A DNA stretch of 64,000 nt from an uncultured Clostridium sp. (GTDB taxonomy: Bacteria > Bacillota > Clostridia > Christensenellales > CAG-138): NCBI GenBank assembly GCA_964612925.1, contig CAZTFU010000001.1:81958-145957 (forward strand). Reading direction: 5' to 3'. Shown in pieces: positions 1 to 64,000 of the stretch. A program made the translations under genes and the position numbers. The notes beneath the pieces are model-generated. The model did not search any database, was not told where the DNA came from, and saw only the letters and a list, made by a program, of their open reading frames with translations. How positions within the stretch are numbered: the first letter of the stretch is position 1; the number at the start of each line of letters is the position of its first letter.

Positions 1-444
1 GGTTTGATTCTTTATTCGCGCTATACCATCATCAAGGCCGCCTTCGACATATTTATTTTTGCCGATAAACAGCATCACCTTTTCCGGTCCTATAAGCATT
101 GACGCAACGCGGTTACCCGTTCCGTCTATGTTGATAAGGCGACCGTCGCTGAGCAGTGCATTTGTTGAGGCAAGATACCAGTCCGCCACGGCCGCGTTAT
201 CCTGAGCGTGCTTTCTGTCTGCCGCAAACCAGTGCGAGTAAACCTTGTTGCCGCGTTCATTAAGGCGATTGTACAGGTCAAGGTCGTTTTGAACTGTTAC
301 CGAACCGCCAAAACCGACCGATTCTTCGCGTTGAATCAAAGAAAAGGCCAATTCCACGGCCGCCGCCCTATCACTGACGGCATGAACGGTGAATCCGCGT
401 CCGACCAAGGCGGACTCAAGCGCATTGTATTCCTTACAAAACAT
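1..444 (-). CDS. LUD-domain (YkgG/LutC-like, DUF162) lactate-utilisation family protein; C-terminal part lies off-window
   Basis: Absent from the ORF track because no stop falls in the window. My translation from the ATG (rc of cat 442-444, GGAGG 7 nt upstream) reads MFCKEYNALESALVGRGFTVHAVSDRAAAVELAFSLIQREESVGFGGSVTVQ...LINIDGTGNRVASMLIGPEKV. VGFGGSVT and INIDGTGNRVAS are typical of LUD-domain proteins. Confidence 0.65.
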   Translation of the reverse strand, partial: MFCKEYNALESALVGRGFTVHAVSDRAAAVELAFSLIQREESVGFGGSVTVQNDLDLYNRLNERGNKVYSHWFAADRKHAQDNAAVADWYLASTNALLSDGRLINIDGTGNRVASMLIGPEKVMLFIGKNKYVEGGLDDGIARIKNQT

Positions 445-500
445 GGTGCAACCTCCGAAAACTCTGTATTTTTATAAATATTAGCATATTATCGGAGCTA

Positions 501-529
501 TTGCAATTTGGACGTTTATCAAGTATTAT
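501..529 (+). promoter_or_regulatory. putative sigma-70 promoter of lepA
   Basis: TTGCAA (501-506), 17-nt spacer, TATTAT (524-529), about 30 nt upstream of the lepA start. Confidence 0.35.
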
Positions 530-558
530 TTTACAAGACAGTATTTGGAGGAATATGC

Positions 559-2361
559 ATGGCATACGACCGTGAACTTATAAGAAACTTTTGCATAATA
601 GCACATATTGACCACGGCAAATCAACGCTTGCGGACAGAATGATAGAAATGACCGATACCGTCGCATTACGCGATATGGAGGCTCAGCTTCTTGATAATA
701 TGGATATAGAGCGCGAACGCGGCATAACCATAAAATCTTCCGCCGTAAGGATGTTCTATACCCATACGGACGGGAAGAGGTATATGTTCAATTTGATTGA
801 CACTCCGGGTCACGTTGACTTTAACTACGAAGTGTCAAGGAGCCTTGCCGCGTGTGAGGGTGCGGTGCTTGTGGTTGACGCAACACAGGGAATAGAGGCA
901 CAAACGCTTGCAAACGTGTATCTTGCCTTGGACAACTCACTTGAAATAGTGCCGGTTATAAACAAAATCGACCTGCCAAGTGCCGATGTTGAACACACTA
1001 AAAAAGAAATAGAGGATGTTATCGGCCTACCGGCTGAGGATGCTCCGTGCATATCGGCAAAGACGGGGCTTAATGTTGAACAGGTACTTGCCGCAGTGGT
1101 TGATACGGTGCCGCCACCCGACGGGGACATAAATAAGCCCCTTAAAGCACTTATATTCGACAGCGTGTATGACAATTACAAGGGCGCACTCAGCTACGTT
1201 CGTGTTGTTGACGGTGCGGTAAGACCCGGCATGAAAATACGCTATATGGCCACGGGAAACGAGTTTGACGTTACGGAGGTCGGCATATTCTCGCCCACGC
1301 TCACGCCTATTGACGTGCTTGAAGCGGGGGAGGTCGGCTATATATCCGCTTCCATAAAAAATGTGCGCGAAACGAAGGTGGGCGATACCATAACCGATGC
1401 GAATGCACCCGCCGAAGAACCGTTACCGGGCTATAAACAGGCCAATCCAATGGTGTTCTGCGGAATATATCCCGCGGACGGTGCGGATTATGAAAACCTG
1501 AGAGATGCACTTGACAAGCTTGTTTTGAACGATGCTTCGCTTTCTTACGAACCCGAAACATCAATGGCGCTCGGCTTTGGCTTCCGTTGCGGTTTTCTTG
1601 GGTTGTTGCACATGGAAATAATTCAGGAAAGGCTTGAAAGGGAGTTTGACCTTGATCTTGTTACCACGGCTCCTTCCGTTATATATAAGGTAGTTAAGAC
1701 CAACGGCGATGAAATGATGATAGACAACCCGACAAATCTTCCTTCCGCCGCGGAAATAGCTTATATGGAAGAACCTATGGTTCTGGCAACGATAATGTCG
1801 CCATCCGAATATGTGGGAACGATAATGGAGCTTTGTCAGGATAAGCGCGGCGTGTTTGAGGATATGAAGTATATTGAAGAAGGTCGCGTGAACATATTCT
1901 ATGAATTGCCGCTGAATGAAATAATATATGACTTTTTCGACCAGCTTAAATCCCGCAGCCGCGGCTACGCTTCATTTGATTATGAGCTTAAAGAATATGC
2001 CAAGAGCGAGCTTGTTAAGCTTGATTTCCTGCTAAACGGTGACATGTGCGATGCACTTTCCACAATAGTTCATAAGGATAAGGCGTATGCAAAGGGGCGC
2101 GCCGTTGCGGAAAAGTTGCAGGAGGTAATACCGAGACAGCAGTTTGAAATACCGATTCAGGCCGCAATAGGCGGCAAAATAATTGCAAGAGAAACCGTGC
2201 GCGCGGTAAGGAAGGACGTGCTTGCCAAGTGCTACGGCGGCGATATTACAAGAAAGAAGAAGCTGCTTGAAAAGCAGAAGGAAGGCAAAAAGCGTATGCG
2301 CCAGATAGGCACCGTATCCTTGCCGAGTGAAGCTTTTATGAGCGTGCTGAAGATAAACTGA
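559..2361 (+). CDS. lepA: elongation factor 4 (LepA)
   Basis: [19 protein letters not shown]1 motif, [13 protein letters not shown], and full-length LepA-like sequence. I chose the internal ATG at 559 (MAYDREL...) because GGAGG sits at 547-551; the track ORF starts at 508. Confidence 0.95.
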
Positions 2362-2362
2362 T

Positions 2363-3511
2363 ATGGCAGGAATATATATACATATACCGTTTTGCGTGTC
2401 TAAGTGCCGCTATTGTGACTTTGTATCGTTTCCGTGTGACGAGAGTACAAAGAAACGGTACGTCTCCGCGCTTATAAAGGAAATGTCTTTAGCGGCACGG
2501 GAAACGCCGCACATGCGCTATGATTCCGTGTTTATAGGCGGCGGCACGCCGAGCACGCTGGAACTTGGCGAGGTAATGCGCATAATGTCCGCATTATATG
2601 ATAATTTCGACATTGCGCAGGATGCCGAAATAACCATAGAGGCGAACCCGGGCACGGTAGAAGAATGGAAAACCGAAGAATACCGTGAGTGTGGGATAAA
2701 CAGACTTTCCGTGGGTCTGCAAAGCGTTGCACCGCGTGTTTTAAGAACCATAGGACGAATACATACGCCCGATGATTTCATGAGGAGCATGGATATTGCC
2801 AAATCGGCGGGATTTACAAATATCAATGCGGATCTTATGTATGGCTTGCCCGAACAGACGGGTGATGATCTGCTTGCGGCAATAGCTGTTGCCGCGGGTA
2901 CGGGAGTTACACATATTTCGGCCTATTCGCTTATAGTTGAGGAGAATACTCCGCTCTACTTTGACGTGAACGGCGGCGGAACCCTTTTGCCCGATGAGGA
3001 CGAGACATTTGAAATGTACACAAAGGGCAGGGAACTTCTTGAGGGACTTGGCTTCCACCGTTATGAAATATCAAATTATGCAAAGGATGGGTACCGTTCC
3101 CGCCACAATTTGAATTATTGGAATAACGGTGAATACCTCGGCCTTGGTCTTAATTCGCATTCGGCAATGCGCATTGGCGGAAAATGGCTGCGTTGGTCAA
3201 ATAAAACCAAACTTGAAGAGTATATGACGGATGTTGAAGAAAGCATACGCCCGCTCGATGGCGACATGCAGACCATAGACAGGGCGGAGGAAATGTTCGA
3301 ATGCGTTATGCTTGGACTTAGAAAAACGGACGGCATATCGAATTCGGAGTTTGAAGCACGCTTTGGCCAAAGCCTTTTTGACACATTTGCAAAGGCAATA
3401 GCTCAGCTTGACAAAAACGGCATTCTTATCCGCACTGATGACGGCATAAAGCTTAACGAACGCGGATTGGATATTGAAAACCTTGCGCTTATGCCGTTTA
3501 TGGAGGATTAA
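2363..3511 (+). CDS. hemW: radical SAM heme chaperone HemW (oxygen-independent coproporphyrinogen III oxidase-like)
   Basis: IHIPFCVSKCRYCDF CxxxCxxC radical-SAM motif and the HemN-like C-terminal domain. It sits directly after lepA, as in many Firmicutes. Confidence 0.9.
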   Translation: MAGIYIHIPFCVSKCRYCDFVSFPCDESTKKRYVSALIKEMSLAARETPHMRYDSVFIGGGTPSTLELGEVMRIMSALYDNFDIAQDAEITIEANPGTVEEWKTEEYRECGINRLSVGLQSVAPRVLRTIGRIHTPDDFMRSMDIAKSAGFTNINADLMYGLPEQTGDDLLAAIAVAAGTGVTHISAYSLIVEENTPLYFDVNGGGTLLPDEDETFEMYTKGRELLEGLGFHRYEISNYAKDGYRSRHNLNYWNNGEYLGLGLNSHSAMRIGGKWLRWSNKTKLEEYMTDVEESIRPLDGDMQTIDRAEEMFECVMLGLRKTDGISNSEFEARFGQSLFDTFAKAIAQLDKNGILIRTDDGIKLNERGLDIENLALMPFMED

Positions 3512-3621
3512 GACACAATATATATGTGCTTATATGGCGGGCGGAGCGGCAATGCACCGTCCGTTTATATTTCCATCAAGCTAATGTTTCCGTTTTGTCA
3601 CAAAGGATACTTCCTTGTACC

Positions 3622-3650
3622 TTGACTATAGTGAAATGCGGTACTATACT
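3622..3650 (+). promoter_or_regulatory. sigma-70 promoter of the hrcA-grpE-dnaK-dnaJ operon
   Basis: TTGACT (3622-3627), 17-nt spacer, TATACT (3645-3650), immediately upstream of CIRCE. Confidence 0.6.
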
Positions 3651-3661
3651 TTAACCATAAG

Positions 3662-3688
3662 TTAGCACTCAACCTTAATGAGTGCTAA
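3662..3688 (+). promoter_or_regulatory. CIRCE operator (HrcA binding site)
   Basis: Perfect TTAGCACTC-N9-GAGTGCTAA inverted repeat between the promoter and hrcA. Confidence 0.95.
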
Positions 3689-3731
3689 CAACAGGTTGCG
3701 GCATACCGTGGCGAAAGGAGGCGGTAAACAA

Positions 3732-4772
3732 ATGGAGCTTGATGCAAGAAAAATGCGCATACTTCAGGCGATAATAGACGATTATATACTGACGGCATCG
3801 CCCGTAGGCTCGCGCACAATAGCAAAAAGCACGGATATCGGACTTTCAAGTGCTACGATCCGCAACGAAATGAGCGACCTTGAGGAAATGGGCTTCCTTG
3901 AACAGCCACACACTTCCGCCGGAAGAATACCGTCTGACAAGGCATACAGGCTTTATGTTGACAGTATTATGCGCCGAGCCAAATTGAGCAGGGATGAATT
4001 GAGCTTTATCAGCGAACACTATTCAAAGAGGCTCAATGAGGTGGATGACATAGTTAAGCAGACTGCATTCGTGTTGTCAAGCGTAACAAAGTACGCATCC
4101 ATGGTGCTTTCACCGCGGTTGCATGCCGCGCGGCTCAGATACATTCACATTGTGGGCCTTGGAGAGGGCAGGGCACTGTTACTTATAGTTACCGATTCCG
4201 GCCTCGCACGGGATTCCATGATTCGAGTGCCTTACGGGATGGAGCAAAGCGAGCTTGAAAGAATATCGCTCATGCTCAATGCAAAACTTGCCGATTGTCG
4301 GATGGACGAAATAATGGCAAATCGCATGAATGATATTGCGGGTGAGCTTGGCAGACACGCCGAATTCCTTGATTCGATAGTGAGCTCGATCAAGGAAAGC
4401 TTGGATCAAAGGGCAAAGCGGATTGAACTCAGCGGGACAACGAACCTTTTAAGTCTGCCCGAATACAGCGACATGGAACGCGCAAGGGATCTGTTGAGCG
4501 TTATGGAAAAGGGAGATGCCCTTTACGAAATGCTCAAAGGACGAGAAGATGTTGAATTTACGATTCGCATCGGCCATGAAAATGAGCTTAACAGCATGAA
4601 AGGGTGCAGTGTTGTAACGGCAACATACAAAATAGGCACGGAACCGATAGGTACGTTCGGGGTGATAGGACCCACACGCATGAATTATCCCAAGGTGCTT
4701 GCGGTGATGAGCCACATTGGAAAAACAATGAGCGAAACGCTTACAAATATGCTTGATGAGGAGCGAAATTAA
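3732..4772 (+). CDS. hrcA: heat-inducible transcription repressor HrcA
   Basis: MELDARKMRILQAIIDDYILTASPVGSRTI is the HrcA N-terminal winged helix. AGGAGG lies upstream of ATG 3732. The track start at 3678 lies inside CIRCE, so I rejected it. Confidence 0.93.
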   Translation: MELDARKMRILQAIIDDYILTASPVGSRTIAKSTDIGLSSATIRNEMSDLEEMGFLEQPHTSAGRIPSDKAYRLYVDSIMRRAKLSRDELSFISEHYSKRLNEVDDIVKQTAFVLSSVTKYASMVLSPRLHAARLRYIHIVGLGEGRALLLIVTDSGLARDSMIRVPYGMEQSELERISLMLNAKLADCRMDEIMANRMNDIAGELGRHAEFLDSIVSSIKESLDQRAKRIELSGTTNLLSLPEYSDMERARDLLSVMEKGDALYEMLKGREDVEFTIRIGHENELNSMKGCSVVTATYKIGTEPIGTFGVIGPTRMNYPKVLAVMSHIGKTMSETLTNMLDEERN

Positions 4773-4774
4773 AA

Positions 4775-5353
4775 TTGGCAAAGAAAAAGGAAAATCCTCC
4801 CGTAGAGGAACAAAAGGCCGCGGATACGGTCGAAACGAACGATAAGGGCACGGCGGAGAACGAAATACCCGAAAGCGTTACGCTTACGCGGGATGAGTTC
4901 AAGCAGGTAAAGGAGCGCATAGATCAGCTTGAAAAGGAAAAGGAAAGCGATGTTGCGTTGTTGCAAAGGCTTCAGGCGGATTTTGACAATTATCGCCGCA
5001 GGAATGCATCCGTTGTGGCCGACAGTTTGGATGAAGGCGCAAGGAACCTTATAAAATCTCTTTTGCCGGTGCTTGATAATCTTGATAGGGCGTTGGACAA
5101 TGTGCCCGAGGATGAAAAAACGGCATGGGTAGAGGGGATACAGCTTGTGTCAAAGCAACTGTATGAAACTCTTCAAAAGGCCGGACTTGAAGAAATACAG
5201 GCTGAGGGTCAATTCGATCCGGAACTGCACGATGCGGTTATGCAGGAAGAGGATGAAGAAAAGGAAAGCGGAGAGATCACGGCCGTTTTCCAAAAGGGTT
5301 ACAAAGTTAAAAATCGCATAATTCGCCACAGCATGGTGAAGGTTGCGAAATAA
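4775..5353 (+). CDS. grpE: nucleotide exchange factor GrpE
   Basis: Conserved LQRLQADFDNYRRR GrpE motif. TTG start, positioned between hrcA and dnaK. Confidence 0.9.
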   Translation: MAKKKENPPVEEQKAADTVETNDKGTAENEIPESVTLTRDEFKQVKERIDQLEKEKESDVALLQRLQADFDNYRRRNASVVADSLDEGARNLIKSLLPVLDNLDRALDNVPEDEKTAWVEGIQLVSKQLYETLQKAGLEEIQAEGQFDPELHDAVMQEEDEEKESGEITAVFQKGYKVKNRIIRHSMVKVAK

Positions 5354-5383
5354 ATAAACGTAAAAATAATCAGGAGGAAATAG

Positions 5384-7237
<1,854 letters not shown>

Positions 7238-7341
7238 GCCTAAAGGCTAAAATACTACCATGTGCATAATGCGGGAACGATCGAAAAAAAACGGTCGTTT
7301 ACCGCGTTGTGCGTTGGTGAAAGGATAAGGAGTTGGGGACG

Positions 7342-8520
7342 GTGAAGGAAGATTATTACGAGCTGCTTGGCGTGAACAAGAACGCTACCGATGATGAGAT
7401 AAAAAGCGCATTCCGCAAGCTTGCTAAGCAATATCATCCGGACCTGCATAAAGGGGCGGACAAGGAAGAAGCGGAGGCAAAGTTTAAGCAGATAAACGAA
7501 GCATACGAAGTCCTGTCCGATAAAGATAAGCGCGCCAAATACGATCAGTTCGGCCATGCGGCGTTCGATCCTGCGGCGGGCGGTGGTTACGGCGGATACA
7601 GTTCCGCCGGCTTCGGTGATTTCAGCGATATATTTGACAGCGTATTCGGCGGAGGGTTTGGCGGATTTGGCGGCGGTTCACGCACACAGCGTAACGGTCC
7701 CGTGCGCGGTAACGACTTGAAATACAACATGACGCTTACATTTGAAGAAGCGGCATTTGGTACCAAAAAAGAAATCCTTATTCCGCGCGAGGAAAACTGT
7801 TCGGAATGTGGCGGCAGTGGCGCAAAGCCAGGTTCAACGCCAACAAAGTGTACGACTTGTGGCGGCACGGGTCAGGTTCGCGTACAGCAGAACACTATGT
7901 TCGGCTCGTTTTCAACCGTGCGCACATGTGAAGCCTGTAACGGCACGGGCAAAATTATAAAGGATCCCTGCACGCATTGCAAAGGACGCGGCAGGGTAAC
8001 CAAAAATAATCGCATAAACGTTACAATACCTGCGGGAATAAACAACGGCCAAACGCTTACCATGCGCGGGGAAGGTGAAGCCGGACTTCGCGGCGGAGCC
8101 AATGGTGACCTGTATATAGGCATAAGCATAAAGTCGCACAAGATATTTACACGAAATGGGTATGATCTATATCTTGATATAAACATCCCCATGACCACGG
8201 CCACGCTTGGCGGTGAAATTCAAGTGCCTACGCTTAAAGGCAGTGTTAAATATAACATACCGCAGGGCACACAGCCGGGTACAACATTCAGATTAAAGGA
8301 ACAGGGCGTGCAACGGCTTAATGCTGCGGGCAAGGGTGATCTGCTTGTGCGTGTAAACGTGCAAATTCCAAAGCGATTGAATGATGAACAGCGCGAGCTG
8401 GTTGAAAAGCTTGCCGAAGCCATGGGTGATAAAGCTTCAAATGCTCCAAAGCCCATGAAACGCACCATAATAGATAAGATGAAGGATAAGTTCAACCAGG
8501 AACAATCACAGCGCGAATAA
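7342..8520 (+). CDS. dnaJ: molecular chaperone DnaJ
   Basis: J-domain (DYYELLGV...HPD), G/F-rich region and four CxxCxGxG zinc-finger repeats. I prefer the GTG at 7342, 9 nt after AAGGAG, over the track TTG at 7333, which abuts the RBS. Confidence 0.93.
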   Translation: MKEDYYELLGVNKNATDDEIKSAFRKLAKQYHPDLHKGADKEEAEAKFKQINEAYEVLSDKDKRAKYDQFGHAAFDPAAGGGYGGYSSAGFGDFSDIFDSVFGGGFGGFGGGSRTQRNGPVRGNDLKYNMTLTFEEAAFGTKKEILIPREENCSECGGSGAKPGSTPTKCTTCGGTGQVRVQQNTMFGSFSTVRTCEACNGTGKIIKDPCTHCKGRGRVTKNNRINVTIPAGINNGQTLTMRGEGEAGLRGGANGDLYIGISIKSHKIFTRNGYDLYLDINIPMTTATLGGEIQVPTLKGSVKYNIPQGTQPGTTFRLKEQGVQRLNAAGKGDLLVRVNVQIPKRLNDEQRELVEKLAEAMGDKASNAPKPMKRTIIDKMKDKFNQEQSQRE

Positions 8521-8536
8521 AACGCAAATAGCAAAG

Positions 8537-8569
8537 GGAGACGGTCAAAACACCGTCTCCTGCTTTTTG
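8537..8569 (+). terminator. rho-independent terminator after dnaJ
   Basis: GGAGACGGT-caaaac-ACCGTCTCC followed by TGCTTTTTG. It lies between the convergent dnaJ and HIT genes. Confidence 0.8.
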
Positions 8570-8587
8570 CAAAACATTTTTAACAAA

Positions 8588-8923
8588 CTATCCTGGCGGC
8601 CACTGAAGCTCACGTCCGCCAAGAAGGTGAATGTGCAAATGGTTGACGCTTTGCCCGCCGTCTTTGCCGGTGTTGATAACCAGCCTGAATCCCGCTTTCA
8701 CGCCAAGCTTGTCCGCAACAGCGGATGCTGTTTGCATAAGGTGCCCCATAAGCGCACCGTCATCAACGGTTGTAACGTTATCATAATGCTTTTTGGGCAC
8801 TATGAGTACGTGCACAGGGGCCTGCGGTTCAAGGTCGTAAAAAGCAATGCAAATATCATCTTCATATACCTTGTTGGATGGTATTTCGCCCAATGCTATT
8901 TTACAGAAAATACAGTTATCCAT
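8588..8923 (-). CDS. HIT-family (histidine triad) nucleotide-binding protein
   Basis: CIFCKI..., VHVLIVPKKH and the HLHIHLLGG histidine triad. Confidence 0.9.
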   Translation of the reverse strand: MDNCIFCKIALGEIPSNKVYEDDICIAFYDLEPQAPVHVLIVPKKHYDNVTTVDDGALMGHLMQTASAVADKLGVKAGFRLVINTGKDGGQSVNHLHIHLLGGRELQWPPG

Positions 8924-8939
8924 TTTATTTGCTCCTTTC

Positions 8940-10247
8940 TTAATTTGTATGCTTCTTTATAATGCCCGTTGCACCGAACCTGTCAATGCCGGTTATTTCA
9001 ACGGGTACTATTGAATTTATAAGGCTGCTTTCCGCACCCCTTACGCCAACCTTAACATATGTGTCCGTATGGCCGAACAGGATACCGTTCTTTTCTTCCT
9101 CAAAAAGCACATCCTGCACCGAACCGATAAGTGAGGATACAAACTCATGCTCAAGCTTGTCGGCTTCAGCTATAAGGCGTTTTGCGCGAGAATGCTTCTC
9201 TGCGGCGGAAAGCTGACCGTTCATGCTGTAAGCGGGCGTTCCCTTACGCCTTGAGTATGGAAAAACGTGTATTTTTGAAAGCCGCATTCGATTAACAAAA
9301 TCCAGCGTTTCTTCAAATTCGGCTTCGGTTTCGCCGGGAAAGCCGACAATTACGTCCGTCGTAATTGCACAAAGCGGCATAGCCTGTCTTAGCCGAGCTA
9401 CGCAGTCGGCATATAATTCGGGCGTGTAACGTCGATTCATGCGTTCAAGCACGGTTTTGCTACCGCTTTGCAGTGACAGGTGAAACTGGTGGCACACAAG
9501 TCCGCTTTCACTTACTGTTTTTATAAATTCGTCACTCAAAAGCTGAGGTTCAAGCGACCCCAAACGAACACGGACGATATTTTTTAATCCTTCGGCCTGC
9601 TTTATTGCATCGCTCAGGGTTATTTCGCCGCGCTTATCTTTTCCGTAGGACATAAGGTGTATGCCCGTCATTACAACTTCACGGTAACCTTCATTATCGA
9701 GCAATTCAAGCTGATGACGTACATCGTCAAGCGGGCGACTCCTTACGGGACCGCGTGCATACGGTATTATGCAATATGCACAATATCTGTCACATCCGTC
9801 CTCTATTTTCAAAAAAGCGCGGGTTCGACCCTCTTTTGTTACGGTTAAGTTTTCAAATTCGTCTTTAGGCCCGTGCGGCGTTACCGAATGAACCTTGGAA
9901 TCATTGCCTGAAATCAATTCTTCCGCAAGCGAAACTATGCGCCCTCTTTCGCCCGTACCAAGCACAAGCGATACCCCGGGCAGACTTAAAGCTTCCTCGG
10001 GTGCGGTTTGCGCATAACAGCCCGTAAGTATTATTTTTGCATCGGGACAGAGCGAATGCGCACGCGAAGCCATCTGGCGGGACTTTTTATCACCTGTTGA
10101 TGTAACGGTGCAGGTGTTTATAATGTAAACGTCTGCCACATCATCAAATTCCGCTATTGTGTGACCTGCATTTACGAACATTTCACGCATGGCATCGGTA
10201 TCGTATTGATTCACTTTGCAACCAAGTGTACAGAATGCAACCCTCAT
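8940..10247 (-). CDS. mtaB: tRNA (N6-threonylcarbamoyladenosine-37) methylthiotransferase MtaB
   Basis: MTTase N-terminal domain (TLGCKVNQYD), radical-SAM CDRYCAYCIIP motif and a C-terminal TRAM-like region. Confidence 0.88.
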   Translation of the reverse strand: MRVAFCTLGCKVNQYDTDAMREMFVNAGHTIAEFDDVADVYIINTCTVTSTGDKKSRQMASRAHSLCPDAKIILTGCYAQTAPEEALSLPGVSLVLGTGERGRIVSLAEELISGNDSKVHSVTPHGPKDEFENLTVTKEGRTRAFLKIEDGCDRYCAYCIIPYARGPVRSRPLDDVRHQLELLDNEGYREVVMTGIHLMSYGKDKRGEITLSDAIKQAEGLKNIVRVRLGSLEPQLLSDEFIKTVSESGLVCHQFHLSLQSGSKTVLERMNRRYTPELYADCVARLRQAMPLCAITTDVIVGFPGETEAEFEETLDFVNRMRLSKIHVFPYSRRKGTPAYSMNGQLSAAEKHSRAKRLIAEADKLEHEFVSSLIGSVQDVLFEEEKNGILFGHTDTYVKVGVRGAESSLINSIVPVEITGIDRFGATGIIKKHTN

Positions 10248-10981
10248 GCTTCACCTTCCATATGGTACATTATGATAGCCGTAATCGCAGGGCCGGCCGT
10301 TTCCGTGCGAAGTATTCTGTGCCCGAGCGAAAACGGTTTTACACCGCGAGCAATAAAAAGCTCCGCTTCATCAGAACTTATACCGCCCTCGGGTCCGACT
10401 ATAACACCTATGCGGCGAACGGAAGCGTCAAGCGAATCAAGCACATACTTTATCGAATTGCCGCTTTCAAGCTCATATGCAAGCAGTAGCACATCAAAAT
10501 CATGCGGGTCAATCTCCTCGGGCGTAATGAGAGCACCCACGGTCGGTATCACGCCGCGTCTTGATTGCTTTGATGCTTCCAGTGCAACGCGCTTATAACG
10601 ATCGAGCTTTTTGTCAAAGTCCTTTTTACTTAATCTTACAACGCTACGCTCCATGGCAACGGGACATATGCCGCTTATACCAAGCTCAACGCACTTCTGA
10701 ATTATGGTTTCAAGCTTACCTGCTTTTGGCAGACCCTGAAACAGCGTAACGGAACATGCGGGTTCGGTAAGGGCGGGGGAGGAGGATAGAATTTCAAAAA
10801 GCACTTCCGTTTTGTTTATTGACACTATCCTTGCGTGATAATCGGTGCCCATTCCGTCACACAGCATTACCTCGTCATCGGGTTTAAGCCTTAGTACCGT
10901 GGAAATATGCTTAACATCTTCACCGCGCAGCACCGCTTCGCAATCCGAAACATCTTCCTTATTTATAAAGAAACGGTTCAT
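10244..10981 (-). CDS. rsmE: 16S rRNA (uracil1498-N3)-methyltransferase RsmE
   Basis: MNRFFI... N-terminus, PUA-like domain and a GPEGG SPOUT motif. ATG 10981 overlaps the prmA stop (ATGA). I judge the track's upstream extension to 11053 spurious. Confidence 0.88.
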   Translation of the reverse strand: MNRFFINKEDVSDCEAVLRGEDVKHISTVLRLKPDDEVMLCDGMGTDYHARIVSINKTEVLFEILSSSPALTEPACSVTLFQGLPKAGKLETIIQKCVELGISGICPVAMERSVVRLSKKDFDKKLDRYKRVALEASKQSRRGVIPTVGALITPEEIDPHDFDVLLLAYELESGNSIKYVLDSLDASVRRIGVIVGPEGGISSDEAELFIARGVKPFSLGHRILRTETAGPAITAIIMYHMEGEA

Positions 10982-11949
10982 GCGCGCTTCTCCGCAAGTA
11001 TTGCGCGCCAATCGCCGCCGCGGCGCACTTCGATTATGCTCAATCCCGCACATTCTATTGCGGCAATAACCTCCTGTTCGCGTGAATCGATTATGCCGGA
11101 AGTGATGAATTTTCCGCCGCTTTCAAGCAACTTTGCGACATAAGGTGCAAGCGCGATTATTACGGAAGCCACTATGTTTGCCGTAATGACGGGATATTTA
11201 CGCACCTCAAGCTTTTCACGCAACTTGGAATCGGTAAGAACATCGCCCGTGAATACGGAATATCTGTTGCGGTCAATGCCATTGAGTGCGGCATTTTCAT
11301 ATGCTATGGACTCCGCAATGGGGTCAATATCAACCGCAACGGCATTTTCCGCGCCGAGTATAAGCGCGGCTATTGAGAGTATTCCGCTACCGCAGCCAAG
11401 GTCAAGCACGGTATCGCCCGATTTGATATGTTCATCTATGTATTCAAGGCACATCCGCGTTGTGGGGTGGGAACCGGTACCGAATGCCATACCGGGATCG
11501 AGTGAAAGAACGCTTCTGCCCTCGGAATCAAATTCATCTTCCCATGACGGACGCACAAGTAGCCTTTTGCCGACGGGAAACGGCTTATAAGCTTGCTTCC
11601 ATGCATTAAGCCAAACGGAATCGTCAACCGTTTGAACTATCATATTAAGGCTGCCTATATCAAACCCGAGCGACATGCCTTTTAACTGCGCAAGTGATGA
11701 ACGTAAATTCTCAACGGTGCTTTCAGCAGTATCGCCATCGTCTATATATGCTTTAACGCACGGTTCTGCGGCACACAGCTCGTCCATGTCGGCAAAATCC
11801 CAATATTTTGCACTTTTTTGAAGAAAGTCGGCTATTTCCTCACGCCCCTGTATTATTTCAAGCTGTTCCATACCGAGCATTGAAAAACGGGCGCATACGG
11901 CATCAATACCTTCTTCCGTGGTAAAAACAGATATTTCCTTATATGTCAT
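10978..11949 (-). CDS. prmA: ribosomal protein L11 methyltransferase PrmA
   Basis: DPGMAFGTGSHPTT and LDLGCGSGILSIAA SAM-binding motifs. I chose the start at 11949 (MTYKEISVF) because GGAG lies upstream. Confidence 0.9.
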   Translation of the reverse strand: MTYKEISVFTTEEGIDAVCARFSMLGMEQLEIIQGREEIADFLQKSAKYWDFADMDELCAAEPCVKAYIDDGDTAESTVENLRSSLAQLKGMSLGFDIGSLNMIVQTVDDSVWLNAWKQAYKPFPVGKRLLVRPSWEDEFDSEGRSVLSLDPGMAFGTGSHPTTRMCLEYIDEHIKSGDTVLDLGCGSGILSIAALILGAENAVAVDIDPIAESIAYENAALNGIDRNRYSVFTGDVLTDSKLREKLEVRKYPVITANIVASVIIALAPYVAKLLESGGKFITSGIIDSREQEVIAAIECAGLSIIEVRRGGDWRAILAEKRA

Positions 11950-12092
11950 AACTGTACTCCATTCGTTTCCTGATTCTAACTGATATGATATTACATTTTT
12001 CAATTGTTAGCAACCGTAAAAGAGGCATAGAAAAAGATATAACCGTAGGTTCTGTCTTGTGCCCACCCGAGAGCTTTATCTCCTGCTTGGAT

Positions 12093-12374
12093 AAGGCCCT
12101 CTGAGATAAGAAATACACGGTTTTGAGGTGCTATTTTGCACCCTGACTTTAGAAAAATGCTCGAAGATACGCCCCGGTATCTTACTGCGCTTTTTCTTCG
12201 TCATGGCACAAAATATCTACCTCAAAACTGCTTAGCACCTAAAAAGAGCAATGTTTGTGCCAAGCACAAGGCACGAGGGCGAAGCCATACCGGAGGCATG
12301 ACGAGGCCCGAGTAACGAAGTGATTGGCCAAACAGTGCCTTTTTAGGCGTATGTTTCTTACCTCAGAGGGCCTT
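12093..12374. repeat. 282-bp element bounded by a 24/27-nt inverted repeat
   Basis: AAGGCCCTCTGAGATAAGAAATACACG (12093-12119) matches the reverse complement of 12348-12374 (AAGGCCCTCTGAGGTAAGAAACATACG). A nested 10-bp inverted repeat pairs GTTTTGAGGT (12120-12129) with ACCTCAAAAC (12219-12228). Confidence 0.6.
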
Positions 12375-13588
12375 TTGGCAAGCTGCTTTTTCAGTGAGTC
12401 ATTGCGCTTTTGTAGTTCCTGCACGTCCTTTTCCGTGGCGGGTGTGCCGTCCTTGCGGGAGAAGCGTATGTCGGGATTGGTGTTGGTGTCTACAGTGCTG
12501 TCTATAGGTGCATATTGCCCCTGCGTTGGGTCTATCCATGCTATATCGTTGATATTAACGGTTTTTGAATAAACCTTGCCGCTTGCAGAGTAGCTTTCCG
12601 CTTCCATTTTTGACGGAGATACGAACACGCCATTGCCGATTTTGTTTGAGCTATAGACTGTTATGTTTCCGCTTTGAACCGCTTCCTCGGCCATTTGGCG
12701 CGTATAGTCGGGGTCGTATTCCGTATACTCGCTCCATTCGGGGTCAGTCAAGGTTTCCTCGAGCGTCTTTATCTCATCTGCACTTCTTATCCATGTATGA
12801 TAATCATCCTGCGCAGCATTGCTGTTCTGGATAACGGTAAACTGAGCTTCCTTTTGCGTTGTGGCGGTTTGTTCGGCAGAGTTCTTAGAAGATTGCTTGA
12901 CATTTTTGCTTGACTGCTTGTAATTTGATATTTTCTGTAGTATATTAACAACGGAAGGTGCATCCGTTACGGTACTCCGGGCTTTGATGCCAGAGCCGTT
13001 CTTGAAAGCGGATGCGCTTTCTGCTATTACTTCATGCAAATAAAAAGTATCCTCAGTGTTTGTTTTTTCTAACACAGCACCAACATAGTACAATTCATTT
13101 GCTAACGTTATAGGAGATGCAATTACCACAGTATCATATCCGCGACCTTTCCAGTTATACTGAACATCTACTATTTTGCCATGCTCGATGACGGCGGGCA
13201 CAGCCGCAAAAGCTGCCGCTTTGTTTCGTCCTATTCCATGGGCGATGTCGCTTTTGACGCCTGTTCTTGTAAGCTTAATTGTGCCGAGTTCGGGATTTAC
13301 CGCTTCACCGCCGATACTTTCAAAAAAGTTACTTACTTGCGTAACTAAGTCAGTATCGCCTTTTGCAAATTCGGTGCCTTTGATTTGGGCAACTGGTTGC
13401 ATATCTGCTACCGACTTATAGTTGCTTTCAATGTCAACTTTGCTTGCAAAATCGGGACTAAGACGCGGCGAAAACTTTATCCCACCTGCATCCCCTTCTG
13501 CGCTCTTCCCCTTCGTACTCTCCAATGCATCAAAGTACAACTCGGCAATTAAGTCAACCGCTTTCTGCTGAGTGCGTACAACCTCCAT
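12239..13588 (-). CDS. orphan internal fragment of a large mobile-element (phage/ICE) polyvalent-type protein; probable pseudogene
   Basis: The frame stays open and protein-like upstream of the first ATG to about 13745 (...TDEKQAKRFTDRIVNSDSTVRKWFEGIIEKIRSILKKAYDALKREKSWEQ-MEVV...) with no start codon or RBS. The last ~45 codons (from AKRPSEV) run into the inverted-repeat element and look non-native. Its modules resemble polyvalent-protein domains, recalled from memory only. Confidence 0.5.
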   Translation of the reverse strand: MEVVRTQQKAVDLIAELYFDALESTKGKSAEGDAGGIKFSPRLSPDFASKVDIESNYKSVADMQPVAQIKGTEFAKGDTDLVTQVSNFFESIGGEAVNPELGTIKLTRTGVKSDIAHGIGRNKAAAFAAVPAVIEHGKIVDVQYNWKGRGYDTVVIASPITLANELYYVGAVLEKTNTEDTFYLHEVIAESASAFKNGSGIKARSTVTDAPSVVNILQKISNYKQSSKNVKQSSKNSAEQTATTQKEAQFTVIQNSNAAQDDYHTWIRSADEIKTLEETLTDPEWSEYTEYDPDYTRQMAEEAVQSGNITVYSSNKIGNGVFVSPSKMEAESYSASGKVYSKTVNINDIAWIDPTQGQYAPIDSTVDTNTNPDIRFSRKDGTPATEKDVQELQKRNDSLKKQLAKRPSEVRNIRLKRHCLANHFVTRASSCLRYGFALVPCAWHKHCSF

Positions 13589-13767
13589 CTGCTCCCAGCT
13601 CTTTTCACGCTTTAGAGCATCATAAGCTTTTTTGAGGATAGAGCGTATCTTCTCTATAATCCCCTCGAACCATTTTCTTACGGTGCTGTCGGAATTGACT
13701 ATCCTATCCGTAAACCGTTTGGCTTGCTTTTCATCCGTGAGTATTACGGGTGCGGTGTTGGTGGAAC

Positions 13768-13836
13768 GAAAAAGGCCACTGCATTGTATCGGGGGGCAAG
13801 GGACCCAATGCCCAAGGCGCCCGATGTTTGCAGTGG
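13768..13836 (-). terminator. long-stem terminator downstream of the DUF1002 gene
   Basis: On the minus strand, CCACTGCA...TGCAGTGG encloses an inner CATCGGG/CCCGAT helix and is followed by CCTTTTTCG. Confidence 0.6.
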
Positions 13837-13889
13837 TCTTTTTCCCGCAAGATGAAATTATGCGGGAAATATGAGAAACATATTTTTAC

Positions 13890-14765
13890 TTACTTTCCGC
13901 CGAACAGTTTGGTGAAGAAGTTACCCACGGAGGCGAAGAAACTCTTTACGCTTTCGCCTATCTTGCTCAACGTTTGAGTAACTTTGTTGGCTCCGTCCAC
14001 GGTTTTGGCTATGCCTACAAGCTTATTCTTTAATTCCTCGGTGTCCAGCTTTTCAAGACTGCGGCAAAGCGATACAAGCTGATCCTTTTGCGAATCGTTA
14101 AGCGATACATTGTACGTTTCGCAAAGCTTATCTATTTCGGCCTTGACTTCTTCATCGGTCATGGTCTGGGTTTGATCGAGTATTGACTTCAAGTCGTTAA
14201 CGAGCTGAGCCGCTTCCTCACTGCCGATATATTCGGCAAGACTGCCTGTTGTTACAAGCTCTTCCACACCAACGGCCTTTGCAATCTCATTGAGGCTTGA
14301 ACCCGTTATATCCTCATATGCCTTATATATTCCCGTAAGTGCCGCCGTGCCCGATACGTCAAATGGTGCCGTTATAATAACGGTTGCATCGGTTATACCT
14401 GCCGTGGTAAGCGCGTTTATGTACATTTCCGCAGTGCACCAGTTGATGTGCTTTGTGGTGATGTTTAATCCGCTGCCTTTCTCACCTATTACTATATATG
14501 TGCAGGACAGTGCCACACTGCCTATTTTCCTTTCGGGTGCAATACCCTCAAGGCATTCGCGCTCATCGGCATTTGTAACGATTATTTCTTCAACATCACC
14601 GCTCTCAATGCCAAAATCCGCATATACGCTTGAGCGTTGTTCCTCGTCAAGGTCAGCACCTATAGTAACACGGGCATCGCCTTGCTCCATGGCAAGAGCA
14701 AAGCTTGGTACAAGGCAAAGCACCATGCACAGTGCAACCGCAAGCGATATTATCTTTGCTTTCAT
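13890..14765 (-). CDS. secreted DUF1002 (YpuA-like) domain protein
   Basis: Signal peptide MKAKIISLAVALCMVLCLVPSFALA, then the DUF1002-like VTIGADLDEEQRSSVYADFGI...ALSCTYI... and a helical C-terminal region. GGAGGAG lies upstream of ATG 14765. Confidence 0.75.
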   Translation of the reverse strand: MKAKIISLAVALCMVLCLVPSFALAMEQGDARVTIGADLDEEQRSSVYADFGIESGDVEEIIVTNADERECLEGIAPERKIGSVALSCTYIVIGEKGSGLNITTKHINWCTAEMYINALTTAGITDATVIITAPFDVSGTAALTGIYKAYEDITGSSLNEIAKAVGVEELVTTGSLAEYIGSEEAAQLVNDLKSILDQTQTMTDEEVKAEIDKLCETYNVSLNDSQKDQLVSLCRSLEKLDTEELKNKLVGIAKTVDGANKVTQTLSKIGESVKSFFASVGNFFTKLFGGK

Positions 14766-14902
14766 AATCTCTCCTCCTAAAATTCCGCTTAACACAAAAT
14801 TTATATTCGGATTATACCACATATCTGCCAAAAACATATTAACACGCTGTGAAATTTGCTCCCAAAGCACATACAGATTATGTCAAATAGGGTAGAATAA
14901 TG

Positions 14903-14937
14903 AAAAACCCGCCTAAGCGGGTGTGCTTAGGGCGGGT
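14903..14937 (-). terminator. rho-independent terminator of the permease gene
   Basis: Minus strand: CCCGCCCTAAGC-acacc-GCTTAGGCGGG followed by TTTTT. Confidence 0.75.
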
Positions 14938-14956
14938 GTATAAGGCTTAAGTTTTA

Positions 14957-16312
14957 TTATTCGCCTTTGGCCGCATAATGCTTGCGGGTAAGGATATAAA
15001 CCGGCAAACCGATAAGGGTTACAACTATACTGCCGACTGAAAGCAGAGTGGCTTTCGTGCCGCTGAGGAACAGCTGGCTTATCATAACGTATACGCCGCT
15101 GATGATGGCCAGTATAGGTATAACGGGGTAGCAGGGAACCTTGTACTTACGCTCAAGGTTGGGCTGCTTACGGCGCAGGGTCATCACGCAGGCAAAGGTC
15201 AGCGTGTAGAATATCCAGCAGGAGAATACCGCAAGGTCGGTAAGCATATCGAACTGCTGAGTGATGGAGAACAGGCAGCCGAGGAAGCCGATAAGAATGA
15301 TGGAGTTGGTGGGAACGTCATTCTTATTGAGCTTTGCAAATGCACCGCTGAAGGGTATGGACTTCTGCTCGCCAAGGTAGTAAGCAACGCGGGAACCGGA
15401 AAGCAGGAAGCCGTTTGCAGCACCTATAACGGAGATGATGATACCGAACTTAACAAGCGTTCCGCCGACGGGCCCGAATATCCTCATTGCAACTTCCGCC
15501 GCGGGGGATTCATAGCACATAAGCTCGCTTGCGGGCATGACCCAAAGGTAAGCCATGTTGATTACGAAGTAAACGGCCATTATGATGGACACGCCGCCGA
15601 CTATTGCGCGGGGCAGGTCGCGACCGGGGTTCTTCATTTCGCCGGCTATTGCACCAACGTTTGTCCAGCCTTCAAATGCGAACAACACGGCAATAAGCGT
15701 CTGGCCGAGTGCGGCACCGGTGCTGATCTGGGTGCCGGTAGCCGCATCTTCACCTACCATCGGGGTGAAAATGGGGTTTCCGCCTTCACCGAGAATGAAG
15801 CCGAAGATCATAAGCAGTACAAGGGGGATAAGCTTGCATATCGTGGAAACGATCTGCACGCCGGAAGCCGCCTTGTTACCAAGGGTATTGACGGCAACAA
15901 GAATAATTATTACCGCCATGCCGATGGGCAGAGCAAACTGAGAACCGAAGTATTCGGAAAGTTCGGAACCGACACGCACGGCATAACCCGCAAGGAAGGC
16001 AGGGTAGAAAATGATTACCTGCATCCAACCTGCAAGGAAGCCGACCTTGTCATTATAAACCTCACCAAGGTAGGTGACCATACCGCCGGTCTTGGGGATG
16101 AGCACGGCAACTTCCGCAAAAGTCAATGCGCCGAGTATGCTGGCCAAGCCGCCGATTATCCATGCGAGCATGCCCATTCCGGGTGCGCCGCCGGTGGCAT
16201 TGTATATAGCGTACGGCTTAAAGAATACGCCCGCACCTATAACGCAGCCAACAACAACGGACATTGCGGACATTACACCAAGGTTTTTCCTGAGTCCTTG
16301 TTTCTTTTCCAT
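14957..16312 (-). CDS. APC-superfamily amino acid permease (LAT/SteT-like)
   Basis: About 12 predicted TM segments. The N-terminal GVMSAMSVVVGCVIGAGVFFKP motif is typical of APC amino-acid transporters. Confidence 0.85.
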   Translation of the reverse strand: MEKKQGLRKNLGVMSAMSVVVGCVIGAGVFFKPYAIYNATGGAPGMGMLAWIIGGLASILGALTFAEVAVLIPKTGGMVTYLGEVYNDKVGFLAGWMQVIIFYPAFLAGYAVRVGSELSEYFGSQFALPIGMAVIIILVAVNTLGNKAASGVQIVSTICKLIPLVLLMIFGFILGEGGNPIFTPMVGEDAATGTQISTGAALGQTLIAVLFAFEGWTNVGAIAGEMKNPGRDLPRAIVGGVSIIMAVYFVINMAYLWVMPASELMCYESPAAEVAMRIFGPVGGTLVKFGIIISVIGAANGFLLSGSRVAYYLGEQKSIPFSGAFAKLNKNDVPTNSIILIGFLGCLFSITQQFDMLTDLAVFSCWIFYTLTFACVMTLRRKQPNLERKYKVPCYPVIPILAIISGVYVMISQLFLSGTKATLLSVGSIVVTLIGLPVYILTRKHYAAKGE

Positions 16313-16569
16313 TTTGTTGAAACCTTTCTGTTTGTTTTAACAGTGCCATAAGCATTGTTATTTTTTGCGCAAATGCCTGCGCTTGATTGCAAATATAGAC
16401 CAAAAAAGATGTTTTGTCAATGACAATTCTGATATCATTCAAACAAATGATAATAAATCGTGTCAAAACTGTGGCGGTATACAACAATGTATATAGCCGA
16501 TTGCAGTGCTATATTGGTAGATATATGGTATAATGAGTATAGAATACGGGTTGAAAGGGGAGAACGGCT

Positions 16570-18837
16570 ATGTATGCAAGAGTATTGGTGGATGTAGCGC
16601 ACAGCAATGTGGACAAGCTGTTCACCTATGAAGTGCCAGAGAATATGCAGTTGACCGTTGGACGCAGGGTGCTTGTGCCGTTTGGCGTGGGAAATCGCAG
16701 CACGGAAGGATTTGTCATAGAGCTAAGCGAGACCGCGCCCGAGGGAATAGAACGCATAAAAAGAATAATTCGCACAATGGAGCCGTACTCTGCACTTACA
16801 AAAGAGCAGATAGTGCTTGCTGAATGGATATGCAAAAGCTATCATTGCCTGATGGTAGAAGCGTTGCGGCTGATGATACCCGCACAGCTTAGGGGCGGCA
16901 GGGTAAAGGAAAAGACGGAACGCATAGTGCGCATTTCCCCGAATGCGGATATTGAAGATGCTATAGAATCGCTGAAGCGCAAGGACGGAACATCGCGCGC
17001 ACCCAAGCAAAGCGAAGTGCTTGAGCTTATGGCGGGAATCAATGCGGCGGTAAGCGTGGCCGATATAAACTCGTTCATACCAAATGCAACGGCGGCGGTA
17101 AATGCACTTATAAAAAAGGGTATACTTACGGATGACAGCTTTGTTGTGTACCGTGATCCGTTCGCAAATATGACTTTAGAACCGTCCAAACCGCTTAGAC
17201 TTACGGAAAAACAGGCGGAGGCGCTTGAAAAGATAAATAAAAGCATAGACGAAGGTTGCGGCACGAACCTGCTTTTCGGCGTTACGGGCAGCGGCAAAAC
17301 GGAAGTGTATATGCAGGCCATAAGTCATGCGCTGTCACTTGGGGGTCAAGCCATAGTGCTTGTGCCGGAGATATCATTGACACCGCAGGCAATGCAGCGA
17401 TTCAAAAGTCGTTTTGGCAACAGAGTGGCCGTATTGCACAGCCGTCTGTCATATGGCGAAAGATATGATGAGTGGCGGCGAATTCGACTTGGCATGGTGG
17501 ATGTGGTGATAGGTGCACGCAGTGCGGTATTTGCGCCGCTTGAAAGGGTACGTCTTATTGTTATAGATGAAGAACATGAGCAAAGCTACCATAGCGACCA
17601 TACTCCGCGCTACGGTGCGGCAGAAGTTGCCAAGAAGCGTGCGGAGCTTTCGGGCGCGGCCGTGGTTCTTGGCAGTGCAACGCCTTCCGTTGCAACGTTC
17701 AGAAGAGCGTTAAGCGGACGATACGGCCTTATAACGCTTGATAAGCGCGTAAATAATGCCCCGCTGCCGGATGTAAAAATAGTTGATATGCGCACGGAGT
17801 TTCTGAAGGGGAACAACAGCGTTTTCAGCGAGGCACTGCATGATGAGCTGAAACGCTGCTTTGATGCGGGCGAACAAGCGATACTTTTTATGAACAGGCG
17901 CGGATATTCCACGTTTGTATCATGCCGAGGCTGCGGATATACGTTGAAGTGCCCCGGTTGCGACGTTTCAATGACATATCATAAATACGAGAATCTTATG
18001 AAGTGCCATTATTGCGGGCACACCGCACGAATACCGTCAGTGTGTCCCGAATGCGGTAAGCCGTACCTAAAGTATTTTGGTATAGGTACTCAACAGGTGG
18101 AGGAACAGCTTAAAGAGCAATTTCCGGGCGTAAGTTCACTGAGAATGGATCACGATACCACGCAAGGGAAGGACGCCCACTATAAAATACTTGATAAATT
18201 CATGCGTGGTGAGGCACAGGCACTCATAGGCACCCAAATGATAGCCAAGGGGCTGGACATACCAAATGTTACCACGGTGGGCGTTATCGCGGCGGATACC
18301 ATGTTGCATGTACCCGATTACAGGAGTGCTGAACGCACGTTTCAGTTGCTTACGCAGGTTGCGGGCAGGGCGGGACGCGGCGAACGGGAGGGTAGCGTTA
18401 TAGTGCAGAGCTATACACCTGAACATGCCGTTATCGAGCTTGCCGCACGACAGGATTATATGGGCTTTTATAATTTGGAAATTGCCGCAAGGAGGGCGGG
18501 ATTGTTCCCACCGTTCTCGCTTTTTGTGCGTATAGTTTTTACGGGGGAAAACGAAGCGGAGATATGCAATCTCAATGACGGTTTTGCCGATGAGCTTAAA
18601 CGCCGCATATATGGTACGCTTGATGCACTGGGTGCAAGCCGACAGGAAATGCTGTTCATGGTCGCATCTCCCGCGCCGATGAAAAAGCGGCAGGGGCTTT
18701 ATCGATATGAAACACTGATTAAGCTTGTCCGTACAAAGCATACCGCCGCAGTGATAGAAACGATATACACCGTGCATAACGCTCTGCGCAGGATTGAAAT
18801 GGGAAATGTTGAGATAAATCCTTCTGATATGTTCTGA
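16570..18837 (+). CDS. priA: primosomal replication restart helicase PriA
   Basis: GVTGSGKTEVY Walker A, VIDEEHE DEAH box and a Cys-rich zinc-binding insert (CRGCGYTLKCPGCDVSMTYH...CHYCG...CPECG). Confidence 0.95.
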   Translation: MYARVLVDVAHSNVDKLFTYEVPENMQLTVGRRVLVPFGVGNRSTEGFVIELSETAPEGIERIKRIIRTMEPYSALTKEQIVLAEWICKSYHCLMVEALRLMIPAQLRGGRVKEKTERIVRISPNADIEDAIESLKRKDGTSRAPKQSEVLELMAGINAAVSVADINSFIPNATAAVNALIKKGILTDDSFVVYRDPFANMTLEPSKPLRLTEKQAEALEKINKSIDEGCGTNLLFGVTGSGKTEVYMQAISHALSLGGQAIVLVPEISLTPQAMQRFKSRFGNRVAVLHSRLSYGERYDEWRRIRLGMVDVVIGARSAVFAPLERVRLIVIDEEHEQSYHSDHTPRYGAAEVAKKRAELSGAAVVLGSATPSVATFRRALSGRYGLITLDKRVNNAPLPDVKIVDMRTEFLKGNNSVFSEALHDELKRCFDAGEQAILFMNRRGYSTFVSCRGCGYTLKCPGCDVSMTYHKYENLMKCHYCGHTARIPSVCPECGKPYLKYFGIGTQQVEEQLKEQFPGVSSLRMDHDTTQGKDAHYKILDKFMRGEAQALIGTQMIAKGLDIPNVTTVGVIAADTMLHVPDYRSAERTFQLLTQVAGRAGRGEREGSVIVQSYTPEHAVIELAARQDYMGFYNLEIAARRAGLFPPFSLFVRIVFTGENEAEICNLNDGFADELKRRIYGTLDALGASRQEMLFMVASPAPMKKRQGLYRYETLIKLVRTKHTAAVIETIYTVHNALRRIEMGNVEINPSDMF

Positions 18838-18898
18838 GTATTGATTCGGAAGGGTTTTGCGGGTTATAATATTTTTTGACAGATTATTGGAGGTTTTT

Positions 18899-19375
18899 AT
18901 GGCTAAGAGACATATTTTTACCGGTGATGCGGCATGCCTGTATAAAGTTTGCAGAAAAGTGGACAAGTTTGATGCTCGCCTTGCGATACTGCTTGACGAC
19001 ATGGCGGAAACAATGTATGCGGCAGAGGGCGTAGGCTTGGCCGCACCACAGGTTGGCATAGTAAAAAGGGTGGTCGTTATTGATTGCGGGGACGGGCTTG
19101 TTGAGCTCATTAACCCCGAAATAATAGAAACGAGCGGCGAACAGGGCGGATATGAAGGTTGCCTTTCATTTCCGGGTGAAAGAGGATATGTTGTAAGGCC
19201 GAATCACGTGCGCGTTCGTGCGCAGGACAGGCACGGCAATGAATGCGAGTATGTGGGTGAGGAACTTTTTGCAAGAGCAATACTGCATGAAACCGATCAC
19301 CTTGACGGACTTGTGTACAAGCGGCTTGTTACCGAAGCGCCCGAAGGATATGACGAAGCAGAGGATGAAGAATGA
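18899..19375 (+). CDS. def: peptide deformylase
   Basis: GVGLAAPQ, EGCLSFPG and HETDHLDG motifs. GGAGG lies upstream of ATG 18899. Confidence 0.93.
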   Translation: MAKRHIFTGDAACLYKVCRKVDKFDARLAILLDDMAETMYAAEGVGLAAPQVGIVKRVVVIDCGDGLVELINPEIIETSGEQGGYEGCLSFPGERGYVVRPNHVRVRAQDRHGNECEYVGEELFARAILHETDHLDGLVYKRLVTEAPEGYDEAEDEE

Positions 19376-20301
19376 AAATAGCCTTTTTGGGCACGCCTGA
19401 TTTTGCGTTGCCGTCATTAAAAATGCTTGTTGAACGCGGAGATGATATCGTCGTGTTTACTCAGCTTGACAAACCCGTAGGGCGCAAGGCGGTGCTTACT
19501 CCGCCTGCGGTAAAAAAGGCCGCGCTTGAATACGGGCTTAAAGTGTATCAATTCGAGAAAATAAGAAGCGCAGAGGGCGTGGCCGCGTTGCGGGCAGAAA
19601 AGCCCGACCTTATGGTAACGGCTGCATTCGGGCAGCTGTTGAGTAAGGAAAACCTTGAAATACCTAAATACGGCTGTATAAACGTACATGGCAGTCTGCT
19701 TCCGAAATATCGCGGTGCGGCACCCATACAGTGGGCGGTCATAAACGGCGAAAAGAAAACCGGCGTTACGACAATGCTTACCGACATCGGCCTTGATACC
19801 GGCGATATGCTTTTGAAAAAAGAAACCGAAATAGGGGAAAATGAGACCGCGGGCGAGCTTTTCGACCGATTGGCTGAAATTGGTGCGGAGCTTTTGAAAG
19901 AAACGATAGAGTGCCTTGAACGCGGCGAATTGAAACCCGTCAAACAGGACGAAGCCGAAGCAACAAAATGCGGCATGATAAAAAAGGAAAACGGCCACAT
20001 TGACTTTTCGCGCGGAGCTAAAGCCGTACACGACCTTGTGCGCGGAATGAATCCGTGGCCGTGTGCATATGCGATGCTTGACGGCCAAATGGTAAAAATT
20101 TGGGCAACGCGCAGATCAAATGCGGAACAAAGTCATGGAACGGCGGGATTGATAATCCGTGCGGACAGGGAAAACGGTATACTTGTTGACTGCATCGACG
20201 GTGTGATCGAAATATGCGAGCTTCAGTTTTCGGGAGCAAAGCGCATGAACGCGAAAGATGCCGTGCTTGGGCATAAAATATGCGGAAAGGTGTTTGAGTG
20301 A
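19372..20301 (+). CDS. fmt: methionyl-tRNA formyltransferase
   Basis: FLGTPDFALPSL N-terminus and the NVHGSLLPKYRGAAPIQWAV motif. The start overlaps the def stop. Confidence 0.95.
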   Translation: MKIAFLGTPDFALPSLKMLVERGDDIVVFTQLDKPVGRKAVLTPPAVKKAALEYGLKVYQFEKIRSAEGVAALRAEKPDLMVTAAFGQLLSKENLEIPKYGCINVHGSLLPKYRGAAPIQWAVINGEKKTGVTTMLTDIGLDTGDMLLKKETEIGENETAGELFDRLAEIGAELLKETIECLERGELKPVKQDEAEATKCGMIKKENGHIDFSRGAKAVHDLVRGMNPWPCAYAMLDGQMVKIWATRRSNAEQSHGTAGLIIRADRENGILVDCIDGVIEICELQFSGAKRMNAKDAVLGHKICGKVFE

Positions 20302-21599
20302 ACGCGAGAAGGGCAGCACTTACCGCGCTGGGCGATATTGTTGACAACGGGGCATATGCTAACCTTAGCCTGAAAAAGGCGCAGCAAGGGCTTGACGAAA
20401 GGGATGCAAGGTGGGTATCCGCAGCGGTATATTGCACGCTTGACCATCTTATGATGATAGACAGAATAATTGCTCTGCACGCTAAGGGAAAGCTTGATAA
20501 GGTCATACGCAATATACTCAGACTTGGGGTTTGCCAAGTAAAGTATATGTCTGTACCGAACAGTGCGGCGTGCAACGAATCGGTTAGACTGGCAAAGCAG
20601 GTTGGCAAGGGTGCATTGTCCGGCTATGTCAACGGCGTAATGCGCTCAGTTTGTCGCGATGATACCATGCCGAATCTTCCCAATGATCCGATAGAAAGGC
20701 TGAGCATTGAGTTTAGCTGGCCCGAATGGTTGGTGCGAGAGCTTGTTGCGGATTACGGCATAGAAACGGTGTCTAAGCTGATAGCCGAAAAGGAACACGG
20801 CTTTTGCGTGCGGGCACAGTGGCCGTATACATCTGATGAGCTTGAACAAGAGCTTAAAAAAAGGAATGTGAGTTTTAGCCGAGGGAAAATCGATGCGGAC
20901 TCGTTTCGACTTGAAAACGGCTTTAATGTTGAACGTGAGCCGATTTTTACAAACGGAAACATAACCGTGCAAAGCGAAAGCGCAATGCTTGTGTGCAGAG
21001 CCGTTGAACCCAAGGCGGGAATGAGAATACTTGATGCCTGTTGTGCTCCCGGTGGGAAAACGGCGTATATGGCATCGCTTGCGGAAAACGGGTGTGAGAT
21101 AGTTGGATTTGAACTGCATGAACACAGGCGTAGCCTTACCGAAAAAACGCTTGAAAGGTTGCATGTCGACAATGCGGAGATAATTCAAAAAGATGCGGCG
21201 GAATACGACGCGGCATTTGAAGAACAATTCGATGCCGTGCTTGTCGATGCACCGTGTTCGGGCCTTGGTGTTCGAGGAAAGCCCGATGTTCGCTATGCCA
21301 AAACAAGCGATATGATAGACGAACTCAGTGCATTGCAAACACGGATACTGAATACATGCGCACACTATGTAAAAAAGGGAGGCGCGCTTGTATATTCGAC
21401 ATGTACGGTATCGGGAAGGGAAAATTTTGCCGTAGCAAGGCGCTTTCTTGACGAAAACGGCAATTATGATTCGGGCAATATGGCCGAATTGCTTCCCGAT
21501 GACATGAAAAACAGAGCGGAGGGCGGCTTTATTCAGCTCTTTCCGCATATAGACGGAACCGAAGGGTTCTTTATTGCAAAATTTATACGCAGGAGATAA
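20298..21599 (+). CDS. rsmB: 16S rRNA (cytosine967-C5)-methyltransferase RsmB
   Basis: NusB-like N-terminal domain, DACCAPGGKT SAM motif, and the catalytic DAPCSGLG and YSTCT motifs. GTG start overlaps the fmt stop. Confidence 0.92.
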   Translation: MNARRAALTALGDIVDNGAYANLSLKKAQQGLDERDARWVSAAVYCTLDHLMMIDRIIALHAKGKLDKVIRNILRLGVCQVKYMSVPNSAACNESVRLAKQVGKGALSGYVNGVMRSVCRDDTMPNLPNDPIERLSIEFSWPEWLVRELVADYGIETVSKLIAEKEHGFCVRAQWPYTSDELEQELKKRNVSFSRGKIDADSFRLENGFNVEREPIFTNGNITVQSESAMLVCRAVEPKAGMRILDACCAPGGKTAYMASLAENGCEIVGFELHEHRRSLTEKTLERLHVDNAEIIQKDAAEYDAAFEEQFDAVLVDAPCSGLGVRGKPDVRYAKTSDMIDELSALQTRILNTCAHYVKKGGALVYSTCTVSGRENFAVARRFLDENGNYDSGNMAELLPDDMKNRAEGGFIQLFPHIDGTEGFFIAKFIRRR

Positions 21600-21602
21600 T
21601 GA

Positions 21603-22655
21603 ATGAACGGGCTTGTTTCAATGAATATAGCGGAATTGGAGGCACTTCTTTCACAATGGGGAGAGCCTCGCTTTCGTGCAAAACAGGTGCTTTCGTGGCT
21701 CAGCCGCGGTGTGCGTCCGCAGGAAATGACCAATTTGCCAAAAACACTTAGGAACAGGCTTGAAACCATCCATTTTGACGGGGCGGAAATATATGCCCGT
21801 TTTGTTTCGCAAAAGGACGGTACAATAAAGTATCTTTTCACGCTGTCGGACGGTAATATTGTTGAGGGGGTGCTTATGCGCTATCACTATGGCAATACGC
21901 TTTGCATATCCACTCAGGTCGGTTGCCGTATGGGATGTGCGTTTTGCGCATCAACGCTCGAGGGCTGTATAAGAAACCTCACGCCGGGCGAAATGCTCTC
22001 ATTTGTTGCACTTGCGAATTCGGACGTGCCAAAGGAGGAAGGCCACGACCGAAGCGTTACAAACATAGTATTGATGGGCAGCGGGGAACCGCTTGACAAT
22101 TATGATAATACTGTCAAATTCTTAAAGCTTGTTTCCGCGCAGGAAGGACTTGGAATAAGCCCAAGGAACATTTCGCTTTCAAGTTGCGGACTTGTGCCGC
22201 GCATAGAGACATTGCCAAACGATGCGCCGCACGTTACACTGTCCGTTTCGCTTCATGCGCCAAACGATGATATAAGGAATAAGCTTATGCCGATAAACAA
22301 GGTGTATTGCATTTCTCAGGTGCTTGACGCGGCAAAAAAATATGCCGAGACAACGGGCAGAAGAGTTATTTTTGAATACGCGCTTGTAAAGGGGTTGAAC
22401 GATTCGCTTCAGAATGCAGTGGAACTTGCCACAAGGTTGAAGGGTATAAACTGCCACGTTAATCTTATTCCGCTTAATCCCGTTAAGGAGAGAAATCTCT
22501 TGGGTACAAGTCGAAAGGATGCCGAAACATTCAAAGGCTGGCTTGAAGCAAAGGGCATATCTGCAACGGTAAGGCGTGAAATGGGTGCCGATATAGACGG
22601 AGCCTGCGGCCAACTGAGGCGGCGCGTGCTCTTGCAAAAGGAGGGAGAACTATGA
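21603..22655 (+). CDS. rlmN: 23S rRNA/tRNA (adenine-C2)-methyltransferase RlmN
   Basis: FRAKQV N-terminus, the radical-SAM CRMGCAFCAS motif and C-terminal GACGQL. Confidence 0.95.
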   Translation: MNGLVSMNIAELEALLSQWGEPRFRAKQVLSWLSRGVRPQEMTNLPKTLRNRLETIHFDGAEIYARFVSQKDGTIKYLFTLSDGNIVEGVLMRYHYGNTLCISTQVGCRMGCAFCASTLEGCIRNLTPGEMLSFVALANSDVPKEEGHDRSVTNIVLMGSGEPLDNYDNTVKFLKLVSAQEGLGISPRNISLSSCGLVPRIETLPNDAPHVTLSVSLHAPNDDIRNKLMPINKVYCISQVLDAAKKYAETTGRRVIFEYALVKGLNDSLQNAVELATRLKGINCHVNLIPLNPVKERNLLGTSRKDAETFKGWLEAKGISATVRREMGADIDGACGQLRRRVLLQKEGEL

Positions 22656-23383
22656 AATATGCCGCAAAAACCGTGACCGGAAGAAGGGCTCAGAATCAGG
22701 ATGCCGTGTTTATTCCAAAGGACGGTTTTATAGCCATGGCCGCCGTTGCCGACGGAATGGGCGGGCACAACGCGGGGGATATTGCAAGCGCGCTTGCGAT
22801 AAAGACGCTTGTTGAGAATATGGTAAACGAATCCGTGGGTTCGGTAAAGGAAAGGCTGATACATGCTGTTAACTTGGCAAATTCGGCCGTGTATGAGCTT
22901 TCACTTTCAAATGATGCATATAAGGGTATGGGCACAACGCTTGTTGCGGCTATACTTGAAAATGATAGATTTACAGCCGCGAATGTCGGTGACAGTCGAT
23001 TGTATTATTATGACGGTACAACAATAACGCAGATAACCGAGGATCACTCCTACGTGGCTCAGCTTGCGGCACTTGGCTACATAAGCAGAGAAGAAATTGC
23101 GCACCATCCGCAGCGCAATCTTATAACCCGCGCCGTAGGCACGCGACCCGTAGAGAGGGTGGACATATTTGAACATACATGGAAAAAGGGCGATAAGCTC
23201 CTTCTGTGCAGTGATGGCCTATACGGCGAGCTCAGCGAAGATGAGTTACTTGCATTGTTAAACTGTGCCGAGGATGAATTGGATGAAAGCTGTGAGGCAC
23301 TTGTTGAACGTGCATTCAACGCGGGCAGCAGGGACAATATCAGTGCCGTTATTATCTGTAACGATGAGGATGGTGCTGTATGA
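22652..23383 (+). CDS. stp: PP2C-family Ser/Thr phosphatase (Stp/PrpC)
   Basis: NQDA..., ADGMGGH and the NVGDSR...CSDGL...DNIS PP2C motifs. Translationally coupled to the kinase gene. Confidence 0.92.
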   Translation: MKYAAKTVTGRRAQNQDAVFIPKDGFIAMAAVADGMGGHNAGDIASALAIKTLVENMVNESVGSVKERLIHAVNLANSAVYELSLSNDAYKGMGTTLVAAILENDRFTAANVGDSRLYYYDGTTITQITEDHSYVAQLAALGYISREEIAHHPQRNLITRAVGTRPVERVDIFEHTWKKGDKLLLCSDGLYGELSEDELLALLNCAEDELDESCEALVERAFNAGSRDNISAVIICNDEDGAV

Positions 23384-25233
23384 TAGGAAAAATAATCTCC
23401 GGAAGGTATACGGTTGAATCACTTATCGGTTCGGGCGGAATGGCAAATGTATATAAAGCGTACGATTCGGTGCTGTGCCGCACGGTGGCATTAAAGGTAC
23501 TTAAAGAGGAACATCGCGAAGACAAGGAATTCGTGCGCAGATTTGAGCGTGAGGCGCGCGCCGTGCTCAGCCTTTCGCATGATAACATTGTTCACTCCTA
23601 TGCCGTTGGTGAAGATGACGGCGTAAGTTACATAGTGCTTGAGTATGTTGAAGGCAGTACGTTAAAGGAACTGATAAAAAGTGATGGTCCCATGTCACCC
23701 AAAGTGGCGGTGAACATTGCGTGCCAGGTGCTGGATGCACTTTCTCATGCGCATCAAAAGGGTATAATACATCGCGACATAAAGCCGCAGAATGTTATAA
23801 TAACTCCGCGCGGTAAGGCAAAGCTTACCGATTTTGGCATAGCAAGAGATGTTGCCGCAACAACACGCACGTTTGCGGGCTCCAATACGGTTATGGGATC
23901 GGTACACTATATTTCACCCGAACAAGCAAGGGGAGAGGACGTTACCGCCGCATCGGACATATACTCGTGTTCCGTAATGCTTTATGAAATGCTTACGGGC
24001 ACTGTGCCGTTTGGCGGGGACAACTCGGTTGCAATAGCGTTAAAGCATTTGCAGGAGGATATGATACCGCCTACGGAGCTTAATCCAAAGGTATCAAGTG
24101 CATTAAGCGATGTTGTGCTGAAGGCCGCAAGCAAGGAACCTTCTGCACGCTACCCTTCCGCACGGCAGATGAAAACGGATCTTTTACGAGCACTTAGAGA
24201 ACCGCACGGTAAATTTGCCCGCATGGACAGCGAACATATACCGCAGGCAAAGCATTCTTCACACGGAGTGATGAACATAGTTATAATGCTCATGGTAATA
24301 CTCGGACTGTTCACCATGTTGTTCTTTATTGCACGTTCCGTAAAGGACGACAATGGCAGCCTTGCGGCAACGGAATACATAATTCCCACCGTTACGGGCA
24401 AAAAGCTTGAAGAGGCCATAGAAATAGCCAAGCTGCGGGGCTTTGAAATACAGGTTGAGGAATACAAGACCGCAGATCAGGAGGAAGGCACGGTACTTGA
24501 ACAGTCACCCGATGCAGGAACCTCATCAAAGCAGGGTGATACCATACTTGTGGTCATAAGCTCCGGCAACAGTTATATAAGCGTGCCCGATCTTACGGGC
24601 AAAACGTTGCAGGATGCCGCAGACTTGGTGTGGGGCATGGAACTTGAGCTTGGTGATCCGCAATACGTTACAAGTGACCTTCCCAATGGACAGATAGTGC
24701 GTCAGGAGCCGACAGCGGGTACGGATACCTTTGTCGGTGACGTTATAGATGTTTGGATAAGCGGTACTCCGGGCAAAACAACACAGATGCCGGACGTTAT
24801 GACGCTTGAACTTTCAAAGGCGATAGAATTGCTGAGAGAAGAAGGCTTTGATAAAATAAGAATTCGCGCCGTACAGCCGGGTGAACAGATAGCGGCAGAG
24901 GAATCGGTTATAGCGCAAAGCCCGTCAGCAGGAATACCCGCAACCGAGGATGCCGTTGTAGAACTGAGCATCTGCCGATCAAATCAGGGCAAATACGCCG
25001 CAGACTTGGCGTTTAACCTTGATATAGATTCGGCACCAGGAAACGTGGTTGTAACGGCAAAGCTTGAAGACGGACTTGAGATGGTGGTTTACGAAGCGAC
25101 CCTTCCTACAGGTGTTCAGCAAAGCGTATCGTTTACGGCTTACCTTAAAAAAGGCGGTCAATATGAATGTATTGTATACGTTGACGGCGCGGTAGTTAGA
25201 AGCGGACAGATAAACTTTGAATACAGGAGATAA
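23380..25233 (+). CDS. prkC: PASTA-domain Ser/Thr protein kinase (PrkC/PknB-type)
   Basis: Hanks kinase motifs (GSGGMANVYKA, HRDIKPQN, DFGIA), one TM segment and three extracellular PASTA-like repeats. Confidence 0.93.
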   Translation: MIGKIISGRYTVESLIGSGGMANVYKAYDSVLCRTVALKVLKEEHREDKEFVRRFEREARAVLSLSHDNIVHSYAVGEDDGVSYIVLEYVEGSTLKELIKSDGPMSPKVAVNIACQVLDALSHAHQKGIIHRDIKPQNVIITPRGKAKLTDFGIARDVAATTRTFAGSNTVMGSVHYISPEQARGEDVTAASDIYSCSVMLYEMLTGTVPFGGDNSVAIALKHLQEDMIPPTELNPKVSSALSDVVLKAASKEPSARYPSARQMKTDLLRALREPHGKFARMDSEHIPQAKHSSHGVMNIVIMLMVILGLFTMLFFIARSVKDDNGSLAATEYIIPTVTGKKLEEAIEIAKLRGFEIQVEEYKTADQEEGTVLEQSPDAGTSSKQGDTILVVISSGNSYISVPDLTGKTLQDAADLVWGMELELGDPQYVTSDLPNGQIVRQEPTAGTDTFVGDVIDVWISGTPGKTTQMPDVMTLELSKAIELLREEGFDKIRIRAVQPGEQIAAEESVIAQSPSAGIPATEDAVVELSICRSNQGKYAADLAFNLDIDSAPGNVVVTAKLEDGLEMVVYEATLPTGVQQSVSFTAYLKKGGQYECIVYVDGAVVRSGQINFEYRR

Positions 25234-25236
25234 TCA

Positions 25237-26115
25237 ATGGCTGATACAGGACTTATCCTCAAAGGCGTAGGCGGGTTCTACACGGTGCTTTGCGGCAACG
25301 GAGAAGAATTGGTCTGCCGTGCACGCGGAAGGTTCAGAAAGGAAGGAATAACCCCTTCCGTGGGGGATAGAGTAGAATACATTCAGGACGGAGAAGGGCG
25401 TTCCATCGTCGGCATATTGCCGCGGCGGAATGAGTTCATTCGTCCTGCTGTTGCCAATCTTGATAAATTGATGATAGTTGCATCCTTATCCGCACCGAAA
25501 GCGGACCTTCTGCTTATGGATAAGCTGATTATCCGCTGTGAAAAACACAATGTAGAACCCGTTATCATACTAAATAAATACGATGAAGCGGATGAGAAAG
25601 CATTATATGATATACGCACTCAATATGCACCAACGGGATATACCATAATTGTTGCATCGGCGGCAAACGGCGTTGGCATAGAAGAAATAAAGGCTGAAAT
25701 AGCGGGCAACATATGCTGCTTTGCGGGGCAAAGTGCGGTTGGAAAATCGTCGCTTATAAATGCCGTTGTACCGGGGCTTTGCCTTGAAACGGGCGGGCTG
25801 TCAAGAAAAACGGATCGTGGCAGACACACCACGCGCCATGCGCAACTTTGGCAGGTATGCGGCGGGGCGGTGCTTGATACGCCAGGATTCAGCCTGCTTG
25901 AGGCGGACGAAATGGAGCCTGAGGAATTATGCGAATACTATAGGGAAATGCGCGGCAAGCGCACAGGATGCCGCTTTGGAGAGTGTTTACACCGCAGCGA
26001 ACCGGATTGTGCCGTTAAGCCGCTTATAGGCCGCGAGCTTTCAGCACAGCGATATGAACGGTACCTTACCATATTGGATGAATTGATAGAAAAGAGGAAA
26101 CACAAGTATGACTAA
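25237..26115 (+). CDS. rsgA: ribosome small-subunit biogenesis GTPase RsgA
   Basis: Circularly permuted GTPase (LNKYD, GQSAVGKSSLIN, DTPGF) and a C-terminal zinc motif (C..C.H...P.C). Confidence 0.93.
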   Translation: MADTGLILKGVGGFYTVLCGNGEELVCRARGRFRKEGITPSVGDRVEYIQDGEGRSIVGILPRRNEFIRPAVANLDKLMIVASLSAPKADLLLMDKLIIRCEKHNVEPVIILNKYDEADEKALYDIRTQYAPTGYTIIVASAANGVGIEEIKAEIAGNICCFAGQSAVGKSSLINAVVPGLCLETGGLSRKTDRGRHTTRHAQLWQVCGGAVLDTPGFSLLEADEMEPEELCEYYREMRGKRTGCRFGECLHRSEPDCAVKPLIGRELSAQRYERYLTILDELIEKRKHKYD

Positions 26116-26755
26116 AATTGCACCGAGCCTTTTGTCAGCCGACTTTGCAAACATGGGAGCGGCAACCGAGCACCTTAAGGAATGGAATGCGGACATGGCA
26201 CATTTTGACGTTATGGACGGCACGTTTGTACCTACGATAACGTTTGGACCTGCCATGTGTGCGGCTATACGTCCGTATGCGGATATGCCGATTGATGTTC
26301 ATATAATGGTTGAGCATCCCGAAACTTATATTGAACCGTTTGCAAAGGCGGGTGCCGATTACCTGACGTTTCATGTCGAGGCGGACAGACACGCACACAG
26401 AACGCTTCAGGCAATACGAAAAGCGGGCATGAAGGCGGGAATAGCACTGAACCCCGGAACTCCCGTCGAAATGGTGGAGTATCTCTTGGCGGAGTGCGAT
26501 CTTGTGCTTGTTATGAGCGTAAACCCGGGTGCGGGCGGGCAAAGCTTTATAGAAACGGTGCTTAACAAAATAGAGCGTTTGAAGGCAATGCGGCAGCAAT
26601 ACGGCTATTCATACGAAATAGAGATAGACGGCGGCATAAACGAGCATACGGCAAAGCTTGCAATAAATGCCGGTGCGGATATTTTAGTTTCGGGGAGCAG
26701 CGTTTTTAAGGCGAACGATCCTAAGGCACTGATAGCCAAAATGAAGGGCCAATAA
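26108..26755 (+). CDS. rpe: ribulose-phosphate 3-epimerase
   Basis: IAPSLLSADF, HFDVMDG.FVPTITFG, MSVNPG.GGQ.F and the DGG motifs. Confidence 0.95.
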   Translation: MTKIAPSLLSADFANMGAATEHLKEWNADMAHFDVMDGTFVPTITFGPAMCAAIRPYADMPIDVHIMVEHPETYIEPFAKAGADYLTFHVEADRHAHRTLQAIRKAGMKAGIALNPGTPVEMVEYLLAECDLVLVMSVNPGAGGQSFIETVLNKIERLKAMRQQYGYSYEIEIDGGINEHTAKLAINAGADILVSGSSVFKANDPKALIAKMKGQ

Positions 26756-26817
26756 AAATTTTTTGTAGATATTGTGGGGATAAATCAACTTTTATCTCCA
26801 CTTATGAAAAATAATGC

Positions 26818-26845
26818 TTGCAATGAGTCGGGTTTTGTGTATAAT
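26818..26845 (+). promoter_or_regulatory. putative sigma-70 promoter of the tRNA-Val/tRNA-Gln unit
   Basis: TTGCAA (26818-26823), 16-nt spacer, TATAAT (26840-26845), 20 nt upstream of tRNA-Val. Confidence 0.55.
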
Positions 26846-26865
26846 AATATGTGCGTCAAGCGAAT

Positions 26866-26942
26866 GGGGTTATAGCTCAGCTGGTCAGAGCGCTACGTTG
26901 ACATCGTAGAGGTCGTTGGTTCGATCCCAACTAATCCCACCA
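26866..26942 (+). tRNA. tRNA-Val (anticodon GAC), CCA encoded
   Basis: Hand-folded cloverleaf. Acceptor GGGGTTA/TAATCCC (one G-U pair), D arm GCTC/GAGC, anticodon stem CTACG/CGTAG with loop TTGACAT, T arm GTTGG-TTCGATC-CCAAC, then ACCA. Confidence 0.9.
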
Positions 26943-27126
26943 AAATAATCCTGCGGTGTGCGTAAGCTCCTGTGTATAAACCCACAGAATAACTACGGGA
27001 GCACGATTGTGTGGCAGATGTCGAGCCGGCTTGACCGGATGGCAGTAACCCAGCAGAGCGCACCCACCTGCCGAGAGGCGGGTGTTATATAAGGAGCTAC
27101 GGCATCTTGGGATTATAAGCATTCTT
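26943..27126 (+). ncRNA. structured 184-nt spacer between the two tRNAs; candidate unclassified small RNA
   Basis: End-to-end closing helix ATAATCC(T)/(G)GGGATTAT, hairpins CTGTG..CACAG, CCGG-CTTGA-CCGG and CACCTGCC-GAGA-GGCGGGTG (GNRA loop). GCTCC (26966-26970) can pair with either of two GGAGC copies. No class assigned. Confidence 0.3.
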
Positions 27127-27200
27127 TGCGGAATTGTGTAATGGTAGCACCTACGACTCTGACTCGTATTGTCTAGGTTCGAATCCTAGTTCCGCAGCCA
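27127..27200 (+). tRNA. tRNA-Gln (anticodon CTG), CCA encoded
   Basis: Acceptor TGCGGAA/TTCCGCA with the U1-A72 pair typical of bacterial tRNA-Gln. Anticodon stem TACGA/TCGTA with loop CTCTGAC, T arm CTAGG-TTCGAAT-CCTAG, then GCCA. Confidence 0.88.
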
Positions 27201-27236
27201 AAAGCACATCTGAGAAATCAGATGTGCTTTTCTGTT
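27201..27236 (+). terminator. rho-independent terminator of the tRNA unit
   Basis: AAAGCACATCTGA-gaaa-TCAGATGTGCTTT followed by TCTGTT. Confidence 0.85.
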
Positions 27237-27410
27237 ATCCCGTAAAATCGTCGGATAAAGCTTTTGAATTGAGCCGAAAAATAGCTTTGTATTCCTATAA
27301 AAGCATTGCTTAAACAGCCTATAGGCAGCTTTGATGCCTACGCACAATAATTGCCGTATTGTGCCGTGCACTGTTATGATGACAAACAGAGACGGAGGAG
27401 ACACATGCGT

Positions 27411-27449
27411 ATATAAAGCAGCAGCACCCGATATAGAATCGGATGCTGC
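27411..27449 (-). terminator. putative terminator of the peptide ABC operon
   Basis: GCAGCATCCGAT-tctata-ATCGGGTGCTGC (one mismatch) followed by TGCTTTATAT on the minus strand, 32 nt after the ATPase gene stop. Confidence 0.5.
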
Positions 27450-27480
27450 TTAGGAGAACTATGAAAAAGCCGGCGGCGAA

Positions 27481-29502
27481 TTAGTCATTGTTCTGCATTT
27501 TTGCAAGCTTTTCACGATACTGTTCAAGCTCGTAATTGTTGCAGGTGATAAAGTGATTCGGGCGAATCTCAACCCAAGTCGGCTTATCAACGGTGTAATT
27601 GTGTATGGAAGGATCATACACTTCAAGCACCTTATTTTTCTCCTCACGCGGGTCGGGCTGAGGAATAGCGGAAAGCAACGCGCGCGTATAAGGATGCAAC
27701 GGGTAGGCAAAGAGCTCTTCCGTATCTGCAAGCTCAACTATTACGCCCTTGTGTATAACCGCAATACGGTCCGCTATGAAGCGCATAACGGAAAGGTCGT
27801 GCGATATGAACAGATAAGTAAGGTCACGCTGCTGCTGCATTGCCGAAAGCAGATTGAGCACCTGTGCACGGATGGACACGTCAAGTGCGGATATGGGCTC
27901 GTCGGCAATAATGAAGTCAGGCTCCATTATAAGGCTGCGTGCTACGCCGATACGCTGACGCTGACCGCCTGAGAACTCATGCGGGAAGCGGCTTGCAAAC
28001 TCGGGCAGCAGACCAACGTCGTTAAGCACCTGAGCAACGCGTTTGGAACGCTCTTCCTTGGTCATTTCGGGGTGAATGTTCATAAGACCCTCAGACACGA
28101 TGTAGTCAACCTTAGCACGCTCGTTGAGCGAAGCCATGGGATCCTGGAATATCATCTGAATCTGTTGGGTTATCTTATGGTCAAGCTCCTTTGAAATCTT
28201 GCCGCTTATGCGTTCGCCCTTAAAGCGAATTTCGCCCTTGGCGGCGGGATTTATACGGATTATGGCGCGTCCTATGGTCGTCTTGCCGGAGCCGGATTCG
28301 CCCACGAGACCGAACGTTTCACCCTTGTAAATATCAAAGCTTACGCCTTTAACCGCAACAAACGGGTGACGGTTGGAACCGAACTGAACAACAAGGTCTT
28401 TCACTTCAAGAAGCTTTTCGGTGAACTGACGCTTGTTAGTTTCGATATTCTTTGCGTTATATTCGCGTGCCTTTGCTATGGATGTGTTGGGAGGCTCCAC
28501 TTTGGGTGCGCGGGGATCCAGCAGCCATGTACGCGCCTTGTGGGTCGGAGAAACCTCAAAATAAGGCGGACGCTCCAAAAGGTCTATCTGCATGGCATAG
28601 CGGTTACGCGGCGCAAATGCATCACCGTTTATTTCCATAAACAGGTTCGGCGGGGTACCCTCTATCGAGTAGAGAGGCTGACCCTTTATACCCAGCTGAG
28701 GCAGGGAAGACAGCAGCGCCCATGTATAAGGATGCTTGGGCGTGTAGAATATTTCCTCGGTGGTGCCGATTTCGATTATATCGCCGGCATACATTACCGC
28801 TACGCGATCCGCAACGTTTGCAACAACGCCAAGGTCGTGCGTAATGTATATTATCGTAAGGTGATACTTGTTCTGCAGACCCCTGAGAAGCGCAAGTATC
28901 TGTGCCTGTATGGTAACGTCAAGGGCGGTGGTTGGTTCATCGCAAACCAGTATCTTGGGATTGCAGGCGATGGCTATAGCTATAACAACACGCTGACGCA
29001 TACCGCCGGAAAACTCATGCGGATAATCCTTTATGCGCTTTTCAGGCTCGAGTATACCGACATCGCTGAGTATCTCTATGGCCTTCTCGTGAGCCTCAAC
29101 GCCCTTTAAGCCCTGGTGCAGTTCAAGTGCTTCACATATCTGCTTGCCAACGGTCTGAAGAGGGTCGAGGGAGGTCATGGGATCCTGGAAAACTATAGCT
29201 ATTTCCTTACCGCGGATCTTAGTCCATTCTTCATTGGTCTTGTATTTTGCAATATCAACGCCGTTGTACCAAATTTCGCCGGAATCCACCCAACCGTTTT
29301 TATCCAGCATTCCTATAAAGGATTTGCAGAATACGCTTTTGCCGGAGCCGGATTCACCGACTATTGCAAGGCTTTCGCCCTTGTGAAGGTCAAGGCTTAC
29401 TTCGCGCAAGGCAGTAAGCTCCTGCCCACGGACGGAGAACTTTACTACAAGGTCTTTTACCGAAAGGATGACGTCATTTTCTTTCTTAACATTCTGTTCC
29501 AT
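27481..29502 (-). CDS. fused tandem ABC ATPase of an Opp/Dpp-type peptide transporter (OppD-OppF fusion)
   Basis: Two complete nucleotide-binding domains in one 673-aa ORF. Walker A is GESGSGKS twice, the signature is FSGGMRQR and FSGGQRQR, and Walker B is [11 protein letters not shown] and [11 protein letters not shown]. Each domain carries an oligopeptide-type C-terminal extension. Confidence 0.9.
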
Positions 29503-29519
29503 ATTATGTCATTCCCTCC

Positions 29520-30485
29520 TTACAGGTGATTGCGCGGGTCGGAAGCGTCCGCAAATTTGTTACCCAGCACATAGAAGCATATCGTTACGGCTGCAAGCAC
29601 AGCAGACGGGAACAACATCTGGTACATCTGGGAAGGATTCATCATTACCTTACGTCCATCTTCTATAAGGTTGCCGAGGGTAGGAGTATCTACCGGCAAA
29701 CCAAGGCCAACGTAGGTAAGGAAAACTTCGGAACCTATAACGCCGGGGATGGACAGAGCCATATCCATCATAACAACGCTTACAACCTGCGGTAGCAGAT
29801 TCCTTACGATAACGCGGGTGGTAGGAGTACCCAAGCAACGCGATGCAAGGTTGTATTCGCGGTCACGCACTATTATGATAAGGTTACGTATCCACTTTGC
29901 CATACCAATCCAGTTGGTCAAGCACATTGCAAGTATCATGGTTTTAAGGCTTGGACGCATAACGTATGCAAGCAAAGTTCTCAAAATCGTGGTAGGTATA
30001 TTGTTCATAACGTTGTAGATTTCCGTTATGATCGGGTCAAGCGGGCGCACATAGCCCCAAATCGCACCTATGGTTATACCGATTACGGTAGAGCTCAGAA
30101 CCGCTATAAGTGCTATGAACAGAGATGTGCGGGTGCCGCTCCAAATACGGGCCCACAAATCCTGACCTATGGAGTTGGTACCGAACCAGAATTCACTGTT
30201 AGGCTCAAGGTTGCGGTACTGTCTGCCGGTTTCGGGGTTAAGGAATATTTCCGTTGCACTCTTCTGACCGGGCAGAATGGGCTGTATGAACGTAAACAGC
30301 AGTATTGCCAAAAGGAAATACACGGCTATTTTGGTTGATGTATGGCTCATGAACACCCTGAATGTGCTCTTCCAGTATGAGTAGCCGGAATAAGCCATTG
30401 ATTCGGACTTTTTGCTGTCAAAAGCAACAAAGCTGAAAAGCTGTTCATCACTCATTTTGTTCATTTCGTTAAGAACTTTAGACAT
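29520..30485 (-). CDS. ABC transporter permease (OppC/DppC-like)
   Basis: Six-TM binding-protein-dependent permease with the EAA-type loop; adjacent to OppB-like. Confidence 0.88.
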   Translation of the reverse strand: MSKVLNEMNKMSDEQLFSFVAFDSKKSESMAYSGYSYWKSTFRVFMSHTSTKIAVYFLLAILLFTFIQPILPGQKSATEIFLNPETGRQYRNLEPNSEFWFGTNSIGQDLWARIWSGTRTSLFIALIAVLSSTVIGITIGAIWGYVRPLDPIITEIYNVMNNIPTTILRTLLAYVMRPSLKTMILAMCLTNWIGMAKWIRNLIIIVRDREYNLASRCLGTPTTRVIVRNLLPQVVSVVMMDMALSIPGVIGSEVFLTYVGLGLPVDTPTLGNLIEDGRKVMMNPSQMYQMLFPSAVLAAVTICFYVLGNKFADASDPRNHL

Positions 30486-31441
30486 TACCTGCTGCCTCCC
30501 TTCTTGTTACCGAGCGTAATACGCGGGTCGCAAACCATCATTGCAAGGTCACCAAGCAGAAGAGCTATAACACTCAGTGCCGCATAGAAAAGGGCAAGGA
30601 ACTGAACAAGGTTGTTATCCTGCACCTGAATTGCCTTGACCAAAAGGCCGCCGGTACCCGGTATGGAATAAAGAGATTCAATGTAAAGCGAACCTGATAT
30701 TGTGAATATAATAGAGCCGGGAAGAATCTGCGCAAAGGGAGCAAATGCGTTACGCAGAACGTGCTTGCGCATTATCTGCTTCTCGGAAAGGCCCTTTGCA
30801 CGAGCAAGCTTAACATAATCGGAGTTTATTTGGTCTATCATGTAGCGGCGTATCCACATAGCATTGCTTGCTATGCCGCCAAGTGCCATGGACAGCACGG
30901 GTAGGATATATGTTATTATCTTATCCTCCTTATACAACATGCTTATATTAAGCACCTTTGTACCGAAAAATTGCAAAAACAGATATATAACCATGGAAGG
31001 CATTGCTTCAATAAACATAATGTAAGCGTTGCCGATATGGTCTATGGTTTTGCCATAATTACGAACCATCAGCAGGCCAAGCGCTATACCGAGTGAAAGC
31101 GACGTGACCAATGAAAGTGCGCCAAAACGGAAGGAGGGCAGGAACTTGGGCGCCACAACGTCCCAAACGGGCTTGCCATAGTAATATGTTATGGAATCGC
31201 CAAAGTCACCGTTGAGAAATACGTTCTTCAAATAAATCCATAGCTGGACGTATACGGGCTTATCCAAACCGAGTTTTGCAAGCACGGCCTGCTTAACGGT
31301 ATCGTCCATTTTGTCAGCGCGGTCACCATAGTAGGTTTCTACGGGAAGAAGACGCATTAAGCAGAAAACCAATACCAATACCAGAACAAGCGAGATCAAG
31401 GATCTACCTAAACGTCCCAATATATACTTAATAATTTCCAA
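30485..31441 (-). CDS. ABC transporter permease (OppB/DppB-like)
   Basis: The MEIIKYILGRLGRSLISLVLV N-terminus is typical of OppB-family permeases. Contains the YVKLARAKGLSEKQIMRKHVLRNA EAA loop. Confidence 0.88.
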   Translation of the reverse strand: MEIIKYILGRLGRSLISLVLVLVLVFCLMRLLPVETYYGDRADKMDDTVKQAVLAKLGLDKPVYVQLWIYLKNVFLNGDFGDSITYYYGKPVWDVVAPKFLPSFRFGALSLVTSLSLGIALGLLMVRNYGKTIDHIGNAYIMFIEAMPSMVIYLFLQFFGTKVLNISMLYKEDKIITYILPVLSMALGGIASNAMWIRRYMIDQINSDYVKLARAKGLSEKQIMRKHVLRNAFAPFAQILPGSIIFTISGSLYIESLYSIPGTGGLLVKAIQVQDNNLVQFLALFYAALSVIALLLGDLAMMVCDPRITLGNKKGGSR

Positions 31442-31570
31442 TTAAGTGTACTCCTTTTCTTAAAATTTGTCTTTAGCAGCTTACCGCCTGCTATTGACTT
31501 CCTGCGAACAGGGAGCCATATGTGCCTCTTGCACCCAGGAAGCCGGGCAGCATTCTGCATTTTTTTGGGA

Positions 31571-31600
31571 AGGAGCCGCACCGCATGAGCGGTGCGGCTC
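31571..31600 (-). other. intercistronic GC-rich stem-loop between the binding-protein and permease genes
   Basis: GGAGCCGCACCGC-atga-GCGGTGCGGCTCC, a perfect 13-bp stem with no following U-tract on the coding (minus) strand. Plausibly an mRNA-stabilising or partial-attenuation hairpin. Confidence 0.6.
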
Positions 31601-31637
31601 CGAAACAGTTTACCTTAATTCGGGTTGGAATTGACTA

Positions 31638-33662
31638 TTAGAAGTCAACACCCTGTACAAGACCCTGTGCGGTCAGCTCTGCGATCTTGGCAATACGCTC
31701 TTCTTCCCACTTGGCATAAGCTTCGTAGTATTCTTCGGTGCTGATACCGTCGGTGTAGATGTACTGATACTTATAACGGCCATCGGAACCGCCGAATGCG
31801 GCGTACTGGCTTTCAAACGGCATGAGGGAGGAACCGAGGTAACCGGTGCCGGCTCTCATGTAAGGAATGGCCAGAACCTGCTCATTGCAGAAGAAGTTTT
31901 CGGCCTCGGCAAAGAGGGTGTAACGCTTCAGCAGATCGGTGGTTTCTGCGGCAGCGGCGTCAACCATCTGATCGTATACGATGTTGTAGTAGTACTTGCC
32001 GTCCTTGGCCTGATAAGCACCTTCAACGTACTCATCGGAAACCTCGGAAAGACCTTCGCACATGAAGTTCCAGTTACGGCGATCTGCACCTTCAACGGTG
32101 AAGGGGCTGGTCTGGGTCAGAGGATCGCCGTAGTCAGGATACCAGGTGTTGAAGCAAAGGCTGAACTTACCGGCACGGAATACGTTATCAACAAATCCGT
32201 CATCGGCATAGCCTTCAATAACAACGTCAACATATTCGCTACCGAGGTTGCGTTCGAGGCACTGCTCGATAACCTGGGAACGGTTGGTATCGTTGGTGGA
32301 GCTGGTGTAGTAGGGGATGTAGATTATGATCGGGAAGGTGCAGCCGGCAGCCTCAAGCTCGGGGATAGCAGCCTCAAGGTACTGCTGAGCCAGTTCGACA
32401 TTATAGGTATCGGAGGAGGCAAATTCGGCAATGGGCTCGAGATCGAGGTAATCGCCCTCTGCGGTGATCTGGAAGTCGCGGCAGGTCATGGTGTTCTGCA
32501 CGTGAGCTTCAGCGTTATGGGGTTCGTTTACTTCGGCAACGGCAATCTTGTCGAATGCATGGAGCAGAGCCTTACGGAAGTTCAGGTTGTTGACTGCGAT
32601 CTTCCAGTTTTCAGGCTGATACTTCTCATCGAAGTTGGGCCAGAAGTTGATGTAATACAGATAGGTGGTGTAGCTCGGACGGCTCGGACGAATCATCGCG
32701 GCCTTTTCGGGATCGGCCAGCCACTCGTCAATCTGCTCGTTGGGAACGTCGCAGTAGTTGACTTCACCGCGCAGATACATTTCGGGTTCAACAGTGCTTG
32801 CTTCAGCATTGTAGATCTCGGTGATCTTGGTGATGTGCATGTTCTCCATATCCCAGTAGGTGGGGTTGAGCTCGGAAACAATAATGGAGGAAGGCTCGTA
32901 CTCGGTCATTATGAACTCGCCGCAGTAGAGGCGGGTGGTATGGTCGGTACCGAAGTCATCACCCATTTCCTCGAGGAACTGAGCGTTTACGGGGATGAAG
33001 TTGTTGTAGGTAAGGGTGGAAAGGAAGTAGGGGATGGGGCTCTCAAGGGTGTACTCAAGAGTGTAAGTATCCAAAGCCTTTACGCCGACGGTGGAGAAGT
33101 CAGCATCCTCACCGTTAAGGGCTGCATAGTAGTAGCTTTCCGCACCGGCAAGGGTGAACAGAAGGTCGGCTACCAGAGAACCGTTTGCAGGGTCAAGTAT
33201 GTACTTGGCACTGGTAACGAAGTCCTCGGCAGTCAGTTCGGCATATTCCTGCTTGTCATAGGTCATCCACTTTACGCCTTCACGAATTTTGAAGGTCCAG
33301 ACATAACCGTCATCGGAACGGGTCCAGCTTTCGGCAAGGCAGTCATTGCAAATGCCGTAGTTATCGTACTCAACAAGAGTATCGATATACATTGCGGGGT
33401 TGCTAGAAGAAGTGATGAGGTAGTTCCAGTTGCTGATGTCATCGCTGAAAAGGTAGGTAAGCTCGGTTTCATCGCTTACCTGACGATCATCACCGGTGTA
33501 TTCGGTCTGGATCTGGGAGTTGTCGCCGCCCTGAGTGTCTACTTGGGCAGTAGGAGCGGGATCATCCTGATCGTTTGTAACATCATTCTGACAGCCGACA
33601 AATGCGCTAAGCACCATGACGACCAACAGAAGCAATGCTACGGTCTTTTTCATGTTCTTCAT
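31638..33662 (-). CDS. family-5 (peptide/nickel) ABC substrate-binding lipoprotein, unusually long (674 aa)
   Basis: Lipobox LSAFVGC after the signal peptide, and SBP family-5-like sequence throughout. First gene of the opp-like operon, with AGGAGG upstream. Confidence 0.85.
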   Translation of the reverse strand: MKNMKKTVALLLLVVMVLSAFVGCQNDVTNDQDDPAPTAQVDTQGGDNSQIQTEYTGDDRQVSDETELTYLFSDDISNWNYLITSSSNPAMYIDTLVEYDNYGICNDCLAESWTRSDDGYVWTFKIREGVKWMTYDKQEYAELTAEDFVTSAKYILDPANGSLVADLLFTLAGAESYYYAALNGEDADFSTVGVKALDTYTLEYTLESPIPYFLSTLTYNNFIPVNAQFLEEMGDDFGTDHTTRLYCGEFIMTEYEPSSIIVSELNPTYWDMENMHITKITEIYNAEASTVEPEMYLRGEVNYCDVPNEQIDEWLADPEKAAMIRPSRPSYTTYLYYINFWPNFDEKYQPENWKIAVNNLNFRKALLHAFDKIAVAEVNEPHNAEAHVQNTMTCRDFQITAEGDYLDLEPIAEFASSDTYNVELAQQYLEAAIPELEAAGCTFPIIIYIPYYTSSTNDTNRSQVIEQCLERNLGSEYVDVVIEGYADDGFVDNVFRAGKFSLCFNTWYPDYGDPLTQTSPFTVEGADRRNWNFMCEGLSEVSDEYVEGAYQAKDGKYYYNIVYDQMVDAAAAETTDLLKRYTLFAEAENFFCNEQVLAIPYMRAGTGYLGSSLMPFESQYAAFGGSDGRYKYQYIYTDGISTEEYYEAYAKWEEERIAKIAELTAQGLVQGVDF

Positions 33663-34105
33663 GATTTCCTCCTAATAAGGTTTTATTTATAATAAGTAAA
33701 CGCCGCAGTCAACATTTACCTATTAACTTAATTAGGCAGCAGAATAATATTGAACCAAAACCTTTTGATCGGTTACTGCTGCGAATACGTTGATGCGATG
33801 ATCAACGACCGATTCAAAATTGATTAAGGCAAACTCGGCAGCATCAAAAGCATAAAGCTTACCGTTATTATGCATATTCGGCGCGGTTGAAACATTATCG
33901 GCACGGGATACACTCTGCGGACAATATTCGTCCCCGACTTTGACATAAATTATAGCCGCGTTTGTTATTGTATACAAGTCTACAAATGCTTTTCTAACTT
34001 TTTCTTAACGCCGCATAACGGGAAATGAATAAATTGGACATGCCGTATTCACTTTTGTCGGATTTGAATATATAATGAATGTAATCGCCAAAAGGAGCGT
34101 AACGG

Positions 34106-35644
34106 ATGATAAACTGGCTGCGTACAATGGTGGCATATATATGGAACAACAAGAACCGCCGTATAACAACGATATTTATTCTGGCGGATGTTGTTGGGTT
34201 GCATTTTGCGCTGAACGTGTTTGACTCCGCAAATGCGGCAATAATAGCGGCCTGCGTTATGGCCTACGCCGTATCCACCATAACAAGAGAGCATTACTTA
34301 ACGCTTGGCGCTTCCTGCATTGCCGCAATGCAGATATTGCTTATACTGCTTTTACAGCCCACGTTAAAAATGCCGATTGCGAACACGGGACTTGTGCTGT
34401 TGGCATCGGTGGTATATATACTGCTTATGATGTCCATGATAACTAATATTCAGCAGCAGGAATACTATTCCACCGTTGAAGCGGACAGGCAGATACTGTA
34501 TAAGCAGCTTATGAATGCACTGCTGAAGGCCCGCGGGCTTGATAACATATATGGTTGCATAATAAACGCGATAAGCGAGCTTTACGGCCGTTCGGCCGCG
34601 GTGTTCAGTTATTCTGGGGACGAATTCGTGTGCGTTTGCCGCGAACCGCTCGGCCTTATTCTGTATCAGGATGAACTAAAGGCTGCAAAATGTGCATATG
34701 ACACGGGGCGTATCATGGGCAGGTTCGGGAACGGCTGTGATTATTCCTCATTTATGCTTATACCGATAAAATCGTTTGACAAGGTGCTTGCGGTAGTGGG
34801 AATAATGTTTGCTGACGAGGATGAGCTTGACTACAAAACAAACAGGGAAATAACAGAGCTTATTGCGCAATCGGCAAAGCCGCTTGAATATCAACTCCTT
34901 GCAGATGAACAGCAGCGAATAATAATAGAAAACGAGCGTGAAAGCATAAGGGCGAACCTCCTCCGCGCCATGTCGCATGATATTCGCTCACCGCTTACGG
35001 GAATAATGAGTGCAAGCTCGACAATACTTCAATCGGGCGATCTTATAAGCGATGATGCCAAGGAGAAACTTCTTATTAATATTCATGAGGAGGCTGAATG
35101 GCTTACCCACATGGTCGAAAACCTTCTCTCGATAACCCGCGTGAACGGTTCAATGACGCCGATAAAGAAATCGCTGGAGCTTGTTGAAGACATATTGGGA
35201 GAGGTGCAAAAGCGTTGCCAAACAAGGTTCCCGCAGGTGGAGCTTAACATAATCAGCCCCGATGAACCGCTTGTGGTGCCGATGGATGCAACGCTTATAA
35301 TTCAAGTGCTTATGAACCTTATCGAAAACGCCGTAAAGTATTGCGGCGGCTGCAATTATATAGAGGTAACGGTTCGCCTTGAAAACGAAAATGCCGTTTT
35401 TACCGTAAGAGATTACGGAATCGGCCTATCGGCCGAAACCAAGGATAAGTTGTTTTCACCCATCGAACACACTGATGCCGATATATCGCACGGCTTAGGT
35501 ATAGGCTTATCAATATGCAAAAGCGTTATTCGCGCCCACGGCGGGGAGATAAAGGGAGAGAACGGTCCCGAATGCGGCGCGTTGTTTACATTTACATTAC
35601 CGTTGGAGGATATAAACAATGAACAGAACAATCCTGATTGTTGA
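34106..35644 (+). CDS. sensor histidine kinase, KdpD C-terminal-half type (TM + GAF-like + HisKA + HATPase)
   Basis: N-terminal TM bundle, an H-box (MSHDIRSPLTGI), and N/G boxes (NLIENAVKY, DYGIGL, GLGIGLSICK). It lacks the N-terminal KdpD/Usp sensor domain. Confidence 0.8.
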   Translation: MINWLRTMVAYIWNNKNRRITTIFILADVVGLHFALNVFDSANAAIIAACVMAYAVSTITREHYLTLGASCIAAMQILLILLLQPTLKMPIANTGLVLLASVVYILLMMSMITNIQQQEYYSTVEADRQILYKQLMNALLKARGLDNIYGCIINAISELYGRSAAVFSYSGDEFVCVCREPLGLILYQDELKAAKCAYDTGRIMGRFGNGCDYSSFMLIPIKSFDKVLAVVGIMFADEDELDYKTNREITELIAQSAKPLEYQLLADEQQRIIIENERESIRANLLRAMSHDIRSPLTGIMSASSTILQSGDLISDDAKEKLLINIHEEAEWLTHMVENLLSITRVNGSMTPIKKSLELVEDILGEVQKRCQTRFPQVELNIISPDEPLVVPMDATLIIQVLMNLIENAVKYCGGCNYIEVTVRLENENAVFTVRDYGIGLSAETKDKLFSPIEHTDADISHGLGIGLSICKSVIRAHGGEIKGENGPECGALFTFTLPLEDINNEQNNPDC

Positions 35645-36335
35645 AGATGACAACTATATTTCAACTATACTCAAATCGTTGCTTGAGGCAAATGATTACC
35701 GCGTGCTTTTGGCGGAAACGGGACAGGGTGCACTGCATATGGCAGCGTCACATGTGCCGGAAGTGGTGCTGCTTGATTTGGGTCTACCGGATATGGATGG
35801 AATACAGGTGCTCAGAATGCTACGTCAATGGTATGAGGGGCCTATTGTTGTCGTGTCCGCGCGCAGTCAGGTTGAAGAAAAAGTCAAGGCACTCGATATG
35901 GGTGCGAACGATTATATAAATAAACCCTTCAGCGCACCTGAGCTGCTCGCACGGATAAGGGTAGCGTTGAGGCAAAACGTAAAGATGACAAATTCCGGAT
36001 CATCGGACAGATATAGGGTTGGTGACCTAATGGTTGATTTTCAAAGCATGCATGTATATGTGTGTGGGAGGGAGATCCACCTGACCCGCCTTGAGTACCG
36101 CATTGTTGAGCTGCTTGCACGCACGCCCGGCAAGGTGCTTACACATGACTATATCATTCAGAGCGTGTGGGGGCCGCATGCCAAATCGGACAATAATCTT
36201 ATACTGCGCGTGAACATTGCCAACATTCGCCGCAAAATAGAGAAGGATCATAATGCTCCGCGCTATATTCTGGCGGAAATAGGCGTTGGCTACAGAATGG
36301 CTGACAGTGACAGCTTTGATATGGACGGTGAATGA
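35619..36335 (+). CDS. OmpR-family response regulator (KdpE-like)
   Basis: Receiver domain (ILIVEDD, DLGLPDMDG, KP) plus a winged-helix output (LTRLEYRIVELLAR...VGYR). Overlaps the kinase gene by 26 nt. Confidence 0.88.
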   Translation: MNRTILIVEDDNYISTILKSLLEANDYRVLLAETGQGALHMAASHVPEVVLLDLGLPDMDGIQVLRMLRQWYEGPIVVVSARSQVEEKVKALDMGANDYINKPFSAPELLARIRVALRQNVKMTNSGSSDRYRVGDLMVDFQSMHVYVCGREIHLTRLEYRIVELLARTPGKVLTHDYIIQSVWGPHAKSDNNLILRVNIANIRRKIEKDHNAPRYILAEIGVGYRMADSDSFDMDGE

Positions 36336-36489
36336 ACCAAAGCTAAAGTCGAAGCGTTGAAGTTAAAGTAGGGTTAAGAAAACGCAACGTTACTTGTCTT
36401 TGATGCAAAAGAATTATACAATACTTTGTATATAATGATCGTATTGTATCTACAATGCGCATATAAAAAAGAAACGGATAGGAGAGAGT

Positions 36490-37857
36490 ATGAAAACGGT
36501 AACTCAATGGAAAAAACTTGTTGCTTTTATGCTGTGCATGGCAATGCTTTTCTGCTGCACGCTCAGCCTTGCCGACCAAGGTGACGTGGCCAACGAAGAG
36601 GGTGCAAGCGATAATGCCGCAGCAGTCGATGAAGTCAAGGAAGACGTAACGGTTGAGCTGGATGACGCAAGAATGGCTATCCTTTACGAGGAAACCACAG
36701 ACACAATACTGTTCGAAAAGGATGCGGACGCTCATAATGCTCCCGCGAGCATGACCAAGGTAATGACCGCCGTTCTTGTTATTGAGTCGGGTATCGACTT
36801 GAACAGTATAGTTACCGTTCCGGAAGATGCGGTTTCGGCAAAGTACTGTTCATGGATGGATACAGACCATCTTATAGCGGGCGAGGAAGTAAAGGTTTTT
36901 GATTTGATGAAATACCTGCTTATTCCTTCGGGTAATGAGGCTGCAACCACCCTTGCCATGTGCGTGGCGGATGATATACCGACGTTCATCGACATGATGA
37001 ATGAAAAAGCCGCCGAGCTTGGTATGACCGAAACTCATTATGAGGATCCGCATGGACTTTCTTCGGATTCTTATATAAGCGCACGGGATATGCTGACGCT
37101 CAGCCAATATGCAATGCAGCTCCCGACTTTCCGTAACATAGTTAAAATGAAGGGCGGTTCACTTCCCATATCGAATAAGCGTCAAAGCCCGCTGACCTAT
37201 TCCACTACCAACTGCGTAATGGATCCCGGCGGTGTTCCCGAATATAAAACCGATTATGCTTCGAGCGTTATAGGCATAAAAACCGGCTCCACACCTGCGG
37301 CGGGTAAAAACCTGTCCTGCTGTATGGTGAAGGATGATCTGACCTTTTACAGCGTAGTAATGCATTGCGGTGCAACGCTTTCGGGCACAAGGACGCTTTC
37401 CTACCACTATCTTGAAACGATAAAGTTGCTTGATTTTGCTCAACTGTTTGAAAAACAGGGCTACGCCGCAGGTGACGTAGTTACCGAACAGAAGCTTTGG
37501 GGGAATTTGTATGGTGATGCAGTGCAGCTTAGTGCAAAGGATGATGTTTATATTCTCGGACTTGAGGGCATTGAGCTTGTTCCCGAAATAGTGCTTGATG
37601 ATATTGGCGACTCCGTAAAAGAAGGCGATGTTGTCGGCCGTGCGATACTGCGTGACAGGTTCGGCAATGAACGCGAAACGGAGCTTGTTGCCGTTACGGA
37701 TGCCGAAAAGGACATGACTACGTTGTTCCTTATAATAGGCGGTGCGGTGGTGCTTGTTGCGCTCATAGTGGTAGCTGTGATAGTTTCACGTAAGAAGGCC
37801 GCTAAAAGCAAGACGAACGACGAAACCGAAAGCAACAACGAAGCGCAGGCCGAATAA
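36490..37857 (+). CDS. D-alanyl-D-alanine carboxypeptidase (S11 low-molecular-weight PBP, DacB-like)
   Basis: SMTK (SxxK), SGN and KTGS motifs, a signal peptide and a C-terminal TM anchor. Confidence 0.88.
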   Translation: MKTVTQWKKLVAFMLCMAMLFCCTLSLADQGDVANEEGASDNAAAVDEVKEDVTVELDDARMAILYEETTDTILFEKDADAHNAPASMTKVMTAVLVIESGIDLNSIVTVPEDAVSAKYCSWMDTDHLIAGEEVKVFDLMKYLLIPSGNEAATTLAMCVADDIPTFIDMMNEKAAELGMTETHYEDPHGLSSDSYISARDMLTLSQYAMQLPTFRNIVKMKGGSLPISNKRQSPLTYSTTNCVMDPGGVPEYKTDYASSVIGIKTGSTPAAGKNLSCCMVKDDLTFYSVVMHCGATLSGTRTLSYHYLETIKLLDFAQLFEKQGYAAGDVVTEQKLWGNLYGDAVQLSAKDDVYILGLEGIELVPEIVLDDIGDSVKEGDVVGRAILRDRFGNERETELVAVTDAEKDMTTLFLIIGGAVVLVALIVVAVIVSRKKAAKSKTNDETESNNEAQAE

Positions 37858-37877
37858 CCGGCAGGTAAGGTGAAAAC

Positions 37878-37909
37878 ACAGGCGTCCTATTGTATGGGGC
37901 GCCTGTTTT
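37878..37909 (+). terminator. rho-independent terminator after the dacB-like gene
   Basis: ACAGGCGTCC...GGGGCGCCTGT followed by TTTTA. Confidence 0.7.
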
Positions 37910-37921
37910 ATAGGCAGAAAA

Positions 37922-37950
37922 TTGACGATTCCGACATGATGATATATAAT
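37922..37950 (+). promoter_or_regulatory. sigma-70 promoter of glmM
   Basis: TTGACG (37922-37927), 17-nt spacer, TATAAT (37945-37950). Confidence 0.6.
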
Positions 37951-38009
37951 ATTTCGGTAATATATATTAAATGAAACGGCGCATATGCGCTTTTGAGAGG
38001 GAGAATATT

Positions 38010-39362
38010 ATGGGAAGAATGTTTGGTACTGACGGTGTAAGGGGCGTGGCGAATGCAGACCTTAGCTGTGAACTTGCCATGAAAATCGGAGCGGCAGGCG
38101 CATATGTGCTTACAAGCGTGCATAATCCGCGCATACTTGTCGGACAGGACACAAGAAAATCCGGCGATATGCTTGCGTGCGCGTTATCTGCGGGCATATG
38201 CTCCATTGGCGGTGACGTTATAAACGTTGGTGTGTTGCCAACGCCCGCAATGGCCTACCTTGCAAGAAAGTATTCTGCGGATGCGGCGGTTATGATAAGT
38301 GCATCGCATAATACGATGGAATACAACGGTATAAAATGGTTTGACGGCGAAGGATATAAGCTTTCCGATGAGCTTGAGGACAGGATAGAGGCCATAGTAA
38401 AGGGAGAAGAAACGCCTGAAAAGCCGATAGGCAGTCGCGTGGGCAGTTGCCTTAGCGCCCCAAGAGCCGTTGAAGAATACAAGGAATTTTTGAAGTCTAC
38501 CGCAACACAAAGCTTTGAAGGCATGACTATAGTGCTTGATTGTGCAAACGGTTCGGCTTCAGGCATAGCGAGAGAGGTTTTCAGCGAGCTTGGCGCAAGC
38601 GTTATATCGTGGGCAGACGAACCCGACGGGTGCAATATAAACGATCTTTGCGGCTCCACGCACCCCGAAAGTCTGCAAAAGCTTATGACGGAGCGAATGG
38701 CGGATGCGGGCTTTGCATTCGATGGAGATGCGGATAGAGTTATAGCCGCCGATGAAATGGGAAGCATTGTTGACGGCGACAGGATAATGGGTATCTGTGC
38801 AAAAAGCTTGAAGGAAAGCGGAAAACTAAAGGATGATACACTTGTTGTAACGGTTATGTCAAACCTTGGTTTGAAGCTTAGAATGAAGGAACTTGGAATA
38901 AAGATTGAAGAAACCGCCGTGGGCGACAGGTATATACTTGAACGCATGAGGCAAAAGGGCTTTTGCTTTGGCGGCGAGCAATCGGGTCATATCATTTTCT
39001 ATGATATGAACACCACGGGCGACGGTATACTGAGCGCGATACAGGTGATGAACATTCTTGCGGGCACAAAAAAGCGCTTTTCTCAGCTTGCAGACGAGGT
39101 GCCGATACTGCCTCAGGTGATGCTGAATGTAATGGTTGAGCCAAAGGATAAGCAGGCAGCATTGACCGATGCCGACTTTGCGGAGAGCATTCGAAACGTC
39201 GAAAAGCAACTTGAGAGAAGCGGGCGTGTGCTTGTGCGAGCAAGCGGCACGGAGCCGCTGATAAGGATAATGCTTGAGGGTAAAAGCGAGGAACAAATCA
39301 CTGTATTTGCGTACAGCCTTGCAGAGGTGCTTGAAAGCAAATACGGCGGAAGAATAAAGTAA
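38010..39362 (+). CDS. glmM: phosphoglucosamine mutase
   Basis: MFGTDGVRG N-terminus, the SASHN phosphoserine loop, the GDGDADR metal-binding loop, GEQSGH and RASGTEP. GAGGGAG RBS lies before ATG 38010. Confidence 0.95.
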   Translation: MGRMFGTDGVRGVANADLSCELAMKIGAAGAYVLTSVHNPRILVGQDTRKSGDMLACALSAGICSIGGDVINVGVLPTPAMAYLARKYSADAAVMISASHNTMEYNGIKWFDGEGYKLSDELEDRIEAIVKGEETPEKPIGSRVGSCLSAPRAVEEYKEFLKSTATQSFEGMTIVLDCANGSASGIAREVFSELGASVISWADEPDGCNINDLCGSTHPESLQKLMTERMADAGFAFDGDADRVIAADEMGSIVDGDRIMGICAKSLKESGKLKDDTLVVTVMSNLGLKLRMKELGIKIEETAVGDRYILERMRQKGFCFGGEQSGHIIFYDMNTTGDGILSAIQVMNILAGTKKRFSQLADEVPILPQVMLNVMVEPKDKQAALTDADFAESIRNVEKQLERSGRVLVRASGTEPLIRIMLEGKSEEQITVFAYSLAEVLESKYGGRIK

Positions 39363-39414
39363 ACGTATTTACTTTTTGCATAAACAGTGATAATATAAGT
39401 ATTGAATTAAATAG

Positions 39415-39600
39415 ACTTTCATGTTCTGCTCCTTTTTGGGGCAGCTAAGAGGGAAGCAGGTTAAAGGCCTGCGCGGTCCCGCCGCTGTATGCGTGGAGCA
39501 TTTGTTATTTGCCGATAAACGGCAAAGTCACTGAGGTAAAACTTGGGAAGGCATAGCAATGTGCGATGAAACGTGAGCCAGAAGACCTGCTTGAAAGTTC
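39415..39600 (+). promoter_or_regulatory. cobalamin (B12) riboswitch
   Basis: Conserved core AGGGAAGCAGGTTAAAGGCCTGCGCGGTCCCGCCGCTGTA (39449-39488) and B12 box GAGCCAGAAGACCTGC (39575-39590). A long peripheral extension lies between them. Confidence 0.88.
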
Positions 39601-39683
39601 GCCTTACCACGGGTCAATGGTTCAGGGGCGGGGTTATACAATGTTTTGTGTGCCCGAATAGTTTTTTAATGTGCAGAAAAACG

Positions 39684-39714
39684 GCTGCGGCGATATCGCC
39701 GCAGCTATTTTGTG
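39684..39714 (+). terminator. riboswitch expression-platform terminator
   Basis: Perfect palindrome GCTGCGGCGATATCGCCGCAGC followed by TATTTTGTG, 33 nt upstream of the first operon ATG. Confidence 0.8.
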
Positions 39715-39746
39715 TACAAAAGAATATTGAAAGGAAGGTCGTATTT

Positions 39747-40505
39747 ATGAGATTTCGCAGAGTGTTGACGGCACTTATGGCGATATTGATGCTGGTAGCT
39801 ACAATGGCGGGCTGTAGCGTATTCGGCTCTTCGACACAAAGAAATGCGCTGGACGTTGATTACATCGGTGGAGAGGACGAGGGCGAAAACAGGCTGAACG
39901 AGTTAAAGGGGCTTGCGGCGCAAAACGCTACTCCTGAGCCTGACGGACAATTAAAAACTCCTGCGCCATTAAATCTTGACGATGATGACGATACGGAATC
40001 CGTAGGCAAGATACAGGCAGAGGCTAAAGAAAATGCCGATGTTGCCGCAACGGAGCTGCCGGAACAGACACCTGCTCCGACTGAGAACGGCGAACCGCAG
40101 ACAAATACTTGCACCATAACCATACGGTGCGATACTGCTGTTGCCAAAGGAATGCACCTTGAAAAGAAGTGGCAGGGCATAGTACCTGCAAGCGGAGTAA
40201 TACTGGCGGTAACGACTATGACTTTTGAACCGGGAGATACGGTATTTGACGTGATTTGCGATGTGCGCGATAAATTCAAGTTGCATATGGAATACTCCGG
40301 GGCAAAGGGCAATGAATACATAGAGGGGATAAACAACCTTTATGAGTTTGACGGCGGTAGATGGAGCGGATGGATGTACTGCGTGAACGGATGGTATCCA
40401 AACTACGGTTGCGGGCAATACGCCGTTAAAAGCGGTGATGTTATCGAGTGGAATTACACTTGCGACCTTGGTAAAGACCTTGGACAAACGTGGATGGCGG
40501 GCTAA
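39747..40505 (+). CDS. lipoprotein with a C-terminal DUF4430 (transcobalamin-like C-terminal) domain
   Basis: Signal peptide plus lipobox (LVATMAGC), a long acidic/Pro-rich linker, then DUF4430-like CTITIRCD...GDTVFDV...YIEGINNLYEFDGGRWSGWMYCVNGWYPNYGCGQYAVKSGDVIEWNYT. The start is at 39747 (GAAAGGAAGG RBS); the track's extension to 39573 overlaps the riboswitch. Confidence 0.8.
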   Translation: MRFRRVLTALMAILMLVATMAGCSVFGSSTQRNALDVDYIGGEDEGENRLNELKGLAAQNATPEPDGQLKTPAPLNLDDDDDTESVGKIQAEAKENADVAATELPEQTPAPTENGEPQTNTCTITIRCDTAVAKGMHLEKKWQGIVPASGVILAVTTMTFEPGDTVFDVICDVRDKFKLHMEYSGAKGNEYIEGINNLYEFDGGRWSGWMYCVNGWYPNYGCGQYAVKSGDVIEWNYTCDLGKDLGQTWMAG

Positions 40506-40509
40506 TGGG

Positions 40510-41202
40510 ATGACCAACGAAGCGATTAAGGTAAACGACCTTACAAAAACATACCTTGCGGGCAAGGAAGAGGTAAAGGCGTTGCGCGGCGTGAGCCTAA
40601 GCGTTGAAAAGGGCGAATTCATATGTATTGCGGGCAAAAGCGGCAGCGGGAAATCAACATTACTCAACCTTGTTGCGGGACTTGAAAGAGCGACATGCGG
40701 CGAAATAAATGTGCTTGGGCAACGGGTTGATCAAATGAACGAAACCGAAAGGATACGCTTCAGGCGAGCAAATATAGGTTTCATATTTCAATCGTATAGG
40801 CTGTTGCCGCAGTATACGGCGGTTGAAAATGTAGCTTTGCCGCTTATGCTTCGCGGAATAGGAAAAAAGGAACGTGAACAGCGTGCGATGGTCGCGCTTG
40901 ATCATGTGGGTATTGCAAAGTGCGCAAATCAGCGGCCATCACAGATGAGCGGCGGTGAACAGCAACGCGCAGGCATAGCTCGTTCGATAATTACGGAACC
41001 CGCAATAATACTTGCCGACGAACCTACGGGCAACCTTGATTCCTCTACCGGGGAAATGATATTGAAGCTTTTTCAAAAGCTTTTTCGGCAGAACGGAACA
41101 ACACTGCTTATCGTTTCGCACGATAGCGACATGCCGCGCCATGTTGACAGGACTGTATACATGAGTGACGGTGCATTAATTAATAAGGAGATAATCATAT
41201 GA
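40510..41202 (+). CDS. ABC transporter ATP-binding protein, MacB/LolD/FtsE family
   Basis: Walker A GKSGSGKST, Q-loop FIFQSY, signature MSGGEQQR, Walker B ILADEPTGNLD and an H-loop VSHD. The track's N-terminal extension overlaps the previous gene. Confidence 0.9.
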   Translation: MTNEAIKVNDLTKTYLAGKEEVKALRGVSLSVEKGEFICIAGKSGSGKSTLLNLVAGLERATCGEINVLGQRVDQMNETERIRFRRANIGFIFQSYRLLPQYTAVENVALPLMLRGIGKKEREQRAMVALDHVGIAKCANQRPSQMSGGEQQRAGIARSIITEPAIILADEPTGNLDSSTGEMILKLFQKLFRQNGTTLLIVSHDSDMPRHVDRTVYMSDGALINKEIII

Positions 41203-42965
41203 AAAGGGGCAAAGGGCTGATACTTATTCTTGTGACGGCAATAATGCTGTCAGCGATACCTGTATGTGCCGCCGAAAAGGTGGAATTGAGCTTTGACTGT
41301 GACCCCGCATATGCCGCAATAGAAATTACGGGTGGAAAGGCATACTTGGGCAACTATACCGTGCCCGGGGACGGAAGCTATTCATTCACCGCAACGGCGG
41401 ACGGGTATGAGGATTACAGCGGCACGTTTGACGTTCTTGACGGTAGGGTGTCGTTTAACGGCGTTGAGTGCGGAGGAAATGTTATACACATTGTAATGAA
41501 CAAGAAAACATACCCCGTGCTTATAACAAAGAATCCGTCAAGCATGACGCTTATTGTAACAGATGCCTACGGTAATGAGGTGGATGATACATCATATTTA
41601 AGCTCGGGAACATATCTGTATTCGGCTTACGCCGAAGGATACGAAAGTGCCGCGGGAAAATTCAGCGTTGAAAATGCTCCTACGGTATTAAATATATCAC
41701 TTAAAGCAGTTACACAGTCCGCACCCACAACAAGCGGCATAGGGGCACTTGCACTTGCACCCGCAAATGTTGCGGGAGAATACTACAGCGCGCCCGTTGC
41801 AAGCCCAAACGAAGTAATAAGTTTGTACCTACCCGTGATAAACAATGGCGAATCACTTACAGACATAACTATAGAACCCGTAGTCTCAAGCAATGTTGAG
41901 GAATTTCCGTTTGTGGCGGAGGTTGCAAATTACGGATTAAAGCTGCCTAACCTTGAAAACGGTGCATGGGCGGTTGCACAGTATACATTCAAGGTGTCTC
42001 CTTATGCTACAAACGGTGTAAAGACCGTTCAGTTCCGTGCAATATACCGTGAAAACGGAGTGCTAACCGAAAGCACATTAAGCGCAAGCGTAACGATAAA
42101 GAACGGATATGAAGCACCGCAAACATCTGTCGAGACCGCGCCGAGACTTATTGTAAGCGGCTATGCATTGGATAAGGAAACCGTATACGCGGGAGAAGAT
42201 TTTGTGCTTACACTGTTTGTGAAGAACACATCCGCCTCAAATGAGGCAATGAACGTTACATCTTCACTAACGCTTGACCCTTCGGCTGTTATGCCGTCGC
42301 TTGGGCAGAGCGATATAAACTTTGCTTCATCGATAAAGCCCAATGATACGGCAGAACTTTCGTATAAGTTGACCGCAATGGCCGACATACAGGGCAATGC
42401 ACAGATAGCCATAAAGCTTGATTACGATAACGGGGAAGGGATAACGGGAAGTTCCTCCCAAACAATAACGTTACCGATAAAGCAACATATGCGAATAAGC
42501 GTTGATTCTCCCGAGATTTATGCGGACGGTGCAAAGGAGGGAGAGCTTATTGCTGTGTCTCTTCCCATTATAAATAAAGGAAAGACCAAGGCATACAATG
42601 TTGAAGTTAAGCTTGAAAGCGCAAAGCTTGCCATGCAGGAAGGGTATTTTGGCGGCGACATACTGCCGGGCGCAAAGCACAGTGCGGAATTTCAACTGCT
42701 TTGCCTTGAGGGAGGACTTGCCGAAGGGGTGCTTACGGTGAGTTTTGAGGATGCGGAAGGCAATACATATGAACAAAGCGTTGATTTGTCGGTAAATATT
42801 GATTATGTGGCAACGCAACCCGTACAAAGCAATATAGAGGAGGTACAGAAGGAAGCCGATACCGCGGCTTGGCCGATAATTATATGTGTAGTTGCGGGCA
42901 TTGCCGCTGTGGTCATAGCCTTGCTGTTTATTATAAAGAAGGGGAAACGAAATGCGGATAGGTGA
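41199..42965 (+). CDS. surface protein with PEGA-like and CARDB/COG1361-like beta-sandwich repeats and a C-terminal TM anchor; ABC accessory
   Basis: Signal peptide, two Y/G-rich PEGA-like modules, three ~110-aa repeats of the form 'L.LP..N.G...A.N' and a terminal hydrophobic helix plus KKGKRNADR. Translationally coupled on both sides. Confidence 0.6.
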   Translation: MKRGKGLILILVTAIMLSAIPVCAAEKVELSFDCDPAYAAIEITGGKAYLGNYTVPGDGSYSFTATADGYEDYSGTFDVLDGRVSFNGVECGGNVIHIVMNKKTYPVLITKNPSSMTLIVTDAYGNEVDDTSYLSSGTYLYSAYAEGYESAAGKFSVENAPTVLNISLKAVTQSAPTTSGIGALALAPANVAGEYYSAPVASPNEVISLYLPVINNGESLTDITIEPVVSSNVEEFPFVAEVANYGLKLPNLENGAWAVAQYTFKVSPYATNGVKTVQFRAIYRENGVLTESTLSASVTIKNGYEAPQTSVETAPRLIVSGYALDKETVYAGEDFVLTLFVKNTSASNEAMNVTSSLTLDPSAVMPSLGQSDINFASSIKPNDTAELSYKLTAMADIQGNAQIAIKLDYDNGEGITGSSSQTITLPIKQHMRISVDSPEIYADGAKEGELIAVSLPIINKGKTKAYNVEVKLESAKLAMQEGYFGGDILPGAKHSAEFQLLCLEGGLAEGVLTVSFEDAEGNTYEQSVDLSVNIDYVATQPVQSNIEEVQKEADTAAWPIIICVVAGIAAVVIALLFIIKKGKRNADR

Positions 42966-44229
42966 CCTTATACGCACCGGCGCAATAAATCTGTACAGAA
43001 GGCGTGTAAGGACGGCACTTACGGCATTGAGCATGGCTGTCGGCGTGATATGCATACTTATGCTTGTTTCGGTGGGCATAGGCTACGAGCAGGCATACAG
43101 GGAATCGATAGAAGCCATGGGCAGCCTTACAAAAATAGATGTTACGCAGAAGAATTCGTCCGCAACAAGGGTGGCGGTGCTGAATCAAAAGGCCGTTAAC
43201 GCCTTTGCGGGAATAGACGGTGTGGAGGCGGTAACACCGGTACTGCAAACAACGGCATACCTGAAAAGCGGGAAATACATAACAATGGTCAAACTGTACG
43301 GCATTGATATGAATACCGCACAAAGCTTTGGAATAACCCCGTTGCGCGGTGAGTTGCCTAAAAAGGGCACACGGTTGATGCCCCAGCTTCTTGCAACGGA
43401 TGACCTTGCAGCAAGCTTTGCGGATCCCGATACATGGAAAGAAGCCGTTGACTCAAGCGGTGAAGCGATAGTTGACCTTATGCGAAGTAATCTGAAGCTT
43501 ACCTTTGATTATGCAAGCCTTGTGGGGGATTATACCGAAGGTGATGACGGCAGGGCGGTTCCGCTTGGTCAAAGCCTGAAGGCGAACGTTACGGGCATTT
43601 GCAGTGCAATGAATTACACATATTCATGTTCGGCATTTATGGATATGGAAACGCTTAGCGAAATAAGCGATTCGGTGCAATCGAAAAACGGCAGTTCGAC
43701 TGAATACTCGCTTGTGTGGGTAAAGGTAAGCGAAGCGGATGATGTTATGGACATTGCCGCACTGATACGCGGCGCGGGGTTTGAAACATACAGCCTTACC
43801 GATATGCTTGATTCCGTTAAGGAACAGACCGAGCGTATACAGGGTCTGCTTTTTGCAATAGGTGCGGTTGCACTGCTTGTGGCGGGGCTTTGTATAGCAA
43901 ATACAATGATGATGGCCATAAACGAAAGGCGCACGGAGGTTGGCATCCTTAAGGTACTTGGCAGCGAATTAAAGGACATAGCGGCCATGTTCTTAACGGA
44001 AGCGGCAATGATAGGCATAATAGGAGCGTTTATGGGCATAGGCGTAAGCTTTGCGTTAAAGGCGGCATTAAATGGTTTGTTTGAAGAAATGGGCATAAGA
44101 TCCGTGTTGCCGATATGGCTTGCGGCATTTGCACTTGCATTTTCCGTGCTGGTTGCGGTACTCAGTGCGCTTGCCCCTGCGGTAAACGCAATGCGAATAT
44201 CCCCACTTTGCGCCATGCGAGATGAATAG
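42952..44229 (+). CDS. FtsX/MacB-type ABC transporter permease
   Basis: N-terminal TM (RTALTALSMAVGVICILMLVSVG), a ~250-aa extracytoplasmic domain, then three C-terminal TMs with the FtsX-family motif (ERRTEVGILKVLG). Confidence 0.88.
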   Translation: MRIGDLIRTGAINLYRRRVRTALTALSMAVGVICILMLVSVGIGYEQAYRESIEAMGSLTKIDVTQKNSSATRVAVLNQKAVNAFAGIDGVEAVTPVLQTTAYLKSGKYITMVKLYGIDMNTAQSFGITPLRGELPKKGTRLMPQLLATDDLAASFADPDTWKEAVDSSGEAIVDLMRSNLKLTFDYASLVGDYTEGDDGRAVPLGQSLKANVTGICSAMNYTYSCSAFMDMETLSEISDSVQSKNGSSTEYSLVWVKVSEADDVMDIAALIRGAGFETYSLTDMLDSVKEQTERIQGLLFAIGAVALLVAGLCIANTMMMAINERRTEVGILKVLGSELKDIAAMFLTEAAMIGIIGAFMGIGVSFALKAALNGLFEEMGIRSVLPIWLAAFALAFSVLVAVLSALAPAVNAMRISPLCAMRDE

Positions 44230-44246
44230 GTAACGGAGGTGGACAT

Positions 44247-47120
44247 ATGAAAAACATAAAAAGGTTTATAGCGGCAATACTTACCGTGTTAATGCTTTTG
44301 GGCAGCTTCAGCGCATATGCGCTTGAAGGCGAAAGCTATACATCGGGAGAGCAAAAGCTGCTGCTTTCGGTACAGGAAGCGATTCAACAGGGTGCAGCTT
44401 ATATGCTCAACCCCGTTGGCAACTATTATCCTGAAAACGGTTTATCATTCGGCACACTTCAGGGAGACTGGGCGGCCTTTGCGCTTGGCAGAAGCGGTCT
44501 TGCAATACCTTATGACGTGTGGGAAACATATGCGGAAAATTCAAAGGACGATATTGTTGCCGCAATAAAAAAGGTACAATCCGAACACGGTGACATAACA
44601 TCACTTCCGCTTCTCCATTACAGAAAACGCACGGAAAACATGCGCGCGATAATCGGCTACACATCGGTAGGTTTGGATCCGACAAACGTTTCGGGTTATG
44701 ACATAACGCGTGCACTCGGCAACTATACGGATATAATTTGGCAGGGTATAAACGCGACCATATTTACGCTCATTTCGCTTGATACGCTTGGCTATGAAAT
44801 GCCCGAATTGACCGCGGAAGAACTTTCACAGGGTGTACACGGCACGGCGGTTCAGGCCACAAGAGAAATGCTTGTAACGCGCATAATGGCGCAGGAGCTT
44901 CCGGGCGGCGGCTGGGTGCTTGATACAGGCTTTGAGGTTGAGGATGATCCGACTTCGGGAGATATTACCATGTCTACCGATAAAGCCGACCCTGATATTA
45001 CCGCAATGGCAATACAGGCCCTTGCGCGGTACAGCGAGGATACCGTTTATGTAAACGGCACCGAAAAGAAGGTCGGTGACGCGATAGAGCGGGCATTGAA
45101 TGTATTAAGCTCAATGCAGAAAAGTGCTGGCGATTTCGAATCATGGGGCACAACAAACGTTGAAAGTACGGCGCAGGTGCTTATGGCACTTATTGCCATG
45201 GGTATAGATCCACTTGAGGACGAAAGATTTATAACCTCAAGCGGAAACACATTGCTTAACGGCATTTTGAAATACCATGTTTCAGGTTCGGGTTTTAAGC
45301 ATATTGCCGATGGTAGCGTAAATGCAATGGCCACGGATCAGGCAATGTATGCCCTTGTAGCATATGACAGATATCTCAAGGGTCAAAACTACATATATAA
45401 CATGAGCGACAATAAGACCGCCCATGCGATTTTACTTAATGAAAGCGAACACGGCACGCTGAGCTTATCAGCAGACAGCGCTTCGCAAGGCGAAAATGTA
45501 ACGGTTTATGCACAGGATACGGACGGATATTCTCTGAGTGATGTAAAGGTATATCTCTATCAATCCGAAATAAGCTTTGTAAACAATAAGATGGTCGTTT
45601 CGTGGGAACTTACGCCAACATATCAGCAGGCAGATATAAGTACGGATGGCCTAAGTGCTACGTTTACCATGCCCAATGTACCTGTTGTCGTAGTTGCCGA
45701 ATTCAGCGAAAACGGCCAATCGGCCGAAAAATACGAATTCATACAAACGAGCGTGAACGGCACCGTGCGAGTGTCTAAAGAAAGCGCGTCGGCAGGCGAA
45801 ACCGTGCTTATAAATCCGAAGCCCCTGTCAGGCTATGAATACGTTGATGGCAGCATAAGCGTAACGGATCAGAACGGAAATGCCATATCGCTTACGGCAA
45901 ACGCAAGCGGCGGTTATGAATTCACAATGCCTGCGGGCAACGTGACACTGTATGCTGAGTTTGAAGCGGTAAAGCTTATAGGTAGCGTGACCATATCGGT
46001 TGAAAGGTTCACAATAGGTAAGGGCTACGCCATTGAACCCATGCAGGTAGATCTATATCAGAACGACAGCGTTGCAAGTATAGTGACCCGTTTGCTTGAT
46101 GAGTATGACATGCCCTATACGCTTGGGCCGGGTGCAAGCGTTGAAAGCGGCTTCTACCTTGCAAGTATTACCGACGGAAGCGATCCGAATGAGCCGATAG
46201 AACCATTCGATTATATTGTCGAAGCAATAGAGGACGAATACGGCGAATTGAGTTACACACGCGACGGGGAGAGCCTTGGTGAATTCGACTATGCACAGCA
46301 GTCGGGCTGGATGTATTCGGTAAACGGTGCATTCCCCAATTACGGTGCATCCGACTACAATACAACATCCAAGGTAAATCCGCTTAAGGACGGAGACGTT
46401 ATCCGTTGGCAGTTCACATTATGGGGACTCGGCAAGGATATAGGCGGCGGATTTGACGGCGATGAGGCTGCGGGTACATTTGAGGGTTCATATATAACCA
46501 TAGCGGAAAGAACCGCCGCAACAAGCACCATAGCCGATGTAAACAGCAACTATTCATCTTGGGTGGCTACAAATCGTTCTGTCTATGATGCGGCAGTAAA
46601 CGCCATGTGCGACCTTACATTGAGCGAAACGGAGCTTAATGCCGCCATAAAGCCCCTGCGCACCATGCTTGCGGCGAATAAGGATGAGTTCAGGATAATT
46701 CTTCCCTACAGCGCGGCCGCAAACGGACATACTATATCAACTCCCGCAACGGCAAAGGCGGGGGACGACGTGACGGTTACCGTAACGCCAAAGAACGGGT
46801 ATGAGCTTTATCTCGGCAGCCTTAAAGCGAACGGCGTAAAGCTTACTAAGCGTGGCACATCTTATACATTTGTAATGCCGAGTGAGGATGTTGCGATAAC
46901 GGCAAGCTTCTGCACAGAAGGCACGGGACCCAAGGTAGTGCAGGGCGATGTGAACGGCGACGGCACACTTAATACGATAGATGTGGCGCTCCTCTGCCGC
47001 TATCTGACGGGGCAGGTCGAGCTTTCAAGCGATGCTATATCCCTTGCCGATATGAATGAGGACGGCAAGGTGACCATTGCTGACGCAATACTGCTGTGCA
47101 AACGTATTGCGGCAAACTGA
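44247..47120 (+). CDS. secreted dockerin-bearing protein with an alpha/alpha-toroid (prenyltransferase/transcobalamin-N-like) domain, beta-sandwich repeats and a DUF4430 domain
   Basis: Signal peptide; QxxxGGW-type toroid repeats (AQELPGGGWVLD, MQKSAGDFESWG); DUF4430 (SGWMYSVNGAFPNYGASDY...LKDGDVIRWQFT, about 45970-46450). The C-terminal type-I dockerin has two Ca-binding loops, DVNGDGTLNTID and DMNEDGKVTIAD (46944-47117). Confidence 0.8.
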   Translation: MKNIKRFIAAILTVLMLLGSFSAYALEGESYTSGEQKLLLSVQEAIQQGAAYMLNPVGNYYPENGLSFGTLQGDWAAFALGRSGLAIPYDVWETYAENSKDDIVAAIKKVQSEHGDITSLPLLHYRKRTENMRAIIGYTSVGLDPTNVSGYDITRALGNYTDIIWQGINATIFTLISLDTLGYEMPELTAEELSQGVHGTAVQATREMLVTRIMAQELPGGGWVLDTGFEVEDDPTSGDITMSTDKADPDITAMAIQALARYSEDTVYVNGTEKKVGDAIERALNVLSSMQKSAGDFESWGTTNVESTAQVLMALIAMGIDPLEDERFITSSGNTLLNGILKYHVSGSGFKHIADGSVNAMATDQAMYALVAYDRYLKGQNYIYNMSDNKTAHAILLNESEHGTLSLSADSASQGENVTVYAQDTDGYSLSDVKVYLYQSEISFVNNKMVVSWELTPTYQQADISTDGLSATFTMPNVPVVVVAEFSENGQSAEKYEFIQTSVNGTVRVSKESASAGETVLINPKPLSGYEYVDGSISVTDQNGNAISLTANASGGYEFTMPAGNVTLYAEFEAVKLIGSVTISVERFTIGKGYAIEPMQVDLYQNDSVASIVTRLLDEYDMPYTLGPGASVESGFYLASITDGSDPNEPIEPFDYIVEAIEDEYGELSYTRDGESLGEFDYAQQSGWMYSVNGAFPNYGASDYNTTSKVNPLKDGDVIRWQFTLWGLGKDIGGGFDGDEAAGTFEGSYITIAERTAATSTIADVNSNYSSWVATNRSVYDAAVNAMCDLTLSETELNAAIKPLRTMLAANKDEFRIILPYSAAANGHTISTPATAKAGDDVTVTVTPKNGYELYLGSLKANGVKLTKRGTSYTFVMPSEDVAITASFCTEGTGPKVVQGDVNGDGTLNTIDVALLCRYLTGQVELSSDAISLADMNEDGKVTIADAILLCKRIAAN

Positions 47121-47175
47121 CGGTATTATTGCCGAAAGGCTTTAATATAGAAATCCGGGAAAGGAAGGAAAACAA

Positions 47176-50100
47176 ATGAAAAAAAGAGTATTGGCATTTA
47201 TACTCGCACTTGTTATGGCGCTTTCATTGCCGATAATGGCAATAGCGGAAGGCGATACGCAGGTGGAAGTCAGTGCCGAACAGCAGGACGTAAGCGTTCC
47301 TGCGGCGCCGGAAGAAAGCGGCGAAGAAGGACAAAACGAATCGGCGGAAACTACCGAAGTTGCCGTTGATGCGGAAACATTTATGGGTTCTGCGGACGTT
47401 GCGGCGGCAAACCAGTTCAGCAAGCTGCGCGTACAGCTCGGCTTCGGCGTTTATGCTGAAGAAGACTATCTTCTGAAGAATGAAGGCGAAAGCTATCAGA
47501 CGGACAACATATTTGATCCGACCGTTTACAATTACGACTTTGGCGCAATAAGCAAGGAAGTTGTAAACAGGGCGTCCAATCAGGTTCGCTTTGCTTATTC
47601 GGCCGCGGAAGGTGCATCCGTAAAAATTCATTATACTGATGAAAACGGCAATGCCACCAGCAAGGATGGAAGTGCGCTTAACGATTCGTCCAACACCGAC
47701 TGGGTAAAGACTTACGATGGTGAAAACATAATTAAGCTTGTGCTTACTCCGCCCGCTGACAGCGGTCTTAGCGCAACCACCTACACCATAAAGCTTTATG
47801 TCGGTGAAAAGCCCGCAGAACCCGCAAAGGTAAAGGTATACATATCCTTCAGCGATAACGGAAGTTATAATTTCCCTTATGGCAAAACCGAAGTTACTGC
47901 GGTTGAAGGTACTGCCGAAAAATACGGCCTTAGCAATGCCGATGCCGACCATACCGTAGGCGGACAGAATCACGGCATATCCGCAGGTCAGGTAAGCGTG
48001 CTTGATGCGGTTGTCAGCGCACATGAGGCACTGTATGGAAGCGCATTTACCAAGGCGACCATGGACTCATATCTTGATGCAGGCGGCGGCAGCTATATAA
48101 GCAAGATGTTCGGCGTAAGCGGCAGCATCAGCTTTGCCGTAAACAATCGCCTGCCCATGGGTCCGAAGAGCGATGGGTATGCCATAAACGAATATGCCGT
48201 TTCCGAGGGTGATGACATTGTGTTCTTCATCTACGGCGGTTCGTGGTGGGACGATTATTTCTGCTATTTTGACAAAAAGCAGGTAACCGTTAAGGAAGAT
48301 GAAGAAATAAAGCTGAACCTTGAAGGCTTCTATGCCATGGAGCAGCTTTGGGGCAACCCCGGTACGGATACCCCTGCACTCGATTCCCTTGAGAAGATCA
48401 AGAATGCCATTATTGTATTGCTTAAGTATGACGATGACCTCGGTTCATGGAATATGGACGGTTATGTATACGATGAATATGATGATCCTGTCGTAACCGA
48501 TTCCAACGGCGATGCGAAGTTCAAGTTTGACAAAGCCGGAACATACTATGTCAGCGCAATGGGCACCTCGTCCTCCGGAGCTTATATATCTCTTCCGTGG
48601 TGCGAAATAACCGTTACGGAAAACACAAATAAGCCCAAGGGCAACGACCTTAACGGTATGCTCATTTATACCGGCTACAGCAAGAATAATGACAGCGTAA
48701 TGGTGCGCAACGAAAGCGACAGCTACACAACGTCAAACGTATTCGCATGGAATAAGTACGAATATAGTTTTGAAGTTGCAGATACCGTAACTCAGCTCCG
48801 CTTTAATCTTAACCTTGCGGACGGCGCAAAGGCAACGCTACACTATACCACCACTACGGGTTCCGAGGCAACAAAGGATGCCACAAATTCCGCATCCAAT
48901 GCCGCGTGGATAAACTGCATACAGCCTGGCAAAAACGTTGTTAAGGTTGTTGTAACTCCTCCCGACGGCAGCGGTCTTTCCGAAAAGACATACACCATAA
49001 ATGTCGATTGTAAGCCCACGCTCACCGCACTTTCCGTTGCAAACGGCAGTACGGAGCTGATACTTGATTCGACGTTTAAGAGCACTACCCTCGAGTATAG
49101 TGCGGACGTTGATGCGGCGGCAGAGGTTCTTACCGTTTCCGCAACGGCCAAGAACACAAGCTGCACCGTTACTTATAACGGTAAGGCCGACAACAATGTT
49201 GACGTAAAGGATACCGATAAGATAGTTATCCGCGTTGAAAAAGACGGCCTGTACACCGAGTATGCGGTAAAACTGAATAAAAAGACCGCTTATTCGGCAA
49301 AAATTGAAACCTACCCCGCAAATGCCGTTGTACGCATGGAAGATTCCAAGGGTACGGCACTTGATACTGATTCGGAAGGCGCATATGCAGGTCTGTTGCC
49401 GGGTGCCGAATACAAGTTTGTTGTATCCTGCAAGGGCTATGTGACAAAGACCGGTACTCTCAGTGATCCGGCTCAGCTCACCAACGGTGTGCTTAGCGTG
49501 ATTCTTTCCGCGGCGCCTGCGTCCAATCTGACCGATTATGACGCGGAATGGCCCACATTCAGGAACAGCGAAAACAACAACGCCGTGACCTCGACCGTAA
49601 CTCCCGACAGCGCCGAAAATGCGGAGCTTAAATGGGCCAAGAAGTACGGTTCGGGCTGGAGTGCTTCTCCATCTATACCCATTATAGTAAATGAGCATGT
49701 TTACTTCATTATGGACAAAAAGATATACTGTGCAAGCAAAGAAACAGGTGAAATCGAAGCCGAAGGTACACTCAACGGTGGTGCAGGTTACAGCACCAAT
49801 TCCATCGTATATGCGGAAGGCATGATATTTGCACAAGTGGGTAGCGGCAAGATACAGGCGTTCCGTGCCGATACGCTTGAAAGCCTGTGGGTATCCGAAT
49901 CAATAGGCGGCGGACAGACCATATCTCCCATAACCTATTACAACGGATATATCTATACGGGTATGTGGGGCGGCGAAACCAAGGCTTCGGACTTTGTTTG
50001 CTTCTCAATAACCGATGAAGATCCCAACAGCACGAATGAAACCAAGTACGCCACATGGAAGGTTTCTCACCTTGGCGGTTATTACTGGGTGGGCGCGTAT

Positions 50101-51021
50101 GTCAATGACGTTTGCGCCGTATTCGGTACGGATGACGGTACCTCAAAGGCTGACAGCCCCACGGCTGATCTCTATTCCGTAAATCCCACTACCGGCAAGA
50201 TAATAGACAATATCTCCGAGATTAAAGGTGACGTGCGTTCCTGCGTAACATATGATTCGGGCAGGGTATACTTTACCACGAAGGGCGGTTATCTGTACTC
50301 CGTCGGCCTTAACTCAAACGGCACGTTTGATCATGATTCCGTCAAGTGCATCCAGATAGACAGCATGTCCACCAGCACGCCCGTTGTGCATAACGGCAGG
50401 CTGTATGTCGGTTGCTCAGGCAAGGGCTATGACTGGGACGGCGATTCCGGCTCAGGCATTGTCGTGGTTGATGTATCCGGCGGCAAGCTCGATATCATTT
50501 ACAAGGCTTCAACTCCCGGTTATCCCCAGGCGGGTCCGCTTGTAAGCACCGCGTTTGAAAAGGCGACCGGCAAGGTATATGTATACACCACCTACAACAG
50601 TAACCCCGGCGGTATCTACATTATAGAAGACAGTGCGGGACAGACCGAGCCGAGTGAAAACAACGGTGACTTGTTCGTACCGGGAGACGGCCAGAAGCAG
50701 TATTGCATAAGCACCATTTGCGCTGACAGCGAGGGTACTCTGTACTATAAGAACGACTCCGGCCACCTGTTTGCCATAAAGAGCAATGCCGTGCTGCCCA
50801 AGCTCCCCGAGGAAGAGGAGACTGATGACACGGATAATGATTCGTCTTGGCCCGGCGGAAGCGTGTTTGGCCCCGGCAGCAACTCAACCACGCCCACTCC
50901 CGTACCGCCCACGGTGCTTATGCCCGTTACAGGCGGCGAAGAAAGCATTGTTCCCGCAATAGTGCTTATTGCGTGCGGTGCGGCCCTGATGCTTGTGCTC
51001 TGGCGCAAGAGAAGGATATAA
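47176..51021 (+). CDS. 1281-aa sortase-signal surface protein with cadherin-like beta-sandwich domains, a divergent DUF4430-like module, a PEGA-like domain and a PQQ-like beta-propeller
   Basis: Signal peptide. Cadherin-like sandwich modules lie at about 47410-47820 and 48640-49280. A DUF4430-like module lies at about 47820-48360 (VLDAV...SISFAVNN...YAVSEGDDIVFFIY). The WPTFRNSENNNAVT propeller start and repeated blades span about 49534-50784. The C-terminal sorting signal is LMPVTG plus a hydrophobic helix plus RKRRI. Confidence 0.8.
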   Translation: MKKRVLAFILALVMALSLPIMAIAEGDTQVEVSAEQQDVSVPAAPEESGEEGQNESAETTEVAVDAETFMGSADVAAANQFSKLRVQLGFGVYAEEDYLLKNEGESYQTDNIFDPTVYNYDFGAISKEVVNRASNQVRFAYSAAEGASVKIHYTDENGNATSKDGSALNDSSNTDWVKTYDGENIIKLVLTPPADSGLSATTYTIKLYVGEKPAEPAKVKVYISFSDNGSYNFPYGKTEVTAVEGTAEKYGLSNADADHTVGGQNHGISAGQVSVLDAVVSAHEALYGSAFTKATMDSYLDAGGGSYISKMFGVSGSISFAVNNRLPMGPKSDGYAINEYAVSEGDDIVFFIYGGSWWDDYFCYFDKKQVTVKEDEEIKLNLEGFYAMEQLWGNPGTDTPALDSLEKIKNAIIVLLKYDDDLGSWNMDGYVYDEYDDPVVTDSNGDAKFKFDKAGTYYVSAMGTSSSGAYISLPWCEITVTENTNKPKGNDLNGMLIYTGYSKNNDSVMVRNESDSYTTSNVFAWNKYEYSFEVADTVTQLRFNLNLADGAKATLHYTTTTGSEATKDATNSASNAAWINCIQPGKNVVKVVVTPPDGSGLSEKTYTINVDCKPTLTALSVANGSTELILDSTFKSTTLEYSADVDAAAEVLTVSATAKNTSCTVTYNGKADNNVDVKDTDKIVIRVEKDGLYTEYAVKLNKKTAYSAKIETYPANAVVRMEDSKGTALDTDSEGAYAGLLPGAEYKFVVSCKGYVTKTGTLSDPAQLTNGVLSVILSAAPASNLTDYDAEWPTFRNSENNNAVTSTVTPDSAENAELKWAKKYGSGWSASPSIPIIVNEHVYFIMDKKIYCASKETGEIEAEGTLNGGAGYSTNSIVYAEGMIFAQVGSGKIQAFRADTLESLWVSESIGGGQTISPITYYNGYIYTGMWGGETKASDFVCFSITDEDPNSTNETKYATWKVSHLGGYYWVGAYVNDVCAVFGTDDGTSKADSPTADLYSVNPTTGKIIDNISEIKGDVRSCVTYDSGRVYFTTKGGYLYSVGLNSNGTFDHDSVKCIQIDSMSTSTPVVHNGRLYVGCSGKGYDWDGDSGSGIVVVDVSGGKLDIIYKASTPGYPQAGPLVSTAFEKATGKVYVYTTYNSNPGGIYIIEDSAGQTEPSENNGDLFVPGDGQKQYCISTICADSEGTLYYKNDSGHLFAIKSNAVLPKLPEEEETDDTDNDSSWPGGSVFGPGSNSTTPTPVPPTVLMPVTGGEESIVPAIVLIACGAALMLVLWRKRRI

Positions 51022-51050
51022 TACTCTAAAAAGGCGGAGGTTAAAGGCAA

Positions 51051-51605
51051 ATGGGGTTTCGGTATAAAAACATGAGCACTGATGTGAGCATTGATGAATA
51101 CATCGATGCCTGCGTTGATGTGCCGCGTATAATAAAAGGGTGCCAAGGCTGTACGAATTACGGAAGGCTTTGGTCCTGCCCGCCGTTTGCCTTTGACCCC
51201 GTTATGATTTGGCGCAGTTATTCACGGCTTAGGCTATATGCAAGAAAGGTCATGCTGCCCTGTGAGCTTACCCAAAGAACATACGGAGAAAGCGAACTTT
51301 CAGACGAATACTTCAGAATATGGAAGGTTGAACGCAGGAATTTTTTCAACGAGCTTTTGGCTCTGGAACGAGCCGAACGCGACAGCCGCGCCTTGGTAGC
51401 GGGCTGTTGCGACATATGCAATGAATGTGCGCGTTTAAGCGGAACGGCGTGCACGGCACCCGAAAAGCTGAGATATTCGATAGAAGCACTCGGCGGGGAC
51501 GTTGAACGCACGCTGAACCTTTATTTCGGTGAAAAAACACTTTGGGCAAAGGAAGGACACATGAGCGAATATATGTTGCTCGTTGGTGCGCTTATGCTGA
51601 AATGA
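51051..51605 (+). CDS. DUF2284-family predicted metal-binding (Cys-rich) protein
   Basis: CQGCTNYGRLWSCPP and CCDICNEC...C motifs are characteristic of DUF2284. GGAGG sits 10 nt upstream. Last gene before the terminator. Confidence 0.7.
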   Translation: MGFRYKNMSTDVSIDEYIDACVDVPRIIKGCQGCTNYGRLWSCPPFAFDPVMIWRSYSRLRLYARKVMLPCELTQRTYGESELSDEYFRIWKVERRNFFNELLALERAERDSRALVAGCCDICNECARLSGTACTAPEKLRYSIEALGGDVERTLNLYFGEKTLWAKEGHMSEYMLLVGALMLK

Positions 51606-51675
51606 ACTGTGCCAAAATGAACATGGTTGCGGCACGGCTTCTGTTGGACCGGAGGGCTATGCCGCACTGAAGTTC

Positions 51676-51720
51676 ATAAAAATACAGCTCCCGAAGGGAT
51701 ATTCCCTCGGGAGCTTCTTA
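51676..51720. terminator. bidirectional terminator between the B12 operon and glyQS
   Basis: AGCTCCCGAAGGGA-tatt-CCCTCGGGAGCT (51686-51715) is flanked by an A-run on the left (a T-run for the minus strand) and TCTTAAATT on the right. Confidence 0.8.
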
Positions 51721-51737
51721 AATTGGCTTTATTCCGC

Positions 51738-53129
51738 TTAGAATTCACATTCCTTTTCAATGTGCGCAATAAGCTGATCTATCGGCATGCGGACTTGCTC
51801 CATGGAATCGCGGTCGCGCACAGTAACGGTATTGTCCTCGAGCGTGTCAAAGTCAACCGTTATGCACATCGGCGTACCTATTTCGTCATGACGGCGATAA
51901 CGCTTGCCTATTGCACCCGAATCGTCATAATCTACCATAAACTTCTTTGAAAGCAGATTGTAAACTTCATGCGCCTTATCACCAAGCTTGTTCTTTTGCA
52001 GCGGCAGCACGGCAGCCTTATACGGTGCAATGGCGGGGTGCAGGTGGAGTATGTTCCTGACATCGCCGTTTTCAAGCGTTTCCTCATCATATGCATCACA
52101 AAGCAGCATAAGGAACATTCTTTCAACTCCGACGGAAGGCTCTATAACATACGGAATATACTTTTCGTTGGTGAAAGGATCCGTATAGGTAAGCTCCTGC
52201 CCTGACTGCTTTGCATGGGCACTCAGGTCGAAGTTGGTGCGGCTTGCAACGCCCCAAAGCTCACCCCAGCCGAACGGGAAGCGATATTCAATATCGGTTG
52301 TACCGTTTGAATAATGCGAAAGCTCGGCCTTTTCATGCTCCCTAAGGCGCATATTCTCCTCATGCACGCCAAGTGAAAGCACAAAGTTCTTGCAGTATTC
52401 CTTCCAGTATTCGTACCAGTCAAGTTCGGTGCCTGGTGCGCAGAAGAATTCAAGCTCCATCTGTTCAAATTCGCGGGTACGGAATATGAAATTACCGGGA
52501 GTTATTTCGTTTCGGAAGGATTTACCTATTTGGCTGATTCCAAACGGTATCTTGCGGCGCGTGGTACGCTGTACGTTTTTGAAGTTTACAAATATACCCT
52601 GTGCGGTTTCGGGACGAAGATATATCTGGCTTGCGGTATCCTCGTTAACGCCCTGGAAGGTCTTGAACATCATGTTAAATTTACGGATTGAGGTAAAGTC
52701 GCTCTTTCCGCATTCGGGGCACACAATGCCCTTTTCCGCGATAAATGCGGACATTTGCTCGTGAGACCATCCGTCGGGATGAATGTCTGTAAGGCCATTC
52801 TTTTCGGCGTATTCTTCGATCAGCTTGTCCGCACGGAAACGCGCCTTACAGCTCTTGCAGTCCATAAGAGGGTCGTTGAAGTTGACAACGTGGCCGCTTG
52901 CTACCCAAACTTCAGGATTCATAAGAATTGCGGCATCAAGACCGACATTGTATTCACATTCCTGAACGAATTTGCGCCACCATGCCTTTTTAACGTTATT
53001 TTTCATTTCAACGCCGAGCGGACCGTAGTCCCATGCGTTGGCAAGGCCGCCGTACAGTTCGGAGCCTGCGAATACAAAGCCGCGGTTTTTGCAAAGCGCA
53101 ACGATTTTATCCATGCTGTATTTGCTCAT
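51738..53129 (-). CDS. glyQS: glycine--tRNA ligase (homodimeric class II type)
   Basis: Full-length GlyRS alpha2-type sequence ([25 protein letters not shown] motif 2 region, anticodon-binding C-terminus). AGGAGG upstream. Confidence 0.95.
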
Positions 53130-53173
53130 AAGGTTTAATCCTCCTATTTATAACGATTTTCCCTATATTAAAT

Positions 53174-53201
53174 ATGATAACATAGGCTTTGGTTTTGTCA
53201 A
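53174..53201 (-). promoter_or_regulatory. sigma-70 promoter of glyQS (short leader, no T-box)
   Basis: Minus strand: TTGACA (rc of 53196-53201), 16-nt spacer, TATCAT (rc of 53174-53179) with an upstream TGT. It lies about 45 nt from the ATG. Confidence 0.6.
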
Positions 53202-53204
53202 GTG

Positions 53205-53234
53205 TTGCTAAAACATATGGTTTGGAGATATAAT
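53205..53234 (+). promoter_or_regulatory. putative sigma-70 promoter of miaB
   Basis: TTGCTA (53205-53210), 18-nt spacer, TATAAT (53229-53234). Confidence 0.5.
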
Positions 53235-53265
53235 ATAATATCTGTATTTATGTATATAAGAAAGG

Positions 53266-54669
53266 ATGCTTATGAGGAAAGAAACTGCCGTGCCGCACGA
53301 GGAACTTGAAAGTGCACGCCTTGCGGCCGAAAGGATAAATAAAGCCCTGGATGGGCGAAAACCGACGTATTTTATAGAGACATACGGCTGCCAGATGAAC
53401 GAGCACGATTCCGAAAAAATAGCCGGCATACTGGAAAGCTGCGGCTATGTTCAGGCGGAAAGCAAGACGGCGGCAAACATTATATTTTTCAATACATGCT
53501 GCGTAAGAGACCATGCCGAAAAAAAGGTGTTCGGCAATATAGGCGCACTGAAAAAAGCCAAGGATGAGGACCCTTCGCTTCTTATAGGTGTATGCGGCTG
53601 CATGATGCAGCAAAAGGCGGTGGCAGACAGGCTTTTCAAGCGTTTTCCGTACCTTGATATAGTGTTTGGCACGAATGAACTGCATATGCTCCCCAACCTG
53701 CTTGAGAGAGTTCTTAACGGAGAACGGATAGAGCTTGTGCGCGACATGGAAGGCGAAATAGCAGAGGGCCTGCCCGTTAAAAGGGCAAAGAGCGTATCCC
53801 AATTCGTTACGATAATGTATGGATGCAATAATTTTTGCTCCTATTGCATTGTTCCGTATGTTCGCGGACGAGAAAGGTCAAGAAGCGTAAAGAGCATAAT
53901 TGACGAAGTAAAATCTCTTGCCAAAAACGGCGTAAAGGAAGTAACGTTACTTGGCCAAAACGTGAATTCCTATTATAGCGAAGATGATGATATGCATTTT
54001 CCCGATCTCCTTCGCGAGGTAAGCAAGGTTGATGGTATAGAGCGCGTGCGTTTTATGACATCACATCCAAAAGACCTTTCCGATGAGCTTATAGCGGCTA
54101 TGGCGGAAGGGAATAAGATCTGCCCGCATGTGCATTTGCCGGTTCAATCGGGAAGCGACAGAATATTGAAGCTTATGAACCGCCATTATGACAGGGAAAG
54201 ATACTTTTCGATCGTGGACAAGCTTAAAAAAAGCGTTGCGGGGATAGAACTTACCACGGATATTATAGTCGGCTTTCCGGGGGAAACGGAAGAGGATTTT
54301 CTGGATACGCTCGAGCTTGTAAAGCGCGTTGGCTACGGCGCTGCATATACGTTTAAGTATTCACCCCGCACGGGTACTAAGGCCGCCGAAATGGAGGACC
54401 AGATCCCCGAGGAGGAAAAGAAAGAACGCCTGAAGCGACTTAATGCAGCCGTTGAAGTCGGACTTAAAGCGGGCAATGAGAAATACATAGGTATGGAAGG
54501 AGAGGTGCTTGTTGAAGGGTGCGATTACAGAGGAGAAACGCTTGCATACGGAAAGCTGCCGTGCTTCAAAATGGTCTATTTTAAGGGCGATGAAAGCATG
54601 GTAGGCACCATGCAAAGAGTCAAGATTACGGGAACGGCAAAGAACTCCCTTGCAGGAGAATTGATATAA
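53266..54669 (+). CDS. miaB: tRNA-2-methylthio-N6-dimethylallyladenosine synthase MiaB
   Basis: MTTase N-domain (TYGCQMNEHDSE), the radical-SAM CNNFCSYCIVP motif and a TRAM domain. The second ATG at 53272 may be the true start, because AAAGGA ends at 53265. Confidence 0.93.
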   Translation: MLMRKETAVPHEELESARLAAERINKALDGRKPTYFIETYGCQMNEHDSEKIAGILESCGYVQAESKTAANIIFFNTCCVRDHAEKKVFGNIGALKKAKDEDPSLLIGVCGCMMQQKAVADRLFKRFPYLDIVFGTNELHMLPNLLERVLNGERIELVRDMEGEIAEGLPVKRAKSVSQFVTIMYGCNNFCSYCIVPYVRGRERSRSVKSIIDEVKSLAKNGVKEVTLLGQNVNSYYSEDDDMHFPDLLREVSKVDGIERVRFMTSHPKDLSDELIAAMAEGNKICPHVHLPVQSGSDRILKLMNRHYDRERYFSIVDKLKKSVAGIELTTDIIVGFPGETEEDFLDTLELVKRVGYGAAYTFKYSPRTGTKAAEMEDQIPEEEKKERLKRLNAAVEVGLKAGNEKYIGMEGEVLVEGCDYRGETLAYGKLPCFKMVYFKGDESMVGTMQRVKITGTAKNSLAGELI

Positions 54670-54690
54670 AAATTTGGAGGAACAACAAAA

Positions 54691-55107
54691 ATGATACTTG
54701 AAAAGGCAAGAGAACTCGGCATAGCACTAAGCGAATCGGATGAGTTTATAAACATGACAAGAACCCGAGAAGCAATGGAAGCGGATCAGGCACTTATGGA
54801 TGAGTTTAATGAATATAACGCTCTGCATGAATCCATAGCGCAGATGCTTGCACTTGATGGGGATAACCAAAGCGCAATACAGGAGTCCTCACGCGACCTT
54901 GAACGGTTGCATGAAAGCCTTCTTGCAAACGAAACTTTTATTGCCATGCTTGAAGCACAGGGCGAATTTCAACAGCTTATGAAGCGTGTTAATTCCGTGA
55001 TAGGAATGTGCATCGGTGCGGATAACGAATCAAATGATTCGTCACAATGCGACGAGCAGGAGGGCGGATGCAGCGGCTCTTGTGCCCATTGCTCGGGTTG
55101 CCACTGA
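54691..55107 (+). CDS. YlbF/YmcA-family regulatory protein with a Cys-rich C-terminal tail
   Basis: UPF0342-like helical N-terminal region (ARELGIALSESDEF...) and the tail CDEQEGGCSGSCAHCSGCH. Conserved position between miaB and mutS. Confidence 0.7.
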   Translation: MILEKARELGIALSESDEFINMTRTREAMEADQALMDEFNEYNALHESIAQMLALDGDNQSAIQESSRDLERLHESLLANETFIAMLEAQGEFQQLMKRVNSVIGMCIGADNESNDSSQCDEQEGGCSGSCAHCSGCH

Positions 55108-55148
55108 GGAAAGGTCAGCTTTATAATCGGAAAAAGGGGTAGAATTCT

Positions 55149-57770
55149 ATGCCGACAGGCTTAACGCCAATGATGAGCCAATACCTTGCGCTGAAGGAGA
55201 AATACAGCGACTGTTTGCTGTTCTTCAGGCTGGGCGATTTTTATGAAATGTTTTTTGAGGATGCCGTTACCGCATCGAAGGTGCTTGACATAGCACTGAC
55301 GGGTCGGGACTGCGGCCTTGAAACGCGCGCCCCAATGTGTGGCGTACCATTCCATGCGGTAAATTCATACATTGCAAAGCTTATAGAAAATGGCTATAAG
55401 GTGGCCCTGTGTGAACAGCTCACCGACCCCGCACTTTCAAAGGGGCTTGTTGAAAGGGATGTTGTAAGGGTATATACCGCGGGTACGATAATAGAAGAAA
55501 ACATGCTTGACGAGCGTGAAAACAACTATATCATTGCCATATATGTCGGTGATACCGAAGTTGGACTTGCCTGCTGTGACGTTTCGACCGGTAGCTTTAC
55601 GGTGAGTGAAATATCCATAGATGATAAGATAGATGACCTTATAAACGAAATGGCAAGGATATCCCCGCGCGAAGCGATAGCTAACGAAGCATATTTTATA
55701 AGGGAAGATATTTCAAAGGCCATAGGGCTAAACTGTGCCGTGACATGTGCAAACGGGCGTGATTTTGAACCTGTGCGTTCGGAAGCTAAACTGCTTATGC
55801 ATTTTCAGGTACAGTCACTGCAATCACTCGGATGCGGCGAATTAAAGAATGCCGTATGTGCGGCGGGCGCATTGCTAAGCTACCTTGAAAGCACGCAGAA
55901 AAACAGTCTTGAGCATATAAAAAAGCTTATTGTACTTCAAAGGAGCCTTTATCTGGGCCTTGATGCGGCAACGCGGCGAAATCTTGAACTTACAAAGCCA
56001 CTTCACAGTGACGGCGGCAGAAAAAGCACCTTGCTTTATCAGCTTGATAAGACGTCGACCGCTATGGGTGCAAGGTTCCTGCGTGCAGCCATTGAACAAC
56101 CACTTCAAAACATAGACGATATAAACAGCAGACTGAATGCCGTGGATGAGCTTGTTCAAAAGCGAGCTCAGCGCGAACAGCTTTCCGACCTACTGGACAA
56201 CATCTATGACATAGAGCGACTTTGCAGCCGCATAGCATATGGCAGTGTTAACGCAAGGGATTGTGTTTCACTGAGGGTATCATTGGACAAGTTACCAGCA
56301 CTTATCGATAAGGTGAGAGAGCTTGAGACGGGCGCATTCTGCCGAATTGCTCGTGAGCTTGACGCCATGGAGGATATATGCGGTCTTTTAGCGGATGCCA
56401 TAATTGACGATCCCCCAATAAGCGTTAAGGAGGGCGGTATAATCCGCGCAGGCTATAACGGTGATGTTGATGAGCTTCGCGAAATAACGACAAACAGCAA
56501 GGGCATGATAGCCGCCATAGAGGCAAGGGAACGCGCCGCCACGGGGATAAAGAACCTCAAGGTAGGATACAATCGTGTATTTGGCTATTATATCGAGGTG
56601 ACAAAGTCATATCAGCATCTTGTGCCGTATGGATATACGCGCAAGCAAACTCTTGCGAATTCCGAACGTTATATAACCGAGGAGCTTAAAGAGCTTGAAG
56701 AAAAGATAACCGGTGCCGAAAGCAATCTTATTGCGCTTGAATACGGTCTGTTTTCTGAAATAAGAGAAACGCTTCTTGAATGCATTGACAGGCTTCAAAA
56801 CGATTCTGCGCTTATAGCGGAGCTTGACTTCTATTGCTCGCTTGCGCACGTTGCGTTTGAACACGATTACTGTAAACCTAAGATGCAGCTTAACGGAGCA
56901 ATAAACATTGTTGACGGTCGCCATCCCGTGGTTGAAAACAGCATGAAGGGCGCATTTGTGCCAAACAATGTTCAACTTGATCAAAAGGATAACAGGTTGC
57001 TGATAATAACGGGCCCGAATATGGCGGGCAAAAGCACATATCTTCGTCAGGTGGCAATAATAACACTTATGGCGCATATAGGCTCGTTTGTACCTGCAAA
57101 GAAGGCATCGATAACGGTGGTGGATAAGATATTCACTCGCATTGGAGCATCGGACAATCTTTCCGCAGGGCAGAGCACATTCATGGTAGAAATGAGCGAG
57201 GTTGCCGGCATACTGAAAAACGCAACAAGCCGCAGCTTACTTGTTTTGGATGAGATCGGACGCGGCACAAGCACGTTTGACGGATTGAGCATAGCGTGGG
57301 CAGTGCTTGAATATATAGCGGATCCTGCACGATGTGGTGCAAAGGCTTTGTTTGCAACACATTACCACGAATTGACGGAACTTGAGGGCAAACTTTCGGG
57401 CATAAAGAATTACCGCATCACCGTAAAAGAAGTGGGCGAGGATATAATATTCCTAAGGCGCATTGTTCGCGGCGGCGCGGATAGGAGCTTTGGCGTGCAG
57501 GTGGCAAGACTTGCGGGACTTCCGAGCGGGGTTATAAGCAGGGCCAAGGAGCTTCTTAAACAGCTTGAGGCTGCTGATATAAACCACGATATAGCACCCG
57601 CGTTTACGGGCGATGACGAACAGCAGATGTCGATATTCGGATCATGTGCGGCGGATGATATAATAAATACGCTAAGTGAAATGCCGCTTGATACCATGAC
57701 ACCGATGGATGCCATGAATGCGCTGTACGATCTTCAGATGAGAGCGAAGCTCAGAAAGGATAGAAAATGA
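55149..57770 (+). CDS. mutS: DNA mismatch repair protein MutS
   Basis: TPMMSQYL..., GDFYEMFFEDA, Walker A GPNMAGKST and the DEIGRGTSTFDG motif. Confidence 0.97.
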   Translation: MPTGLTPMMSQYLALKEKYSDCLLFFRLGDFYEMFFEDAVTASKVLDIALTGRDCGLETRAPMCGVPFHAVNSYIAKLIENGYKVALCEQLTDPALSKGLVERDVVRVYTAGTIIEENMLDERENNYIIAIYVGDTEVGLACCDVSTGSFTVSEISIDDKIDDLINEMARISPREAIANEAYFIREDISKAIGLNCAVTCANGRDFEPVRSEAKLLMHFQVQSLQSLGCGELKNAVCAAGALLSYLESTQKNSLEHIKKLIVLQRSLYLGLDAATRRNLELTKPLHSDGGRKSTLLYQLDKTSTAMGARFLRAAIEQPLQNIDDINSRLNAVDELVQKRAQREQLSDLLDNIYDIERLCSRIAYGSVNARDCVSLRVSLDKLPALIDKVRELETGAFCRIARELDAMEDICGLLADAIIDDPPISVKEGGIIRAGYNGDVDELREITTNSKGMIAAIEARERAATGIKNLKVGYNRVFGYYIEVTKSYQHLVPYGYTRKQTLANSERYITEELKELEEKITGAESNLIALEYGLFSEIRETLLECIDRLQNDSALIAELDFYCSLAHVAFEHDYCKPKMQLNGAINIVDGRHPVVENSMKGAFVPNNVQLDQKDNRLLIITGPNMAGKSTYLRQVAIITLMAHIGSFVPAKKASITVVDKIFTRIGASDNLSAGQSTFMVEMSEVAGILKNATSRSLLVLDEIGRGTSTFDGLSIAWAVLEYIADPARCGAKALFATHYHELTELEGKLSGIKNYRITVKEVGEDIIFLRRIVRGGADRSFGVQVARLAGLPSGVISRAKELLKQLEAADINHDIAPAFTGDDEQQMSIFGSCAADDIINTLSEMPLDTMTPMDAMNALYDLQMRAKLRKDRK

Positions 57771-59824
57771 GCCATATCCATGTTTTGGACAGTTACATTG
57801 CCAACCGCATAGCGGCGGGCGAGGTTGTGGAACGACCCGCATCGGTTGTGAAGGAGTTGGTGGAAAATTCTATAGACGCAGGTGCAACGTCGATTACGAT
57901 TGAAACGACGGGCGGCGGATTTGAATCCATCCGTGTGACGGATAACGGATCGGGTATAGCCATAGAGGATGCCGCTACGGCTTTTTTGCCGCATGCCACG
58001 AGCAAAATAAGCACAAGCGATGATCTGCTTGCAATAAGCACACTCGGGTTTAGGGGTGAAGCTTTGCCGTCCATTGCGGCCGTATCCAAGGTAACGCTCA
58101 GGTCAAAGCGAGCCGAAGCGCAAAACGGTGTGCTCCTTCGCATAAACGGCGGCGATATAATAGAAAACCATGAAGCGGGTGTGCCCGATGGTACAACGAT
58201 AGAATGTAATGAGCTTTTTTATAATGTGCCTGCACGGTTGAAATTTACAAAAAGCGCACGAACCGAGACCGCAAATATAACGGATTATGTTTGCCGCATG
58301 GTAATGGCACGGCCCGATATTAAAATAAAGCTTATTCAATCGGGGAAAACAACGCTCCAAAGCAACGGAAACGGCAATATGGAGGAAGCTATAGCAAGCG
58401 TATACAGCAGTTATATACTTAAAGACCTGAGAAAAATCAGCTATGATGACGGTTATGTGAGCATTGAGGGCTATATCGGTGCCGAAAAGATTGGTAAGGC
58501 TACCCGTGCGGCTCAATCATTTTTTGTTAACGGCCGTTATATCAAATCGCAGAAGCTTTCATTCGCTCTGCAACGCGCCTATGATACAAGAATAATGCAG
58601 GGGCGTTTTCCGCTTGCGGTTTTGCACATCAATATTTCACCCGAGGAGGTTGATGTAAACGTTCATCCGAACAAGCTTGAAGTGAGATTCAGGCAGGAGG
58701 ACAGGATAGTTGTGCCCATAGTTTCTCAATGCCGTCACGCGCTTGAAGCGGCAGTAAGTGTTCCCATAACAGCCGAGGATGACGATGAACCCAAACAGGA
58801 AAGTGGCATAAAGCAGGAAAACAGCGTTGAGCATATAGAAAAGGGTGAACAAGTAAGCTATACTCAATATGCACAAAAGCAGGATCAGGGGCATGAACAG
58901 GAACAGGAGCAAAAGATAGAACAGAGGCAGGAACGGGAAGAAGAGCAAAAGCAAGAGCCAAAACAAAATCAGAGGCAAGAACAAAAGCAGGAACAAGAGC
59001 CCGAATCATACGAATACAGAACTCTAAGGCCGGAAGACATTCGTATACGGGCAAAAATAGATAAAAATGCAGCCATTGCCGACAACGGAGCGGACAAACT
59101 CCGCACGGTGCCGAGAAACAGGGACGAGTTGCTTGCAAGGGTACCATATGGATTTAAGCAACATGTGGGAGAAAACTATATGCCGTTGCCAAACACGCAG
59201 GGTAATGAGCAAAAAAAGTCCGTGATGATGCCCGTGCAAAGCGCTATAAACTTCTACGATTATAAGATAATAGGGCAGGTCTTTGACTGCTATTGGGTAA
59301 TACAGCGCGGCGACGAGCTGTTCTTTATAGATCAGCACGCCATGCATGAACGCCAGATATACGAAACCATCGCCAAACACGGTATCAATATGGATTCGCA
59401 AAGCTTGATCATACCCATGATAATAGAGCTTCCGCCTATGGAGATGGATACCGTGCTCAACAATGACGATTGCTTTACGGAGCTTGGATTTGATATTCGC
59501 AAAAACGATGATCGTTCCATATGCATTATGGCAGTGCCGAGCATGATTGAAAGCAGATCGAGTATAAAGAAATTCCTCTTGGAAACGATACAAGCCCTTG
59601 AAACGATATGTATCACGGGTGAGGACTTGAAGCGGAATTTGCTTATAAGATTTGCCTGCAAAGCGGCCATTAAATCAGGCGACAGAATAAGCAATGCGGA
59701 GGTAAAGGCCCTGCTTGACATATACGATACACAGGGCATACCGCTTGTCTGTCCGCACGGGAGGCCTGTAGTAATGAGAATGACAAAAGCGGGATTTGAG
59801 AAGGCATTTAAGCGCAACGTATGA
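57767..59824 (+). CDS. mutL: DNA mismatch repair protein MutL
   Basis: GHKL ATPase N-terminus (IAAGEVVERPASVVKELVENSIDAG, DNGSGI, GFRGEAL) and a C-terminal dimerisation domain. The Q/E-rich linker spans about 58871-59004. Confidence 0.96.
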   Translation: MSHIHVLDSYIANRIAAGEVVERPASVVKELVENSIDAGATSITIETTGGGFESIRVTDNGSGIAIEDAATAFLPHATSKISTSDDLLAISTLGFRGEALPSIAAVSKVTLRSKRAEAQNGVLLRINGGDIIENHEAGVPDGTTIECNELFYNVPARLKFTKSARTETANITDYVCRMVMARPDIKIKLIQSGKTTLQSNGNGNMEEAIASVYSSYILKDLRKISYDDGYVSIEGYIGAEKIGKATRAAQSFFVNGRYIKSQKLSFALQRAYDTRIMQGRFPLAVLHINISPEEVDVNVHPNKLEVRFRQEDRIVVPIVSQCRHALEAAVSVPITAEDDDEPKQESGIKQENSVEHIEKGEQVSYTQYAQKQDQGHEQEQEQKIEQRQEREEEQKQEPKQNQRQEQKQEQEPESYEYRTLRPEDIRIRAKIDKNAAIADNGADKLRTVPRNRDELLARVPYGFKQHVGENYMPLPNTQGNEQKKSVMMPVQSAINFYDYKIIGQVFDCYWVIQRGDELFFIDQHAMHERQIYETIAKHGINMDSQSLIIPMIIELPPMEMDTVLNNDDCFTELGFDIRKNDDRSICIMAVPSMIESRSSIKKFLLETIQALETICITGEDLKRNLLIRFACKAAIKSGDRISNAEVKALLDIYDTQGIPLVCPHGRPVVMRMTKAGFEKAFKRNV

Positions 59825-60771
59825 TAAAACATAAGCTATATATAATAACGGGACCGACGGCAAGCGGAAAAACGGCCGCTTCGGTTCATGCCGCAAAAAT
59901 AATGAACGGCGAAATAATTTCGGCCGATGCAATACAGGTGTATAAACGATTAAATATCGGTTCCGCAAAGCCGAGCGAAGAGGAACGCGGCGGCATAGCA
60001 CATTACATGATGGACGTTATAGAGCCTACGGAACCGCGCTACACCGTATCAAGATTTAAGGAAGGTGCAACAAATGCGGCACAAGATATTCTTCTAAAAG
60101 GGAAAAAGCCTATTATGGTTGGCGGCACGGGGCTTTATATCAACGCATTGACGTATCCGCTTGCGTTCTCAAATATTGCACCTGATGAAGAATTGCGTGC
60201 CGAACTGATGCAAAAGGAACTTGAGAACAAGGGCACACTATATGCATCGCTTTCGGAAACGGATCCGAAAACGGCAAACAGATTGCACCCAAATGATATC
60301 AAGCGCATTGTGAGGGCACTTGAAATATGCATAAAGAGCGGAAAACCCGCATCCGAACAAGGGGATGGTTTTACGCACAGGGATGACGATGCGCTTGAGT
60401 TTATACCCGTAATGGTTGGAATAACGATGCCGCGGGAGATGCTTTATAAACGGATAGAACAAAGAGTGGACGATATGTTTTCATCGGGACTCGTTGACGA
60501 GGTGCGTTCAATGCTTGATGAGGGCTGCACACGCGAATTGCCTGCAATGCAGGGACTTGGTTATAAGGAAACGATAGCGTACCTCATGGGCGAATGCACG
60601 CTTGATGAAGCAAAGGATACGATAAAGCGCGAAACACGAAGATTTGCCAAGCGTCAGCTGACTTGGTTCAGGCGCGAAGAGCGTATTTGTTGGTTTGACG
60701 CAAGCCGATTTGGGTCGGGCGAAGAGCTTGGCAAGGCCATAGCAGACTATTTTTTAACGAAGGGAGAGTAA
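59821..60771 (+). CDS. miaA: tRNA dimethylallyltransferase MiaA
   Basis: P-loop GPTASGKT, ISADAIQVYK.LNIGSAKP and the VGGTGLY motif. Confidence 0.95.
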   Translation: MIKHKLYIITGPTASGKTAASVHAAKIMNGEIISADAIQVYKRLNIGSAKPSEEERGGIAHYMMDVIEPTEPRYTVSRFKEGATNAAQDILLKGKKPIMVGGTGLYINALTYPLAFSNIAPDEELRAELMQKELENKGTLYASLSETDPKTANRLHPNDIKRIVRALEICIKSGKPASEQGDGFTHRDDDALEFIPVMVGITMPREMLYKRIEQRVDDMFSSGLVDEVRSMLDEGCTRELPAMQGLGYKETIAYLMGECTLDEAKDTIKRETRRFAKRQLTWFRREERICWFDASRFGSGEELGKAIADYFLTKGE

Positions 60772-60772
60772 A

Positions 60773-61012
60773 ATGACCGATATGCACACAAATTTGCAGG
60801 ATGAATTTCTGAATAATATCAGAAAAGAGAAAAAAAGCGTGAGCATACACGTTATAAACGGATATCAGCTTAACCATATCAAGATAATCAGTTTTGATAA
60901 CTATGTTATTCTGGCGCAGGATAGCGGGGGAGTGCAGAGGCTTATTTACAAGCATGCTATTTCAACCATTACGATAGAGCAAAGCAATAACACAAACGAG
61001 GAGAAAGCTTAA
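60773..61012 (+). CDS. hfq: RNA chaperone Hfq
   Basis: Sm1/Sm2-like LQDEFLNNIRKEKKSVSIHVINGYQL...VQRLIYKHAISTI. Conserved miaA-hfq order. Confidence 0.9.
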   Translation: MTDMHTNLQDEFLNNIRKEKKSVSIHVINGYQLNHIKIISFDNYVILAQDSGGVQRLIYKHAISTITIEQSNNTNEEKA

Positions 61013-61013
61013 A

Positions 61014-62309
61014 ATGAAAGAAGATGCAAATGCAATAATTACGGAACTTGGTATATCTCACCAAGCATACGATATCGTGCGATCGGCCGAAAAAGCAATC
61101 AAGCCTGTTTTTGAGCAAATAGACACAACGGCGGAAATAAACTTTGCGCGCGTACTCGGCGGATTCAGGCAAGAGAATGTAGGACTTAGGCATTTTGCAC
61201 CAACCACGGGATACGGGTATGACGATATAGGACGAGATACGTTGGACAGGGTTTTTGCACACGCTCTTTTTGCGGAGGATGCACTTGTAAGACCGCAGTT
61301 GACAAGTGGTACGCACACGTTGTACCTTGCATTGTCGGGTCTTTGCGATATGGGAGACAGTGTGGTTGCGGCATCGGGCAAGCCGTATGATACGCTTGAA
61401 AATGCCATCGGGCTAAACGGCGATATTCCGCATTCGCTCAAGCGGCAGGGTGTATCGTTTAATTATGTTGAACTTAATGAGGACGGGAGCATAAATGTAG
61501 AAGCCGTGCTTGATATGGTTGAAAAGAAAAATGCGGCCGTGCTGTACGTTCAGCGTTCACGCGGATATGCATGGCGGGATTCGCTGCTGGTAGAAAAGGA
61601 TATGCAGCCGCTTTTTTCGGCAGTAAAGATGAATTTTCCGAATACGGTAATATTCGTGGACAACTGCTACGGCGAATTTACGGATGCTGTTGAACCGTTA
61701 TGCGTCGGAGCGGACATAATTGCGGGATCTCTTATAAAGAACCCGGGCGGCGGTATTGCTCCGACGGGCGGATACATTGCGGGAAAAGCGAAATATATCA
61801 GCAAAATCGAGAACATTCTTACCGTGCCCGGAATGGGCAGGGAAGTAGGCTCCTATGCGGCAAGCTACAGACCGTTTTATCAGGGATTATTCATGGCTCC
61901 GCATACCACTGCGCAAGCATTAAAGGGCGCCGCACTCTTTGCAAAGGTTTTTGAAATGCTCGGAATGGAAACAATGCCTGCTTCCGATGCAAAAAGGTCG
62001 GATATCGTGCAAGCCGTGCGTTTTGATTCGGCCGATGGGCTGATTTCGTTCTGCCGCAGTATACAGAGCGCATCACCTGTTGATTCGGCGGTTGTGCCGG
62101 AACCGTGGGATATGCCGGGGTATACCTCACAGGTAATTATGGCCGCGGGAGCGTTTGTGCAGGGTGCATCAATAGAATTGAGCGCCGATGCACCTATAAG
62201 AAAGCCCTACACGGCGTATGTGCAGGGCGGATTGACGTATGAACATTGTTCGCTTGCGGCTATGCTTGCGCTAAGCGATCTTATAAAGCAGGGGATTGCA
62301 CGGATTTAG
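61014..62309 (+). CDS. YnbB-family PLP-dependent (methionine gamma-lyase/cystathionine beta-lyase-like) protein
   Basis: Length and the N-terminal FAPTTGYGYDDIGRD motif are typical of the YnbB/aluminium-resistance family. Confidence 0.75.
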   Translation: MKEDANAIITELGISHQAYDIVRSAEKAIKPVFEQIDTTAEINFARVLGGFRQENVGLRHFAPTTGYGYDDIGRDTLDRVFAHALFAEDALVRPQLTSGTHTLYLALSGLCDMGDSVVAASGKPYDTLENAIGLNGDIPHSLKRQGVSFNYVELNEDGSINVEAVLDMVEKKNAAVLYVQRSRGYAWRDSLLVEKDMQPLFSAVKMNFPNTVIFVDNCYGEFTDAVEPLCVGADIIAGSLIKNPGGGIAPTGGYIAGKAKYISKIENILTVPGMGREVGSYAASYRPFYQGLFMAPHTTAQALKGAALFAKVFEMLGMETMPASDAKRSDIVQAVRFDSADGLISFCRSIQSASPVDSAVVPEPWDMPGYTSQVIMAAGAFVQGASIELSADAPIRKPYTAYVQGGLTYEHCSLAAMLALSDLIKQGIARI

Positions 62310-62944
62310 TATTGGCGGTATAAGCCGATAAGCTTACCGACTATTTCCGTATCACTTGCTTTGACCATTATTGGCTGCATGCTGCTGTTTTCGGGCTGCA
62401 GCCTTATTTTATTGTTTTTCTCAAAGAAAATACGCTTGAGCGTTACCGCTTCGCCCGAAACGCGCACCACGCCTATTTCACCGTTTTCAACGGCCATTCC
62501 GCGGTGCACTATTATGATGTCGCCGTCGTTTATGCCGGCCTCTATCATGCTCTCACCTTGGATTTTAAGCATAAATACCTCGGTATTATCCGCTCCGCGA
62601 AGGAGATGCTTGGGTATTGAATAATAGTCGTGAACATTTTCAATGGCCAATATTGGCGTGCCTGCGGCAACGTTACCTACAAGCGGCACAGTCTGCATCT
62701 GAGCGGAGCTTGAAATGGTATGCTTGCGCGATGATTCGGGAATGGTTATGCTGCGCTGCTTTGAAGGGTTGCATACTATAAGCCCCTTTTCGGCAAGCTT
62801 ACTTATGTGCATATGCACGGTAGAGGTTGATTTAAGCCCCAAGGCGGCACCGATTTCGCGTACCGTGGGAGGATAGGAGTTTAATGCGATAAACTCCTTT
62901 ATATAGTTATATACGGCTTTTTGAGTTTCTCCTGATTTACGCAT
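62306..62944 (-). CDS. lexA: SOS repressor LexA
   Basis: N-terminal winged HTH (YPPTVREIGAALGLKSTSTVHMHISKL), the AAG cleavage region (VAAGTPILA), and the catalytic GESM...K(R) S24 peptidase domain. Confidence 0.95.
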   Translation of the reverse strand: MRKSGETQKAVYNYIKEFIALNSYPPTVREIGAALGLKSTSTVHMHISKLAEKGLIVCNPSKQRSITIPESSRKHTISSSAQMQTVPLVGNVAAGTPILAIENVHDYYSIPKHLLRGADNTEVFMLKIQGESMIEAGINDGDIIIVHRGMAVENGEIGVVRVSGEAVTLKRIFFEKNNKIRLQPENSSMQPIMVKASDTEIVGKLIGLYRQY

Positions 62945-62988
62945 GGTTAACCTCCTTAAAATGTGGTATCATATACATGCACTATCTG

Positions 62989-63028
62989 ATTATAGCATAT
63001 AGATCAGATCAATGCAAACTTTTGTTCC
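62989..63028 (-). promoter_or_regulatory. lexA promoter with an overlapping SOS (LexA) box
   Basis: Minus strand: TTGCAT (rc of 63012-63017), 17-nt spacer, TATAAT (rc of 62989-62994). The palindromic box GGAACAAAAGTTTG (63015-63028; AAAC-N4-GTTC, one core mismatch to GAAC-N4-GTTC) overlaps the -35. Confidence 0.55.
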
Positions 63029-63058
63029 TAACGGACGAAGGAAAGGAAGTTACATACT

Positions 63059-63433
63059 ATGAAGCAGCCATACAGAACACCCGAAGGGGATATGTGTGAC
63101 CTTGATCCAAATAAGATATGCGATAACTGCATGAAATGCGTAAAGCGGGGTAATGATGCTGATTATGCCGAGATATTGGCCGATTTTGACCCCGAATCGA
63201 TAAGGATATTCACACCCGGAGACGATGAAGATGCCATATCCGAACCGATAGACCCGATAGATATTGACCCTGAGCTTGTTGCCGAATGGGAAGAAAAGCT
63301 TCGCAAGGCCGAAGAAGCGGAGAAACTCGCTCAAGTCGAAACGGCAGGGGATGAACCGTCCGAACCGATAGGGTACCGCGGAGAACGCAAAAGGCGCGAA
63401 CACAGATCGCATCTGCCGAGCGGCCGAAATTAA
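63059..63433 (+). CDS. hypothetical Cys-cluster / highly acidic small protein, divergent from lexA
   Basis: 124-aa ORF. N-terminal C-x7-C-x2-C-x2-C cluster (CDLDPNKICDNCMKC), a D/E/P-rich middle and a basic tail (RGERKRREHRSH). No family recognised. Confidence 0.5.
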   Translation: MKQPYRTPEGDMCDLDPNKICDNCMKCVKRGNDADYAEILADFDPESIRIFTPGDDEDAISEPIDPIDIDPELVAEWEEKLRKAEEAEKLAQVETAGDEPSEPIGYRGERKRREHRSHLPSGRN

Positions 63434-64000
63434 TCTTCTCTCAGCTTGATGACTTTTGCGGCAAGCCTGCGCCTGTCCTCGGACACGGCGGCATAATGCT
63501 TGCGCGTGGTGTTGACATCCTTGTGACCTAAAACATCGGCTACAAGGTATATGTCACCGGTTTCTCTGTATAAATTCGTGCCGTAGGTGCTCCTTAACTT
63601 ATGAGGGGATATCTTTTTGAGCGGCACGGCAACTTTTGCGTATTTTTCAACAAGGTTTTCCACGGCACGCACGGTAAGCCTTGTTTTTTGTAATGAAAGG
63701 AATAGGGCTTCCTCGTGTCCCTGTGCGGCTTGAATTCTTTCACGCTCAAGCATATATTGAAGCAGGGCTTCGCGTGCTTCTTCACCAAATACAAGTATGT
63801 CCTGTTTGCCGCCCTTGCGTATTATTGAAAACTCGTTTGAAGAAAAGTTGATGTCATCCATATCGATGCCGACAAGCTCACTTATTCGTATACCTGTGCC
63901 GAGAAAAAGAGTAAGTATGGCAAGATCCCGCGCCTGCGTTTTCTTATGGTAGATTTTTTGCTTGTCGGTCAGACCTTCGCCGCTTTGAACCGCGTCAAGC
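63430..64000 (-). CDS. tyrosine recombinase/integrase (XerC/XerD family); N-terminal part lies off-window
   Basis: The frame is open to the window edge. Translation gives ...ARDLAILTLFLGTGIRISELVGIDMDD...HKLRSTYGTNLY...LGHKDVNTTRKHY, which contains the R, HxxR and Y catalytic motifs. Confidence 0.8.
   Translation of the reverse strand, partial: LDAVQSGEGLTDKQKIYHKKTQARDLAILTLFLGTGIRISELVGIDMDDINFSSNEFSIIRKGGKQDILVFGEEAREALLQYMLERERIQAAQGHEEALFLSLQKTRLTVRAVENLVEKYAKVAVPLKKISPHKLRSTYGTNLYRETGDIYLVADVLGHKDVNTTRKHYAAVSEDRRRLAAKVIKLRED

Follow-up and report, generated by a model that had tools for sequence, protein, structure and literature searches.

The gene at positions 44247..47120 (+) of the window, i.e., of the whole 64-kb stretch of DNA analyzed here, encodes a 957-residue protein that we consider, with reasonable though not high confidence, to be a secreted, surface-tethered capture protein for corrinoids (vitamin B12) from a bacterial transcobalamin-like family. 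This sequence-based assignment draws on a domain order like that of transcobalamin, on the location of the gene in an operon with a B12 riboswitch, and on a terminal dockerin. The combination of an α/α toroid with an SLBB domain is already known from the work of Burroughs, Balaji, Iyer and Aravind (Biol Direct 2007, 2:4; PMC1796856), who predicted that Gram-positive surface proteins of this kind scavenge B12 extracellularly. Tethering of this family through a dockerin and a cohesin, however, appears not to have been described before.

Domain Architecture

The open reading frame has exactly the coordinates given in an earlier note on this DNA, which had been made from the sequence alone. Its product is composed of a signal peptide, an α/α toroid, two Ig-like repeats, a DUF4430/SLBB domain, a helical linker, an InlB-type repeat and a type I dockerin, in this order. 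The export signal, MKNIKRFIAAILTVLMLLGSFSAYA followed by LE, was identified by inspection of the sequence (residues 1−25, 44247..44321 (+), cleavage between AYA and LE); residues 2−25 are helical in the structural model, and the signal fits a secreted or surface protein.

The toroid, which is composed of prenyltransferase-type repeats, covers residues 27−398 (44325..45440 (+)) as judged from AlphaFold2, Foldseek and a family profile. The motifs from which the earlier note had deduced such a fold, QELPGGGW and QKSAGDFESWG, are found at residues 216−223 and 291−301, respectively. A pLDDT of >90 was obtained over about residues 100−380 (AlphaFold2), and the Foldseek matches of this region are α/α-barrel proteins, i.e., terpene cyclases, prenyltransferase β subunits, transcobalamin and intrinsic factor; at the level of the predicted structure, the identity of the N-terminal domain as an α/α toroid is confirmed. 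Pfam backs the toroid weakly, because the SQHop_cyclase_C match (residues 239−324, E 0.002) scores 17.7 bits and thus falls under the cut-off of 26.1; the TIGR01787 score is 21.2 bits with a cut-off of 322.7. Across 76 homologues, 15 residues of the toroid are invariant and about 50 nearly so.

In sequence, the toroid groups with the prenyltransferase/squalene-cyclase repeats and not with the eukaryotic Cobalamin_bind family. The protein is homologous, with E values down to 1e-150, to proteins annotated SQHop_cyclase_C and Prenyltrans, and the family profile matches squalene-hopene cyclase in the PDB (1gsz, E 1.5e-5). Cobalamin_bind is absent among the Pfam matches at E ≤ 0.01, and neither phmmer nor the family profile found transcobalamin or intrinsic factor chains in the PDB. 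Residues 248−251 read DPDI where the DxDD motif of class II cyclases is expected; these residues would be the equivalent of DxDD in squalene-hopene cyclase.

The toroid is followed by two Ig-like β-sandwich repeats of the InlB B-repeat type (residues 399−575, 45441..45971 (+)), a region that is all-β in both models. A third such repeat is found at residues 815−890 (46689..46916 (+)). Pfam Flg_new_2 (InlB B-repeat) matches two stretches of the protein (E 1.1e-24), of which the output places only the best, at residues 821−888; the second presumably belongs to the repeats at residues 399−575. Between these regions lies the SLBB/DUF4430 domain, which has the fold of the transcobalamin β domain. 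It was delimited with an iterated HMM (residues 579−736, 45981..46454 (+)), is matched by Pfam DUF4430 at residues 677−724 (E 2.4e-9, 38 bits, cut-off 23.8) and was modeled with a pLDDT of 85−94 in the second AlphaFold2 model. A linker of three helices in the model (769−775, 777−788 and 794−810) occupies residues ~769−810, before the third repeat.

The type I dockerin, with two F-hand calcium loops, forms the C-terminus (residues 897−957, 46935..47117 (+)) and is the sole dockerin motif of the window. Pfam Dockerin_1 (PF00404) matches residues 900−954 (E 7.5e-13, 48.9 bits, cut-off 22.9), and both loops, DVNGDGTLNTID (900−911) and DMNEDGKVTIAD (933−944), follow the canonical pattern DxNxDGxxxxxD. 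The modeled domain superimposes on the dockerin of Clostridium (C.) thermocellum Xyn10B (2ccl_B) with a TM score of 0.90 and an rmsd of 0.7 Å (Foldseek), and the same chain, together with other dockerins, was found in the PDB by phmmer (E 5.6e-8). The placement of DUF4430 behind β-sandwich repeats and the textbook type I dockerin, both claimed earlier, are thus borne out, as is the toroid.

Structural Comparison with Transcobalamin

When the model with the confident SLBB domain was used, transcobalamin (4zrp_A) ranked second in Foldseek (E 7.4e-7, 722 columns), followed by 7qbe_C, 7qbg_C, 7qbf_A, 2bb6_A and 2bb5_A, and then by intrinsic factor (3kq4_A and 2pmv_A). The alignments to transcobalamin and intrinsic factor each span about 720 columns, which means that the toroid and the SLBB domain are both aligned and stand in the same order as in transcobalamin. 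With the SLBB domain well modeled, transcobalamin ranks above enzymes, although similar scores are also obtained for drimenyl diphosphate synthase, farnesyltransferase β and GH105- and GH88-type barrels.

The earlier note had proposed that the protein follows the two-domain logic of transcobalamin, and had named superposition on transcobalamin as a check. The domain order and both folds stand. The closed B12 sandwich, however, is not reproduced in the AlphaFold2 model, which superimposes on transcobalamin with an rmsd of about 22 Å and a TM score of about 0.44 (normalized to transcobalamin), and the toroid does not belong to Cobalamin_bind. In the bacterial protein, about 180 residues of Ig-like repeats part the toroid from the SLBB domain.

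The Riboswitch and the Gene Cluster

A cobalamin riboswitch aptamer is located at 39404..39608 (+) (Rfam RF00174 at 101.6 bits, E 2.9e-24, with the model matched over its entire length), so that the B12 riboswitch named earlier is upheld. A terminator-like stem-loop with a T-rich tail, GGCTGCGGCGATATCGCCGCAGCT and then ATTTTGTGTA, follows at 39683..39716 (+). The stem itself (39683−39706) has 10 pairs, 8 of them GC, and lies after the aptamer and before the first start codon; the stem-loop is probably the expression platform of the riboswitch.

The first gene (39747..40505 (+)), with a readable start codon and ribosome-binding site, encodes a lipoprotein of 252 residues that has the lipobox MAGC and, at its C-terminus, a DUF4430/SLBB domain (Pfam DUF4430, E 7.2e-19). 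Judged by sequence similarity (39% identity to residues 572−741, E 8e-15, BLASTP), this domain is a paralogue of the SLBB domain of the toroid protein. It is followed by an ABC ATPase of the MacB/Lol type (40510..41202 (+); Pfam ABC_tran, E 2e-36), the counterpart of which is called as a 230-residue gene in the orthologous locus L027, and by a 588-residue exported protein with CARDB-like β-sandwich repeats and a C-terminal membrane anchor (41199..42965 (+); Pfam CARDB, E 2.9e-5). For the latter, Pfam gave no Cohesin match even at E ≤ 10, and a PDB search gave no sequence relative. The fourth gene (42952..44229 (+)) encodes a permease of the FtsX/MacB type that contains a MacB periplasmic core domain (Pfam FtsX, E 4e-20; MacB_PCD, E 8e-11; NCBIfam matches MacB, LolC and LolE). 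The toroid gene is the fifth. The sixth (47176..51021 (+)) encodes a 1281-residue surface protein of cadherin-like β-sandwiches and a PQQ_2-type β-propeller (Cadherin-like, E 8e-12; PQQ_2, E 3.6e-7) with a C-terminal sortase-type signal (MPVTGG, a hydrophobic stretch and RKRRI); it is kept in L001, L002 and L027, and no sequence relatives were found in the PDB. The last gene, which is found at the equivalent position in L027, encodes a Cys-rich, predicted metal-binding DUF2284 protein (51051..51605 (+); Pfam DUF2284, E 2.9e-18). Beyond it lies the terminator of a convergent glycyl-tRNA synthetase gene (51715−51686).

Genes one to six are on the same strand from 39747 to 51021, with overlaps or gaps of at most 55 nt, and the seventh starts 29 nt further on; we infer that the seven genes are cotranscribed. 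The known B12 importers BtuCDF and ECF-CbrT are not encoded in this operon, which carries a MacB/FtsX-type ABC pair instead of CbiO/CbiQ-type (ECF) genes. MacB-type ABC systems are not known to act as importers.

Relatives and Their Loci

The toroid family comprises 1193 cluster representatives at E ≤ 1e-30. An SLBB domain is also present in 197 of 253 collected toroid homologues and, when the search was made with the toroid only, in 111 of the top 150 representatives; the corresponding numbers for the dockerin are 55 of 253 and 14 of 150. By sequence, then, the dockerin is a recurrent anchor in this family.

A cobalamin-type riboswitch was found at 10 of 11 family loci scanned (11 of 12 including the operon described here). 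It is located upstream in the window, L001−L003, L027, L022 (two copies), L023, L024, L025, L026, L029 and L030; L001, L002, L003 and L027 are orthologous operons with an RF00174-type element upstream. Neighboring genes of the relatives encode ECF modules (CbiQ, a duplicated ABC ATPase and an ECF S component; found in L022−L026, L029 and L031) and additional DUF4430 proteins, in agreement with Burroughs et al. (PMC1796856). Such ECF neighbors are the usual association of toroid and SLBB proteins, not a strict requirement.

The Dockerin and Its Candidate Partners

In five related loci of the ECF type from Clostridia (L022, L023, L029, L030 and L031), four of which have a B12 riboswitch, a cohesin gene is located immediately 3′ of the dockerin-bearing toroid gene. 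The encoded mini-cohesins are about 206−225 residues long and carry one cohesin and an N-terminal membrane anchor. Pfam Cohesin matches two of them (E 5e-5 to 9e-5), and the L031 protein has a precomputed Cohesin match. When a profile was built from the five, its only PDB matches at E < 1 were seven cohesin chains, three of them at E < 0.01, with 5nrm_A as the best (8.1e-5). This arrangement backs the earlier idea of a vitamin binder held by a cohesin, although the cohesin would be a private tether and not part of a cellulosome. Taken together, the analysis favors a dedicated tether over recruitment of the protein to a cellulosomal or amylosomal scaffold.

A search for cohesins in the 64-kb window (mini-cohesin HMM on all six-frame open reading frames; Pfam scan on all but about ten of the listed open reading frames) and in the orthologous loci L001−L004, L027 and L028 gave none. 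This observation favors an alternative that we regard as unlikely but that carries some weight, namely, that the gene product leaves the cell as a soluble "corrinophore", i.e., a secreted B12 binder whose dockerin is without a cohesin partner in this organism. The dockerin would then serve only as a calcium-stabilized module, or it would bind the 588- or the 1281-residue β-sandwich protein of the operon. Many genomes without cohesins reportedly contain dockerin-like modules (Peer et al. 2009). Furthermore, the dockerin of the window clade is of the canonical subtype, unlike those adjoining mini-cohesins, and in L024 a canonical-looking dockerin is also without an adjoining cohesin. Against a released binder, the dockerin is conserved in all seven full-length orthologues (71−91% identity) with intact calcium loops, a cohesin gene is paired with the dockerin gene in the five related loci, and the cohesin search in this genome covered 64 kb. 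Surface tethering of the binder is the reading that we prefer.

Ligand and Alternative Functions

The ligand could be another tetrapyrrole such as heme, or a corrinoid precursor, instead of cobalamin, which we consider improbable. In Lactobacillus (L.) sakei, secreted transcobalamin β-like and α-like proteins (Lsa1839/Lsa1840) are encoded beside an ECF transporter, and experiments tie them to heme uptake, which was affected by deletion and complementation of the operon (bioRxiv 10.1101/864751). In that system, the two domains reside on separate proteins for which no dockerin is reported, whereas here they are combined in one. Burroughs et al. (PMC1796856) also allowed for "B12 or its precursors". 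Cobalamin-type riboswitches, which are sensors of B12, are nevertheless found at the operon described here and at ten further family loci, and Pfam identified no heme-related genes in this operon; both observations speak against this alternative.

It is very improbable that the protein is a surface enzyme or carbohydrate-binding α/α-barrel (terpene cyclase, prenyltransferase, or glycoside hydrolase- or lyase-like) delivered by its dockerin as cellulosomal cargo: the squalene-cyclase matches in Pfam and NCBIfam are weak and the SQHop_cyclase_C match stays under its cut-off; the family profile match to squalene-hopene cyclase, the comparable Foldseek scores of enzyme barrels and the annotation of a Ruminococcus (R.) bromii dockerin protein as a terpene cyclase are opposed by secretion away from isoprenoid diphosphate substrates, by DPDI at the presumed DxDD position, by the family-wide pairing of toroid and SLBB domain, by the riboswitches at 11 of 12 loci and by the higher rank of transcobalamin once the SLBB domain is well modeled.

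Comparison with Known Systems

The proteins described by Burroughs et al. (2007) share with the present one a signal peptide, a toroid and a transcobalamin-type SLBB domain (now DUF4430) in one polypeptide, additional Ig-type domains and an operon that encodes a further SLBB protein. Contexts listed there are Ig, FIVAR, fasciclin, β-propeller and LPXTG, with CbiO/CbiQ (ECF) neighbors (PMC1796856); in contrast to these ECF operons, the operon described here carries a MacB/FtsX-type ABC system. The terms "dockerin" and "riboswitch" are absent from the main text of that paper.

The order from toroid to β domain is also that of eukaryotic transcobalamin, intrinsic factor and haptocorrin (PDB 2bb5, 4zrp, 2pmv, 3kq4), and the eukaryotic β domain likewise belongs to Pfam DUF4430 (PMC4350170). 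Compared to these carriers, the bacterial protein has the Ig repeats inserted between the two domains, and a linker, an Ig repeat and a dockerin added C-terminally. The predicted receptor would be a cohesin instead of CD320 or cubilin as in animals.

Cellulosomes and amylosomes (C. thermocellum, R. bromii) use the same kind of module, i.e., a canonical type I dockerin whose F-hand is duplicated, at the C-terminus of a secreted protein. The protein studied here is, however, very probably not a carbohydrate-active enzyme, and the predicted partner in its relatives is a single-cohesin membrane protein from the same B12 operon, not a multi-cohesin scaffoldin. The use of a dockerin for something other than carbohydrates, put forward earlier as unusual, has precedents: in R. 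bromii, a protein annotated as a "putative terpene cyclase" carries a dockerin (Ze et al. 2015, PMC4611034). This protein probably belongs to the toroid and SLBB family, and R. bromii cannot make B12.

The proposed functional logic resembles that of BtuG and BtuH, although there is no relation between the folds, BtuG being a β-propeller lipoprotein that sits on the outer-membrane transporter BtuB in a Gram-negative envelope. The operon described here also encodes a β-propeller surface protein (gene 6). In gut anaerobes, BtuG and BtuH provide riboswitch-controlled, surface-exposed, high-affinity capture of B12 that feeds a membrane transporter. These surface B12-binding lipoproteins of Bacteroides were reportedly characterized by Wexler et al. 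in eLife in 2018 and by Putnam et al. in mBio in 2022.

Proposed Mechanism

When B12 is scarce, the cobalamin riboswitch would permit read-through of the terminator and thereby expression of the seven-gene cluster. The toroid protein would be exported by means of its predicted signal peptide, and its toroid and an SLBB/DUF4430 domain, either its own or that of the operon lipoprotein, may bind a corrinoid as do the domains of transcobalamin, as suggested by the fold, the family-wide domain pairing and the regulation by B12. By analogy to the relatives in which the dockerin gene lies beside a gene for a membrane-anchored mini-cohesin, the type I dockerin would dock onto a cohesin-bearing protein encoded outside the window and hold the binder at the surface. 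More speculatively, the captured corrinoid could be passed on to the SLBB lipoprotein and the MacB/FtsX-type ABC system. Most relatives use an ECF transporter in the place of this ABC system.

A more far-reaching proposal, which is doubtful as a whole, is that the operon represents an undescribed type of Gram-positive B12 acquisition. The transcobalamin-like binder would be plugged into the surface through a cohesin−dockerin contact, and the ECF module would give way to a mechanotransmitting MacB/FtsX-type ABC system plus the CARDB-like and β-propeller surface proteins, which would power the release or hand-off of the tightly bound vitamin. On a wider scale, cohesin−dockerin pairs would be a dedicated tether for the capture of vitamins throughout the family in Clostridia, with private mini-cohesins in B12 operons.

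Significance

Competition for B12 shapes gut communities. In Bacteroides, the machinery for its capture (BtuG and BtuH) has been studied in detail. In Firmicutes, B12 capture is known almost solely from the computational prediction of 2007, and the locus described here and its relatives offer concrete experimental targets. A bacterial counterpart of transcobalamin with an equal domain order bears on the proposed acquisition of transcobalamin by animals from Gram-positive bacteria. The data also suggest that cohesin−dockerin contacts, which are best known from cellulosomes, routinely tether vitamin binders; cultured Terrisporobacter species encode the dockerin and cohesin partners side by side, which makes the interaction directly testable. 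The annotation of proteins from the toroid and SLBB family as terpene cyclases or prenyltransferases is probably wrong.

Domain architecture and protein family

The open reading frame at 44247-47120 (+) in the window was verified and encodes a protein of 957 residues. A plausible signal peptide of the Sec type, as judged from the sequence, is found at residues 1-25 (ending AYA/LE) and is followed by an alpha/alpha toroid (residues 27-398), two Ig-like repeats (residues 399-575), an SLBB/DUF4430 domain (residues 579-736), a helical linker that is seen as three helices before residue 815 in an AlphaFold2 model, a third Ig-like repeat (residues 815-890) and a dockerin (residues 897-957). In Pfam, the type I dockerin (positions 900-954, E 7.5e-13) scores well over the cut-off, DUF4430 (positions 677-724, E 2.4e-9) is also over it, and two InlB-type B-repeats are matched at E 1.1e-24; a squalene-hopene-cyclase match at positions 239-324 is sub-threshold (E 0.002), and there is no match to Cobalamin_bind. 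NCBIfam yields weak cyclase matches and the dockerin end of CelK, nothing further, and a comparison of the whole sequence with the PDB returns only dockerins. The motifs QELPGGGW and QKSAGDFESWG, which an earlier note on this DNA had cited for the toroid, are both present. The conserved toroid motifs, i.e., GGW...DPDITAM..AL and GDF.SWG...ES.AQ, have the appearance of hairpin repeats of the prenyltransferase type, and DPDI is found at the place of the class II cyclase DxDD motif and is what we take to be the counterpart of DxDD in squalene-hopene cyclase.

In a 2007 study (PMC1796856), Burroughs, Balaji, Iyer and Aravind defined the SLBB superfamily and described that, in Gram-positive bacteria, transcobalamin-clade SLBB domains are fused to alpha/alpha toroids, which may come before or after them, as well as to Ig, FIVAR, fasciclin and beta-propeller modules. 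The same authors described operons in which CbiO/CbiQ genes accompany a second SLBB protein, predicted a function in B12 scavenging and suggested that the transcobalamin of animals was acquired from such bacteria. Because both the toroid and SLBB architecture and B12 scavenging are found in that study, the core of the interpretation in the earlier note, i.e., a transcobalamin-like vitamin binder, is a rediscovery of a published prediction, and the protein belongs to a family that is already known from computational prediction. In the literature we found no experimental characterization of toroid and SLBB proteins, except for a study in Lactobacillus sakei where a split pair of alpha-like and beta-like proteins is linked to heme uptake (bioRxiv 10.1101/864751).

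The orthologues of the protein (P0002-P0007) are 71-91% identical to it, and the best match among species-representative genomes is found in Christensenellaceae bacterium Phil1 (MSGS01, 74% identity). Hundreds of more distant relatives carry the same toroid, combined with DUF4430, SLH, Big_2, CW_binding_2, FIVAR, Listeria-Bacteroides repeats, sortase signals or dockerins. When only the toroid was used as the query of an exhaustive search, 4983 cluster representatives were identified at E<=1e-3, of which 1193 are at E<=1e-30. SLBB is also present in 111 of the 150 best representatives from this search, and among them SLBB most often precedes the toroid, i.e., the order found here, which is that of transcobalamin, is in the minority. 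The SLH-anchored relatives from Paenibacillus and related organisms (P0009-P0038, e.g., L025:10001-15007) are 1300-1670 aa long and have two SLBB domains and, as suggested by the alignment consensus, two toroids; their genes are located behind a cobalamin riboswitch and beside an ECF module.

Structure models and comparison with transcobalamin

The whole protein was first modeled with AlphaFold2 (mean pLDDT 74), which gave a confident toroid (pLDDT >90 over approximately residues 100-380), in agreement with the earlier assignment of this fold to the N-terminal part, as well as a confident dockerin, beta-rich repeats and the three-helix linker. The DUF4430/SLBB region was poor in this model (pLDDT <50) because most homologues in the input alignment have SLBB ahead of the toroid, so that only ~10 rows covered DUF4430. 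A second model comprised residues 27-745 and used an alignment rebuilt from homologues that also have DUF4430 after the toroid (mean pLDDT 80.5, pTM 0.69, and 85-94 in the DUF4430 domain).

With the first model, Foldseek gave comparable E (3e-4 to 6e-3) for terpene cyclases, prenyltransferase beta subunits, transcobalamin and intrinsic factor, and terpene cyclases, prenyltransferases and transcobalamin are all consistent with an alpha/alpha toroid. With the second model, transcobalamin is found at ranks 2-7 (4zrp_A at E 7.4e-7, then 7qbe_C, 7qbg_C, 7qbf_A and 2bb6_A), followed by intrinsic factor (3kq4_A at 1.4e-4 and 2pmv_A at 1.7e-3). About 720 query columns are aligned to these proteins, and therefore both the toroid and the beta domain are matched, in order. 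The rmsd is ~22 A and the TM-score, normalized to transcobalamin, is ~0.44, i.e., the model does not reproduce the closed sandwich of holo-transcobalamin. Of the suggested transcobalamin-like architecture, the two folds and their order are retained, and a closure of the domains around a ligand site is not seen in the model. A profile of 76 homologues compared with the PDB found squalene-hopene cyclase (E 1.5e-5), with no transcobalamin among the matches; in its sequence the toroid falls outside the eukaryotic transcobalamin family, to which the beta domain alone belongs. It is plausible that the protein works like transcobalamin.

The riboswitch and the operon

A full-length cobalamin riboswitch is found at 39404-39608 (Rfam, 101.6 bits, E 2.9e-24), and a GC-rich terminator hairpin is located 3' of it, at 39683-39706, followed by a T-rich tail. 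The true start of gene 1 is the ATG at 39747, after GAAAGGAAGG, which yields a lipoprotein signal (MAGC) and replaces a GTG start within the riboswitch taken from a mechanical ORF list (39573-39746). Six same-strand genes, separated by overlaps or gaps of <=55 nt, extend from 39747 and a seventh follows 29 nt further; the toroid gene is the fifth. Because the riboswitch and terminator are upstream, the genes are tightly packed on the same strand and there is no convincing terminator between the seven, we infer on good grounds that the toroid gene would be under control of the riboswitch, which agrees with the B12-riboswitch context claimed earlier.

The lipoprotein encoded by gene 1 is a paralogue of the SLBB domain of the toroid protein (39% identity, E 8e-15). 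Between these two genes, at 40510-44229, are found a MacB/FtsX-type ABC pair, i.e., an ATPase of the MacB/Lol type and an FtsX permease that contains a MacB periplasmic core domain, and a CARDB-like protein of 588 aa with a C-terminal anchor, the gene of which overlaps both ABC genes. The clade of the window does not harbor an ECF module, while in the ECF-type relatives the ECF transporter occupies the place held here by the MacB/FtsX pair. No known B12 importer is found in the window. MacB-type systems are known to perform extracytoplasmic work rather than import, and the importer is therefore probably encoded elsewhere in the genome. In the literature we found nothing that ties FtsX-type systems to B12 riboswitches.

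The gene at 47176-51021 encodes a surface protein of 1281 aa, in which cadherin-like beta-sandwiches are combined with a PQQ_2-type beta-propeller and the C-terminus carries a sortase-like signal (MPVTGG). This protein is kept in the orthologous operons. In having a beta-propeller, it recalls the B12 binder BtuG. A suspected third SLBB domain, at approximately residues 215-365 of this protein, is unsupported by BLASTP (E 0.24). Sequence relatives in the PDB were found for none of the 1281-aa, 588-aa and lipoprotein neighbors. The conserved last gene of the operon (51051-51605) encodes a Cys-rich DUF2284 protein that is predicted to bind metal.

The dockerin and the mini-cohesins of relatives

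The dockerin is canonical, with two DxNxDGxxxxxD loops, and it matches solved dockerins in both sequence (phmmer, 2ccl_B, E 5.6e-8) and structure (Foldseek, TM 0.90); together with the Pfam match, these data bear out its description as a textbook type I dockerin. A C-terminal double F-hand module is found in 55 of 253 collected homologues and in 14 of the 150 representatives of the toroid-only search (iterated HMM). Upon inspection of the sequences, these modules in the relatives are dockerin-like and of a divergent subtype (Pfam E 8e-6 to 0.012).

In five related loci with divergent dockerins, the gene immediately downstream of the dockerin-bearing toroid gene encodes a single-cohesin protein of ~210 aa (206-225 aa) with an N-terminal membrane anchor (L022:11704-12381, L023:3181-3816, L029:10753-11388, L030:3293-3913 and L031:9756-10397). 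These mini-cohesins are clearly orthologous to one another. The Pfam Cohesin model matches two of the five just under the cut-off (E 5e-5 to 9e-5, model positions 11-127 of 139), that of L031 has a precomputed Cohesin match, and a profile of all five compared with the PDB yields seven chains at E<1, all of which are cohesins (at E<0.01, 5nrm_A and 5nrk_A at ~8e-5 and 5lxv_A at 0.0024, followed by 4dh2_A, 1aoh_A, 4uyp_A and 3kcp_A). The family comprises >100 clusters, and in cultured Terrisporobacter species some of its members carry the annotation "cohesin domain-containing". In Terrisporobacter, the genes of the toroid-dockerin protein and the mini-cohesin are neighbors (e.g., L031 and P0277-P0304). 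All five are ECF-type uptake loci, and a cobalamin-type riboswitch is found in four of them. Because the mini-cohesin gene directly follows the dockerin gene, and because of these four riboswitches, most of these related B12 operons encode a private cohesin-dockerin pair, by which the toroid protein would be kept at the membrane beside the transporter. The idea of a vitamin binder as cohesin cargo is thus supported by the adjacent mini-cohesins of the relatives, but these point to a dedicated tether rather than a cellulosome-like scaffold.

The window contains one dockerin motif only, that of the toroid protein. Pfam identified no cohesin in the operon proteins (with the threshold relaxed to E<=10 for the proteins of 588 and 1281 aa) or in 20 further window ORFs, and jackhmmer/hmmsearch with the mini-cohesin family identified none in all six-frame ORFs of the window or in the loci of its clade. 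The L024 locus, where the dockerin is also canonical-looking, has no cohesin nearby. A cohesin link is supported in the relatives, no cohesin was found in the 64-kb window, and it is a real possibility that the dockerin of the toroid protein has no cohesin partner in its host organism. We found no account in the literature of a dockerin anchor on toroid and SLBB proteins, and this anchor, as well as the adjacent mini-cohesin in relatives, appears to be undescribed in the literature searched; the nearest mention is a dockerin protein of R. bromii named "putative terpene cyclase" (PMC4611034).

Predicted role in B12 capture

The orthologous operon and its riboswitch are kept in four other genomes or assemblies (Christensenellaceae bacterium Phil1, i.e., L001, as well as L002, L003 and L027). 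A cobalamin or AdoCbl riboswitch is also located directly upstream in six distant loci (L022, with two copies, L023, L024, L025, L026 and L029), and one is present in L030, truncated at the end of the contig. Among the toroid loci examined, L031 alone has no cobalamin riboswitch at the gathering threshold, although it displays the same gene order of toroid-dockerin, cohesin, DUF4430 and ECF. In the distant loci, the toroid genes have additional DUF4430 proteins as neighbors, as well as all parts of an ECF module (CbiQ, a fused double ATPase and an ECF S component); transporters of this type have been shown to import B12, as ECF-CbrT. Because of the riboswitches of the orthologous and distant loci, the ECF neighbors in the latter and the SLBB paralogue in the lipoprotein, considered together, corrinoid capture is the best-supported predicted function of the protein, and a reasonable one.

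The ligand may be a different tetrapyrrole, as suggested by the pair linked to heme uptake in L. sakei, but such a ligand would fit poorly with a cobalamin riboswitch. That the protein is a terpene cyclase or prenyltransferase enzyme is unlikely because it is secreted, the cyclase scores are sub-threshold, the acid motif is altered (DPDI), SLBB domains accompany the toroid and expression would be under B12 control.

Other features of the window

At 12239-13588 (-), amid housekeeping genes, the window encodes a protein of 449 aa that contains an LPD3 (large polyvalent protein-associated) domain and may be a mobile-element remnant. A cluster of a tRNA, a 6S RNA and another tRNA is found at 26866-27197, and the same arrangement is seen in Christensenellaceae bacterium Phil1 (L001).

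Follow-up and report, generated by a model that had tools for sequence, protein, structure and literature searches.

A predicted BamB/PQQ-type beta-propeller protein in a cobalamin-riboswitch operon of an uncultured Clostridium, a candidate for extracellular corrinoid scavenging

The riboswitch operon

The window, that is, the whole stretch of 64,000 nucleotides (64 kb) analysed here, carries seven packed genes downstream of a cobalamin riboswitch, the sixth of which encodes the giant surface protein that is the target of this study. With positions counted from the first nucleotide of the window, the operon consists of the following features:

39404..39608, + strand: cobalamin riboswitch aptamer (RF00174; 101.6 bits, gathering score 31.5, full model 1-189)
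39683..39706, + strand: terminator-like hairpin of 10 pairs, 8 of them G-C, then ATTTTGTGTA, between the aptamer and the first gene
39747..40505, + strand: 252-aa lipoprotein with lipobox MAGC and a C-terminal DUF4430 (Pfam E 7e-19)
40510..41202, + strand: LolD/MacB-type ABC ATPase (ABC_tran 1.5e-36)
41199..42965, + strand: 588-aa secreted protein with a C-terminal membrane anchor and a CARDB-like domain (sequence, Pfam)
42952..44229, + strand: FtsX/MacB-type ABC permease (FtsX 4e-20, MacB_PCD 8e-11)
44247..47120, + strand: 957-aa secreted protein with a weakly assigned alpha/alpha-toroid N-domain, DUF4430, two Flg_new_2 and a type I dockerin (Pfam)
47176..51021, + strand: target gene, 1281 aa, coordinates including the stop codon
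51051..51605, + strand: cytoplasmic Cys-rich protein with DUF2284 (Pfam 2.9e-18), closing the operon in a position conserved in locus L080

The aptamer bears out an earlier, sequence-only reading of this DNA, which had placed the target gene in a B12-riboswitch operon. It lies upstream on the same strand, without an intervening terminator or divergent gene; gaps between the seven genes range from -14 to +55 nt, no strong internal terminator was found on the + strand of the operon, and the layout is the same in a clade whose homologues are 64% identical to the target. The hairpin likely functions as the riboswitch expression platform. The ABC ATPase has a LolD-like protein as its best NCBIfam match, under the equivalog cut-off, and LolD/MacB-type systems are a class known from export and mechanotransmission. 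Pfam detected no TonB-dependent transporter in the seven genes. Homologues of the 588-aa CARDB-like protein occur in just four of the 79 propeller loci described below, and those of the N-terminal 400 aa of the 957-aa protein in 47; in the latter protein DUF4430 is recognised at 2.4e-9, and the alpha/alpha-toroid (squalene-cyclase-like) assignment is weak (E 5e-4, under cut-off).

Architecture of the target protein

A good Shine-Dalgarno sequence (AAGGAAGG) lies 8 nt 5' of the ATG of the target reading frame, which is no chance ORF: the protein has 329 homologues at E<=1e-5, mostly full length, the nearest of them in Christensenellaceae/Clostridia (Firmicutes). From the N-terminus, its parts are:

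47176..47247, + strand: Sec signal peptide, residues 1-24, recognised by eye from the sequence as MKKRVLAFILALVMALSLPIMAIA followed by EG, with the cut between AIA and EG
47416..47811, + strand: Cadherin-like beta-sandwich 1, residues 81-212, 40% identical to sandwich 2 (BLASTP 5e-24)
47812..48291, + strand: putative divergent DUF4430-like module, residues 213-372 (hhalign; AF2)
48292..48630, + strand: Ig-like domain, residues 373-485 (AF2 model)
48640..49275, + strand: Cadherin-like beta-sandwiches 2 and 3, residues 489-612 and 613-700 (Pfam PF12733)
49276..49533, + strand: CarboxypepD_reg-like beta-sandwich spacer, residues 701-786 (Pfam 1.2e-5, under cut-off)
49534..50790, + strand: predicted PQQ/BamB-like beta-propeller of about eight blades, residues 787-1205 (AF2, Foldseek, Pfam)
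50791..50910, + strand: wall-spanning linker, acidic then Pro/Thr-rich, residues 1206-1245 (sequence)
50920..50934, + strand: MPVTG sorting motif, residues 1249-1253, present in 155/155 close homologues
50935..51018, + strand: remainder of the sorting signal, GEES, about 20 hydrophobic residues and an RKRRI tail (sequence)

The signal peptide and tail agree with the description of a secreted giant with a sortase-type tail in a Firmicute. The sorting signal is complete (MPVTG-GEES-IVPAIVLIACGAALMLVLW-RKRRI), with pentapeptide, hydrophobic segment and basic tail, and is the sole MPVTG tail within the 64-kb window. It had been read as LMPVTG, but while the signal itself holds, the L does not belong to the motif: the residue preceding the conserved MPVTG core differs (Q, E or L) among the 155 close homologues, and position 1 of the pentapeptide is M, not the L of LPXTG-type signals. 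The target protein has no lipobox in its sequence, and a search for TLxTC-type motifs gave no sortase-like ORF within the 64-kb window. In the propeller family at large, C-terminal anchors include MPVTG, NPxTG or SPxTG tails, membrane anchors and SLH domains.

Cadherin-like sandwiches had also been predicted, and three copies are present. PF12733 scores 45.9 bits in the whole protein (E 8e-12, best stretch residues 616-693) and 27.7 bits, above cut-off, at residues 489-615, so that copies 2 and 3 pass the Pfam cut-off, whereas copy 1 (18.4 bits, under cut-off) is recognised via its identity to copy 2. For the Ig-like domain, Foldseek returned PKD / Ig V-set domains as weak matches. In the spacer directly N-terminal to the propeller, the CarboxypepD_reg-like Pfam stretch covers residues 715-760; of 150 representatives of the propeller family, 81 have this spacer segment before their propeller.

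Residues 213-372 can be called DUF4430-like only tentatively. The Pfam model (PF14478) matches neither these residues nor residues 206-385, even at E<=10, but a profile-profile link is found: hhalign aligned the module with DUF4430 at 88% and 82% reciprocally (E 3e-6 and 1e-5), with a helix and three strands matched, against <=0.8% for three other domain families used as controls. Its AF2 model (pLDDT 94) has the order hairpin-helix-strands, and Foldseek on a two-domain model that included it returned Ig-like matches only. From its profile similarity, the module is a putative remote relative of DUF4430, and it was found again in 18 of the 150 representatives.

The propeller begins at EWPTFRNSENNNAVT (residue 791) and its final strand ends at residue 1203, matching the span of 49534-50784 assigned to it earlier. 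The AF2 model (pLDDT 92.8, pTM 0.92) has 31 strands, which when grouped by hand from the secondary-structure string form about eight blades of four strands each, with N-terminal strand closure, and Pfam PQQ_2 (PF13360) matches residues 819-916 above its cut-off of 27.6 (35.4 bits for the isolated domain, 30.5 for the whole protein). The PQQ-like character and blade-like repeats first noted from the sequence are upheld. Among the best 50 of 1856 Foldseek matches in the PDB, the highest-ranking are BamB (E 7e-17, TM 0.76), YxaL and PQQ dehydrogenases, with the eight-bladed BamB/YxaL structures at E 7e-17 to 1e-14 and target-normalised TM 0.70-0.78 over about 410-430 columns, and a family profile searched against PDB sequences retrieves BamB and quinoproteins. 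The fold is thus predicted, from the model, to be of the BamB/PQQ type with about eight blades, a likeness that includes the blade motif A-x-D-x-x-T-G-x-x-x-W and a size of about 350-420 aa, although identity to the target propeller is only 12-16%. BamB, a scaffold in the periplasm, belongs to the outer-membrane assembly machine, whereas the target family is an extracellular module of Firmicutes surface proteins, found in a B12-regulon context and marked by a strongly conserved signature of its own. No other segment of the target is as well conserved as the propeller, which has 80% identity to the clade that shares 64% over the full protein length; across the class, identity is 42-53% over the entire 419 residues. 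Fifteen polar or aromatic residues conserved at >=90% lie in the loops of one face, as judged from strand order assigned by hand and not from coordinates, and give at most an indirect hint of a corrinoid-binding face.

The propeller family and its genomic context

The family is large, with 863 clusters (50% identity) at E<=1e-30 and at least 569 stretches in species-representative genomes, and it appears to be uncharacterised so far. Its B12 context was surveyed in 79 species-level loci, 62 of which extended at least 2 kb upstream. A cobalamin riboswitch is found upstream on the same strand in 41/79 loci (39/62 of those with at least 2 kb), and in 22 it immediately precedes the propeller reading frame, ending less than 700 nt before it; as an internal control on a similar amount of sequence, same-strand riboswitches were found downstream in six loci and opposite-strand ones in four. 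Rfam confirmed the nhmmer calls that were checked (10/10 positives, 7/7 negatives), and a first Rfam sample had shown a riboswitch in six of seven propeller loci. Where enough upstream sequence is available, about 40% of the loci lack a riboswitch within 10 kb, so the family may not be exclusively dedicated to B12; in the Blautia clade, for example, no riboswitch lies near the propeller, and the neighbours include MoxR, DUF58 and transglutaminase.

DUF4430 is encoded within 10 kb of the propeller in 66/79 loci, including 21 of the 22 riboswitch-less ones, as separate co-encoded proteins in 61 of 63 loci, and about one third of representatives (48/150 and 14/33) are DUF4430-propeller fusions, DUF4430 being the sole fusion partner found besides spacers, repeats and anchors. 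Compact riboswitch-propeller-DUF4430-ECF operons recur among the relatives, and in many the propeller gene is the first after the riboswitch and its product has no DUF4430 of its own. The tie to B12 proposed for the propeller from this one locus gains much strength from the family survey, and it is very likely, given its association with riboswitches, DUF4430 and ECF components across Clostridia, that the propeller is tied to B12 biology.

Proposed corrinoid scavenging and alternative explanations

The sequence-only reading had compared the propeller with BtuG, while noting that the latter is not known to be PQQ-like. BtuG is a Bacteroides surface lipoprotein that caps the TonB-dependent transporter BtuB and binds corrinoids on one propeller face with picomolar-to-femtomolar affinity, whereas the target is predicted to be sortase-anchored in a Gram-positive without an outer membrane or BtuB. 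The two are alike in being surface beta-propellers from cobalamin-riboswitch loci of gut bacteria, with acidic ectodomains, and a role in extracellular B12 acquisition is plausible for the target. The suggestion that they might be distantly related fares poorly, even though BtuG too is a surface-displayed beta-propeller from B12-riboswitch loci (PMC6143338, PMC13616437): BtuG has seven blades (PMC13616437) against about eight predicted in the target, and the Pfam assignment of the latter is PQQ_2. No BtuG chain is among the best 50 of the 1856 Foldseek matches, which BamB, YxaL and PQQ dehydrogenases head, in a PDB library (cut-off April 2026) that is younger than BtuG structures such as 8BMZ (BtuG2, a surface B12-capture lipoprotein of Bacteroides thetaiotaomicron). 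The family profile likewise retrieved no BtuG from PDB sequences even at E<=10, and phmmer with the whole target protein gave no PDB match at E<=1. BtuG homology was largely rejected on blade number and these searches: a distant relation is unlikely, and a true homologue keeping the same ligand site would be extraordinarily so. Since the propeller is of the BamB/PQQ type and not a BtuG homologue, any corrinoid binding would be convergent, and functional analogy to BtuG is put forward as a hypothesis.

Other known systems offer partial parallels. ECF-CbrT is the B12 ECF importer of Lactobacillus delbrueckii, and the riboswitch operons of many relatives hold, beside the propeller, an ECF T component, a duplicated ATPase and an S component, the S components near propeller relatives not being assignable to CbrT by NCBIfam; the operon in the window has the MacB/LolD-type ABC system instead. 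DUF4430 is the C-terminal domain type of the transcobalamins, and B12-binding relatives are known for both the DUF4430 and alpha/alpha-toroid domain types (PMC4350170). Like transcobalamin, intrinsic factor and haptocorrin, which join an alpha-barrel to a DUF4430-type beta-domain (PMC4350170), the operon has bona fide DUF4430 domains in its lipoprotein and in the 957-aa protein, the latter with the same order of (weakly assigned) alpha/alpha-toroid and DUF4430; the target has its putative remote DUF4430-like module, but lacks an alpha-barrel, and Pfam does not recognise the module. In the literature searched, no demonstration of B12 binding by a bacterial DUF4430 protein was found. The concept of a multi-protein extracellular cobamide relay is shared with BtuH, BtuJ (DUF4465) and BtuK, which serve Bacteroidota as accessory binders of B12 and for which homologues are predicted in a few Firmicutes, but a domain search of the target and its operon turned up neither DUF4465 nor any other domain of the BtuH/J/K type. 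A 2026 review describes the Gram-positive side of cobamide capture as 'entirely uncharacterized' (PMC13616437).

Because its family is linked to riboswitches and DUF4430, the target is a candidate component of B12 scavenging by Gram-positive bacteria of the gut, and it is probably a surface protein made when B12 is scarce and acting in extracellular corrinoid scavenging. Low intracellular cobalamin would let the riboswitch permit transcriptional read-through, and the protein would be exported and linked to the wall by sortase, its spacers holding the DUF4430-like module and propeller out past the wall. These could then capture corrinoid either in its free form or already loaded on a carrier, for instance the neighbouring dockerin-bearing alpha-toroid/DUF4430 protein, and the corrinoid might be handed inward to the DUF4430 lipoprotein and then to a membrane transporter. 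Several results count against this reading: no importer is recognisable in the window's operon, where the ABC system is LolD/MacB-type; the structures nearest to the propeller belong to scaffolds (BamB, YxaL) and to enzymes rather than to proteins that bind vitamins; some 40% of the loci that could show an upstream riboswitch lack one; the assignment of residues 213-372 comes via remote profile similarity only, and Foldseek gave Ig-like matches alone; and conserved polar residues are only modestly enriched on the 'top' loops (11% vs 6%).

What the propeller itself does is a separate matter. It may, tentatively, be a putative high-affinity corrinoid-binding domain, a convergent Gram-positive counterpart of BtuG working in relay with the DUF4430/alpha-toroid proteins. 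The data fit equally well a BamB-like docking platform or loaded-carrier receptor that organises the DUF4430 lipoprotein and the alpha-toroid/DUF4430 protein, which is likewise possible but doubtful; the system would then still be one of B12 scavenging, and the BtuG analogy would fail at the level of the propeller. BamB and YxaL are the top structural matches, known B12-binding relatives exist for DUF4430 and the alpha/alpha toroid and not for the propeller (PMC4350170), separate DUF4430 proteins accompany it almost throughout, and the 957-aa neighbour, being equipped with a dockerin, requires some partner at the cell; yet Pfam finds no cohesin or other known dockerin receptor in the target, and the very high conservation of the whole propeller across classes suits a small invariant ligand no less than it suits protein partners that co-evolve.

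More remote readings take the propeller as an enzyme or set the B12 context aside. A quinoprotein-type enzyme (a PQQ-dependent dehydrogenase or similar) acting on an extracellular substrate would explain why PQQ alcohol dehydrogenases and tetrathionate hydrolase come up in the Foldseek and profile searches, but is very improbable: full-size catalytic propellers with PQQ and metal ligands have about 550-700 aa, the 419-aa domain is close in size to the non-catalytic BamB and YxaL (343-392 residues) and not to the enzymes (450-720), to which the normalised TM is just 0.42-0.57, the sequence matches span one or two blade motifs only, NCBIfam matches it to an 'empty' (non-PQQ) quinoprotein group with 24 bits where the cut-off is 650, and none of 33 representatives has a catalytic partner domain. 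There is slightly more, but still little, to be said for a general adhesin that is incidentally co-transcribed and to whose function B12 is irrelevant, as adhesins typically show Cadherin-like, Ig-like and sortase features and some relatives have no riboswitch nearby; the B12 association, however, belongs to the propeller family itself, in many genera and architectures, with the riboswitch directly preceding the propeller gene in 22 loci and a near-universal DUF4430 linkage.

If the propeller does bind corrinoids, it would define a widespread Firmicutes family, and together with the transcobalamin-like DUF4430/alpha-toroid proteins would form an extracellular B12-capture relay not described before, feeding ECF-type transporters or possibly, in the target's clade, a MacB-type one. 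Propeller genes that come first after the riboswitch and lack their own DUF4430 are neutral between the docking and corrinoid-binding readings.

Domain order and predicted anchoring of the surface protein

The reading frame at 47176..51021 (+) had been read as a giant wall-anchored protein and proves to be a real gene: it has a strong ribosome-binding site, encodes 1281 residues with a Sec signal peptide, and a homology search returned 329 homologues at E<=1e-5. Those listed are full length with 64–88% identity, and no names or accessions are on record for them. The whole protein matched nothing among PDB sequences at E<=1, and neither it nor its propeller scored near any NCBIfam cut-off.

Domain order of the 1281-residue protein
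N-terminal, ahead of residue 81: acidic linker
81-212: cadherin-like sandwich, first copy
213-372: 160-residue module, DUF4430-like
373-485: Ig-like domain
489-612 and 613-700: two further cadherin-like sandwiches
701-786: CarboxypepD_reg-like sandwich
787-1205: propeller, 419 residues
Between propeller and tail: Pro/Thr-rich linker
C-terminal tail: MPVTGGEES, about 20 hydrophobic residues, then RKRRI

The sequence-only reading gave the sorting signal as LMPVTG; the tail with its hydrophobic segment and RKRRI stands, but the conserved core is shorter. The pattern [Q/E/L]-MPVTG-GE[E/D]S, followed by a hydrophobic segment and a basic tail, is kept in 155 of 155 close homologues, and since the residue before MPVTG varies among them, the predicted sorting motif is MPVTG, a variant of LPXTG with Met at position 1. 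More distant family members carry NPxTG or SPxTG tails, plain membrane anchors or SLH domains, and a predicted tethering to the surface is common to them all. No sortase gene was found in the 64-kb window.

The description of the propeller as PQQ-like was upheld. Its AlphaFold2 model (36-sequence alignment) has a pLDDT of 92.8 and a pTM of 0.92, and the strands, when the secondary-structure string was grouped by hand, form about eight blades of four strands each, with the N-terminal strand closing the propeller. In a Foldseek search of the PDB the top match was BamB (E 7e-17, TM 0.76), followed by YxaL, PQQ- and lanthanide-dependent alcohol dehydrogenases and tetrathionate hydrolase, and a profile of the propeller family matched BamB and quinoproteins among PDB sequences. 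BtuG, the surface propeller that captures B12 in Bacteroides and had been suggested as a possible distant relative, was absent from the best 50 of the 1856 Foldseek matches and was not matched by the family profile in PDB sequences at E<=10; it has seven blades (PMC13616437), against about eight here. The matches to BamB and PQQ proteins, the absence of BtuG and its different blade number therefore place the modelled propeller in the PQQ_2/BamB superfamily, so that the structural comparison came out BamB-like and not BtuG-like. Homology to BtuG was rejected on this evidence and has a negligible probability; the protein lies outside the BtuG family and is at most similar to BtuG in function. 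A reading as a quinoprotein enzyme was likewise rejected, as 419 residues fit the non-catalytic BamB and YxaL, unlike the enzymes, which differ in size.

For the module at residues 213-372, the proposed likeness to DUF4430 was recovered by one approach but not by others. Profile–profile comparison with DUF4430 gave probabilities of 88% and 82% (E 3e-6 and 1e-5), the alignment running through the long helix and the strands after it as far as a G-D-x-[IV]-x-[FW] strand (a pattern read from the alignments), whereas three unrelated sandwich families, used as a control, gave at most 0.8%. Pfam found nothing at E<=10 with residues 206-385 or 213-372. The AF2 model of the module (pLDDT 94.1) has the order hairpin, helix, strands. 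A Foldseek search with a two-domain query of module plus Ig domain, a poor choice of query, returned weak Ig/PKD matches (best E 2.4e-4, TMq at most 0.26) and no transcobalamin-type match; since the matches were only Ig-like, structural confirmation of the relationship failed. The module recurs in propeller proteins (18 of 150 representatives) and, from the profile comparisons, is probably a remote relative of DUF4430.

The propeller family, its riboswitches and its partners

The main new result is that the propeller represents a family of its own, and one that is tied to B12. Among 1.84 billion cluster representatives searched, 1709 matched at E<=1e-3, and 863 did so at E<=1e-30; among the matches listed, all 419 residues align at 42–53% identity, in host proteins that range from 389 to 3496 residues and differ greatly in architecture. 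Identity in the nearest clade is 80% for the propeller and 64% for the whole protein. A scan of one genome per species confirmed at least 569 stretches, and the labels of the best 79 are nearly all Clostridia or other Firmicutes, including Christensenellaceae (the nearest relatives of the gene in the window), Blautia, Ruminococcus, Oscillospiraceae, Anaerovorax, Peptococcia, Clostridium cadaveris and Gallibacter. A few propeller loci are in bins labelled Thermoguttaceae, Streptococcus pasteurianus, Bacteroides stercoris and Coriobacteriaceae (L049, L051, L059 and L025); because the distribution is otherwise Clostridia-wide, mis-binning of contigs or recent transfer may account for them.

A same-strand Cobalamin riboswitch precedes the propeller gene in 41 of the 79 best loci, and in 39 of the 62 loci with at least 2 kb of upstream sequence; the distance from its end to the propeller reading frame is below 700 nt at 22 loci. 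As an internal control, a similar amount of sequence gave same-strand riboswitches downstream at 6 loci and opposite-strand ones at 4. Riboswitches were called by nhmmer, with which the Rfam gathering threshold agreed for 10/10 positives and 7/7 negatives, and a first Rfam sample had them in 6/7 loci.

Several loci have unusual RNA arrangements. In a Peptococcia MAG (L024, 1202-3802 (+)), the 2.6 kb ahead of the propeller cluster contain four Cobalamin riboswitch aptamers. A PduO-type cobalamin adenosyltransferase comes after the first, and the other three (3107-3802) are back to back; the locus also contains DUF4430, propeller, SLH and an alpha-toroid protein, and its gene calls look fragmented. 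In a Roseburia MAG (L044), the Cobalamin riboswitch immediately before the propeller gene is itself preceded, at a distance of about 160 nt, by a TwoAYGGAY RNA (5502-5666 (+), 94 bits). In locus L032 two B12-controlled units are adjacent, with an AdoCbl-type riboswitch (RF01482, 4689-4827 (-)) on the strand opposite to the propeller and, within 4 kb of it, a Cobalamin riboswitch (RF00174, 8309-8525 (+)) on the propeller strand.

The propeller also has recurrent partners. DUF4430 is found within 10 kb at 66 of the 79 best loci (40 of 41 with an upstream riboswitch, 21 of 22 without), and relatives of the N-terminal alpha-toroid domain of the 957-aa protein encoded next to it in the window at 47, while ECF S components occur in 28 and T components in 22–24. 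DUF4430 and the propeller share one polypeptide in 48 of 150 representatives, and Pfam detects the fusion in 14 of 33, among which the other partner domains are only spacers, repeats and anchors (e.g., Cadherin-like, Big_2, SLH, fn3, LRR). Several compact operons are present on annotated contigs; in that of P0278 (locus L053), a riboswitch is accompanied by genes for a propeller-SLH protein that itself lacks DUF4430, for a separate DUF4430 protein, for an EcfT-like protein and for an EcfAA'-S fusion. The C-terminal domain of vertebrate transcobalamins is of the DUF4430 type (PMC4350170). A bacterial DUF4430 alignment used as a profile gave no significant PDB match, so the link to transcobalamin was not shown computationally and rests on that publication.

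The operon in the window

The placement of the gene in a B12-riboswitch operon was correct: an aptamer heads a unit of seven + strand genes separated by gaps of -14 to +55 nt, among which no strong internal terminator was found, and the clade at 64% identity has the same operon.

Features of the operon
39404-39608: Cobalamin riboswitch aptamer (RF00174, 101.6 bits)
39683-39706: G+C-rich hairpin and T-run, 3' of the aptamer
Gene 1: DUF4430 lipoprotein
Gene 2: LolD/MacB-type ABC ATPase
Gene 3: 588-aa CARDB-like protein, membrane-anchored
Gene 4: FtsX/MacB permease (MacB_PCD)
Gene 5, 44247-47120 (+): 957-aa protein with weak alpha/alpha-toroid, DUF4430, two Flg_new_2 repeats and type I dockerin
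Gene 6: the 1281-residue propeller protein
Gene 7, 51051-51605 (+): DUF2284 protein, Cys-rich, apparently cytoplasmic

The toroid of the 957-aa protein is of the squalene-cyclase/prenyltransferase type, a weak assignment, and the order of toroid then DUF4430 is the same as in transcobalamin and intrinsic factor. Judging by this domain order, the protein could be a candidate bacterial transcobalamin-like carrier, tethered via a cohesin encoded outside the window; no cohesin for its dockerin was detected in the propeller protein or the 588-aa protein. The DUF2284 gene closes the operon, a position kept in the 64%-identity clade (L080), and is found at 2 of the 79 best propeller loci.

A possible role in corrinoid acquisition

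The riboswitch context, the export and sorting signals, the domain order and the family-wide linkage to riboswitches, DUF4430 and ECF components make a general role of the protein in corrinoid acquisition probable, and a reading of it as an incidental adhesin was rejected. When B12 is low, termination at the riboswitch would be relieved, and the protein would be linked to the wall with its spacers projecting two heads; these could capture corrinoid, or a corrinoid-loaded carrier, to be handed on to the DUF4430 lipoprotein and a transporter. Direct corrinoid binding by the propeller can be put forward only tentatively, its conserved polar residues showing only a modest bias to one face, and the alternative of a putative docking or receptor module is equally tentative. 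The conserved residues of the propeller include, in its own numbering, Q128, E148, Y184, D200, D233, R235, K250, T280, T282, Q332, N355, Y390 and N407-S409.

The scheme has further weak points. One is that the genes at 40510-44229 (+) encode a MacB/LolD-type ATPase, a permease and the 588-aa protein where an ECF or BtuFCD importer might be expected; only 4 of the 79 best loci, all Christensenellaceae-like, have these three. An ABC type known for export or mechanotransmission is out of keeping with a vitamin-uptake regulon. Another is that some clades, such as Blautia, lack the riboswitch. In one Blautia sp. (L016, 224-12556 (+)), alpha-toroid, DUF4430 and propeller genes form a single cluster that also includes a MoxR AAA ATPase, DUF58 and a transglutaminase (TgpA-like), and no riboswitch occurs within 8.6 kb upstream, which suggests that other wiring of the three is possible or that their role may extend beyond B12.

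Extracellular cobamide capture on the Gram-positive side is described in a 2026 review of the Bacteroides relay as 'entirely uncharacterized' (PMC13616437). In the gut, Firmicutes and Bacteroidota draw in competition on one corrinoid pool. No study of the propeller family, or of bacterial DUF4430 as a B12 binder, was found in the literature. The candidate apparatus is widespread and combines a conserved surface propeller with alpha-toroid proteins and DUF4430 proteins, the latter of the domain type that forms the C-terminal domain in human B12 carriers; it is under B12-riboswitch control and frequently shares an operon with an ECF transporter. Surface accessory proteins that scavenge B12 are a known kind, and what is new are the different parts and the different cell envelope. 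If the propeller binds corrinoid, propellers would serve B12 capture in a second, independent case, and if it docks transcobalamin-like carriers, this would be a bacterial carrier–receptor system; either would provide handles on vitamin competition in the gut, Christensenellaceae included, and the question is now directly testable with ordinary biochemistry and genetics.

Also in the window, at 26866-27197 (+), a 6S RNA (26945-27117) lies directly between two tRNA genes (26866-26939 and 27127-27197).
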